DNA of 13,309 bases from UHGV virus genome UHGV-0315017, one strand, 5' to 3'. The notes beneath the pieces were generated by a model that saw only the letters and a program-made list of their open reading frames with translations, did no database searches and was not told where the DNA came from. This DNA comes from a virus. Positions 1-13,309 of this stretch are shown one piece after another. How positions within the stretch are numbered: the stretch's first letter is position 1; each line of letters starts with the position of its first letter. Both the position numbers and the translations under genes were made by a program.

Positions 1-1
1 G

Positions 2-331
2 CCAGGCACGCCGGCGCAGCGTATTAATGCTCTGACTGATCATACCGATCTGATGACGACGCTGATGCAACGCCTGCTACATGTCAGCACACCTGCCAGC
101 GAATATTCGCAAGGTCAGGATTTGTTCAACCCTCAACGCCGCCATTACTGGGTTACCGCCGCGGATAACGATACGCTGGCAATTACCACCCCGAAAAAGA
201 CGCTGGTGCTGAACAATAACGGTAAATACCGCACTTACAACTTACGTGGTGAAAGAGTGAAAGATGAAAAACCACAGTTAAGTCTGTTATTGCAAGTACT
301 GACAGACGAGAAGCGTTTTATCGCTAACTGA
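2..331 (+). CDS. yejM: 3' end of upstream host gene, partial (open from window edge); probably inner-membrane protein YejM/PbgA C-terminus
   Basis: Reading frame is open from position 2 to TGA at 329-331 (ORF track starts it at Met 53). Lies directly upstream of tRNA-Pro, as yejM does in E. coli (synteny recalled, not searched). Confidence 0.5.
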   Translation, partial: PGTPAQRINALTDHTDLMTTLMQRLLHVSTPASEYSQGQDLFNPQRRHYWVTAADNDTLAITTPKKTLVLNNNGKYRTYNLRGERVKDEKPQLSLLLQVLTDEKRFIAN

Positions 332-350
332 TTAATTATAAATCAGTTAG
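324..350 (+). other. Stem-loop overlapping the stop codon of the upstream gene (10-bp arms CTAACTGATT / AATCAGTTAG, 7-nt loop)
   Basis: Perfect inverted repeat read directly. No U-tract follows, so more likely a processing or attenuation structure than an intrinsic terminator. Confidence 0.35.
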
Positions 351-405
351 CAAAATATCTTACTTGCAATCGGTGTGGAAAACGGTAGTATTAGTAGCCA
401 CGAGT

Positions 406-482
406 CGGCACGTAGCGCAGCCTGGTAGCGCACCGTCATGGGGTGTCGGGGGTCGGAGGTTCAAATCCTCTCGTGCCGACCA
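406..482 (+). tRNA. proL: tRNA-Pro, anticodon GGG
   Basis: 77-nt sequence CGGCACGTAGCGCAGCCTGGTAGCGCACCGTCATGGGGTGTCGGGGGTCGGAGGTTCAAATCCTCTCGTGCCGACCA; cloverleaf features (GTAGCGCAGCCTGGTAGCGC D-arm, GGTTCAAATCC T-arm, U-GGG-G anticodon loop, encoded CCA). Confidence 0.9.
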
Positions 483-487
483 AATCG
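461..487 (+). other. Putative attL core (3' end of tRNA-Pro), partner of a degenerate copy at 12004-12035
   Basis: TCAAATCCTCTCGTGCCGACCAAATC here versus TTAAACTACTCTCGTGGACCAAAAATC at the far end of the element (CTCTCGTG...GACCAAA shared). Confidence 0.5.
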
Positions 488-489
488 CC

Positions 490-507
490 CACCGGAAAGC
501 ACCGGAT
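490..507 (+). promoter_or_regulatory. Paired direct repeat CACCGGA-N3-CACCGGA (candidate recombination-directionality or regulator binding site)
   Basis: Same paired motif recurs at 564-580 and 2394-2410; read directly. Confidence 0.35.
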
Positions 508-520
508 AAGACAGGGATAA

Positions 521-551
521 CCCGCTAATCACTTGATTGGCGGGTTTTTTT
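521..551 (+). terminator. Rho-independent terminator downstream of tRNA-Pro
   Basis: CCCGCTAATC / GATTGGCGGG stem (one U-G wobble), 4-nt loop, followed by TTTTTTT. Confidence 0.7.
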
Positions 552-563
552 ATGTTTTTTAGT

Positions 564-580
564 CACCGAACATCACCGGA
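564..580 (+). promoter_or_regulatory. Paired direct repeat CACCGA-N5-CACCGGA (second copy of the CACCGGA motif pair)
   Basis: TCACCGAACATCACCGGATT resembles TCACCGGAATACACCGGATT at 2392-2412. Confidence 0.35.
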
Positions 581-603
581 TTTATAAGCTATCAGCCGGA
601 TTT

Positions 604-660
604 TTTAGTTATACGTTTAGTTATACGGGCTGGCGTATAACTAAAGCCGTATAACTAAAA
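604..660. repeat. Arm-type repeat cluster: two direct copies of TTAGTTATACG followed by two inverted copies CGTATAACTAA (candidate integrase arm sites)
   Basis: TTAGTTATACGTTTAGTTATACGG gctgg CGTATAACTAAAGCCGTATAACTAA read directly; the direct-copy half recurs at 11928-11952. Confidence 0.55.
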
Positions 661-690
661 CCCTGTTTTTTCGTGTGGAATCATAGACAT

Positions 691-1932
691 ATGGCGAGAA
701 AAACACACCCATTAACCACAGTGCAGATCAAAGCAGCCAGACCAGCGCAAAAGGAGTACACCCTGCAGGACGGCGGAGGGCTTTTTCTCCTGGTCAAACC
801 GTCTGGATCAAAACTCTGGAGATTTTCCTACTACCGACCATCGGACAAAAAAAGAATATTGCTGAGTTTTGGATCGCTTGAAGATGTTTCCCTGGCTGAT
901 GCCAGAAAACGCCGTAGCGAGTACAGGACGTTAATCAGTGCCGGAACTGACCCGCAGGACCACGAGAGGCAAAAAAGAGAGACAGAGGCCCGAAGACAAG
1001 GGAACACGTTCGAAAATGTGGCGGCGGCATGGTACCAGGTGAAAATCAGCCAGAATCTGGCCCCCAACACGATTAAAGACATCTGGCGTTCGCTGGATAA
1101 ATATGTATTCCCGTTCATCGGCAACACGCCAATAGATACCCTCACCGCCCGAAGGTTCGTTGAAGTGCTTACCCCCATCAAGGAGCGCGGCAACCTGGAA
1201 ACACTCAAGCGGGTTTTACAGCGCGTTAATGAGGTAATGGATTACGCCGCCAACAGTGGGCTGATTGATGCCAATCCGGCTATGAATGTGCGTAAGGCGT
1301 TTCCCTCACCTGTAAAAAAACATATGCCAACAATCCGCCCCGAACAGCTGCCGGAGCTTATGCAGGCTTTATCAGTATCGGCAACAGAACGGCAGACCAG
1401 ATTACTGATTGAATGGCAGTTACTGACCGTAACCCGTCCCGCCGAAGCGTCATCAACGCGGTGGGATGAAATCAACCTGGACGCGAAGCAATGGACGATA
1501 CCTGCCGGACGCATGAAGATGCGCAGGGATCACGTTATCCCGCTTTCCGGTCAGGCTATGGCGGTGCTGGAGGCCATGAAACCAATCAGCCACCACCGCA
1601 ATTACGTTTTCCCAAGTCTGAAAGACCCACAGCAGCCGATGAACAGCCAGACAGCTAACGCAGCATTGCGGCGTATGGGATTCGCTGGCGTGCTGGTGTC
1701 TCATGGATTACGCGCCATATTCAGCACAGCAGCGAACGAGGAAGGATTCGAGCCGGACGTAATAGAGGCGGCACTTGCCCACGTCGACACCAACGAAGTT
1801 AGACGGGCATACAACCGGAGCAACTACATAGAAAAACGCATCGTGCTGATGCGCTGGTGGGGCGAATTTGTCGAGGCTGCGGCGACGGGCGTAACCCTCG
1901 CCAGTGGTAAAAGGGGTATCCGAGCCGTGTAG
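691..1932 (+). CDS. int: Tyrosine recombinase / integrase, P4 type
   Basis: N-terminal region (LTTVQIKAARP...YTLQDGGGLFLLVKPSGSKLWRFSYY) typical of P4-family integrases; C-terminal catalytic region with HGLR and terminal Tyr motifs (VSHGLRAIFSTAA...AYNRSNY). ATG at 691 preferred over GTG at 673 from the ORF track. Confidence 0.9.
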   Translation: MARKTHPLTTVQIKAARPAQKEYTLQDGGGLFLLVKPSGSKLWRFSYYRPSDKKRILLSFGSLEDVSLADARKRRSEYRTLISAGTDPQDHERQKRETEARRQGNTFENVAAAWYQVKISQNLAPNTIKDIWRSLDKYVFPFIGNTPIDTLTARRFVEVLTPIKERGNLETLKRVLQRVNEVMDYAANSGLIDANPAMNVRKAFPSPVKKHMPTIRPEQLPELMQALSVSATERQTRLLIEWQLLTVTRPAEASSTRWDEINLDAKQWTIPAGRMKMRRDHVIPLSGQAMAVLEAMKPISHHRNYVFPSLKDPQQPMNSQTANAALRRMGFAGVLVSHGLRAIFSTAANEEGFEPDVIEAALAHVDTNEVRRAYNRSNYIEKRIVLMRWWGEFVEAAATGVTLASGKRGIRAV

Positions 1933-2009
1933 CTGTACAGAAAACCAGTAAAAACTACGAAAACCATGTAAAACCGTCGTATAATTGCATCAAATTTAAC
2001 GACAAGGCC

Positions 2010-2261
2010 GTGAAACATGAAACCGTTAAGATGCAAAAAAATATCAGATGCAATTGCGACGGGCTGCAACTGGCCCTGATGGTTCAGCATGAATTTTGGT
2101 CAACCTACGATCCGGAGGACAGGACGACGGCCCCATCAAAAAAACAGGTAGTAGATTTTCTGGTATCCCGTGGCGCTTCCAGAAATCTGGCGGTAAGTAT
2201 TGATAAGGTCGTACGTCCGGCATCTATGAAGATCGGAGGCAGGCCCAAAAAATGGCGGTAA
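2010..2261 (+). CDS. Hypothetical small protein (83 aa); weak call
   Basis: ORF without a convincing Shine-Dalgarno sequence; followed closely by a strong terminator; could instead be a non-coding leader. Confidence 0.3.
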   Translation: MKHETVKMQKNIRCNCDGLQLALMVQHEFWSTYDPEDRTTAPSKKQVVDFLVSRGASRNLAVSIDKVVRPASMKIGGRPKKWR

Positions 2262-2272
2262 CAATCCTGGAA

Positions 2273-2295
2273 GCGGCAGAAATGCCGCTTTTTTT
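2273..2295 (+). terminator. Rho-independent terminator
   Basis: GCGGCAGAAATGCCGC hairpin followed by TTTTTTT. Confidence 0.7.
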
Positions 2296-2393
2296 ATAAT
2301 TCCATTTCAAATCATCAATATAAAAAACGGTGTATACCGTTTAAAAACGGTGGGAACTGTTTTTACCCATATCCGATGATTTACCGTATTTGT

Positions 2394-2410
2394 CACCGGA
2401 ATACACCGGA
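2394..2410 (+). promoter_or_regulatory. Paired direct repeat CACCGGA-N3-CACCGGA just upstream of the AlpA-like gene
   Basis: GTCACCGGAATACACCGGATT 19-35 nt upstream of the ATG at 2429; same motif pair as near attL. Confidence 0.35.
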
Positions 2411-2428
2411 TTCACAAGGTAAATCACG

Positions 2429-2635
2429 ATGGAAGCAATCAGAAAAATTATCTTTCGCCAGGAAGTAAAAAAAATTATCCACATCAAGGCAGACAGCACG
2501 CTGCAAAGCATGATCAACGCCGGAGAATTTCCGCAGGGTTTTCGCGTTGGTTTACGCCGTCGCGGATGGTATGAGGATGATGTGTTGGCCTGGCAGAAAG
2601 AACGCGAACAGGAAGCACGCGGAACGGCTGCTTAA
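2429..2635 (+). CDS. alpA: AlpA-family (prophage regulatory / excisionase-like) helix-turn-helix protein
   Basis: 68 aa; spacing of conserved residues (STL..I..G.FP....LG.R..GW.E.DV..W) matches the AlpA/Xis-like family as recalled; position after int is typical for P4-like and PICI elements. Confidence 0.75.
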   Translation: MEAIRKIIFRQEVKKIIHIKADSTLQSMINAGEFPQGFRVGLRRRGWYEDDVLAWQKEREQEARGTAA

Positions 2636-2660
2636 CGGGTATCACAGATATGACAAACAC

Positions 2661-2688
2661 GAAAAAAGCGGCCCCGATATGGAGCCGC
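2661..2688 (-). terminator. Probable terminator for the leftward RHH operon
   Basis: GCGGC / GCCGC stem with 11-nt loop; on the minus strand it is followed by a T6 run (plus-strand CGAAAAAA at 2661-2667). Confidence 0.45.
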
Positions 2689-2783
2689 CTTTCTGAACAA
2701 TTAACCCGCTGCGCCTTATGTGTATGTGATCCCAAACATAAGCACGGGGATGATAGCCGCTATCAGGCTGGTGGGCAATGCAA

Positions 2784-2972
2784 TCAGTCTGGTTCAGTTC
2801 GTTGCCATACCTGCAATGAGCGCTTTTCCCTATACTCTTTAAGGAATTGCTCAAGGGCAAAAGCACATGGCGCGAATCTTTCTGATTCATGCTCTATCTT
2901 TCTGCGCCGTCTTTTCCGTGCCGGTGATAATGTTTTGGTCAATTCTTTATCAGTCATTGTGTTGTCCTGCAT
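2784..2972 (-). CDS. Hypothetical basic small protein, downstream partner of the RHH gene (alternative start at 2957 has a better SD)
   Basis: 62-aa ORF with KRRRRK basic patch; ATG at 2957 is preceded by AGGAC; convergent with alpA and ends before the terminator at 2661-2688. Confidence 0.4.
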   Translation of the reverse strand: MQDNTMTDKELTKTLSPARKRRRRKIEHESERFAPCAFALEQFLKEYREKRSLQVWQRTEPD

Positions 2973-3014
2973 AGCAATGCGCCGTAATACCTCACACCAC
3001 GGCGCTGATAGTGA

Positions 3015-3194
3015 TTATTCTGATTCTTTGGCCTTGCGGCGCTGGCGGCGTTTGATCTCGCCTTCAAGTGCCGAAACGATAAATTGCCCTGTACTTTCGC
3101 CATCTTCCTTTAAATTTTCTACAGCATCAGCTATTGCGTGAGGTACTCGAGCCTCAAGCTTTTTGGATTTTGCATTAACTGCTTTTGTTGCCAT
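3015..3194 (-). CDS. Ribbon-helix-helix (CopG/Arc-like) DNA-binding protein, candidate island repressor
   Basis: Internal start MATKAVNAKSKKLEARVPHAIADAVENLKEDGESTGQFIVSALEGEI: basic beta-strand then two helices; GAGGAA SD 7 nt upstream of the ATG at 3194. The ORF-track 5' extension to 3323 is rejected. Confidence 0.65.
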   Translation of the reverse strand: MATKAVNAKSKKLEARVPHAIADAVENLKEDGESTGQFIVSALEGEIKRRQRRKAKESE

Positions 3195-3363
3195 ATCTGA
3201 TTTCCTCGTTATTAGGTGGCTGACAGTATACACACAAGAAAACGGAAAAACACTATTGACGTGGCTGACACCTTTATCAAGGTAATCGATGAAAAGACAA
3301 AGCCCCGCAAGTGTCGTTACCACTCGCAGGGCTTCTAACCAACAACGTAAACTAGGAGCCGTT
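3195..3363. promoter_or_regulatory. Divergent promoter region with direct repeats GTGGCTGACA (3215-3224 and 3260-3269)
   Basis: One repeat overlaps a rightward TTGACG -35-like hexamer, the other lies beside a leftward TATACT -10-like hexamer. Confidence 0.5.
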
Positions 3364-3561
3364 ATGGTTGCTGTAAATCATATACCACACCTTGTACACA
3401 CACAAACGGCCTTTGTGTGGCGTTTTCTGGCACTGAGTGCCGGAGAATCTCAAATCATCCACGTAACCGCCTGGACGGAACGCGAAGCGCGTGGCCGTTG
3501 CCCGTCCGGTTGTGTTGCAGTATTCGCCGCCCGTATTCGTCAGGGGTCACATCATGCGTAA
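3364..3561 (+). CDS. Hypothetical small protein, paralog A (65 aa)
   Basis: AGGAG SD 7 nt upstream; shares FVWRF...TEREAR...ARIRQG motifs with the product of 3848-4015. Confidence 0.5.
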   Translation: MVAVNHIPHLVHTQTAFVWRFLALSAGESQIIHVTAWTEREARGRCPSGCVAVFAARIRQGSHHA

Positions 3562-3639
3562 AAACCGCTTGCAAAAAATTATAACGGGGCTGTATGCTTC
3601 CCCCGTCGCCCACATGGCGACCGGGTTTAGCAGCCTGAA

Positions 3640-3683
3640 TACTGTAGCGGACAGCCGCTTATATTCCGATATGCGGTTTTTTT
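3640..3683 (+). terminator. Hairpin plus T-run between the two paralog genes
   Basis: AGCGGACAGCCGCT and CCGC..ATAT/ATATGCGG stems followed by TTTTTTT (3677-3683). Confidence 0.4.
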
Positions 3684-3847
3684 GTGTCCGTAAGCCTACC
3701 CATACCCGCATTATGGCGGGGCGTAACGGGGGAGCCTTTGCGCTCGCTGGTTCCTACAGTGCCAGTCTGCTAACCCTGTTACGTCTCGCCACCCCGTTTA
3801 GCAGCGTAGTAGCGAGACTCCTTAAAATTACTGTAGGAGCCTTTCAC

Positions 3848-4015
3848 ATGGCTGTATCCGCACGCCCTTACTTTGTCTGGCGCTTTATGCAGTGCCAGGA
3901 AAAACAAACATCACTCTTTACCGTCACGGCAGCAACAGAACGCGAAGCCCGCGCCCAGCTGCCGCACGCACATCTGATTTTTGTCGCCCGTATTCGTCAG
4001 GGGGTAGGCTTATGA
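3848..4015 (+). CDS. Hypothetical small protein, paralog B (55 aa)
   Basis: AGGAGCC SD 9 nt upstream of ATG 3848; C-terminal 46 aa align with paralog A. The 174-aa ORF-track call from 3491 is rejected. Confidence 0.5.
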   Translation: MAVSARPYFVWRFMQCQEKQTSLFTVTAATEREARAQLPHAHLIFVARIRQGVGL

Positions 4016-4242
4016 GCCAGGAAATCACACTACAACAGGCAGCAGAACGCGCCCACCAAATCGAAGTTATTTGCGCACTGGCAGAGGATTACCCTGGCAT
4101 GATGACCGACAGCGAATCAGGGGCAATCATCGGCTTACTTAAACGCCTTAGCGGTGAGGTCTGCGTATTCCTGATCGATGAACAGGAAAGAAGAACGCTT
4201 ATTTCTAACGAAAAAAAATGCGGAGGGGTACATGTGCAATAA
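4012..4242 (+). CDS. Hypothetical protein (76 aa), translationally coupled to paralog B (ATGA overlap)
   Basis: Internal Met of ORF 3892-4242 with start overlapping the upstream stop; no recognisable motif. Confidence 0.45.
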   Translation: MSQEITLQQAAERAHQIEVICALAEDYPGMMTDSESGAIIGLLKRLSGEVCVFLIDEQERRTLISNEKKCGGVHVQ

Positions 4243-4462
4243 AACCACACCGGACGCAGCAGAAGAAGCAATGCAAATACTGATACGTGCGCTCGTTGAT
4301 GTTACCCACATGGTGGAGATTATGGAGAGAAAATCACAGTCGGAGCACGACAAAAGAAAACTTAAAACAATAAAAATAATTGCCAAAAACTCGCTGATAA
4401 AAGTTACAGACATCCTTAATGAGGACATTAAAAGAATAAGGGAGAAAATTTGTGATGCATAA
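4232..4462 (+). CDS. Hypothetical protein (76 aa) in AT-rich segment
   Basis: GGAGGGG SD 5-6 nt before ATG 4232; Lys/Ile/Glu-rich, predicted helical; composition visibly more AT-rich than flanks. Confidence 0.5.
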   Translation: MCNKTTPDAAEEAMQILIRALVDVTHMVEIMERKSQSEHDKRKLKTIKIIAKNSLIKVTDILNEDIKRIREKICDA

Positions 4463-4682
4463 AATCGATTTTGAAGTATTAATCCACTCTGAAAACGCAT
4501 TAATTAAAGCACGCGAAATGAATGCGTTGTTAATTAAATTAATTGAAGTGCCGGAAGGTGGCGAAGATCATTCATCATTAATGTTTGCCGCTGTTCAGAC
4601 ATTATTGACACCTGTTATTGATGAACTCAATAAGGCTATGGCAATTCACGAGAATAATAAAGCGCCCCACACCGGAGAATAA
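4455..4682 (+). CDS. Hypothetical protein (75 aa) in AT-rich segment, overlaps the previous gene
   Basis: GGAGAA SD 8 nt before ATG 4455; start overlaps the stop of 4232-4462. Confidence 0.5.
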   Translation: MHKIDFEVLIHSENALIKAREMNALLIKLIEVPEGGEDHSSLMFAAVQTLLTPVIDELNKAMAIHENNKAPHTGE

Positions 4683-4687
4683 AAATA

Positions 4688-4987
4688 ATGAAACTTAAAT
4701 ATTCTGGCTTAACTGCCAGTGGCAAAACTCGCACTAAATTCATGCGCGGTGATATTTACCGCGACCAGTACGGCGGCACGGTAATGATTAAGGGCGTGGA
4801 GGAACGGCGCATCACCTACCGTCGTGAAGGCTACGAATATGATTGCGTGATGCCTGTTTATCAGTTTCGGCGTGATTTTTCTCTGGTACAGGCAGCGCCC
4901 CGCAGTAAACCAACCAGCAGGGAGAAAGCACGCGCCAATATTCAGGAAATAAAAAAGATGCTTAACGTATTCAGGGGTAAAAAATGA
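4688..4987 (+). CDS. Hypothetical protein (99 aa) immediately upstream of and coupled to the primase gene
   Basis: GGAGAA SD; stop overlaps the primase start (ATGA at 4984-4987). Confidence 0.55.
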   Translation: MKLKYSGLTASGKTRTKFMRGDIYRDQYGGTVMIKGVEERRITYRREGYEYDCVMPVYQFRRDFSLVQAAPRSKPTSREKARANIQEIKKMLNVFRGKK

Positions 4988-6732
4988 AACTGGCACCGAA
5001 CGTAAAAAAACAACCACGCGGAATAAAACACAAAGACACAGAGGTAATTATTTTCGCGGGTAGTGATGCGTGGGCACATGCAAAACAGTGGCAGGAGCAG
5101 GACGGCCCCGCATCCGGCGATAATGTGCCGCCTGTGTGGCTTGGGCCAAATCAGCTTGCCGAACTTGATGCACTGAAAATTGTTCCGGATGGAAAAAAAC
5201 GCGTAAGGCTGTACCAGGCCGGAGAACTGGATTTGGTGGAGACCAAAAAGATTGGTCAGAAGCTGGCGGCGGCAGATATTCAGGACGCAAATTTTTACCA
5301 CGAAGGAATGCACGTCCAGAAGTGTGAAAACTGGCGGCGCTATCTGAATGCTGAGCGTGAAAATATTGCCGCAGGGCTTACCATGCCGGAGCAGAAAAAT
5401 ACGCAACTGGCACAAATGGCAGACAGTGAGCGCGCGCAGCTGCTTGCCGAGCGCTTTGATGGCGTTTGTGTGCATCAGGAAAGTGAAATCGTTCACGTAT
5501 GGCGCGGCGGGGTATGGTGTCCGGTCAGCACAATGGAACTTAGCCGCGAAATGGTGGCGATCTATTCAGAGCACAGGGCCACTTTCAGCAAGCGCGTAAT
5601 CAATAACGCCGTGGAAGCGTTAAAAGTTATTGCCGAACCAATGGGCGAGCCGTCCGGCGATTTGCTGCCGTTCGCCAATGGTGCGCTTGACCTGAAAACG
5701 GGGGAATTTTCCCCGCACACGCCGGAGAACTGGATCACCACGCACAACGGCATTGAGTACACGCCACCAGCACCTGGGGAGAACATCCGCGATAACGCGC
5801 CAAACTTTCATAAATGGCTTAAGCACGCAGCCGGAAAAGACCCGCGCAAGATGATGCGTATATGTGCCGCGCTGTACATGATTATGGCGAACCGGTACGA
5901 CTGGCAGATGTTTATTGAGGCCACCGGAGACGGCGGGAGCGGTAAAAGTACATTCACGCACATAGCCAGCCTTCTGGCAGGGAAACAGAACACGGTAAGC
6001 GCTGAAATGACATCGCTTGATGATGCTGGTGGACGTGCGCAGGTTGTCGGGAGTCGTCTTATCGTCCTGGCTGACCAGCCGAAATATACAGGCGAAGGAA
6101 CGGGCATCAAGAAAATCACGGGCGGTGACCCCGTGGAAATTAACCCGAAATACGAAAAGCGTTTCACGGCTGTAATCAGGGCGGTGGTGCTGGCGACCAA
6201 CAATAACCCGATGATATTCACCGAACGGGCCGGAGGTGTGGCACGTCGTCGCGTGATTTTCCGTTTCGACAATATCGTCAGTGAGGCCGAAAAAGACAGG
6301 GAGCTACCGGAAAAGATCGCGGCTGAAATCCCTGTCATTATCCGCCGATTGCTGGCGAACTTTACCGACCCTGAGAAGGCACGGGCTTTACTACTGGAAC
6401 AGCGTGACGGTGATGAAGCTCTGGCAATAAAGCAACAGACGGATCCGGTTATTGAGTTTTGCCAGTTCCTGAATTTTCTGGAGGAAGCACGCGGCCTGAT
6501 GATGGGCGGCGGTGGCGATTCAGTGAAGTACACGACCAGGAACAGCCTTTACCGCGTCTATCTGGCGTTTATGGCATACGCAGGCAGGAGCAAACCGCTA
6601 AACGTAAATGACTTTGGCAAGGCTATGAAGCCTGCCGCAAAAGTTTACGGACATGAATATATTACGCGGAAAGTTAAGGGGGTAACGCAGACTAACGCAA
6701 TAACAACAGACGAGTGCGACGCGTTTTTATAA
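4984..6732 (+). CDS. Replication initiator: primase / SF3 (D5-like) helicase, P4 alpha-like C-terminal region
   Basis: 582 aa with Walker A GDGGSGKST and downstream helicase-like motifs; size and position match the pri-rep genes of P4-like and PICI elements. Confidence 0.85.
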   Translation: MKLAPNVKKQPRGIKHKDTEVIIFAGSDAWAHAKQWQEQDGPASGDNVPPVWLGPNQLAELDALKIVPDGKKRVRLYQAGELDLVETKKIGQKLAAADIQDANFYHEGMHVQKCENWRRYLNAERENIAAGLTMPEQKNTQLAQMADSERAQLLAERFDGVCVHQESEIVHVWRGGVWCPVSTMELSREMVAIYSEHRATFSKRVINNAVEALKVIAEPMGEPSGDLLPFANGALDLKTGEFSPHTPENWITTHNGIEYTPPAPGENIRDNAPNFHKWLKHAAGKDPRKMMRICAALYMIMANRYDWQMFIEATGDGGSGKSTFTHIASLLAGKQNTVSAEMTSLDDAGGRAQVVGSRLIVLADQPKYTGEGTGIKKITGGDPVEINPKYEKRFTAVIRAVVLATNNNPMIFTERAGGVARRRVIFRFDNIVSEAEKDRELPEKIAAEIPVIIRRLLANFTDPEKARALLLEQRDGDEALAIKQQTDPVIEFCQFLNFLEEARGLMMGGGGDSVKYTTRNSLYRVYLAFMAYAGRSKPLNVNDFGKAMKPAAKVYGHEYITRKVKGVTQTNAITTDECDAFL

Positions 6733-6744
6733 TTTTTTGTAATT

Positions 6745-6972
6745 GCTGTCTACCCTGTCTACCCGAGTAAAGAAAAATACATTTAATTCAGTGCATTAAG
6801 TTAGGTAGATGGCCTTTTTTTACTGTCTACCCACTATCTACCCTCTCTACCTGATTTTACCTGAATCAGACAGGGAGGTAGACACGGGGTAGATACTGGA
6901 TAAAAGCACTCTACCCCGCTGAAAGCCGCGCCATTACTGGTATGAGGGCCACTAAGGTAGATAAGGTAGACA
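6745..6972. repeat. Iteron array (candidate replication origin): about 12 copies of TCTACC(C) / GGTAGA(C/T) in both orientations
   Basis: CTGTCTACCCTGTCTACCC, GGTAGATGG, CTGTCTACCCACTATCTACCCTCTCTACC, GAGGTAGACACGGGGTAGAT, CTCTACCCC, AAGGTAGATAAGGTAGAC; non-coding and immediately downstream of the primase-helicase gene. Confidence 0.65.
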
Positions 6973-7020
6973 AGGGGAGGCACAACTCAAAACTTTTTAA
7001 ACGAGGGGGTAAAAATAAAT

Positions 7021-7299
7021 ATGCACACTTCAGGGAAATTTAATAAATCACTCAAAAAACGCAGAGACAGAACAGAACCGAAATATCGCGCGTTAGACAT
7101 TACAGAGCACGCTTTAAAGGTGGCAATCAGAACGATAGACCGCCACGCGGGGGAAGGATACGCGAAAGCACATCCCGAACTGATAAGCGCATTCATGACC
7201 ACGACGGCGGCAAATTTTGCCACGCTGACAGAGCGGGAGATTGCCGAAGCGGAACAGGTAACAACCATCAACGTTAAAACCGGAGAGGTGGAATCATGA
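7021..7299 (+). CDS. Hypothetical protein (92 aa)
   Basis: GAGGGGG upstream of ATG; coupled to the ssb start (ATGA at 7296-7299). Confidence 0.55.
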   Translation: MHTSGKFNKSLKKRRDRTEPKYRALDITEHALKVAIRTIDRHAGEGYAKAHPELISAFMTTTAANFATLTEREIAEAEQVTTINVKTGEVES

Positions 7300-7706
7300 C
7301 AGCACAGATAGCCGCTTACGGGCGGCTAGTGGACGACCCGCAGGTAAAACAGACCAGCAAGGGCACACCGATGACGCTGGCGCGTATGGCGGTATCGTTG
7401 CCATGTAGTCAGGCGCAGGATGGGCAGGCGACGTTATGGCTATCGGTCATCGCATTTGGTAAGCAGGCCGACTTCCTGGCTAAACATCAAAAAGGCGACG
7501 TTGCCAGCGTATCCGGCACGATGCAGGTCAGCCAGTGGACCGGACAGAACGGGGAAACGCGGCAGGGTTATCAGGTTATTGCAGACAGCGTAATCAGTGC
7601 CCGTGCGGCACGTCCTGGCGGGAACAGACGCAAAACCACAGGCACACAGGGTAATCAGCCACCAGCGGGAGACGATGACCCCTACGGTGATGATATTCCG
7701 TTCTGA
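7296..7706 (+). CDS. ssb: Single-stranded DNA-binding protein (compact, 136 aa)
   Basis: OB-fold-like N-terminal region, Gly/Gln/Pro-rich linker and acidic C-terminal tail DDDPYGDDIPF matching the conserved SSB tail (...DDDIPF). Confidence 0.85.
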   Translation: MTAQIAAYGRLVDDPQVKQTSKGTPMTLARMAVSLPCSQAQDGQATLWLSVIAFGKQADFLAKHQKGDVASVSGTMQVSQWTGQNGETRQGYQVIADSVISARAARPGGNRRKTTGTQGNQPPAGDDDPYGDDIPF

Positions 7707-7714
7707 ACGCACAG

Positions 7715-7736
7715 GCCGGAGAAAATCCGGCTTTTT
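7715..7736 (+). terminator. Rho-independent terminator after ssb
   Basis: GCCGGA gaaaa TCCGGC hairpin plus TTTTT. Confidence 0.75.
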
Positions 7737-7742
7737 GTATCC

Positions 7743-7786
7743 AAAAAAAGCCCGATAAGTACAGGAGGAAGCTTATCGGGCTTTTG
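7743..7786. terminator. Second hairpin terminator (bidirectional: A-run upstream, T-run downstream)
   Basis: GCCCGATAAG ... CTTATCGGGC 10-bp stem, 12-nt loop, then TTTT. Confidence 0.6.
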
Positions 7787-7858
7787 CTTACGAGGTTAAC
7801 AGCATGGTGACTACTGTTGCCGTAAATCATTTCATAATTTGCAACGTAACTCAATTTC

Positions 7859-7908
7859 ATTGCGCAAAATGCAATCCTGATTATAATCAGGACTGGATGA
7901 ACATCCAG
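7859..7908 (+). promoter_or_regulatory. Candidate capsid-operon promoter (TTGCGC - 16 bp - TATAAT) embedded in an 18-bp perfect palindrome, followed by a second palindrome
   Basis: TCCTGATTATAATCAGGA (7875-7892) contains a consensus -10 hexamer; CTGGATGAACATCCAG (7893-7908) follows directly; about 35 nt upstream of the ATG at 7944. Confidence 0.5.
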
Positions 7909-7943
7909 TTATGATTTTTTAAGTCAAAGAGGAATTTCTTACT

Positions 7944-9206
7944 ATGGCTGAAGAGAAAAAAGGCGGTGTTTCGGTGTACATAAGCCCCGACATCGTGAAG
8001 GCGCTCAAGGAACGCCACCAGCAGAACGTAAAAGCAGGCATTGCGGCAGGACTTGACCCGCTGGCGATGGTTGAGCCGTCAACAGGCTGGCAGGTACGCG
8101 CCTATTTACGCGCGGCGCTGGGTATGAATCAGGTTCACGGGGGGGGAATAATGACAGTAAAAGCAATGGCACTTAACACTAACCAGCTTTTTGCGTACCT
8201 GAATCGCGAGGATATTGCGGAATTTAAATTCAGTCCGCTGTTTACCACGCTGTTTTTCCCGAACGTGGCGACATTCAGCACGCAAAACATCATGCTGGAT
8301 ACCCTGGACATTGAAGAAGTCACCATGTCGGCGTTTTGTTCGCCTATGGTGGGTAGCCAGGTTCAGCGCGATAAAGGGTACGAAACCAGCACAATCAAAC
8401 CTGGCTACATGAAGCCAAAGCACGAAATCGATCCAACGAAAACCATCATGCGCATGGCTGGAGAAGATCCGGCACAGCTTAACGACCCTACCTATCGCCG
8501 TATGCGCCTGATTACTGGCAATATGCGCCGCCAGATAAACGCCATAAAAGCGCGCGTGGAATGGCTGGCGGTAAATGCGGTAACGACCGGAAAAAACATC
8601 ATTGAGGGCGAAGGCATAGAGCGCTATGAAATCGACTGGAAGATACCGGAAAAAAACATCATAGAGCAGGCCGACGGTAAAAAATGGTCAGAGCAGGACA
8701 AAGAAATCCACGATCCAATCTATGATATCGAACTATACGCCGATCAGGCAGGTTGCCCCGCCAACGTCATGATTATGGGCGCTGAGGTATGGCGAACGTT
8801 ACGCAGCTTTAAAAAATTCCGTGAGCTGTACGATCTTTCCCGTGGTTCAGAGTCCGCCGCAGAGCTGGCATGTAAAAACCTGGGCGAAGTGGTGAGCTTT
8901 AAAGGCTATCTGGGCGATATTGCCCTTATCGTCTATTCCGGCAAATACGCCGACAGTGACGGCAGAGAAAAATATTTCCTTGAGCCTGATTTGCTTGTCC
9001 TGGGCAACACCAACAATAAAGGGCTGGTGGCCTATGGTGCGATTATGGATCAGGACGCAGTAAGAACGGGGGCAACGCAAAACATGTACTACCCGAAAAA
9101 CTGGATTGAGGACGGAGATCCGGCGATTGAGTACGTGCAGACACACAGTGCACCGCAGCCGGTACCGGCAGTTATTCGCAAATTTGTTACCGTCAAAATT
9201 GGTTAA
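7944..9206 (+). CDS. Major capsid protein, lambda gpE-like, with about 70-aa N-terminal extension
   Basis: Long blocks shared with lambda gpE as recalled: KFSPLF..LFF, PGYMKPKHE, EDPAQLNDPTYRRMR, SFKGYLGDIALIVYSGKY, LVLGNT, YPKNW..GDPA. AGAGGA SD before ATG 7944. Confidence 0.88.
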   Translation: MAEEKKGGVSVYISPDIVKALKERHQQNVKAGIAAGLDPLAMVEPSTGWQVRAYLRAALGMNQVHGGGIMTVKAMALNTNQLFAYLNREDIAEFKFSPLFTTLFFPNVATFSTQNIMLDTLDIEEVTMSAFCSPMVGSQVQRDKGYETSTIKPGYMKPKHEIDPTKTIMRMAGEDPAQLNDPTYRRMRLITGNMRRQINAIKARVEWLAVNAVTTGKNIIEGEGIERYEIDWKIPEKNIIEQADGKKWSEQDKEIHDPIYDIELYADQAGCPANVMIMGAEVWRTLRSFKKFRELYDLSRGSESAAELACKNLGEVVSFKGYLGDIALIVYSGKYADSDGREKYFLEPDLLVLGNTNNKGLVAYGAIMDQDAVRTGATQNMYYPKNWIEDGDPAIEYVQTHSAPQPVPAVIRKFVTVKIG

Positions 9207-9217
9207 CGGGGGATTCT

Positions 9218-9553
9218 ATGGACACTCCATACATTGAGTTATTTGCAGGCAGTCAGCAGGTCGCCACGACGCTGGTACATTTTGCCGCTGATGCTGGCTT
9301 TATTCAGGAATTTACCCCGCTGATGCTGGCGGACAATGGCGAGTTTAAGCCGTGGGATGGTAAGGAATCTGGCAAGGCTGTTTATCTGACCTCGTACCCT
9401 GTGGACACGTCAAAGCAGAAATCAGCACAGTGTTACAAGACGGGGATATTCAATATTGCCGCCGTTAACTGGCCTGAGAGCGTCGACACCGATGCGAAAA
9501 AATGCGCCGCCTTTGCGGGTTCCGGCGTATCCGTTCAGCCGCTGGCCCGATAA
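9218..9553 (+). CDS. Head decoration protein, lambda gpD-like
   Basis: 111 aa; TPLML, WDG, YKTGIF, WPE and KK.AAFAG blocks match lambda gpD (110 aa) as recalled; GGGGG SD. Confidence 0.85.
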   Translation: MDTPYIELFAGSQQVATTLVHFAADAGFIQEFTPLMLADNGEFKPWDGKESGKAVYLTSYPVDTSKQKSAQCYKTGIFNIAAVNWPESVDTDAKKCAAFAGSGVSVQPLAR

Positions 9554-9565
9554 GCAGGGGGAACG

Positions 9566-9979
9566 ATGGCAACGAATGAAAGCATCATGACGCTACCGCT
9601 GGCGAGTAAATTTAAAGCCGAAGCGCGGGCAATGGCTGACAGAGGTTTATCAACCTATGAGGCCGTATATCAACTAAACAAACTGGAAGAGCAGGACAAG
9701 CCGCGCGCTGATGCGATTATGGCGCTTCATGAGCATAAAGACTATCAGCCGCTGTTGCGTGCAATGGCAAACGTGCCTTGTATCGATGTTGGTACGGCTA
9801 AAAGCATCCTTAGCATGACCATAGAGCAGGAACGCCAGAAGGTTGCACCAGAGCTTACCGCAGCCTTTGAAAACTTTATGGACATGCACAGCCCGCAAGC
9901 CGTATCAGCTGGCATGGCATACGATGGCAGAAACCAGGGCGATGACGGCGACATCGATCGCATACTGAAAACCATCTGA
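9566..9979 (+). CDS. Hypothetical protein (137 aa) between the decoration gene and cos
   Basis: AGGGGGA SD; acidic C-terminus (QGDDGDIDRILKTI); no family recognised. Confidence 0.6.
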   Translation: MATNESIMTLPLASKFKAEARAMADRGLSTYEAVYQLNKLEEQDKPRADAIMALHEHKDYQPLLRAMANVPCIDVGTAKSILSMTIEQERQKVAPELTAAFENFMDMHSPQAVSAGMAYDGRNQGDDGDIDRILKTI

Positions 9980-9985
9980 GACAAG

Positions 9986-10009
9986 GCCGGAGAAATCCGG
10001 CTTTTTTTT
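9986..10009 (+). terminator. Rho-independent terminator (near-duplicate of the 7715-7736 hairpin)
   Basis: GCCGGA gaaa TCCGGC plus TTTTTTTT. Confidence 0.8.
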
Positions 10010-10010
10010 A

Positions 10011-10086
10011 CGGGTCCTTTCCGGCATATGGACCCGTTACGGGGCGGCGACCTCGCGGTTTTTCGCTATTTATGAGCTTTTTCAGG
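10011..10086 (+). other. Lambda-type cos site X (cosQ-like, cosN, I2-like); cohesive-end 12-mer at 10042-10053
   Basis: ACGGGTCCTTTCCGG...CCGTTACG|GGGCGGCGACCT|CGCGGTTTTTCGCTATTTATGA closely matches the lambda right-end/left-end junction as recalled (…CGGGTCCTTTCCGGTGATCCGACAGGTTACG | GGGCGGCGACCTCGCGGGTTTTCGCTATTTATGAAA). Confidence 0.8.
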
Positions 10087-10186
10087 GGGGTGGTGGTGGT
10101 TTTGTTGTTTGCTCTATCTTTATGAATGAAAAGGGAAAGATGCAAACAATACACCAACCTGAAGCAGTAATTAAGTTGGTGTATTA

Positions 10187-10729
10187 ATGAAATCGCACCT
10201 GATGAACAAAAAAAACATGGCGAAAAGCTGCCGTGTAAGTGCGACAGCGTTCGACAAGTGGGGAGTGACTCCCGTTGAACGTAAAGGCCGTGAGGCGTTT
10301 TACGATGTTGCCAGCGTGATAGACAATAGGGTTAACAATGCAATTAGCCAGCTTACAAACGACAAAGGCGATATTGATGATGATGAACTCTTACGAGTCA
10401 GGATCAGATTACTGACAGCACAGGCGGAGGCGCAGGAACTTAAAAACGAGCGCGATCGCGGTGACGTGATTGATACTGAGTTTTGCCTGTACGCGCTTTC
10501 AAAGCTGGCGAGTCAGATTTCATCAATCATGGACAGCCTCCCGCTTACTATGCAAAGGAGCTTCCCACAGATTACCCCCGCCATGCTGGATAGGCTTAAA
10601 AGGGAAGTGGTTAAAGCCTGTAATGCCAGTGCCAGAGTTGCCGACAACCTCCCACAGATACTGGCTGATTACTTGAAAGAAACAACCGGAAACGTACCGG
10701 AAAAGTTGCTACAGAAGAAAGGCGAGTAA
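10187..10729 (+). CDS. Terminase small subunit, lambda Nu1-like
   Basis: 180 aa (Nu1 is 181); N-terminal HTH region and central block LTAQAEAQELKNERDRGDVIDTEFCLYALSKLASQISSIMDSLPLTMQRSFP align with lambda Nu1 (LTRAQADAQELKNARDSAEVVETAFCTFVLSRIAGEIASILDGLPLSVQRRFP) as recalled. Confidence 0.85.
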   Translation: MKSHLMNKKNMAKSCRVSATAFDKWGVTPVERKGREAFYDVASVIDNRVNNAISQLTNDKGDIDDDELLRVRIRLLTAQAEAQELKNERDRGDVIDTEFCLYALSKLASQISSIMDSLPLTMQRSFPQITPAMLDRLKREVVKACNASARVADNLPQILADYLKETTGNVPEKLLQKKGE

Positions 10730-10753
10730 CAGACGCGCAATTATTGAACAAAA

Positions 10754-10868
10754 CTGAGAAACGACATGAAAGCGTCATAAATCGCCATTTTAGATGATTA
10801 CCGTGTCGTTTCTTTTTATTGTGTATCTATTTAAAAACAAATAGTTATGTTCGAGAAGTACCGACATG
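10754..10868 (-). promoter_or_regulatory. cosB-like region belonging to cos site Y: R1-like (10754-10768), R2-like (10801-10817), IHF/I1-like AT tract (10821-10844), R3-like (10852-10868)
   Basis: Read on the minus strand from cosN-Y the order is R3-like, I1-like, R2-like, R1-like, as in lambda cosB; cores GTCGTTTCT resemble lambda R sites but differ in their 3' halves. Confidence 0.6.
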
Positions 10869-10874
10869 CTTTTT

Positions 10875-10952
10875 CCAGAAAAATTTTCATAAACAGATAA
10901 AAACCGCGAGGTCGCCGCCCCGTAACGGGCCATAATTCCAGGAAGGACCCGA
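10875..10952 (-). other. Lambda-type cos site Y in inverted orientation; cohesive-end 12-mer at 10909-10920 (minus strand)
   Basis: Reverse complement reads CGGGTCCTTCCTGGAATTATGGCCCGTTACGGGGCGGCGACCTCGCGGTTTTTATCTGTTTATGAAAATTTTTCTGG, about 75 bp near-identical to site X and forming an inverted repeat with it. Confidence 0.8.
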
Positions 10953-10984
10953 CGACACCAGACTATCAGAGCGATGGGGGCACA

Positions 10985-11167
10985 ATGACAGAAGCCGAAA
11001 TACTGGGATTAATCCGCCGTGATGGTATCCAGCTTAATGGCGTGGATATGCGCAACATACGAACCAGAGTTCTTGAGTTGCTGGCCTACCGTCGCCGCGT
11101 TGAGATGTATCGGGAGAAGGAAAAAATTACGTACCACTGGAAGAAGCCGGAGCGGTTGCGGCGGTAA
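10985..11167 (+). CDS. Hypothetical small basic protein (60 aa)
   Basis: GGGGG SD 5 nt before the ATG; Arg-rich; no family recognised. Confidence 0.4.
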   Translation: MTEAEILGLIRRDGIQLNGVDMRNIRTRVLELLAYRRRVEMYREKEKITYHWKKPERLRR

Positions 11168-11231
11168 CTGGTTGATATTTTCGGAAACCTCAATTTGAGG
11201 AGGCCGGAAGCGTCACCCTTTAGATTCTGAA

Positions 11232-11246
11232 TGGTGATAATCACCA
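11232..11246. repeat. 15-bp palindrome TGGTGATAATCACCA (copy 1 of 3)
   Basis: Perfect palindrome; flanked CTGAA...CGCC. Confidence 0.6.
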
Positions 11247-11255
11247 CGCCCAATC

Positions 11256-11290
11256 GTGACGGAGAGTGACAGCCAGTGACACGCCGTGAC
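11256..11290 (+). repeat. Four direct GTGAC repeats at exact 10-bp spacing
   Basis: GTGACggaga GTGACagcca GTGACacgcc GTGAC; one helical turn per repeat. Confidence 0.5.
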
Positions 11291-11399
11291 AAAAGACGGT
11301 TTAACCGTTAATTAAAAATCGACGGGATTTTGTGTTTTCCGGACGACGTGGCCAACGTCATTTTTTAGCGAAAAATTCTGATTAAGGTCATTGTCTGAA

Positions 11400-11414
11400 T
11401 GGTCATAATGACCA
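11400..11414. repeat. 15-bp palindrome TGGTCATAATGACCA (copy 2 of 3)
   Basis: Perfect palindrome, preceded by CTGAA like copy 1. Confidence 0.6.
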
Positions 11415-11494
11415 CGCAGACCATCAAGGCAACCATAACGATTTTCGTTACGGTTGATGTGTGCCTTCGTCCGGCATTCGGACGATATAAGGGA

Positions 11495-11509
11495 TGGTCA
11501 TAATGACCA
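11495..11509. repeat. 15-bp palindrome TGGTCATAATGACCA (copy 3 of 3)
   Basis: Identical to copy 2. Confidence 0.6.
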
Positions 11510-11657
11510 CTCCTACAGAACAGGTAAAACCCACCAGCCTGATTAACAGTTAACCGGAAAAAAATCCGGCATGGGGGGGGAGTGGTTAGCCACGAACAAC
11601 GAATAAGCTGGACACCGCGCCCCCTCTCACGCAGAGAAAAAATTACCGTTTCGTAGT

Positions 11658-11790
11658 AGTTAACATGTTAACTGCCTGATGAAGCGTTGTTGTTGATTTT
11701 GTCTTTATGATTCATCTGGTTGCGAGCAAAAAATGTTAACTACCTTTTTGGTAAAAATGTTAACAGGGCAGAGGTTAACATTAACCTGGC
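11658..11790. repeat. Cluster of GTTAAC-containing motifs including the 16-bp palindrome AGTTAACATGTTAACT
   Basis: AGTTAACATGTTAACT, AATGTTAACTACC, AATGTTAACAGGG, GGTTAACATTAACC read directly in non-coding DNA. Confidence 0.4.
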
Positions 11791-11796
11791 GTAAAT

Positions 11797-11822
11797 CCCG
11801 ATATGGTGATCACCATATCGGG
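11797..11822. repeat. 26-bp perfect palindrome CCCGATATGGTGATCACCATATCGGG
   Basis: Read directly; equals its own reverse complement. Confidence 0.6.
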
Positions 11823-11927
11823 GAACATCCACCAGCTTAAAAACGAATGAGCGAAAAAAAATCCAGGTAGAATCATGGAAGTCGCTAGGGCAATCGCCGT
11901 TTAAATTGTGCATTTTTTCAGCAAATT

Positions 11928-11952
11928 ATTTTAGTTATACGTTTGGTTATAC
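11928..11952 (+). repeat. Arm-type direct repeat TTTTAGTTATACGTTTGGTTATACGG, partner of 604-628
   Basis: 24 of 25 positions identical to the left-end copy. Confidence 0.55.
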
Positions 11953-12003
11953 GGTTTAAAAGTTGAATCAATAATATTTATTAAAATCATGCGGTTACAC
12001 GCT

Positions 12004-12035
12004 AAATTAAACTACTCTCGTGGACCAAAAATCCC
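12004..12035 (+). other. Putative attR core: degenerate copy of the tRNA-Pro 3' end
   Basis: TAAATTAAACTACTCTCGTGGACCAAAAATCCC versus tRNA TTCAAATCCTCTCGTGCCGACCAAATCGCCC. Confidence 0.5.
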
Positions 12036-12068
12036 AAGAAAAAACCAACCTTCACGGTTGGTTTTTTT
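12036..12068. terminator. Bidirectional rho-independent terminator between the island end and the convergent autotransporter-like gene
   Basis: A-run, CCAACC ttcac GGTTGG hairpin, T-run (GTTTTTTT). Confidence 0.75.
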
Positions 12069-12129
12069 ATATCTGCATTTAATTCGATAAACAGACAGCG
12101 ACACATCACGGCCTGTTTATTTTCTGTTA

Positions 12130-13083
12130 TCAGAACGTCCAGACTACACCCGCCTGAGTTGTGCTGCTTTCTTCACGGGAGAAACGACTATCGATACCGA
12201 GCGTCAGCCCCGTCAATGTTTGCTCAAAGCCAGCGCCTGCATCAGTGGTCACGTCGTTGCGGCTGTTAATTGCCGAACTCCACATCGCCGTATCGTAATT
12301 AACGCCTTTTACGCTACCAAGACGCCCACGCACGGTGTCCAGTTCTGCATCAAATACCAGCGGTTGTGCTGCCGCCATATTCAGCACATCCGTGGTTGAA
12401 GGGGTCATTTGTGCGCGATTCTCTGCGAGACTCCAGCTATGGTTGCCATTATCCAGCAAGGTATATTCATACGTACTGATATCAACAACGCTTCCGGCAT
12501 TGCCCAACGTAAATGCAGCATCACCGCCGCCCGTTGTTACCAGTGTAAGGCTATCTCCTGCTGCCGGGCTGGCACCGGTGTCCGTCACGAATATTTTGAA
12601 ATCACCTGTTGCTTTAACCTCCAGTAGTCCTCCCTTTTCTATAACGGCAAAGACGGCAATCCCATCTTTTTCAACAATTAAGCGCCCGCCTTTAATCGTG
12701 GGATCATTCGCCGCGCCATAAACCTGTAGCACTCCATTATTGATCGTAGTCTGATTTACCGCGCCACCCATTTGAACAATTTGATAACCATCATTTAATA
12801 CTGCGTATTCTGCGGTGCCATTTATTTCAACGTACTGATATCCCCCGTTAATTTCAGTATTACTACTTACACCAAATTCTTATATATGCTGTTCTCCGCC
12901 AGGATTGATTTTCGTATTATTGGCGGTCCAATAAACCAGCTGGATATCTTTTTCCAGGACAACACCATCAACTGGCTCACCATACTCAACAGTTGATGCC
13001 AATGCTATGGGCGAATATAACGCTGTAGCCACCAGAACAGATATTGCGGAACGACAAAGAGAAACAGAACCAGATTGGTGCAT
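12130..13083 (-). pseudogene. Autotransporter/adhesin-like gene interrupted by an in-frame TAA (12880-12882); possibly a yejO-type locus
   Basis: ORFs 12880-13083 (signal-peptide-like N-terminus) and 12130-12771 (Gly/Thr-rich beta-helix-like repeats ending ...VVWTF) are in the same frame, separated by a single TAA. The total length is too short for a complete autotransporter. Confidence 0.5.
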
Positions 13084-13309
13084 TAAGCTTTCATCCTATG
13101 AAATTAATTGCTGTTAAAAGCATTGGGGACAGAAAATACCCATAGCTCCATACCCGGAGTCAGTTTTAAAAAACTGTTTAAAGAAATGCACAAGTATTGT
13201 GATTGATTTTTTAGTTGTTTTTCTTGATGAGAAGCTGATGCAAAATTCCGTCTTTATAATGAAAATGATGCCAAAGCGAACGACAAGGTTGTAGTTTTCA
13301 CTACATGTC

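Follow-up and report, generated by a model that had tools for sequence, protein, structure and literature searches.

A candidate Nu3-type scaffolding protein in the capsid cassette of an Escherichia coli phage-inducible chromosomal island

In phage lambda, gene C also gives rise, from its C-terminal part, to a separate product, the scaffolding protein Nu3 (phage genome annotation). Its interaction partners are E, B, C, and Nu3 itself, and portal incorporation depends on it (PMC3224144). When the lambda major capsid protein and its scaffold are co-expressed, native shells form, which are then decorated by gpD (PMC9295703). The title of the paper by Medina et al. 2011 calls gpNu3 intrinsically disordered. 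In both 80alpha/SaPI1 and P22, the termini of the scaffold contact the N-arm of the capsid protein (PMC12749128).

Satellites may also encode proteins of this kind. In SaPI1, CpmB is reported to be a small helical protein that is akin to the capsid-binding, C-terminal end of the helper scaffold (PMC5644958, PMC12749128); it mimics the C-terminus of the 80alpha scaffold, competes for the N-arm of the capsid protein, acts on the helper capsid protein, and gives rise to small capsids (T=4). SaPIbov5 Ccm and the capsid-forming PICIs (cf-PICIs, such as EcCIEDL933) provide a second precedent, that of a satellite-encoded homolog of HK97-fold capsid proteins: cf-PICIs are reported to build their own capsids (10.1101/2022.09.08.507074, PMC8569155). 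They also encode a large terminase, a portal, a protease, and head-tail adaptors. In Ccm, the scaffold is part of the capsid homolog, which changes the shape of the capsid.

Among the described systems closest to the locus studied here is EcCICFT073, the model island of strain CFT073, whose natural helper is a lambdoid prophage at icd in the same strain. This island has been described as lacking capsid morphogenesis genes, with c1499 being a capsid homolog and c1500 a decoration homolog; the deletion of either c1499 or c1500 leaves both transfer and interference with lambda unchanged, with lambda, the island DNA is packaged at phage size, and CFT073 yields no monomer band (PMC6092414). When the post-ori genes of EcCICFT073 were expressed singly, c1503 (RppA) alone blocked lambda (PMC6739421). 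Transduction from a phi80 delta-cos lysogen persists in islands that carry cas9 or melA in place of c1498–c1501 (PMC10530653, PMC10460865), and a capsid gene is present in 21 of the 29 reference Gram-negative PICIs (PMC10111431). In the literature found, neither a function nor a likeness to Nu3 nor a scaffold role is reported for the next gene, c1501, the ortholog of which is our subject.

The island and its capsid cassette

The window, by which we mean the whole stretch of 13,309 nucleotides that was analysed (UHGV virus genome UHGV-0315017), holds an E. coli phage-inducible chromosomal island of about 11.3 kb. The island adjoins a tRNA-Pro(GGG) gene (406–482), and a 16-bp direct repeat, present at 603 and 11929, probably marks its two ends. 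On the plus strand, ORF and profile annotation places an integrase at 673–1932, a D5-type primase at 4984–6732, and an SSB at 7296–7706. This layout matches that of EcCICFT073, although the integration site differs, since the island in the window sits beside tRNA-Pro. The 2.9-kb stretch from the capsid to the terminase shares 97.7% identity with the chromosome of Nissle 1917. The island is without a portal, a protease, a large terminase, or a tail of its own.

The capsid unit is bracketed by two elements that each consist of a hairpin and a T-run, at 7891–7910 and 9983–10004. The first forms part of a possible operon start (7883–7917, plus strand), where a perfect -10 hexamer, TATAAT (7883–7888), is preceded 16 nt upstream by a weak -35, TTGCGC, which matches at 3 of 6 positions and falls under the scan threshold, and where the hairpin and T-run extend from 7891–7910 and beyond. 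It is thus possible to read this region as a promoter followed by a terminator ahead of the capsid cassette.

The cassette begins with a fused ORF (7944–9206, plus strand) that joins a 68-aa, c1498-like upstream part to a gpE-like major capsid gene starting at the ATG at 8151 (PF03864 Phage_cap_E, E 8e-50; phrog_29, 5e-108; phrog_3255 on aa 1–67). In relatives, the two parts are separate but overlapping genes (68 aa and 351 aa), the fusion being due to a run of eight G residues that is unique to the window. The capsid protein shares 43% identity with lambda gpE and 45–46% with the gpE proteins of PhiR12 and the CFT073 helper prophage. After a gap of 11 nt there follows a gene for a gpD-like head decoration protein of 111 aa (9218–9553, plus strand; PF02924 HDPD, E 1e-16; phrog_49, E 1e-26), which is 43% identical over 75 aa to the helper gpD.

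The target gene is the next one (9566–9979, plus strand), an ORF that runs from an ATG to a TGA and encodes a protein of 137 aa, 15.2 kDa, and pI 5.0. Only 12 nt separate the end of the decoration gene at 9553 from its ATG, and the Shine-Dalgarno sequence GGGGGA (9555–9560, plus strand) lies inside this gap, 5 nt ahead of the ATG. The cassette is closed by an intrinsic terminator (9983–10012, plus strand; stem AAGGCCGGA/TCCGGCTTT, then a T-run), whose GC-rich, 9-bp hairpin starts 4 nt after the target stop. It is followed by cos1, a lambda-like cosQ/cosN region (10013–10075, plus strand) with the cohesive-end sequence GGGCGGCGACCT at 10042–10053; this is the counterpart of the functional cos1 of EcCICFT073 (PMC6092414). 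The original prediction, which was made from the sequence alone, had described a 137-aa frame that is co-oriented and tightly spaced with the capsid and decoration genes and that ends just before a terminator and a cos site; its coordinates are exact and each of these features holds. Beyond cos1 lies a gene for a Nu1-like small terminase of 180 aa (10187–10729, plus strand; PF07471 Phage_Nu1, E 2e-23; phrog_57, E 3e-53), which is an adjoining packaging-specificity gene outside the shell cassette and which stands where EcCICFT073 carries RppA (c1503). A second, inverted copy of cosN, cos2, is found at 10909–10920 on the minus strand.

The ORF at 9566–9979 is a real gene, as follows from its ortholog in EcCICFT073, its occurrence in E. 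coli, the intactness of its copies, its codon-position pattern, and its dN/dS. The ortholog, c1501, is of equal length, has 97% amino-acid identity, and occupies the equal position between c1500 and cos1. Of 5426 complete E. coli genomes, 596 carry the target, and 145 of the 148 full-length copies in the retrieved loci are intact. Variable sites are distributed over the three codon positions as 27/22/59, an excess at the third, and the mean pairwise dN/dS of 41 alleles is 0.28, compared with about 0.12 for the capsid gene. The gene is under purifying selection, with dN/dS values of 0.15 for aa 1–45, 0.40 for aa 46–92, and 0.21 for aa 93–137.

Linkage to the capsid and decoration genes is strict. 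All 80 IMG/VR loci with the target have the order 68-aa ORF, capsid, decoration, and target, as far upstream as the contig reaches; in these loci, the cassette is constant while the slot downstream of cos varies and may hold a Nu1-like TerS, RppA, or something else. Conversely, of the 70 loci that were found via the capsid protein and that have sufficient room downstream, 69 carry the target, the exception (L121) having a near-complete deletion of it between two copies of CGATGGCA. Two scans of genome contigs, with the target family and with the capsid protein, confirmed no locus.

A distant ortholog comes from a Logan contig (L005) with the same synteny: 68 aa, a 351-aa Phage_cap_E protein, a 111-aa HDPD protein, and then 134 aa, 146 aa, and 94 aa. 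The capsid and decoration proteins of this contig are about 86–87% identical to those of the window, whereas the scaffold-like protein is only 40% identical. Despite this 60% divergence, the ortholog retains both an N-terminal SIMxLPLASKF and a C-terminal IDRILKTI. A fast-evolving middle between conserved interaction ends is what would be expected of a scaffolding protein.

Homology to the lambdoid Nu3 domain

Scans of the target protein against Pfam and NCBIfam gave no match, and searches of PDB sequences with the target alone or with a profile of the family plus Nu3 also gave none. The original prediction, which recognised no motif, therefore stands for Pfam and NCBIfam but not for PHROGs or for profile–profile comparison, and profile searches of the kind that it had proposed, run here with PHROGs, hhalign, and HMMER, match the Nu3 scaffolding domain. 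In PHROGs, the target belongs end to end to phrog_1999 (function unknown; E 3.8e-66). The sole functional family to match it there is phrog_53, ‘head maturation protease’ (E 6e-9), and this match is confined to positions 495–567 of a profile of 583, which correspond to the Nu3 part of the protease/scaffold.

Several other comparisons lead to the same region. A tblastn search of 50,697 phage records gave matches only at the 3' end of the C/Nu3 genes of six lambdoid phages. In PhiR12_2_star, the matching stretch, residues 416–493 of a 501-aa C/Nu3 protein, lies at the very C-terminal end (37% identity, pairwise E 3e-10); this 501-aa protein is a homolog of lambda gpC with 53% identity and a longer C-terminal part. 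An hhalign comparison between the target family profile and a Nu3-tail profile gave a probability of 97% and an E of 8e-11 over 72 columns. In reciprocal searches, phrog_1999 was matched by residues 117–200 of lambda Nu3 (2.7e-26) and by a stand-alone phage Nu3 of 195 aa (P0041; 1e-41). Direct BLASTP of the target against lambda Nu3 gave no match, so the link to lambda itself needs profiles.

An exhaustive HMMER search over 1.84 billion representative proteins gave 12 hits in total, comprising the target's own family, the 40%-identical ortholog (P0040), Nu3 domains (P0041, P0042, and P0044), and P0043. The last of these (E 2.4e-4) was judged spurious because it is a low-complexity repeat protein, which leaves the Nu3 domains as the only credible matches beyond the target family among these representatives. 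On the basis of these comparisons, residues ~48–131 of the target are very probably homologous to the last repeat and the C-terminal tail of the lambdoid C/Nu3 scaffolding domain.

The Nu3 type closest to the target is that of the natural helper prophage of CFT073. The C/Nu3 protein of this helper has 501 aa and is 95% identical to that of PhiR12, and c1501 is 37% identical to its last 83 residues (BLASTP E 2e-10 to 3e-10; 416–493). The rest of the cassette has diverged from the helper to a similar extent, with identities of 45% for the capsid protein and 43% for the decoration protein; the small terminase is 33% identical to that of the helper. This set as a whole therefore seems to have co-diverged from a lambdoid head module long ago and not to have been captured recently.

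The C-terminal part of the C/Nu3 proteins of the PhiR12/CFT073-helper type consists of a unit of ~44 aa, IMxLxEAxGRExLAxxLAxxPGMTVExARxIL, which is repeated and then followed by the tail TAxFExFMxxxSPxAVxxG...D.D..ML. Three such units are present in this type and one in lambda. The target likely has two (aa ~4–47 and 48–91), followed by a flexible tail with the motif FENFMDMHSP and by a conserved C-terminal helix that ends in IDRILKTI. This reading is based on MAFFT, which aligned the whole target with the last two repeats and the tail of the Nu3 domains; on its own, the N-terminal half agrees with the profile of the repeat in the correct register but weakly (hhalign P 0.002, probability 13%). 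Natural variants of 93 aa lack residues 21–64, and in them the junction lies between two RAMA(D/N) motifs and joins two short GCAATGGC microhomologies. These variants fit the reading of two units, and the junctions are compatible with a duplication.

With an alignment of the family plus Nu3 domains, AF2 gave an all-helical model with an overall pLDDT of 77, in which residues 1–90 are helical (pLDDT 84–96), the tail (111–126) has a low confidence, and a short helix lies at the C-terminus; with the shallow family alignment alone, the pLDDT was 47 and the model unusable. Searches with the AF2 model against PDB and BFVD, which cover solved and predicted viral structures, gave no informative resemblance, which is explained by the absence of a Nu3 structure from PDB. 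Hence, of the structure-based search that had also been proposed, the helical model of aa 1–90 is the yield. The target is an acidic, helical protein with a flexible tail of low confidence, as are Nu3-type proteins (pI 5.0 for the target and 4.5 for lambda Nu3), and its gene has HDPD and Phage_cap_E genes as neighbours both in the window and in every related locus, as expected of a Nu3-type head module. A related Nu3 has a faint match to the helix-hairpin-helix family HHH_5 (E 0.009, below the cut-off).

The target thus resembles the lambdoid gpC S49/Nu3 domain (phrog_53, phrog_8399, and phrog_8940) in its homologous terminal repeat, IMxL...LA..PgM/I.V..A..IL, in the shared tail, TAxFExFM..SP...G...D.D...L, and in having gpD-like and gpE-like genes as neighbours. 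It differs in being satellite-borne, in having only 37% identity over 83 residues, in its own conserved N-terminus (SIMxLPLASKF) and C-terminus (IDRILKTI), and in its stand-alone architecture. It is an ORF with its own Shine-Dalgarno sequence and ATG, it has no match to Peptidase_S49, and none of the window's main ORFs is an S49 protease gene; for this reason, it is best classed as a homolog of the Nu3 domain, and not as a classical nu3 gene nested in a protease gene. These comparisons place the target in the Nu3 scaffolding-domain family, as a member that lacks a protease and is carried by a satellite.

Scaffold, decoy, or relic

What could such a protein do for the island? Its similarity to Nu3, its strict linkage to the capsid and decoration genes, the purifying selection on it, and its protease-free, stand-alone architecture are all observed. 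Since the island thereby has homologs of the lambda shell trio in one tight unit, we propose that the target is a stand-alone, Nu3-type scaffold for the island's own capsid protein, a reading to which we give a probability of about 0.55. An acidic, all-helical protein with a flexible tail is like scaffolds in general. Two features speak against this reading: the gene is not embedded in that of a protease, and the cassette runs E, D, Nu3-like, opposite to the C/Nu3, D, E of phages.

In the proposed mechanism, the induction of the helper would lead to the transcription of the cassette as one unit. The Nu3-like protein would then bind the gpE-like capsid protein of the island, most likely via its conserved C-terminal helix and tail, and would chaperone the polymerisation of this protein into a procapsid shell, much as gpNu3 does for gpE in lambda. 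Because the island has no portal, protease, large terminase, or tail, its shells would need, and would form on, the helper's portal. The scaffold might be removed by the helper C protease or by exit, after which the gpD-like protein would stabilise the expanded shell; the helper would supply the portal, the protease, the large terminase, the head completion proteins, and the tail.

The original prediction had offered three roles for the protein: scaffold-like, head completion, or interference with helper packaging. The first has gained ground, given the alignment of residues ~48–131 with the Nu3 terminal repeat and tail and the strict co-occurrence with the capsid and decoration genes, and the other two have lost it. 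In Pfam, NCBIfam, and PHROGs, there is no homology to connector families of the gpW, gpFII, or gp6 type, which leaves head completion without support. Searches of Pfam and PHROGs gave no similarity to RppA or Nu1, and an Rpp-like interference was rejected on the basis of the single-gene expression experiments, in which only c1503 blocked lambda (PMC6739421). The broader idea that the protein links shell assembly to packaging was drawn solely from its position beside cos, and no support for it was found. A role in size redirection was also rejected: the target has no match in Pfam, PHROGs, or PDB that relates it to the size redirection factors CpmA/CpmB, Sid, or Ccm, and the packaged DNA of the ortholog island is phage-sized (PMC6092414).

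A different use of the same homology is conceivable, in which the Nu3-like tail binds the helper's gpE, gpB, or gpC and biases the assembly of the helper capsid, as a decoy. This would give altered or chimeric capsids, or a mild interference. Here, the target would follow the precedent of CpmB, a satellite scaffold that competes for the N-arm of the capsid protein (PMC5644958, PMC12749128); in lambda, the partners would be available, as Nu3 contacts B, C, and E (PMC3224144). The stretch of the target that is most Nu3-like, FENFMDMHSP, resembles FEHFMANHSP in the tail of the natural helper's C/Nu3, and it is lost in the 40%-identical ortholog, which may face another helper. However, the extreme C-terminus of the target is IDRILKTI, compared with VKMLMAMP in the helper, and the target is always linked to the island's own capsid gene. 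Moreover, c1503 was the only singly expressed post-ori gene to cut lambda plaques (PMC6739421), and the DNA that was packaged had phage size, with no satellite-sized band (PMC6092414). The comparison with CpmB also has limits, in that the two proteins share no sequence similarity and CpmB acts on a helper capsid protein, whereas the island supplies capsid and decoration genes of its own and its ortholog showed neither small capsids nor monomer-sized DNA (PMC6092414). We therefore consider a decoy to be rather unlikely.

Alternatively, the target could be a passenger, a leftover of a captured lambdoid head module that is without a present function and is kept as filler for the length of the genome. 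For a cos island, the genome length has to be an exact fraction of that of the helper (PMC10530653), and the cassette is dispensable and has been used as an ‘adaptable module’ for cargo (PMC10530653, PMC10460865). The deletions of c1499 and c1500 are free of phenotype (PMC6092414), and natural deletions of the target occur, both in-frame (the 93-aa variants) and near-complete (L121). Yet a pure length-filler would not retain its amino-acid sequence, and the dN/dS of 0.28, the 27/22/59 excess at third positions, and the intactness of 145 of 148 copies show that this one is retained; the same is true of the synteny and both termini at 40% identity. Nor is the target a raw captured fragment, given its own Shine-Dalgarno sequence and start and a gene order that is rearranged with respect to phages. 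A relic is unlikely.

The remaining alternative, a head-tail connector or a cos-proximal, DNA-binding terminase accessory, is highly improbable: the NCBI name ‘phage head-tail connector protein’ on several alleles, the proximity to cos1, the helical repeats, and the faint HHH_5 match of a related Nu3 can be cited in its favour, but searches of Pfam, PHROGs, and NCBIfam gave the target no similarity to gpW, gpFII, or connector families, the name is probably derived from ‘head-tail preconnector’, an old label for lambda C/Nu3, a pI of 5.0 is a poor fit for DNA binding, and cos1 cloned without the target works on a plasmid (PMC6092414).

To return to the stand-alone scaffold, published tests show that the cassette is dispensable for transfer by laboratory helper phages. 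The original prediction had named a deletion without phenotype as evidence against it, and the c1498–c1501 replacements transduced by phi80 delta-cos (PMC10530653, PMC10460865) go part of the way towards this, for transfer only. The construct ‘c1501::tetA’ was considered as a knock-out and rejected, since the primer arms put the cassette right after the stop codon and leave c1501 intact. It is a more tentative proposition, and on balance a doubtful one, that the cassette is a working ‘shell-only’ kit with which these common E. coli PICIs build or co-build a shell on a stolen helper portal; the protease, the large terminase, and the tail of the helper would then be used. The benefit of such a kit would be visible only with natural helpers or under other conditions, such as those in which the helper capsid proteins are incompatible, repressed, or targeted by defence systems.

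The capsid-gene puzzle in Gram-negative PICIs

The gene and the island were already known, but a Nu3-like assignment is absent from the papers and annotations found. It corrects the database names for the alleles, which are ‘hypothetical protein’ or ‘phage head-tail connector protein’, and it identifies, within the ‘adaptable module’ that carries cargo in engineered PICIs, the part that is a coherent functional unit.

Most Gram-negative PICIs carry a capsid gene (PMC10111431), yet no phenotype has been found for it. A Nu3-type scaffold beside this gene would turn the puzzle into a testable hypothesis. If the target is such a scaffold, the island holds the three components that, in lambda, are sufficient for making and stabilising a shell (PMC9295703). 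In contrast to the cf-PICIs, with their broader set of head genes, the island in the window has just the capsid, decoration, and scaffold genes plus a small terminase. Were it to build only its shell, such an island would be an intermediate between the classical PICIs, which steal whole capsids, and the cf-PICIs, which steal only tails.

Natural variants of the scaffold-like gene

The 137-aa scaffold-like gene (9566-9979, + strand), the ortholog of c1501 of EcCICFT073, occurs in nature in two kinds of shortened form. In the first, a 93-aa in-frame allele (P0028, P0030, and P0031) lacks residues 21-64, with its junction at a GCAATGGC microhomology; in the second, found in the related locus L121 (5400-5677), the gene has been deleted almost entirely between two copies of CGATGGCA. 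The cassette of L005, a Logan ERR3372453 contig, shows a different kind of variation: its capsid and decoration genes share ~86-87% identity with those of the window, whereas identity falls to only 40% in its scaffold-like gene, whose synonymous sites are saturated. This disparity suggests either that the scaffold-like gene has evolved much faster or that it has been replaced by recombination.

The head of the cassette

The shell cassette is headed by a c1498-like 68-aa ORF (phrog_3255; 7944-8147 in the window and 10463-10669 in the related locus L004), which accompanies the capsid gene in every case and which is under purifying selection (dN/dS ~0.3). Searches of Pfam and PDB with this ORF gave no match. 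Its N-terminus, GGVSVYISPDIVKALKERH, resembles the strand and helix of a ribbon-helix-helix protein, though this likeness, read from the sequence, is only an impression. In the window, a run of eight G residues (8138-8145) shifts the frame and thereby joins the 68-aa ORF to the capsid gene in a single 420-aa ORF (7944-9206). At the same site, the sequence is GGGGGTG or GGGGGGG in 67 related loci. Since the eight-G form is confined to the window, it is due either to a sequencing error in the homopolymer or to a recent mutation by slippage.

Shortly before the cassette, in the region 7861-7917, the sequence TATAAT (7883-7888) matches the -10 hexamer perfectly but is paired with only a weak -35; a hairpin and T-run (7891-7910) follow directly. 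Such an order, with a putative promoter and then a putative terminator, recalls late operons that are regulated by antitermination, and this layout could couple expression of the cassette to the late regulator of the helper.

Probable island boundaries, cos sites and the exchangeable slot

The integrase is adjoined by a tRNA-Pro(GGG) gene (406-482). A 16-bp direct repeat, TTTTAGTTATACGTTT, at 603-618 and 11929-11944, likely marks the att sites, which would make the island about 11.3 kb long; at that length, four copies amount to about 45 kb, a lambda headful. Beyond the island, an ORF with a Pertactin domain (12130-12771, - strand; PF03212, E 2e-23) is probably a piece of a flanking autotransporter gene. 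The regulatory zone of the island carries a C4 antisense RNA (3709-3796, + strand; Rfam RF01695, 71.5 bits), the immunity RNA of P1/P7/P4 type.

Two mutually inverted copies of the lambda cohesive-end sequence (10042-10053, +; 10909-10920, -) flank the Nu1-like small terminase gene and correspond to cos1 and cos2 of EcCICFT073, where they are reported to be functional. In loci L008-L087, the packaging-specificity gene downstream of cos1 (10187-10729 in the window) is exchanged between otherwise similar islands: the slot holds a Nu1-like TerS, as in the window, the helper-packaging interference protein RppA, or neither of the two. The four-gene shell cassette, by contrast, remains constant.

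Follow-up and report, generated by a model that had tools for sequence, protein, structure and literature searches.

Cos-type PICIs of E. coli are a model for the theft of phage packaging by satellites, and work is under way to engineer them into delivery vehicles. In the open-access literature that was searched, their cos2 is left unexplained and a phage cosB is reported as not identifiable. The closest described system is EcCICFT073 (Fillol-Salom et al. 2018 ISME J, PMC6092414; 2019 Mol Cell, PMC6739421), in which transfer depends on cos1, the site whose use RppA promotes, and the cosB of cos1 is read by the specificity factor. Deletion of cos2 raises transfer of EcCICFT073 by lambda and phi80, a cos1 deletant still transfers until cos2 is also removed, the double deletion abolishes transfer, and each cloned cos site confers transfer on a plasmid (PMC6092414, PMC6739421). 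In the same papers no recognisable phage cosB is reported, the inverted orientation of the sites is undiscussed and inversion is unreported (PMC6092414, PMC6739421). For phage N15, the R3 element has been defined and a cosB with a single R3 was found to be functional (PMC4669245).

Here, a stretch of 13,309 nucleotides deposited as UHGV virus genome UHGV-0315017 (the window) was analysed. Its two-cos architecture is already known from EcCICFT073, and the window is a new member of that family with newly seen, testable structural behaviour.

Island identity and gene order

The window carries an 11.5-kb cos-type PICI (phage satellite) of the EcCICFT073 family at tRNA-Pro of E. coli. The empty site of K-12 aligns to window positions 1-484 and 12015-12159 with an overlap of 17 bp, which gives an island extent of about 485-12031 (~11.5 kb), and the 17-bp att duplication indicates site-specific integration. 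The ORFs, assigned with Pfam and PHROG, follow the order int, alpA, primase/replication, ssb, capsid homologue, decoration homologue and packaging module, and this order was compared by side-by-side annotation with CFT073 and MS 21-1. PICIs of the EcCICFT073 type were recognised by this gene order, by a size of about 10-15 kb and, as a third feature, by a lambda-type cos pair (cos1 and cos2) on both sides of the specificity gene; the gene order and the cos pair, whose sites are called X and Y below, are both present. The boundaries of the island and the elements flanking the two sites are as follows.

406..484, plus strand: tRNA-Pro(GGG) with attL, found with ARAGORN; 17-bp att core at 468-484
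9983..10004, plus strand: terminator-like hairpin with T-run, closing the capsid/decoration/phrog_1999 block just before X
10985..11167, plus strand: conserved small ORF (phrog_1561) just outside Y, an invariant right flank in both isomers
12015..12031, plus strand: attR, repeat of the tRNA-Pro 3' end, from the K-12 empty-site alignment

Inverted cosQ-cosN sites

The 12-mer GGGCGGCGACCT, to which the preliminary description of this DNA had drawn attention, was recovered at 10042-10053 on the plus strand and at 10909-10920 on the minus strand, with no further exact copy in the window; the calculated chance expectation for 13.3 kb, counting both strands, is about 0.002 exact copies. In an independent repeat search, the inverted-repeat arms (10011-10082 and 10880-10951) were 72 nt long, 82% complementary and 797 nt apart. 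The perfectly identical core shared by the two arms measures 31 bp (10033-10063 on the left arm).

10011..10082, no strand assigned: left repeat arm, containing cosQ, cosN and ~30 bp beyond
10012..10018, plus strand: cosQ heptamer GGGTCCT of X, at the lambda distance of 30 nt upstream of cosN
10042..10053, plus strand: cosN of X, GGGCGGCGACCT, homologue of EcCICFT073 cos1
10880..10951, no strand assigned: right repeat arm, from the repeat search
10909..10920, minus strand: cosN of Y, GGGCGGCGACCT, homologue of EcCICFT073 cos2
10944..10950, minus strand: cosQ heptamer GGGTCCT of Y, at the lambda distance of 30 nt upstream of cosN

A lambda-type cosN with cosQ 30 bp upstream is present at X and Y alike, and directly after cosN each site matches lambda at 24 of 28 positions. 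Alignment to lambda thus bears out the earlier proposal that both are true lambda-type cosQ-cosN sites (with predicted cleavage), inverted about a Nu1-family terS. In their arms and flanks, X and Y hardly differ from the cos1 and cos2 sequences as published; in EcCICFT073, cosN lies 100 nt upstream of rppA on the plus strand and 204 nt downstream on the minus strand, and the published cos1 and cos2 are those sites.

Island TerS

The ORF between the two sites, previously called Nu1-like, was confirmed as a TerS of the Nu1 family (Pfam PF07471, E=2e-23; PHROG 57, E=3e-53).

10187..10729, plus strand: island terS, Nu1 family, 180 aa, possible real start M6 at 10202; in the position of rppA in EcCICFT073

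The DNA-binding domain of TerS is identical to N15 gp1 at 28 of 47 positions (60%) and to the lambda/21-type proteins at 26-30%, and its wing is compact as in N15, without the lambda insertion, which identifies the domain as N15-type. The C-terminal domain is closest to those of PhiR5_1 (51%) and PhiR12_1 (47%), and compatibility of TerS with TerL is predicted only from this identity of about 50%. Among the islands, the DNA-binding domain is 96-98% conserved and the C-terminal domain 69-100%. With 180 aa and membership of the Nu1 family, the protein does not qualify as Rpp, a TerS mimic of 139-154 aa; its identity to RppA is 13-17% over the DNA-binding and middle alignment regions, and a PDB sequence search with TerS gave no match at E<0.06, RppC and the lambda Nu1 fragment included. 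The island is a TerS-type variant of the EcCICFT073 family, and the TerS-type group probably works without Rpp. About 9% of complete E. coli genomes carry a member of this widespread sister group, among them those of the O157:H7, Nissle 1917 and ATCC 25922 lineages; genome-contig scans with a single-protein query and with an alignment query gave no TerS relatives outside E. coli.

Site Y and its complete helper-type cosB

As stated in the preliminary description, the R3/spacer/R2/R1 series occurs at Y only and enters the 3' end of terS in antisense (positions in bp are counted from cosN).

10753..10772, minus strand: R1-like element of Y, core TGTCGTTTCT, bp 155-164; one arm of inverted repeat I2
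10802..10818, minus strand: R2-like element of Y, core AGAAACGACA, bp 108-117, inverted relative to R3 and R1; other arm of I2
10819..10852, minus strand: AT-rich R3-R2 spacer of Y, aligning with the lambda I1 (IHF site) region; putative IHF site
10853..10868, minus strand: R3-like element of Y, CATGTCGGTACTTCTC, bp 53-68, 21/Sp11-type

Copies of the lambda R 16-mer with 4-5 mismatches lie at bp 103-118/108-123 (inverted) and bp 149-164 (forward), a spacing that agrees within a few bp with lambda (R2 at bp 109-124, R1 at bp 151-166), and these three matches compare with 0.22 expected in shuffles (P ~0.004). A geometrically complete complex cosB, defined by R3, IHF site, inverted R2 and R1 with R elements at approximately bp 50-65, 109-124 and 151-166, was recognised at Y only, with its IHF site putative. 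The R-like cores had been taken to differ from the lambda consensus in a way that would fit altered specificity, and this did not hold, as the core TGTCGTTTCT of Y matches TGTCGTTTCC of lambda at 9 of 10 positions and the R3 of Y is identical to that of prophage Sp11, besides being near-identical to the R3 of CFT073 phi4.

Each Y type matches the cos of a real phage or prophage directly upstream of Nu1: that of the window matches PhiR5_1 at 83% and Sp11/phi4 at ~91% over R3-I1, cos2 of EcCICFT073 matches PhiR12_1 at 97%, and the counterpart of the O157 type is a prophage cos in FDAARGOS_1255. The position of Y is filled, in one and the same orientation, by at least four different phage-type versions. 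An intact Y (cosQ, cosN and all three R elements at the right spacing) is present in about 480 genomes; Y is missing in E41, 23CRST031 and S1-CHI-01-A, and truncated inside cosN in SCU-112. Conservation of the inverted pair in related islands had been proposed as a check, with absence of the other copy from homologous islands counting against the two-site description; such absence was encountered for Y, not for X.

The window and the O157 islands agree in X and, at 98% identity, in TerS, but their Y cosBs are unrelated, so the island TerS cannot be Y-specific. The possibility that the C-terminal type of TerS co-varies with the cosB type of Y was weighed and did not hold, because the window and O157 share an identical C-terminal domain and differ in Y type.

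The losses and the truncation of Y, and the higher transfer of EcCICFT073 after cos2 deletion, are what would be seen if Y were a functionless, decaying relic of helper cos DNA that had recombined in at the shared cosN, leaving X as the only site that matters. That view is improbable given that about 480 genomes keep all parts of Y intact at the correct spacing, and that cos1-deleted EcCICFT073 transfers and loses transfer only when cos2 is removed too. The presence of at least four phage-type versions at one position and orientation likewise argues for repeated acquisition or retention rather than for one decaying copy. Since deletion of cos2 raises transfer by lambda and phi80, Y-type sites may be costly or neutral with those helpers.

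Site X and its candidate short cosB

Neither site had been thought to have the lambda order, yet X reads cosQ, cosN, candidate short cosB and terS in sense. The start codon of terS lies at bp 146 from cosN at X; in N15 it is found at bp 89 and in lambda at bp 191.

10089..10110, plus strand: candidate simple cosB of X, N15-type R3-like GGTGGTGGTGGTTTTGTTGTTT, bp 48-69 from cosN, aligning with N15 R3

The R3-like element GGTGGTGGTTTTGTTGTT of X aligns with N15 R3 GAGGTTGTTGTT and is conserved in 8 TerS-type islands. X bears GGTTTTGTTGTTT at bp 57-69 and N15 has its R3 at bp 48-59, a shift of ~9 bp. The GTTGTT core is 9 bp farther from cosN than in N15, and spacing is critical in lambda, which counts against an N15-style X.

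A complex cosB was not found at X, where the one lambda R match has 5 mismatches and is at chance level. An N15-like rR2 copy of the R3-like element was sought inside terS with chance-level matches alone, the best candidate (10355-10367, 2 mismatches in 12) being as good as chance. An 11-bp inverted repeat (AATACACCAAC/GTTGGTGTATT) just upstream of terS was considered as a TerS site and discarded, its second arm being unconserved in ETEC4091, E41 and SCU-112.

X was retained with its conserved R3-like element in all 8 of the unflipped TerS-type islands examined, and also in both flipped islands. This bears on the functional reading first given to the pair, by which Y, with its R3/IHF/R2/R1 series, would be the real initiation site and X an initiation-incompetent decoy, a termination site or the footprint of terS capture. 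The restriction of the lambda-like R series to Y, the lack of R2/R1 repeats at X and the plasmid transfer permitted by cloned EcCICFT073 cos2 are all in keeping with it. It is nevertheless very unlikely: cos1, the homologue of X, is required for EcCICFT073 transfer and deletion of cos2 improves transfer (PMC6092414, PMC6739421), all TerS-type islands examined have X, and some have lost, shortened or exchanged Y, and the cosB of Y changes among islands with 98% identical TerS. In addition, N15, whose TerS has the closest DNA-binding domain (60%), works with a fully functional single-R3 cosB (PMC4669245), and by this comparison a site without the R2/R1 series need not be incompetent. Probably the earlier assignment is to be reversed, with X as the cos1-like site and Y as the cos2-like copy of a helper cos.

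Inversion of the cassette in natural strains

The segment between the two cos sites is naturally invertible and both isomers exist. The TerS cassette was flipped in 5 genomes, compared with about 480 unflipped (~1%), and the Rpp cassette in 15 genomes, compared with 68 unflipped (~18%); a single event may underlie all 15 flipped Rpp-type genomes, whose scores are identical. Three flipped cassettes were verified by annotation and blastn, with collinear flanks and switch points inside the repeat arms, and for one flipped lineage there are unflipped twins with 100% identity over 1482 nt. No report of natural inversion of the inter-cos segment was found in the open-access literature searched.

In PM4-5 and 2014C-4587 the exchange points lie in the core that surrounds cosN, in the WP4/O157 lineages in the outer arm, a variation consistent with gene conversion or general homologous recombination. 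The idea that inversion proceeds solely by a precise cut-and-flip by terminase was downgraded, since WP4/O157 carry 'right-type' cosQ-proximal sequence on both arms and the exchange points are therefore not confined to cosN.

The existence of both orientations as natural, sequence-identical isomers, and of a terminator just upstream of X, by which orientation relative to the capsid operon could matter, would also suit a pair that serves primarily as a regulated switch, toggling terS/rpp expression or packaging polarity in the style of phase variation. Such a switch is hardly to be expected here, however, because the arms are packaging sites and not recombinase sites, the exchange points vary by lineage, and the flipped form is a minority in both groups. 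No dedicated invertase or recombinase gene was found in or beside the cassette, the only recombinase of the window being the island integrase, 8 kb away.

Discussion

From these observations we infer the assignment of proteins to sites, the reason for the inverted orientation and the mechanism of inversion as follows. The reading considered likely is that X is the island's own packaging site, read by TerS, that Y is a modular copy of a helper cos, and that their inverted arrangement yields an invertible cassette. X, in which cosQ and cosN are followed by a short cosB of the N15 kind with one R3-like element, would be read by the island TerS through its N15-like DNA-binding domain, and the variable C-terminal domain of TerS would recruit the helper large terminase. 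Y, as a full helper cos (cosQ-cosN-R3-spacer-R2-R1), would be usable by the unmodified terminase of the helper, and would be a modular addition, variable from island to island and open to loss. Since packaging in lambda has a polarity, a terminase started at one site would not see the other, so that either site would give unit-length island DNA; with cos sites in direct repeat, by contrast, every packaging round would cost the island its specificity gene or leave it with a second copy. Inversion of the ~0.8-kb cassette (cosB1, terS or rpp, and cosB2) would then be a side effect of exchange in the cos repeat. A promoter scan of the cassette showed no sigma-70-like promoter for terS, which counts against this model, as do the lack of a convincing rR2-like second site and the gain in EcCICFT073 transfer after loss of cos2.

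More tentatively, and with less confidence than the model itself, the inverted pair may be a cos-bounded, invertible and exchangeable specificity cassette whose rearrangement is stimulated by terminase, beyond passive polymorphism. Cleavage of cosN by the helper terminase might leave identical overhangs, with the segment re-annealing either way, or the cosN ends might feed Red or RecA exchange within the identical core of 31-47 bp. If true, either route would lead to inversion and would let satellites and helper phages trade cosB and specificity genes, and satellites would re-tune their helper range at each induction. A study of capsid DNA by nanopore (PMC12946183) contained no data on E. coli PICI termini.

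Cos2-type sites hereby gain a concrete identity as a swappable, complete helper cos. The pairing of terminases with sites, the reason for the inverted arrangement, and the question whether cos cleavage drives recombination and module exchange between satellite and helper are opened to direct testing.

Comparison with known systems

EcCICFT073 (PMC6092414, PMC6739421) belongs to the same family and has the same gene order, near-identical cosQ-cosN cores and outer flanks, one site upstream and an inverted one downstream of the specificity gene, and a short, non-lambda cosB at the upstream site. It differs in both cosB sequences and in its 144-aa TerS-mimic Rpp, in place of which the window encodes a full-length 180-aa Nu1-family TerS whose C-terminal domain aligns to the TerL-binding region of lambda-type TerS. 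With N15 (Feiss lab, PMC4669245; Murialdo and Feiss 2022, PMC9026076) the island shares the compact TerS DNA-binding domain, the short interval from cosN to terS, and one candidate R3-like element with a GTTGTT core at X, without IHF site, R2 or R1. Unlike in N15, the R3-like core of X lies beyond a variable (GGT)n tract and 9 bp farther out, a clear rR2 is lacking, the cosN of X has the lambda sequence, and the C-terminal domain of TerS resembles those of other lambdoid phages. Two helper-type cos sites are reported for the staphylococcal island SaPIbov4, as far as its citation in PMC6092414 goes, with unrelated sequences and host.

The order, orientation and spacing of the Y elements are those of the complex cosB (R3-I1-R2-R1) of lambda, 21, phi80 and prophages, with lambda-like R2 and R1 and a 21/Sp11-like R3; unlike the phage examples, Y lies in a satellite, pointing away from any terminase gene and running antisense into the 3' end of terS. 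The 'a' sequences of herpes simplex virus are cleavage and packaging signals placed in inverted repeats, and segments of that genome exist as orientation isomers. This eukaryotic virus, with much larger segments and unrelated proteins, offers an analogy only to the inverted cos pair and the two isomers of its cassette.

Island setting and gene content

The window contains a small integrative satellite. In K-12 the site is empty, and its sequence aligns to the window as far as 484 and then from 12015 on; the two matches overlap by 17 bp, the tRNA-Pro 3' end, which places the island at about 485-12031, roughly 11.5 kb. Its genes encode an integrase, an AlpA-like regulator, a D5/P4-type primase, an SSB, a capsid protein of the lambda-E family, a decoration protein of the lambda-D family, a phrog_1999 protein and, between two cos sites, a 180-aa product (terS) matching Pfam Phage_Nu1 (E=2e-23) and, across almost its full length, the PHROG 57 small terminase (E=3e-53).

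At 7944-9206, phrog_3255 (a small upstream protein, here aa 1-67) and the phrog_29 capsid protein form one 420-aa ORF, whereas related islands (locus L004, 9046-9252 and 9252-10307; locus L005, EcCICFT073) have two genes in different frames; the joined ORF is either a true fusion or the product of a one-base indel in the window sequence. Compared with its 282-nt EcCICFT073 homologue (L005, 26374-26655), the small conserved ORF just outside the right cos site (10985-11167) lacks about 99 nt in frame; in MS 21-1 a nearly identical copy is listed as a partial pseudogene. The 24-nt near-palindromic direct repeat TCTGAATGGTGATAATCACCACGC occurs toward the right island end, at 11226-11249 and 11394-11417 (copies 92% identical, 168 nt apart), and the pair may represent operator-like protein-binding sites.

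Anatomy of the two cos sites

The sites X (left) and Y (right) are arranged as follows.

10042-10053, plus strand, cosN of site X
10187-10729, plus strand, terS
10909-10920, minus strand, cosN of site Y

The inverted lambda-type cos pair of the preliminary description is real. GGGCGGCGACCT occurs exactly twice in the window, at the two cosN positions (about 0.002 exact copies are expected in 13.3 kb by simple arithmetic), and an independent repeat search returned inverted arms of 72 nt at 10011-10082 and 10880-10951, 82% complementary and 797 nt apart. Both sites were aligned, in cosQ-to-cosB orientation, to the actual lambda cos junction. The cosQ heptamer GGGTCCT lies exactly 30 nt upstream of cosN in X and Y, the 12-nt cosN is identical in both, and each is identical to lambda at 24 of the 28 nt directly after cosN. 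Beyond these, lambda likeness continues in Y only (36/60 and then 35/100 identities, against 27/60 and 24/100 in X).

The R3/R2/R1-like series previously noticed in Y was borne out, with lambda-like order and spacing, each element within a few bp of its lambda position and an AT-rich spacer aligned with the I1 region.

Table. R-like elements of site Y (bp from cosN)
R3-like, 53-68, forward; lambda R3, 50-65
R2-like, 103-118, inverted; lambda R2, 109-124
R1-like, 149-164, forward; lambda R1, 151-166

The R2/R1 pair was also flagged by the repeat search, as inverted repeat I2, and its cores (TGTCGTTTCT) equal the lambda cores at 9 of 10 positions. The R3 of Y is identical to that of prophage Sp11 and near-identical to that of CFT073 phi4, and Y as a whole is 83% identical to the PhiR5_1 cos, which there directly precedes Nu1.

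Site X and the island TerS

X reads cosQ-cosN-short cosB-terS with terS in sense, which is the phage order, so the earlier statement that neither site has the lambda order does not stand. The closest deposited phage TerS is N15 gp1, identity to any being at most 46%. The N-terminal DNA-binding domain is 60% identical to that of N15 gp1, 26-30% to those of lambda, Sp11, phi4 and PhiR5_1, and 96-98% to those of other islands; the C-terminal, TerL-binding part is 69-100% identical to other islands, 51% to PhiR5_1, 47% to PhiR12_1 and about 33% to lambda, N15 and 21-type proteins.

N15 is the exception among lambda-like phages in that its cosB consists of one R3 (GAGGTTGTTGTT, bp 48-59), lacking an IHF site, R2 and R1 (PMC4669245, PMC9026076). 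X holds GGTGGTGGTGGTTTTGTTGTTT at bp 48-69, which the alignment sets against the N15 R3. This element is kept in all eight examined TerS-type islands of unflipped layout, one of which has a different cosN, and, slightly varied, in both flipped islands, PM4-5 and 2014C-4587. Its R3-like core is set 9 bp further out from cosN than the N15 one, and a search inside terS yielded no convincing rR2, so that the N15-type assignment of the X cosB is likely but short of proven.

The (GGT)n/G-run tract opening the element (10085-10100; comparison loci L010-L017) differs in length between islands, shifting the distance between the GTTGTT core and cosN by a few bp. The TerS-type island of S1-CHI-01-A (L016, about 1356) has the variant cohesive-end sequence GGGCGTCAGGCG in X, with cosQ and the R3-like element kept and the second cos absent.

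Variation of site Y between islands

The cosB of Y is polymorphic. An O157:H7 island with a TerS 98% identical to that of the window and the same X has a different Y cosB, of three elements with a CAGATCC core, matching the FDAARGOS_1255 prophage cosB, which in that prophage directly precedes TerS and TerL. A third type, with a ATGTCCGG core, is found in EcCICFT073 cos2, 97% identical to the PhiR12_1 cos directly upstream of Nu1. The inverted second cos of the ETEC4091 and 1919D62 islands (L010, 2406, and L014, 2230, both minus strand) has cosQ GGGTCCT and cosN GGGCGGGAGCAT, so that cleavage at both sites of an island would give incompatible cohesive ends. SCU-112 (L013, 2044-2085) has lost Y from the terS stop codon to an end-point inside cosN, leaving CCGCCGCCC and the cosQ side, and the second cos is absent from the E41, 23CRST031 and S1-CHI-01-A islands. 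Conservation of the inverted pair in related islands was partial, the R3-like element of X persisting in all eight examined TerS-type islands of unflipped layout and Y being replaced, truncated or absent in some. A TerS DNA-binding domain that stays constant cannot specifically recognise several unrelated Y cosBs, and X is therefore taken as the TerS partner and Y as a helper-type site.

Among 5426 complete E. coli genomes, about 481 have terS together with the window type of Y. Of the 1604 matching records, 60 were sampled at even spacing: 18 of these were full length, 3 belonged to the truncated-Y type, and in 8 terS was present but megablast detected no Y; in the remainder the match was restricted to the cosN-R3-I1 stretch of Y, inside lambdoid prophages.

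Lambdoid prophage cosB R-cores (L003, 34745, CFT073 phi4; L012, 1077, Sakai Sp11; comparison locus L024, 1289) comprise ATGTCGG (21/Sp11/phi4), TGTCGTTTC (lambda/PhiR5_1), CAGATCC (FDAARGOS_1255 prophage) and ATGTCCGG (PhiR12), and each type is matched by the distal cos of at least one island. 2014C-4587 (L021, 401, plus strand) has a third cos-like site, GGGTCCT followed after 23 nt by GGGCGCGGGATC, between ssb and the capsid block, which suggests that islands can accumulate more than two cos sites.

Inversion of the cos-bounded cassette

A cut at each of the inverted cosN would free a cassette bearing the same 5' overhang at either end, and a flipped form was therefore sought. A synthetic query (window 10083-10879, reverse-complemented) found matches covering 95-97% of it in five genomes. 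The annotations of PM4-5 and 2014C-4587 place terS and the capsid genes on opposite strands, and by blastn window 10011-10951 is inverted, the left flank being collinear to 10075 and the right from 10875; their chromosomal loci and Y types differ, indicating at least two independent events. Applied to the Rpp-type module, the same test found the cassette flipped in 15 genomes and in CFT073 orientation in 68. WP4-S17-ESBL-08 encodes a protein identical to CFT073 RppA on the opposite strand, with flanking genes unchanged at the same phoQ locus; re-flipped in silico, its sequence is 100.0% identical over all 1482 nt to HM670, CU568-3, KE51 and others, and this inversion is therefore recent.

Exchange points vary by lineage. 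Those of PM4-5 and 2014C-4587 fall inside a perfectly identical 31-bp core, -9 to +22 around cosN. The WP4 and O157 lineages have 'right-type' cosQ-proximal sequence on both arms, so exchange or gene conversion also occurred further out. Such junctions favour recombination of the arms by homology, perhaps with cos cleavage as a stimulus, over a cut-and-flip that is precise in every case.

Proposed packaging mechanism

Lambda packaging is polar from cosB, and termination needs cosQ-cosN met in the right polarity. The cos1/cos2 homology, the anatomy of X and Y, the Y polymorphism and the inversion were observed; the lambda biology suggests that packaging started at X would run rightward past Y and that started at Y leftward past X, either yielding unit-length island DNA from a concatemer. 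Between two cos sites in direct repeat, a run begun at one could end at the other, with loss or duplication of the specificity gene as the result; placing them in inverted orientation may be the sole stable way of holding two functional cos sites. X would be used by island TerS with helper TerL and Y by the helper holoenzyme, as a second route with perhaps a wider helper range.

Comparison with EcCICFT073

EcCICFT073 (CFT073, adjoining phoQ) has the same gene order as the window and a near-identical phrog_1999 protein, with the 144-aa RppA at the exact position of terS. Its rppA is preceded by a cosN on the plus strand and followed by one on the minus strand, like X and Y. Of the cos1 and cos2 sequences printed in a supplementary figure of Fillol-Salom et al. 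2019 (PMC6739421), cos1 is the upstream site, corresponding to X, and cos2 the reverse complement of the downstream inverted site, corresponding to Y. The orientation of the two is unmentioned in the text of PMC6092414, PMC6739421 and PMC9026076, all of which describe the island as having no recognisable phage cosB, and cos2 is not mentioned in Murialdo and Feiss 2022 (PMC9026076). In the open-access literature searched, no account was found that treats cos2-type sites as exchangeable copies of a complete helper cos, describes the N15-like TerS/X pair or reports a natural recent inversion of the cos-bounded cassette; earlier descriptions elsewhere are possible.

Lambda- and phi80-mediated transfer of EcCICFT073 needs cos1, whose cosB is recognised by the RppA-TerS heterodimer; deletion of cos2 increases transfer, deletion of both abolishes it, and either site cloned singly renders a plasmid transducible (PMC6092414, PMC6739421). 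Cutting of both sites in one molecule would be destructive, which would explain the increased transfer after cos2 deletion with non-cognate helpers. The preliminary assignment of Y as the real site and X as initiation-incompetent is most likely reversed, since the homologue of X is the site needed and the Y cosB varies alongside a 98% identical TerS. The cos pair of the window is the published two-cos architecture of EcCICFT073, here in a TerS-encoding relative.

Follow-up and report, generated by a model that had tools for sequence, protein, structure and literature searches.

The inverted repeat upstream of terS in an E. coli phage satellite: a predicted R2/R1 pair of small-terminase boxes in cosB

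Introduction

The cosB of lambda-like phages has the order R3-I1-R2-R1, in which R3, at bp 50-65, and R1 have the same orientation and R2 the opposite one (PMC9026076 sec. 1.3). In the lambda record R2 and R1 form a perfect inverted repeat of 16 nt (bp 109-124 and 151-166), and in that of phage 21, where the R boxes are annotated as gp1-binding, the corresponding repeat is 11 nt (bp 112-122 and 150-160). R1 of lambda is non-essential and has an accessory role (PMC4669245). A different specificity is represented by N15, in which R3 has been experimentally mapped to bp 48-59/60 and an accessory copy in the inverted orientation, rR2, lies further on at bp 249-260 (PMC4669245). In the N15 record R3 reads GAGGTTGTTGTTT, with GGTTGTTGTT as its core (N15 bp 50-59), and rR2 when reverse-complemented reads ATGGTTGTAGTT. 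N15 itself therefore has a simple cosB, R3 only plus the remote rR2. The Monarch group, which is compared here by its published description, has the N15 helix and a cosB that is tripartite (PMC4669245), and the N15 or 'Monarch' type of specificity can be summarised as a TerS recognition helix QAFDKWG together with an R3 that reads GAGGTTGTTGTT.

Among the satellites, Rpp-type PICIs have a phage-like cosQ and cosN combined with an island-specific cosB (PMC6739421, PMC6092414), for which R3 only has been proposed (PMC9026076 sec. 2.1). That some Gram-negative PICIs carry terS has been noted (PMC6092414). In the searchable literature no description was found of the cosB of a TerS-encoding E. coli PICI, and the Rpp route is the only one that has been characterised there. 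The locus described here contains an inverted repeat directly upstream of terS that had been put forward, in a sequence-only reading of the same DNA, as a hairpin covering a ribosome-binding region or else as a DNA operator.

The satellite and its genes

The stretch of DNA analysed, referred to as the window, is UHGV virus genome UHGV-0315017 and has a length of 13,309 nucleotides. The following genes are relevant to its classification.

673-1932, tyrosine integrase
4984-6732, D5-type primase
7944-9206, gpE-like capsid protein
9218-9553, gpD-like decoration protein
9566-9979, ORF, function not assigned
10187-10729, plus strand, terS, a full-length gpNu1-family small terminase of 180 aa with an N15-type winged-HTH domain

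A gene for SSB is also encoded, and neither a large terminase (TerL) gene nor portal or tail genes were found in the window. An integrase, a primase/replication module, a unidirectional layout, partial late genes and an incomplete virion set are thus combined in an element within the 10-20 kb range, and this gene content is that described for Gram-negative PICIs (PMC6092414, PMC10111431). Judged by these genes the window is a phage satellite (PICI) and not a phage, and it has a lambda-type cos site and a small terminase of its own. The satellite is ~11 kb long and is integrated beside tRNA-Pro in E. coli; in E. coli MS 21-1, which is 99.8% identical, its neighbours are tRNA-Pro/yejM on one side and yejO on the other. 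It was found in E. coli Nissle 1917, in which the cosB/terS part is 100% identical, and in hundreds of E. coli genomes. In several relatives the island sits inside the capsid gene of a lambdoid prophage, an arrangement already known as "helper-embedded" (PMC10111431).

Anatomy of the cos site

Downstream of the late genes the order of elements is cosQ, cosN, I2 box, a G/T-rich box at bp 51-68, left arm of the repeat, right arm and terS. Base pairs are numbered from the start of the cohesive end, so that bp 1 is position 10042.

9983-10009, plus strand, intrinsic-terminator-like hairpin with T-run (9 pairs, 5 of them G-C), after the ORF at 9566-9979 and upstream of cos
10011-10024, plus strand, cosQ-like box CGGGTCCTTTCCGG, invariant with phage 21 and PhiR5_1
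10040-10055, no strand assigned, cosN, with the cohesive-end 12-mer GGGCGGCGACCT at 10042-10053 (bp 1-12)
10064-10076, plus strand, I2 box CGCTATTTATGAG, conserved with phage 21, whose record gives it as the IHF I2 site, and in all relatives
10092-10110, plus strand, candidate R3-type box, core GGTGGTGGTT at bp 51-60 followed by TTGTTGTTT; an invariant block in relatives
10115-10127, minus strand, weak IHF-like site at the I1 position, ATTCATAAAGATA followed by A-tracts, with 3 mismatches to WATCAANNNNTTR
10148-10159, minus strand, left arm, candidate R2-type box, reading GGTTGGTGTATT on the minus strand; arm at bp 107-117, core at bp 109-118
10175-10185, plus strand, right arm, candidate R1-type copy GTTGGTGTATT at bp 134-144; a perfect copy of the R2 box in R3 orientation, overlapping GGTG

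The terminator-like hairpin is limited to the window's sub-lineage among the relatives. The cosQ-equivalent box is labelled in the phage 21 record as R4/terminal cos cleavage box. The cohesive-end 12-mer is identical to bp 1-12 of lambda and also to the equivalent sequence of phage 21 and PhiR5_1, and by analogy with these phages the window's cosN would be cleaved by terminase. The similarity to phage 21 and PhiR5_1 ends exactly at the start of cosB.

Beyond that point the arrangement of the candidate boxes, but not their sequence, is that of a lambda-like cosB. After identical cosQ, cosN and I2 elements the candidate boxes of the window have the same + - + order as those of lambda, phage 21, phi80 and Gifsy-1, with R3 and R2 at bp 51-68 and 107-118, compared with 50-65 and 109-124 in lambda and 50-65 and 107-122 in phage 21. 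The G/T-rich block lies where R3 is found in these phages (~bp 48-65), in the orientation of R1, and aligns to the N15-type core; the left arm is on the minus strand, inverted with respect to R3, where R2 is found (~bp 105-125). As in the lambda-like phages, the candidate R2 and R1 make up a perfect inverted repeat and terS follows directly. The differences are that the box sequence is unrelated to the boxes of lambda and 21, that the loop between R2 and R1 is 16 nt as against 26-27 in lambda/21 (27 bp start-to-start, compared with 42 in lambda and 38 in 21), that the I1 site is weak, and that the site belongs to a satellite lacking a gene for the large terminase. The terS ATG is at bp 146, whereas in phage 21 and lambda it is at 189-191, and because this cosB is so compact R1 falls on top of the terS ribosome-binding region. 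The I1-equivalent site of more distant relatives is closer to the IHF consensus, with 1-2 mismatches, and agrees with the annotated I1 of phage 21 in strand and relative position.

The inverted repeat

The two 9-nt arms of the sequence-only reading, TACACCAAC at 10150-10158 and its exact reverse complement GTTGGTGTA at 10175-10183, are present exactly as placed and are 16 nt apart. The full complementarity is 11 nt (AATACACCAAC at 10148-10158 and GTTGGTGTATT at 10175-10185, around the same 16-nt loop), so that the 3' arm stops 1 nt short of the terS ATG at 10187. Perfect repeats of 9 nt with loops of up to 40 nt are expected ~1.7 times per shuffled window, so that the repeat as first described was within chance and unremarkable. 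For the 11-nt repeat the expectation is 0.115 per window, with at least one in 8.5% of shuffles. Inspection of the region upstream of terS bore out the remark that there is no strong Shine-Dalgarno outside the stem; the only SD-like element near terS is GGTG at 10178-10181, within the 3' arm. When folded as RNA the stem-loop alone has an energy of -14.5 kcal/mol, and the fold of its 101-nt context has -22.3 kcal/mol with z = -3.9 (200 shuffles).

A role of the repeat as a terminator was considered and rejected, since the stem has no T-run after it and the only terminator-like sites were 9983-10009 and cosN itself.

A third, degenerate copy of the repeat further upstream had been overlooked in the earlier reading. 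Here 10095-10112 is 78% complementary to 10142-10159, and in the same region 10081-10092 is 83% complementary to 10152-10163.

Homology to the R boxes of N15-type phages

Comparison was made with a sample of viral contigs encoding relatives of N15 TerS, in which N15-helix phages with a longer cosB were represented by L194 and L213. The core GGTTGTTGTT is on the plus strand within bp 51-61 in phages that have the N15 helix (bp 51-60 in L194, bp 52-61 in L213), and those with a longer cosB also have an inverted core, at bp 118-127 in L194 and, as GGTTGTTGTG, at bp 109-118 in L213. The window has variants of GGTTGTTGTT with 2 mismatches at equivalent places, GGTGGTGGTT on the plus strand at bp 51-60 and GGTTGGTGTA on the minus strand at bp 109-118, which differ from the N15-type sequence by T-to-G changes. 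The R3 core keeps the distance from cosN of the N15-type R3, and the inverted copy is at the same bp as in L213. In an alignment anchored on I2 the satellite block and the phage R3 region match up base for base, the left arm with its flank, ACACCAACCTGAAG, matches ACAACAACCTGAGG of L194, and from AGGTTG the left arm agrees with N15 R3 at 10 of 12 positions. As sequence, position and orientation all agree, and as the TerS of those phages shares the DNA-binding domain, the left arm is best regarded as a homologue of the phage R2 box.

The R3 box matches the arm core at 11 of 16 positions at best, in R3 orientation, and its exact register is ambiguous because of a (GGT)n periodicity. With up to 2 mismatches the N15-derived 10-mer gives 36 matches window-wide against 24 expected, which makes it too unspecific as a window-wide detector, and it was therefore applied only to position and orientation inside cosB. 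No clear R1 was seen in the N15-helix phages examined, though R3 and R2 are present, so that the right arm is without a direct phage counterpart in that clade.

Taken with the anatomy of the site, these sequence comparisons indicate that the repeat is probably the R2/R1 pair of predicted TerS-binding boxes in the satellite's cosB. The left arm would be the conserved R2 box, inverted relative to the R3 at bp 51-68, and the right arm would be a third, R1-type copy in R3 orientation that is accessory at most, as in lambda. The suggestion that the repeat might be a DNA site was therefore near to what the evidence supports as far as protein-binding DNA is concerned, although the predicted function is recognition by the small terminase in packaging and not that of a transcriptional operator.

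The small terminase

The product of terS matches Pfam Phage_Nu1 (PF07471, 2e-23, 83 bits against a cut-off of 30) and phrog_57 (3e-53), and aligns end-to-end with gp1 of N15 (46% identity, E = 2e-53), lambda Nu1 (35%) and phage 21 gp1 (33%). The likeness to N15 is greatest in residues 5-64, which are 55% identical to the N15 gp1 DNA-binding domain, and the recognition helix is TAFDKWG where that of N15 is QAFDKWG, the T for Q being found in all satellite sequences that were examined. The solved DNA-binding domain of lambda TerS is matched by a profile of 55 homologues (6HN7_B, 1e-12; 1J9I, 5e-6). An AlphaFold model (pLDDT 85) has a β-α-α-wing-α arrangement in residues 5-56, with β5-7, α8-14, α19-24, a β-hairpin at 31-40 and α41-56. 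The best Foldseek matches, at weak E-values of 0.19-0.9, were winged-HTH domains of MerR-like type from structures solved on DNA; in the search with the whole 180-residue model neither 1J9I nor Rpp was in the top 50 and all E-values were >0.1.

The possibility that the protein is an Rpp was rejected, since it has 180 aa with a C-terminal region that aligns to phage TerS, and no RppC match was found in the PDB by sequence or profile. The full-length alignments and the profile match to lambda TerS, with no Rpp chain found, argue that it is a genuine TerS. EcCICFT073, an Rpp-type PICI, is an island of the same kind, and its genes come in the same order (E-like capsid, D-like decoration, cos and a winged-HTH packaging gene). 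The window, however, encodes a full-length TerS with a C-terminal TerL-binding region instead of an Rpp of 135-153 residues, and its predicted cosB has R3, R2 and, in the window's lineage, R1, as against the R3 only proposed for the Rpp type.

The C-terminal half of the protein is closest to Nu1 of lambdoid E. coli phages, with 56% identity to PhiR5_1. One contig contains both a helper prophage and an embedded satellite, which share cosQ and cosN and differ in their cosB boxes and TerS helices; identity between the two TerS is 52% over the C-terminal (TerL-binding) half and 31% over the N-terminal one. There is also a natural chimera, P0125, in which a phage-type DNA-binding domain is joined to a satellite-type C-terminal half. 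These observations support a division of labour within TerS, in which the C-terminal half would recruit the helper's TerL and the N-terminal domain would read the private cosB. The boxes of the satellites, relative to GGTTGTTGTT, have the consensus GGTKGKTGKW, and the T-to-G changes in the boxes together with the change from Q to T in the helix suggest that specificity may be shifted.

Conservation of the repeat and alternative readings

Conservation was assessed in a sample of the satellite family of 173 loci, representing 75 unique sequences. The signature used in collecting them fixes only the I2 box and GGTGGTGGT, so that both arms are unbiased. Over the 75 unique sequences mean majority fractions were 0.97 for cosQ, 0.95 for the left arm and 0.92 for the remainder of R3, and 0.76, 0.77 and 0.73 for the right arm, loop and spacer. 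The perfect repeat was found in 13 of the 75 (43 loci), confined to the window's sub-lineage. In the other E. coli-type haplotypes (GTGGGGATATT, GTTGTGGTATC, GTTGGGATATT and GTGGGGGTATT) the right arm has drifted while the left arm opposite is unchanged, so that most relatives have a degenerate copy between R2 and terS. A distant clade of Enterobacter/Citrobacter type (16 of the 75), whose TerS is ~59% identical with the same N-terminus, has no right arm and a normal SD, CAGAGGTgaaaATG. A scan of genome contigs with the DNA signature gave one Kosakonia locus, and a scan of genome contigs with a TerS protein query gave no confirmed locus.

The left arm is therefore conserved as sequence, and the right arm behaves like R1 of lambda; the values of 0.95 for the left arm and 0.76 for the right agree with the genetics of lambda, where R1 is not essential (PMC4669245). 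The R2/R1 repeat of lambda-type relatives shows the same erosion as in the satellite family, its start being always at bp 109 while its perfect length varies from 17 to <8 nt.

The variability of the right arm also allows a reading in which the left arm alone is functional, as R2, and the right arm is a ribosome-binding region that does not bind TerS, its box identity being left over from duplication or gene conversion. It would account for right-arm conservation at the level of the spacer, and the invariant right-arm positions (G at stem position 4, and TAT) fit an SD-like G-rich tetramer, which all E. coli-type haplotypes have at a distance of 5 nt from the ATG. A third copy is not clear in the N15-helix phages with a longer cosB, and two mosaics, L039 and L161, have a window-type left part joined to other right arms. 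However, with only 0.115 expected per window an 11-nt perfect copy is unlikely to have arisen at this place by chance, its orientation is that of R1 in the cosB of lambda, phage 21 and the phi80 type (PMC9026076), and 7-8 of the 11 box positions are retained in all E. coli-type haplotypes. On balance a right arm with no role as a box appears distinctly unlikely.

The original proposal was of an mRNA stem-loop that occludes GGUG and the AUG and has been selected to hold TerS synthesis low or conditional. For the window's own sequence it is physically plausible. The stem, like those of known RBS-sequestering hairpins, holds the sole SD-like element and abuts the start codon, with only 1 nt before the AUG, and its stability (-14.5 kcal/mol alone, z = -3.9 in context) is appreciable. 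No sigma-70-like promoter was found between 10010 and 10186, that is between the upstream terminator-like site and terS, so the terS mRNA probably begins further upstream and includes both arms. What the proposal lacks is evolutionary support. A pair-by-pair count over 20 distinct E. coli-type sequences gave 0 compensatory and 0 wobble changes; 8 of the 11 stem pairs vary solely through unpairing, and the 74.5% of cells that are paired is the value of the shuffled control. In relatives that are 88-93% identical the hairpin is weaker, at between -3 and -8 kcal/mol. The want of compensatory change and the weaker hairpins of relatives imply that pairing is not the conserved feature, and nothing in the comparative data points to selection for it. 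Conservation of the left arm alone, opposite a right arm as variable as spacer, is accounted for by homology to phage R2 boxes, and the distant clade with the same TerS N-terminus makes do with a canonical SD and no 3' arm. A search of Rfam for a known RNA family at permissive thresholds returned nothing above noise (19 bits, where the gathering score is 68). In these respects, pairing that is neither conserved nor covarying and arms that are independently explained as DNA boxes, the window is unlike RBS-sequestering hairpins, and a hairpin maintained by selection is quite improbable.

A transcriptional operator, at which a dimeric regulator or an autorepressing TerS would bind the palindrome and control terS, has in its favour the geometry of a palindrome beside a gene start and the MerR-like winged-HTH fold of TerS, of a kind used by transcription factors, but it is very improbable given that no sigma-70-like promoter overlaps the repeat, that the palindrome is not conserved as such, that the neighbouring ORF at 9566-9979 has no DNA-binding signature and that those relatives with an AlpA-like gene in place of this ORF have no better repeat.

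Predicted mechanism of packaging

With the repeat read as R2 and R1 of a cosB, a mechanism can be suggested on the model of lambda. Two winged-HTH domains of TerS would dock as a dimer on R3 and R2 across a bend and, once docked, would place the large terminase of the helper so that it nicks the shared cosN. The IHF-like site at which such a bend might be formed is decent in relatives and poor in the window. In having a satellite small terminase with its own specificity that would pair with the helper TerL and so redirect packaging, the island may resemble the SaPIs and their TerS (PMC6092414). It differs from them in that cutting would be at a cos site shared with the helper and not by headful packaging from pac, and in that the two TerS belong to unrelated families.

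As R2 and R1 are inverted copies, an mRNA hairpin arises in the window's lineage as a consequence, and on general principles this hairpin may lower the initiation of terS translation in the window's sub-lineage. A wider proposal can be built on these elements, namely a strategy of packaging that has yet to be characterised in cos satellites. In this a full TerS, with no Rpp adaptor, would combine an N15-type domain of shifted specificity with a C-terminal half matched to lambda-like helper terminases, the helper TerL would be captured for a private tripartite cosB beside the shared cosN, and R1 on the ribosome-binding site would couple TerS synthesis to packaging, through either the hairpin or occupancy by TerS. 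As a whole this strategy is offered tentatively and is on present evidence unlikely.

Significance

The repeat would thus represent ordinary cosB R boxes of a known kind, in a TerS-encoding E. coli PICI. Since what had been a candidate riboregulator falls into a well-understood class of DNA site, it need not be pursued as an RNA switch. Concrete coordinates for candidate R3, R2 and R1 boxes can now be given for a TerS-encoding E. coli PICI, and the pairs of boxes and helices of N15 type and of satellite type provide a natural variant series for the way in which the TerS helix reads R boxes.

Head genes of the island

The capsid region in the window is a single open frame, followed by the decoration gene and a short ORF that precedes cos:

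7944-9206, capsid ORF, one frame of 420 aa
9566-9979, ORF of 137 aa, member of phrog_1999, between the decoration gene and cos

Residues 1-67 of the capsid ORF match phrog_3255 and residues 69-419 match the major head protein. The island of E. coli MS 21-1, which is 99.8% identical, has the same span annotated as two genes of 207 nt and 1056 nt in different frames with a 1-nt overlap, and the total there is 1262 nt as against 1263 nt in the window. The two-frame annotation and the two lengths together imply a 1-nt indel. It could mean that the two genes are truly fused in the window, that a frameshift site lies here, or that the sequencing differed. The product of ORF 9566-9979 weakly matches the C-terminal part of head-maturation proteases, and from this similarity it might be a scaffold-like protein; in most relatives the position is occupied by an AlpA-like HTH gene.

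Island ends and insertion sites

A 16-nt direct repeat, TTTTAGTTATACGTTT, has copies at 603 and 11929 (11929-11944), and copies of TTTAGTTATACG, both inverted and direct, are clustered around 603-650, 5' of the integrase gene and 3' of tRNA-Pro (406-482). The repeat and the cluster are candidates for the att core or integrase arm sites at the island ends. Beyond the right-hand copy lies a flanking ORF:

12130-12771, minus strand, ORF with a pertactin domain, part of the yejO autotransporter gene

This gene adjoins the island in E. coli. Many relatives (loci L013-L018, L021 and L004) sit within a lambdoid prophage, where they interrupt gene E, the major capsid gene; downstream of their terS come a truncated Phage_cap_E gene and then FI, FII and Z. 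The accessory genes found between terS and the junction in these relatives include those for an abortive-infection family protein, an FRG-domain protein and DUF3892.

The cos region and the small terminase

An inverted repeat (15 nt, 80% complementary) spans the distance from cosN into terS:

10055-10069, GCGGTTTTTCGCTAT, immediately right of cosN
10217-10231, ATGGCGAAAAGCTGC, terS codons 11-15

Its sequence is unlike the R boxes, and its likeness to rR2, the remote inverted accessory copy of phage N15, is confined to the location inside terS. The repeat is probably due to chance.

Within cosN, bp 7-12 stand out in related loci L004, L019, L021, L044, L047 and others. Lambda-like phages are known to differ at these positions (PMC4669245), and in the related loci they may track differing helper terminases. 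Among the homologous small terminases, P0125 (194 aa) has an N-terminal domain and long coiled coil that are phage 21/lambda-like, joined to a C-terminal half near-identical to the satellite-type TerS. This combination is evidence that small terminases of the helper and satellite types have exchanged domains.

Follow-up and report, generated by a model that had tools for sequence, protein, structure and literature searches.

A Nu1-family small terminase encoded without a large subunit beside lambda-type cos sites in a TerS-encoding PICI, and its probable pairing with a helper large terminase

The window analysed here, a 13,309 nt stretch of the virus genome UHGV-0315017, contains an island of 11.36 kb (592-11954) lying between att repeats at the tRNA-Pro/yejM-yejO site. 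Repeat analysis placed its borders at two direct repeats, attL (592-628, +, with the core TTTTAGTTATACGTTTAGTTATACGG) and attR (11918-11954, +), with a tRNA-Pro(ggg) gene at 406-482 just before attL. The repeat core, TTTTAGTTATACGTTT(A/G)GTTATACGG, matches the one that Table S1 of PMC6092414 gives for the yejM-luxR att site, which is listed there for EcCIATCC25922, EcCIED1a.1 and others. Reading from left to right, the island carries a tyrosine integrase gene (673-1932, +; Phage_integrase and Arm-DNA-bind_3, PHROG 1), a gene for an AlpA-like HTH regulator/excisionase (2429-2635, +; PHROG 66, E 5.5e-7), whose Pfam AlpA match falls below the cut-off and whose RefSeq relatives are annotated as HTH regulators, a DUF4222 gene (4688-4987) upstream of the primase, and the primase/helicase gene itself (4984-6732, +; D5_N, DUF5906 and Pox_D5, by Pfam and PHROG). 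An SSB gene lies between the primase and capsid genes. The genes that follow encode homologues of a lambda gpE-like major capsid protein (8151-9206, +; Phage_cap_E, E 8e-50) and a lambda gpD-like head decoration protein (9218-9553, +; HDPD, E 1e-16), then a 137-aa protein (9566-9979, +; PHROG 1999), for which a weak match covers the C-terminal portion of the head maturation protease family. A terminator-like hairpin (9983-10004) after this last gene stands just before cos1 (10011-10082, +). Beyond it lie terS (10187-10729, +), an inverted repeat with 19-nt arms and a 37-nt loop followed by a T run (10748-10822, +), possibly a terminator downstream of terS, and cos2 (10880-10951, -).

Several further features of the island and its flank were apparent. 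The capsid gene is joined in frame with an upstream 68-aa ORF to give a 420-aa ORF (7944-9206). The fusion arises at a run of eight G at 8140-8150, one base longer than the GGGGGTG of EcCIATCC25922 (L004), and relatives have two separate genes overlapping at TAATG; either a sequencing error in the homopolymer or a genuine frameshift may be responsible. The terminator-like hairpin sequence AGGCCGGAGAAA(A)TCCGGCTTTTT occurs twice, at 7713-7739 after the SSB gene and at 9984-10010. A C4 antisense RNA was detected at 3709-3796 (+; Rfam RF01695, 71.5 bits against a cut-off of 45) where relatives have annotated Icd-like genes, and the region recalls the c4-icd-ant immunity arrangement of P1/P7. Near attR, a palindromic 24-nt element with the core ATGGTSATAATSACCAC is present three times (11226-11249, 11394-11417 and 11489-11512), and these copies may be protein-binding sites. 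Beyond the right border, yejO (12130-13083, -) is apparently a remnant: only fragments of 213 and 67 aa are left, and internal stretches of the 2.6-kb NCTC9112 gene are missing. The ATCC 25922 annotation lists yejO as a pseudogene.

The 180-aa product of terS, as translated in the ORF listing of the window, was assigned to the Nu1 family of small terminase subunits by Pfam, PHROG, tblastn and alignments. Residues 33-148 match Pfam Phage_Nu1 (PF07471) with 83 bits and E 2.3e-23, above the curated cut-off of 30 bits, and residues 1-174 match PHROG 57, 'terminase small subunit' (E 3e-53). Among 50,697 phage records searched by tblastn, the best match was N15 gp1, with 46 % identity over approximately 90 % of the length. 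Pseudomonas lambda-like phages displayed approximately 39-42 % identity and lambda Nu1 36 % over approximately 90 % of the length (36-38 % overall), and none of these records contained a match of 60 % identity or more. NCBIfam contained no model matching TerS, and the protein gave no confirmed locus when GTDB species-representative genomes were scanned. In a multiple alignment with lambda Nu1 and N15 gp1, homology ran from the N-terminal HTH to the last lambda residues and included the blocks LTAQAEAQELKNERD (lambda LTRAQADAQELKNARD), FCLYALS (lambda FCTFVLS) and SLPLTMQRSFP (lambda GLPLSVQRRFP). Seven positions in residues 1-50 were invariant across the three proteins (W25, P29, V30, G34, E36, D40 and V44). 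The preliminary description had proposed precisely this, a Nu1-like small terminase aligned along its full length, and both the profile and the BLAST comparisons with Nu1 families agree with it, down to the blocks that it quoted.

Structural searches were less direct. The single TerS sequence matched no terminase in the PDB, and lambda TerS was reached only with a profile of the island family from which lambda had been left out. The top match of this profile was 6HN7_B (E 0.006), the lambda TerS chain of the RppC-TerS crystal, and the gpNu1 DNA-binding domain entries 1J9I and 7LW0 were also matched at E about 0.8; RppC chains were absent from the matches. From these sequence and profile comparisons, the N-terminal winged-HTH domain of TerS is judged homologous to the solved gpNu1 domain. 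AlphaFold2, run on a 28-sequence alignment, gave a model of low confidence (pLDDT 60, pTM 0.29).

A large terminase was found neither in nor beside the island. Searching the whole window by tblastn with lambda gpA and N15 gp2 gave a best E of about 0.9, the only ORFs longer than 241 aa in the window are those of the integrase, primase and capsid protein, and the flanks in annotated relatives are chromosomal, comprising tRNA-Pro/yejM at one border and yejO/narP at the opposite border. Together these results support the earlier statement that no gpA-like large subunit is encoded in the element, and the chromosomal flanks exclude one lying just outside. Portal, TerL, tail and lysis genes were likewise absent from the island by Pfam and tblastn. 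The phage operon order is present in part, in that cosN, cosB and terS follow one another and the gpA gene expected after terS is missing; such a neighbour is a trait of the phage operon and not a criterion of the Nu1 protein family.

With its 11.36 kb length, att repeats at a PICI att site and lack of TerL, portal, tail and lysis genes, the island displays the traits of a classical PICI, and it is a classical Gram-negative PICI of the TerS-encoding type. It also contains, in order, the complete set of integrase, AlpA-type regulator, primase-replicase, capsid-like gene and small terminase by which SatelliteFinder defines PICIs (2023, PMC10085698), and is a 'Type A PICI' in that scheme, in which 97 % of elements with all five components were found in E. 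coli (PMC10085698). Moreover, EcCIIHE3034 and EcCIATCC25922 encode exactly the same TerS (WP_000835278.1, 100 % identity). These two islands are catalogued by Fillol-Salom et al. 2018 (PMC6092414, Table S1), EcCIATCC25922 at the att site of the window, and share the order int, alpA, primase, SSB, capsid, decoration, 137-aa gene, cos1, terS, cos2. That paper noted a terS homologue in some Gram-negative PICIs and stated that the IHE3034 and 18098 islands 'encode TerS', with transfer after mitomycin C of <1 to 110 transductants/ml (PMC6092414). A lone Nu1 homologue beside a duplicated cos had been put forward as a possible third, new arrangement; since the identical protein, the same layout and the Type A class are already documented (PMC6092414, PMC10085698), this suggestion of novelty does not hold. 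That satellites carry a small terminase alone was already known as a strategy, and our data leave that picture unchanged. What the present analysis adds is the relation to the rppA cassette, a predicted cosB with its likeness to N15, the analysis of selection and figures for prevalence. At the nucleotide level, the island is a mosaic relative to EcCIATCC25922, with segments of 83-99 % identity and gaps in the regulatory region, and no complete E. coli genome covered more than 87 % of the window. The literature located on the named islands comprised the 2018 catalogue and the cf-PICI paper only, and literature searches on TerS-type islands yielded neither an identified helper nor a mechanism.

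The lambda cohesive-end sequence GGGCGGCGACCT occurs exactly, and only twice, in the window, at 10042 (+) and 10909 (-). Each copy lies in one arm of a 72-nt inverted repeat on either side of terS (10011-10082 and 10880-10951, with 82 % complementarity). The duplication of cos noted previously is real, although the copies are inverted and not direct. In cos1, the cosQ-containing segment ACGGGTCCTTTCCGG is identical to lambda and is followed by cosN at 10042-10053. To the right of cosN, 22 bp match lambda with one mismatch before the sequences diverge, and terS begins 145 bp from the start of cosN. The inverted copy, cos2, has its cosN at 10909-10920 and retains to the left of cosN, as does cos1, the cosQ segment known from the right end of lambda, without the GGT/GTT element described below. 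cos2 is missing from the related island of strain 100248 (L013), and in EcCICFT073 the essential site is reported to be cos1 and not cos2 (PMC6739421).

Within the divergent segment, the sequence GGTGGTGGTGGTTTTGTTGTTTG at 10089-10111 (+) occupies bp 48-70 from the cohesive end, the position of R3 in both lambda and N15 (PMC9026076), and is similar to the R3 of N15 (GAGGTTGTTGTTT). Its (GGT)n-TTTTGTTGTTTG element was retained in every TerS-type island examined, including those of Enterobacter and Citrobacter, where TerS is only 57-59 % identical and the surrounding DNA is different. On this pattern of position and conservation, the element is probably the TerS binding site, equivalent to R3. 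A possible second R-like site, GGTTGGTGTATTGTTTG, lies inverted within the predicted cosB at 10143-10159 (-). It agrees with the R3-like core at 13 of 17 positions, and no other second candidate in the window scores better; the match is weak and only partly conserved in relatives, and is no more than suggestive of a second site. A search for an IHF consensus in the cosB interval separating the R-like sites was negative.

As the preliminary description proposed, and in a way compatible with all our observations, we consider it probable that TerS recruits a gpA-type large terminase of the helper and thereby directs packaging from the island's own cos. The five steps that we infer would run as follows. 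Induction of the island by a lambda-like helper would lead to production of TerS, whose N-terminal winged-HTH would bind the island cosB, probably at the (GGT)n-TTTTGTTGTTTG element some 48-70 bp to the right of cosN in cos1. The C-terminal region of TerS would then recruit the helper gpA-type large terminase, which would nick the lambda-identical cosN of the island, and island concatemers would be packaged into helper-derived particles. Support for this reading comes from the lambda-identical cosQ and cosN, a divergent yet family-conserved cosB upstream of terS, the full-length Nu1 architecture and purifying selection on the gene. In particular, the elements read by the large subunit, cosQ and cosN, have been kept, whereas cosB, which is read by the small subunit, has been replaced and is co-conserved with TerS. 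Against it stand the divergence of the C-terminal region (25-32 % identity to lambda and N15), the low transfer published for TerS-type islands, and the finding that no sigma-70-like or otherwise recognisable promoter lies between the 9983-10004 terminator and terS.

The cos sequences also bear on a second explanation, in which TerS would be an interference decoy that mainly titrates the helper large terminase or binds the helper cos unproductively, lowering helper yield. TerS would then be dispensable for island packaging, which could use cosN and cosQ alone. We regard this as improbable. The explanation draws on EcCICFT073 cos plasmids without a matching cosB, which were still moved by lambda and phi80 at reduced frequency (PMC6739421), from which it follows that a lambda-type cosQ-cosN alone gives some packaging. 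However, the cosB element lies directly upstream of terS and is conserved in distant relatives, as would be expected of a cognate pair of protein and site.

Comparison of terS alleles provided a measure of selection. The most informative pair, the window and strain 100248 (dS 0.47), gave a dN/dS of 0.16 overall and of 0.11, 0.17 and 0.14 for residues 1-55, 56-140 and 141-180, respectively. Purifying selection thus acts on each of the three parts, the presumed TerL-binding tail among them. This is difficult to reconcile with terS being an inactive remnant of a degraded prophage packaging module, as are dN/dS values of 0.13-0.23, the intact state of the ORF in hundreds of genomes and the finding that all examined relatives of at least 57 % identity sit in satellite-type modules and not in degraded prophage packaging modules. 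Little or no transfer of TerS-type islands in one published test is what such a remnant would predict, but we judge it very unlikely. The conserved site and the purifying selection together make both the remnant and the decoy the less likely explanations.

The three regions of TerS differ in their relationship to phage proteins. Over the first 50 residues, identity is 58 % with N15 and 36 % with lambda, and the residues AFDKWG, aligned to the lambda recognition helix, are common to N15 gp1. The central residues 101-140 are the best conserved with respect to lambda, at 45 % identity. The C-terminal region can be aligned up to the last residues of lambda Nu1, with the low identity given above, whereas lambda and N15 are 81 % identical to each other there. 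Within the satellite TerS family, as compared with P0058 and the Enterobacter and Citrobacter proteins, conservation is highest in the N-terminal domain and lowest in the last 40 residues, which is the reverse of the pattern between lambda and N15. In the TerS family (P0001-P0120), the proteins of E. coli islands fell into two or more C-terminal allele types, ...KACNASARVADNLPQILADYL...PEKLLQKKGE and ...RACNACTKLDENIPRMLSDYL...PDKFQPDKDK, in addition to mosaics or recombinants. This diversity would fit adaptation to different helper large subunits, though it is no proof of it. No phage in the collection carried a TerS C-terminus close to that of the island, the best being PhiR5_1 with 52 % over 40 aa, and a helper could not be named from these C-terminal matches.

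An experimental point of reference is EcCICFT073, whose gene order equals that of the window island and whose rppA gene (c1503) is its proven packaging-redirection gene (PMC6739421). Rpp is the only experimentally explained route by which E. coli PICIs capture lambda-type packaging, and EcCICFT073 was mobilised, unlike the TerS-type IHE3034 and 18098 islands with their poor or absent transfer. The two sequences are homologous at 95.6 % through the capsid module and cos1 as far as 10083, approximately 30 bp after the cos1 cosN, and homology resumes at 10874, approximately 35 bp before the cos2 cosN. Between these points the window carries its cosB and terS, and EcCICFT073 a different cosB and rppA, encoding 144 aa. 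terS and rppA are alternative cassettes in one slot. Descent of TerS from an Rpp protein by divergence was considered and rejected (BLASTP against RppA E 1.4, hhalign probability 0.1 %), and RppA displayed no match to PF07471. The two proteins have the same presumed purpose, the redirection of lambda-type packaging to the island cosB. RppA differs in its length, in lacking a TerL-binding tail and in needing the helper TerS. Rpp proteins (144-153 aa, as against 180 aa for TerS) lack the C-terminal length argued by Murialdo and Feiss to be necessary to bind TerL (PMC9026076), whereas the C-terminus of TerS aligns with that of lambda Nu1.

This shared slot, between the same inverted cos sites, raises the alternative that TerS acts as Rpp does, by heterodimerising with the helper small subunit (PMC6739421). 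Instead of replacing that subunit, TerS would then form mixed dimers or oligomers with it through an N-terminal dimer interface and a central self-association region, the complex would be retargeted to the island cosB with helper TerS still required, and phage packaging would be blocked. In its favour, the central residues 101-140 are the part best conserved with lambda. We consider this mode unlikely, if less so than the decoy or the remnant, given that TerS has neither detectable sequence nor profile similarity to RppA and that its C-terminus, which is under selection and corresponds in the alignment to the part of Nu1 that binds TerL, would be superfluous in a pure TerS-binder. Direct recruitment of the helper large subunit by TerS remains the reading that we favour.

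A broader proposal, which we advance tentatively and hold a little less likely to be right than wrong, is that terS and rpp are interchangeable specificity cassettes, each with its own cosB, placed between two inverted cosQ-cosN copies in a single family of E. coli islands, and that the TerS version is the commoner, would free the island from the helper small subunit and would use an N15-like (GGT)n-GTTGTT R3. If so, a helper deleted for terS could still mobilise the island, and the (GGT)n of the R3 element would be the reverse complement of an Rpp-type (ACC)3. By megablast with coverage of at least 80 % of the query, the terS cassette was present in 595 of 5426 complete E. coli genomes (approximately 11 %), with a 100 % match in Nissle 1917, and the RppA cassette, under an equal test in which RppB- and RppC-type cassettes may be under-counted, in 53 of the 5426 (approximately 1 %). 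Separately, the Rpp-type cosB of EcCICFT073 was seen to contain (ACC)3 at bp 55-63 (L005:10613-10623), and the (GGT)3-4 of the TerS-type cosB, its reverse complement, lies a few bp to the left of that position, at 10089-10099. The correspondence could be due to chance, shared ancestry or related recognition.

Among other systems, lambda gpNu1 and N15 gp1 have in common with island TerS their family, a three-part layout and a gene position just right of cosN-cosB. The island cosN is identical to that of lambda, whilst the putative R3 and the residues aligned to the recognition helix resemble N15. Compared with lambda, TerS has a shorter wing, no GGGKG loop and no adjacent gpA gene; it also displays an 11-residue deletion after the N-terminal domain, as does N15, and a 12-residue C-terminal extension. 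The small terminase of SaPIs belongs to a different small-terminase family. As described in PMC6739421 and PMC6092414, this protein (TerS-S of pac-type SaPIs) is likewise supplied by the satellite without a large subunit and directs preferential SaPI packaging. It serves headful pac packaging, not cos, and works with a separate inhibitor, Ppi. Capsid-forming PICIs such as EcCIEDL933 have related int, alpA and replication modules and a satellite lifestyle, and additionally encode TerL, HNH, portal, protease and connectors, none of which are present in the window island.

The Enterobacter and Citrobacter relatives, with TerS of 57-59 % identity, lie within a lambda-like prophage, where the entire satellite interrupts the major capsid gene E (L015:1469-12803; L007-L012), an insertion that receives no mention in a report on Enterobacter satellites. 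The order there is gpC, gpD, a 91-aa 5' fragment of E, the satellite, a 254-aa 3' fragment of E, FI, FII and tail genes, with the satellite itself running from int to capE, HDPD, TerS and an accessory gene. Joined together, the 91-aa and 254-aa fragments make up a full-length gpE, with the junction at a conserved PGYVKPKH motif.

What the first reader, a model, noticed from the sequence alone, without database searches (positions are those of the whole stretch)
11232..11509. Three copies of a 15-bp palindrome TGGT(G/C)ATAAT(C/G)ACCA plus four helically phased GTGAC repeats in the non-coding right arm
Perfect palindromes at 11232-11246, 11400-11414 and 11495-11509, two of them preceded by CTGAA, lie in an ~750-bp stretch with no plausible ORF. 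Four GTGAC repeats at exact 10-bp spacing (11256-11290) place the sites on one face of the helix, as in protein-binding arrays. The region is just outside cos site Y and the 60-aa ORF, so it could be a terminase or packaging-accessory binding array, a repressor operator set, or a partition-like site.
Basis: seen in the sequence. Interest (0 to 1): 0.6.

Follow-up and report, generated by a model that had tools for sequence, protein, structure and literature searches.

The report
Helper-phage origin repeats in a satellite
The non-coding right end of this E. coli phage satellite is built from swappable cassettes joined by a small hairpin-forming palindrome, and one cassette is a bare copy of the repeats that form the replication origin of a common prophage family, so the satellite may bind that phage's replication starter protein.

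Summary
Three 15-bp palindromes lie at 11232, 11400 and 11495, and four GTGAC repeats at exact 10-bp spacing lie at 11256-11290. Neither is expected by chance. They are two separate things.

The window is an EcCICFT073-type phage-inducible chromosomal island at tRNA-Pro. Its own origin (TCTACC iterons, 6740-6980) and both lambda-type cos sites lie elsewhere.

The GTGAC array matches the phased GTCAC iterons found inside the replication-initiator gene of HK97-like lambdoid prophages. One such prophage, at ompW, shares an exact 17-mer with the array. Its cos region is also copied 320 bp further along the same arm. Across islands the pentamers never vary, while the spacers do. My best reading is a stand-alone binding array for a helper phage's initiator, acting as a decoy or an auxiliary origin. 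Binding is inferred, not shown.

The palindromes are specific to these islands and have several alleles that keep the dyad through compensatory changes. They sit exactly at the joints between shuffled cassettes. Most islands have one copy, so three copies reflect cassette stacking, not an operator set. Their molecular reader is unresolved.

The terminase, repressor and partition readings are not supported.

The parts
11168..11205 (+). Cassette B: one copy of a roughly 45-55-bp unit (TGATATTTTCGGAAA plus mini-hairpin CCTCA-ATT-TGAGG) directly after the stop codon of the last island gene
   Evidence: related arms carry 0-7 such units, with different stem sequences (CCTCA/TGAGG, GCGCAA/TTGCGC, TTCGCC/GGCGAA and others).
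11223..11255 (.). Palindrome 1, extended dyad (core TGGTGATAATCACCA at 11232-11246); joint between cassettes B and C
   Evidence: (I12).
11256..11290 (+). Four GTGAC(A) repeats at 10-bp spacing, read here as an iteron array of helper-phage initiator type
   Evidence: phasing not expected by chance; 0 of 20 pentamer positions vary against 9 of 15 spacer positions; the same arrays lie inside phage initiator genes; the exact 17-mer at 11275-11291 is shared with the ompW prophage initiator gene.
11291..11344 (.). A+T-rich spacer of cassette C, with a short hairpin ACGGTTTAACCGT (11296-11308) that is terminator-like on the minus strand
11345..11366 (+). Terminator-like hairpin GACGTGGCCAACGTC followed by T6. 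It lies within 11325-11384, which is about 82% identical to the region just downstream of the lysozyme gene R of Stx and other lambdoid phages
11390..11424 (.). Palindrome 2, extended dyad (core TGGTCATAATGACCA at 11400-11414; lower stem GTCTG/CAGAC); joint between cassettes C and D
   Evidence: I6; fold -16.1 to -16.6 kcal/mol, z about -3.1 to -3.4.
11431..11484 (.). Cassette D: hairpins CAACCATAACGA-TTT-TCGTTACGGTTG (11431-11457) and CGTCCGGCATTCGGACG (11468-11484)
11490..11514 (.). Palindrome 3, extended dyad (core 11495-11509); joint between cassettes D and E. Other islands hold TTACGATAATCATAA at the same position
   Evidence: (I20).
11515..11569 (.). Cassette E: a conserved block holding a Chi site on the minus strand (11531-11538) and the hairpin CCGGA-A5-TCCGG
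   Evidence: present in 33 of 38 unique arms.
11609..11782 (+). Cassette F: a copy (79% over 174 nt) of the HNH-terS intergenic region, the cos region, of an HK97-like prophage, with ATGTTAAC repeats
   Evidence: (H7).

Best explanation
The 278-bp finding holds two unrelated cis elements. Both lie in the cassette-built, non-coding 3' arm of an EcCICFT073-type phage-inducible chromosomal island.

(1) The four GTGAC repeats are a stand-alone iteron array of the kind that forms the replication origin inside the initiator gene of HK97-like lambdoid prophages of E. coli. These initiators are O-like, annotated 'replication initiation protein' or replisome organiser, with a DnaT domain. I infer that the array binds the initiator of such a helper phage once the phage is induced or infects. 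On a satellite that amplifies from its own origin, many copies would most likely titrate that initiator and so interfere with the helper. Less likely, the array recruits the helper's replication machinery as an auxiliary origin. The same arm carries a copy of that phage family's cos region, so the arm collects cis sites of a helper type.

(2) The 15-bp palindromes are the tips of 25-35-bp hairpin-forming dyads that are specific to these islands. Their sequence can change as long as the dyad, the A/T centre and an A...C flank are kept. I infer that they act as single-strand stem-loops, most simply in the rightward transcript of the island's operon, as 3' stabilisers or insulators. Because they are short blocks of identity, they have become the crossover points where cassettes are gained, lost and stacked. 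Three copies here mean three joints (B|C|D|E), not a cooperative binding array.

Shown: sequence identity of the array type, selective conservation, cassette architecture, and compensatory changes. Inferred: who binds, on which strand, and the effect on the helper.
For: Context:
- The island runs from tRNA-Pro (406-482) to attR at about 12016.
- It has an integrase, a P4-type primase-helicase, SSB, lambda E-like and D-like capsid genes and a Nu1-like gene between two inverted lambda cosN sites. This matches published EcCICFT073 (PMC6092414, PMC6739421).
- Its own origin is the TCTACC iteron set directly after the primase gene.

Array:
- The phasing is non-random.
- In 8 distinct island variants all 20 pentamer positions are invariant, while 9 of 15 spacer positions vary.
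- Of 77 new viral contigs with 4x GTGAC-N5, 35 hold the array inside an ORF with the conserved initiator N-terminus, always with GTCAC on the sense strand.
- Phage Evi and the ompW prophage of strain 09-02E each have two such arrays (4+5 and 6+5 copies at 10-11 bp) in the initiator gene. The second array is followed by an A+T-rich stretch. The proteins match PHROG 'replication initiation protein' families (DnaT domain).
- The ompW prophage shares the exact 17-mer AGTGACACGCCGTGACA with 11275-11291, and its cos region is 79% identical to 11609-11782.
- This initiator module is in 2216 of 5426 complete E. coli genomes.
- There is no flank or protein-level homology, so the array is not a gene remnant.
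- Precedent for iteron-dependent interference: plasmids carrying ori-lambda iterons ITN3-4 (with the oop RNA, also required) block rep-lambda phages (PMC3349717).

Palindromes:
- 113 dyads of the form N5-ATWAT-N5 occur in 83.6 kb of arms, against 4.3 in shuffles, in at least five alleles, all flanked A...C.
- 5 of 10 pairs show changes on both sides, with a covariation score of 0.369 against 0.159 in shuffles (0 of 500 shuffles reach it). This includes lower-stem pairs in unrelated flanks.
- The flanks on either side switch between alternative cassettes exactly at the palindrome. For example, L005 lacks cassette D precisely between two copies.
Against: - No binding was tested.
- The island array has its A+T-rich stretch on the opposite side, relative to repeat polarity, from the phage's second array. 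It is also only about 62% A+T (my count from the sequence). This argues against a working origin and leaves the decoy reading untested.
- Apart from the 17-mer, the match to phage arrays is only at the level of a 5-bp repeat. The pattern search selected for it, and 42 of 77 hits were not in a recognisable initiator ORF.
- Only 15 of 38 unbiased arms carry the array, and 3 of 38 carry the cos copy, so both are optional.
- I could not test co-occurrence of array-bearing islands with GTCAC-type prophages in the same genomes.
- For the palindromes, within close relatives they do not vary, so the covariation rests on paralogous alleles. Part of that set was selected for having at least 3 of 5 outer pairs.
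- Template-switch repair of quasi-palindromes can produce symmetric changes without selection.
- Strand evidence is mixed: 130 of 169 cells pair on the minus strand against 121 on the plus strand.
- None of the three copies is followed by a T-run.
- Perfect 15-bp identity over 58 copies also fits a sequence-specific protein.
Confidence: 0.42

Rival explanations
1. The GTGAC array together with its A+T-rich neighbour is a working second origin. The helper's initiator fires it, so the island is co-replicated by helper machinery in addition to its own replicon.
For: Repeats followed by an A+T-rich stretch (TTAATTAAAAAT) are the usual origin layout. The array type is that of phage origins inside initiator genes.
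Against: The island already has a complete replicon with its own iterons. EcCICFT073 replicates without a helper when AlpA is expressed (PMC6092414). The A+T-rich side is inverted relative to repeat polarity compared with the phage. There are four repeats, against 5-6 plus a second array in phages. The array is optional (15 of 38 arms).
Confidence: 0.13
2. The palindromes are operators for a dimeric DNA-binding protein of the island, the helper or the host, and the three copies allow cooperative repression.
For: Perfect 7-1-7 palindromes are typical targets of helix-turn-helix dimers. The cores contain -10-like hexamers (CATAAT, GATAAT). The exact 15-mer is kept in 58 copies in different contexts.
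Against: There is no consensus promoter at any copy and no gene downstream. One copy is the rule and spacing is not conserved. Different alleles (TAATCATTATGATTA, TTACGATAATCATAA) sit at the same positions or in the same arm. No island protein family co-occurs. No such site occurs elsewhere in the island, in GenBank phages, or in more than one copy in non-island viral contigs. The operator regions of GCAC-type prophages I inspected do not resemble it.
Confidence: 0.15
3. The palindromes and cassette joints are selectively neutral scars. These are quasi-palindromes kept perfect by template-switch repair and spread by unequal recombination between islands. The arm is stuffer DNA that tunes genome length for packaging.
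For: Copy number and cassette content vary widely. Deletions and duplications end exactly at the repeats. [quoted passage not shown]
Against: Dyads occur 26-fold more often than in shuffles. The A...C flank is invariant across alleles. Lower-stem complementarity is kept in unrelated flanks. The GTGAC pentamers show clear purifying selection.
Confidence: 0.15
4. The region is a packaging accessory site bound by terminase small subunit, the Rpp-like protein or the 60-aa protein.
For: It lies within 320-600 bp of a cosN site and next to the 60-aa gene. The arm also holds a third, HK97-type cos-like block.
Against: It lies on the cosQ side of the inverted cos. The cosB sides face the Nu1-like gene and have no similar motif. 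The palindrome occurs without the 93-aa gene in cis (L002, L016). The AlphaFold model of the 93-aa protein is a low-confidence three-helix rod with no recognisable DNA-binding fold (pLDDT 66).
Confidence: 0.05

Closest known systems
Origin iterons inside phage initiator genes (ori-lambda in gene O; the origin within gene 38 of SPP1), and specifically the GTCAC arrays in the initiator genes of E. coli phage Evi and the ompW-type prophages
   Same: The same 5-bp repeat with one-helical-turn spacing and four or more copies. An exact 17-mer is shared with one prophage.
   Different: The array stands alone in non-coding DNA of a satellite that encodes a different replicase and has a different origin. 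It is a single array and the A+T-rich flank is inverted. Binding of GTCAC arrays by these initiators is itself an inference by analogy with lambda O; I found no paper on it in the held library.
Inhibition phenotype of plasmids carrying ori-lambda iterons (Hayes et al. 2012, PMC3349717)
   Same: Extra copies of a phage's origin iterons in trans block replication of phages with that replication type.
   Different: That system also needs the oop RNA and was built in the laboratory. Here the array is natural, on a satellite, and its effect is untested.
Satellites that carry helper cis sites: cos1 and cos2 of EcCICFT073, and the cos site of SaPIbov5 (PMC6092414, PMC6739421)
   Same: A satellite copies a helper's DNA recognition site to exploit helper proteins. 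This island has both published lambda-type cos sites plus an HK97-type cos-like block.
   Different: The site copied here is a replication site, not a packaging site. I found no report of this for these islands.
REP/BIME-type extragenic palindromes at operon 3' ends
   Same: Short hairpin-forming repeats in variable numbers downstream of the last gene. They tolerate sequence change if the stem is kept and act as recombination points.
   Different: There is no sequence similarity and they are restricted to these islands. The RNA-level role is not shown here, and no dedicated transposase is present.
matS, the MatP site GTGACRNYGTCAC (from my own knowledge)
   Same: It shares the GTGAC half-site.
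   Different: matS is a 13-bp inverted repeat. Here there are four direct repeats 10 bp apart, so the defining dyad is absent.

Membership tests
Helper-phage initiator iteron array (GTCAC type) | Repeat GTCAC/GTGAC in at least 4 copies at 10-11-bp spacing | tested here: met
   Four copies at exactly 10 bp. Phages have 4-6 copies at 10-11 bp.
Helper-phage initiator iteron array (GTCAC type) | Repeats conserved while spacers are free to vary | tested here: met
   0 of 20 pentamer positions vary against 9 of 15 spacer positions in 8 island variants.
Helper-phage initiator iteron array (GTCAC type) | Located inside the initiator gene, followed by an A+T-rich unwinding stretch | tested here: not met
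   The array is non-coding and stand-alone, with no flank or protein homology. The A+T-rich side is inverted relative to the phage. It therefore works like, or mimics, an origin array but is not a phage origin in situ.
Helper-phage initiator iteron array (GTCAC type) | Bound by the initiator's N-terminal domain | not testable with these tools
   This needs EMSA, footprinting or ChIP.
The island's own replication origin | Directly 3' of the replicase gene, with two iteron sets flanking an A+T-rich region (PMC6092414) | tested here: not met
   That layout is at 6740-6980 with TCTACC repeats. The GTGAC array occurs with different replicases, D5-type here and RepA-type in L006-L008, and with no replicase allele in particular.
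lambda-type cosB / terminase small-subunit sites | Lies between cosN and the small-terminase gene, and holds R-type repeats shared with the helper | tested here: not met
   Both cosB sides face 10187-10729 and lack these motifs. The finding is on the cosQ side. The palindrome is absent from GenBank phages.
Repressor operator set | Palindromes overlap a promoter of a regulated gene, with conserved number and spacing and a cognate repressor linked to them | tested here: not met
Partition (centromere-like) site | Repeat array linked to parA/parB-type genes on an element with a plasmid state | tested here: not met
   No such genes are present. These islands have no plasmid state (PMC6092414).
Intrinsic terminator | G+C-rich hairpin followed directly by a T-run | tested here: not met
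   None of the three palindromes qualifies. A separate hairpin at 11345-11366 does.
Core site of the island's tyrosine integrase | Resembles the att core or the arm-type sites of the resident integrase | tested here: not met
   The core is CTCTCGTG... at about 12018, and the arm sites are (A/G)GTTATACG at 603-660 and 11929-11955. The palindrome is shared by islands with other integrases and att sites. A 7-7-7 reading (GAATGGT CATAATG ACCACGC) remains formally possible for some other recombinase.
Structured single-strand hairpin element | Pairs kept through compensatory changes | tested here: inconclusive
   5 of 10 pairs have changes on both sides, and 0 of 500 shuffles reach the observed score. 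However, this rests on paralogous alleles that were partly selected for pairing, there is no variation among orthologues, and the strand is unresolved.

The most novel reading that the evidence does not exclude
A phage satellite carries a decoy of its helper's replication origin. When a GTCAC-type lambdoid prophage is induced, the amplifying island presents hundreds of four-repeat arrays that soak up the phage initiator. This slows helper replication while the island replicates from its own origin and is packaged through its copied cos sites. This would be a replication-level interference mechanism not yet described for Gram-negative chromosomal islands. The hairpin joints would be the device that lets islands swap such helper-specific cassettes.
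Probability: 0.25. Interest if true: 0.78.

Novelty: new variant of a known kind. Interest (0 to 1): 0.6.

Why it matters
These islands are known to hijack helper packaging through copied cos sites and the Rpp protein. If they also carry the helper's origin repeats, interference or piggy-backing extends to DNA replication. The array type would then predict which prophages (a module present in about 41% of complete E. coli genomes) an island is matched to. The cassette arm, with palindromic joints, a third cos copy, Chi sites and an iteron array, would be a compact and readable record of helper specificity. It could also be a useful handle for engineered islands used as delivery vehicles. All of this can be tested directly with a four-pentamer mutation and one purified protein domain.

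Tried and rejected
- Own origin: rejected. The real one is at 6740-6980.
- Terminase or cosB site: rejected on geometry and motif content.
- Known RNA families: none in 10900-12120, even at E up to 5.
- Target of the island's C4/CI-like antisense RNA: its loop complements lie at 3427 and 3830, not in the arm.
- Sigma-70 promoters in the palindromes: the -10-like hexamers lack usable -35 boxes (and by eye).
- Phage operators: the palindrome is not in GenBank phages and appears only as single, chance-level hits outside islands in IMG/VR. It is absent from phage Evi and from the prophage stretches of strain 09-02E that I fetched (L004), and the local blastn of the arm against L004 and L240 found no match to it.
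- Remnant of an initiator gene: blastn and blastx find nothing beyond the repeats.
- Co-occurrence with island proteins: 66 families against 7 features gave a best p of about 2e-4, with no clean partner.
- 93-aa neighbour protein: hypothetical wherever a source names it, no Pfam domain, no match in GenBank phages, and a low-confidence helical model. A fold search was not run for that reason.
- Literature search for the 15-mer: nothing relevant.
- Host-factor motifs compared from memory only (Fur, CRP, LexA, DnaA, IHF, Fis, FadR/HutC-type GntR, XerCD dif, matS): none fits in spacing. These are leads, not tests.

Full report
**What the window is**

A tRNA-Pro gene lies at 406-482. It is followed by a tyrosine integrase (673-1932), a C4/CI-type antisense RNA (3709-3796) and a P4-family primase-helicase (4984-6732).

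Next come an SSB gene, a lambda E-like capsid gene, a lambda D-like decoration gene and a Nu1-like gene at 10187-10729. That last gene sits between two exact lambda cosN sequences in inverted orientation: 10042-10053 on the + strand and 10909-10920 on the - strand.

In E. coli genomes the same element sits between yejM/tRNA-Pro and yejO. Sequence from about 12015 onward matches genomes that lack the island, which places attR there. The gene set and the two cos sites are those published for EcCICFT073 (PMC6092414, PMC6739421).

The island's origin has the published layout, iterons flanking an A+T-rich stretch directly after the replicase gene. It is at 6740-6980 with TCTACC repeats.

The finding lies in the roughly 850-bp non-coding arm between the last gene and attR. 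That last gene is the 60-aa ORF at 10985-11167, an in-frame deletion of a 93-aa island-specific protein.

**Check of the observation**

All coordinates are right. Matches to the palindrome consensus are expected 0.07 times in shuffles, and there is no other match in the window. The phased GTGAC pattern never arose in 200 shuffles. The dyads extend beyond the 15-bp cores to 25-35 bp.

**The arm is built from cassettes**

I compared the arm with 9 E. coli loci and more than 100 IMG/VR contigs. Some of these were found by the palindrome and some only by the neighbouring 93-aa gene.

The arm resolves into blocks: B (hairpin unit), C (GTGAC array, A+T-rich stretch, terminator-like hairpin), D (two hairpins), E (Chi-bearing block), F (cos-like block), G (26-bp palindrome), then the att-specific end.

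Islands with different integrases, insertion sites and replicases share these blocks in different combinations. In a sample of 38 unique arms that is unbiased with respect to the palindrome:

- 18 hold TGGTSATAATSACCA (16 once, one twice, one three times).
- 30 hold some allele of the dyad.
- 15 hold the GTGAC array.
- 33 hold block E.
- 3 hold block F.

Sequence on either side of the palindrome switches between alternatives exactly at its edges. For example, L005 goes from palindrome 2 straight into E and so lacks D. L012 has the gene, then C, the palindrome and E. L003 has units, then the palindrome, D and E, without C. The three copies in this window are therefore the three joints B|C, C|D and D|E.

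**The GTGAC array**

In eight distinct island variants no pentamer position varies, while 9 of 15 spacer positions do. Copy number is 3-5. This is purifying selection on the repeats and their phase.

A scan of viral contigs for four GTGAC at 10-bp spacing gave more than 120 loci. Of the 77 new ones, 35 hold the array inside an ORF. In every case GTCAC is on the sense strand, and the N-terminus carries a conserved W(L/F)R(L/W)(W/H)H...DPK(W/F) motif. In the neighbourhoods I inspected, these ORFs lie in lambdoid immunity and replication regions or next to a DnaB-like helicase gene.

The E. coli representatives match PHROG 'replication initiation protein' families and carry a DnaT domain. Phage Evi has two arrays in this gene, of four and five GTCAC at 10-11 bp, and the second is followed by an A+T-rich GATAAAGATACA stretch. 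A 10-bp repeat falls in all three reading frames, so it is a DNA-level signal. By analogy with ori-lambda inside gene O, it is the origin.

The prophage at ompW in strain 09-02E has arrays of six and five copies. It shares the exact 17-mer AGTGACACGCCGTGACA with window 11275-11291. The same prophage's HNH-terS intergenic region is 79% identical over 174 nt to window 11609-11782. From established knowledge of HK97-type phages, that region is where their cos site lies.

The arm therefore carries two cis sites of one prophage type. This initiator module is in 2216 of 5426 complete E. coli genomes. There is no similarity beyond the repeats at DNA or protein level, so the island array is a bare cassette and not a decayed gene. 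No island protein family tracks with it.

**How the array most likely works**

This step is inferred. The array binds the initiator of a GTCAC-type helper. A functional origin is less likely, for three reasons:

- The island has its own replicon.
- EcCICFT073 replicates without a helper (PMC6092414).
- The A+T-rich flank is on the opposite side, relative to repeat polarity, from the phage's.

Titration of the initiator by an amplifying satellite has a laboratory precedent. Plasmids carrying ori-lambda iterons ITN3-4, together with the oop RNA, block rep-lambda phages (PMC3349717). I found no report of helper-type iterons in these islands in the held library.

**The palindromes**

They are specific to these islands. 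They are absent from GenBank phages and appear only as single, chance-level hits in other viral contigs. They are also absent from the prophages examined.

Dyads of the form N5-ATWAT-N5 occur 113 times in 83.6 kb of arms, against 4.3 in shuffles. The alleles include TGGTCATAATGACCA, TGGTGATAATCACCA, TAATCATTATGATTA, TTACGATAATCATAA and TGATCATTATGATTA. All are flanked by A on the left and C on the right. Different alleles occupy the same position in different islands or coexist in one arm.

On an alignment of 13 distinct contexts:

- 5 of 10 pairs show changes on both sides.
- The covariation score is 0.369 against 0.159 in shuffles, and 0 of 500 shuffles reach it.
- Slid controls give 0.113 or less.
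- The lower-stem pairs, which lie in unrelated flanks and were not used for selection, are also kept.

The invariant A...C would be a G.U pair on the minus strand, which pairs slightly better overall, 130 against 121 of 169 cells. The folds are moderately stable, -12 to -17 kcal/mol.

These features argue for a structure-forming element rather than one sequence-specific operator. There are caveats. Orthologues do not vary. The alleles are paralogous and were partly selected for pairing. Template-switch repair can also keep quasi-palindromes symmetric.

No copy has a consensus promoter, a T-run or a downstream gene. The island integrase's core and arm sites are different sequences. I therefore commit only weakly to a role as a stem-loop in the rightward operon transcript, as a 3' stabiliser or insulator. 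I commit more firmly to their being the crossover points of cassette exchange.

**What is not supported**

- A terminase or Rpp site: the cosB sides are elsewhere and lack these motifs.
- An operator set.
- A partition site.
- The island's own origin.

The 93-aa protein gave no functional clue.

**Verdict**

The GTGAC half of the finding has a concrete, testable and apparently unreported reading: helper origin repeats on a satellite. The palindrome half is a defined, island-specific dyad element that marks cassette joints, and its reader is unknown.

Noticed in passing
window 11609-11782: A third cos-like block. It is 79% identical over 174 nt to the HNH-terS intergenic region of an HK97-like prophage (L004 12001-12173), with five ATGTTAAC/GTTAACAT repeats, in addition to the two lambda-type cosN sites at 10042 and 10909. 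It is present in only 3 of 38 related arms.
   Followed up: partly
window, whole (1853, 2767, 6025, 9023 on +; 5764, 7659, 8015, 11531, 11829 on -): Nine Chi sites (GCTGGTGG) against 0.36 expected from shuffles. The two in the arm lie in conserved blocks and are oriented to be read by RecBCD entering from the cos side. The + strand site at 9023 faces the other end of a cos1-cut monomer. This may protect a satellite that has no Gam.
   Followed up: partly
window 3709-3796, with 3427-3435 and 3830-3838: A C4/P4-CI-type antisense RNA (Rfam RF01695, 71.5 bits) lies upstream of an Icd-like ORF. Its loop (CUACAGUGCCAG) has 9-nt complements on both sides of the gene, as in P4 immunity (seqA/seqC).
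   Followed up: partly
window 603-660 and 11929-11955; core about 12016-12035: Probable integrase arm-type sites (A/G)GTTATACG. Four copies (two direct, two inverted) lie just upstream of int and two direct copies lie about 70 bp from attR. The att core is CTCTCGTG... at the 3' end of tRNA-Pro.
   Followed up: partly
window 11797-11822: A perfect 26-bp palindrome, CCCGATATGGTGATCACCATATCGGG. Related islands have ATATGGGGATCCCCATAT at the same place, another symmetric change. The half-site ATGGTGA resembles that of palindrome 1 but with different spacing.
   Followed up: no
window 11168-11205; L006, L007, L075, L107 arms: The arms hold 0-7 tandem units of about 45-55 bp. Each starts after a TAAC that mimics the stop-codon region of the last gene (..GCGGTAAC), then has TGAT(A/T)TT.., then a mini-hairpin whose stem differs from unit to unit (CCTCA, GCGCAA, TTCGCC, CAGCC, CCCCC and others). 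Their origin and role are unknown.
   Followed up: partly
window 11325-11384 (minus strand corresponds to the phage sense strand): A 60-nt block about 82% identical to the sequence just downstream of lysozyme gene R in Stx-converting and other lambdoid phages (Ss-VASD, SPN3UB). It contains a hairpin plus T6 that would terminate transcription running against the phage late operon. As part of the island's rightward transcript it would be antisense to helper late mRNA.
   Followed up: partly
window 10985-11167: The 60-aa ORF is an exact in-frame deletion (residues 11-43) of a 93-aa protein (PHROG 1561). That protein is the last gene of many E. coli and Shigella islands, including capsid-forming types. 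It is absent from GenBank phages, and AlphaFold gives a low-confidence three-helix model.
   Followed up: yes
window 6740-6980: The island's own origin: about six direct (C)TGTCTACC(C) repeats and five inverted GGTAGA(C/T)A repeats flank an A+T-rich stretch directly after the primase-helicase gene.
   Followed up: yes
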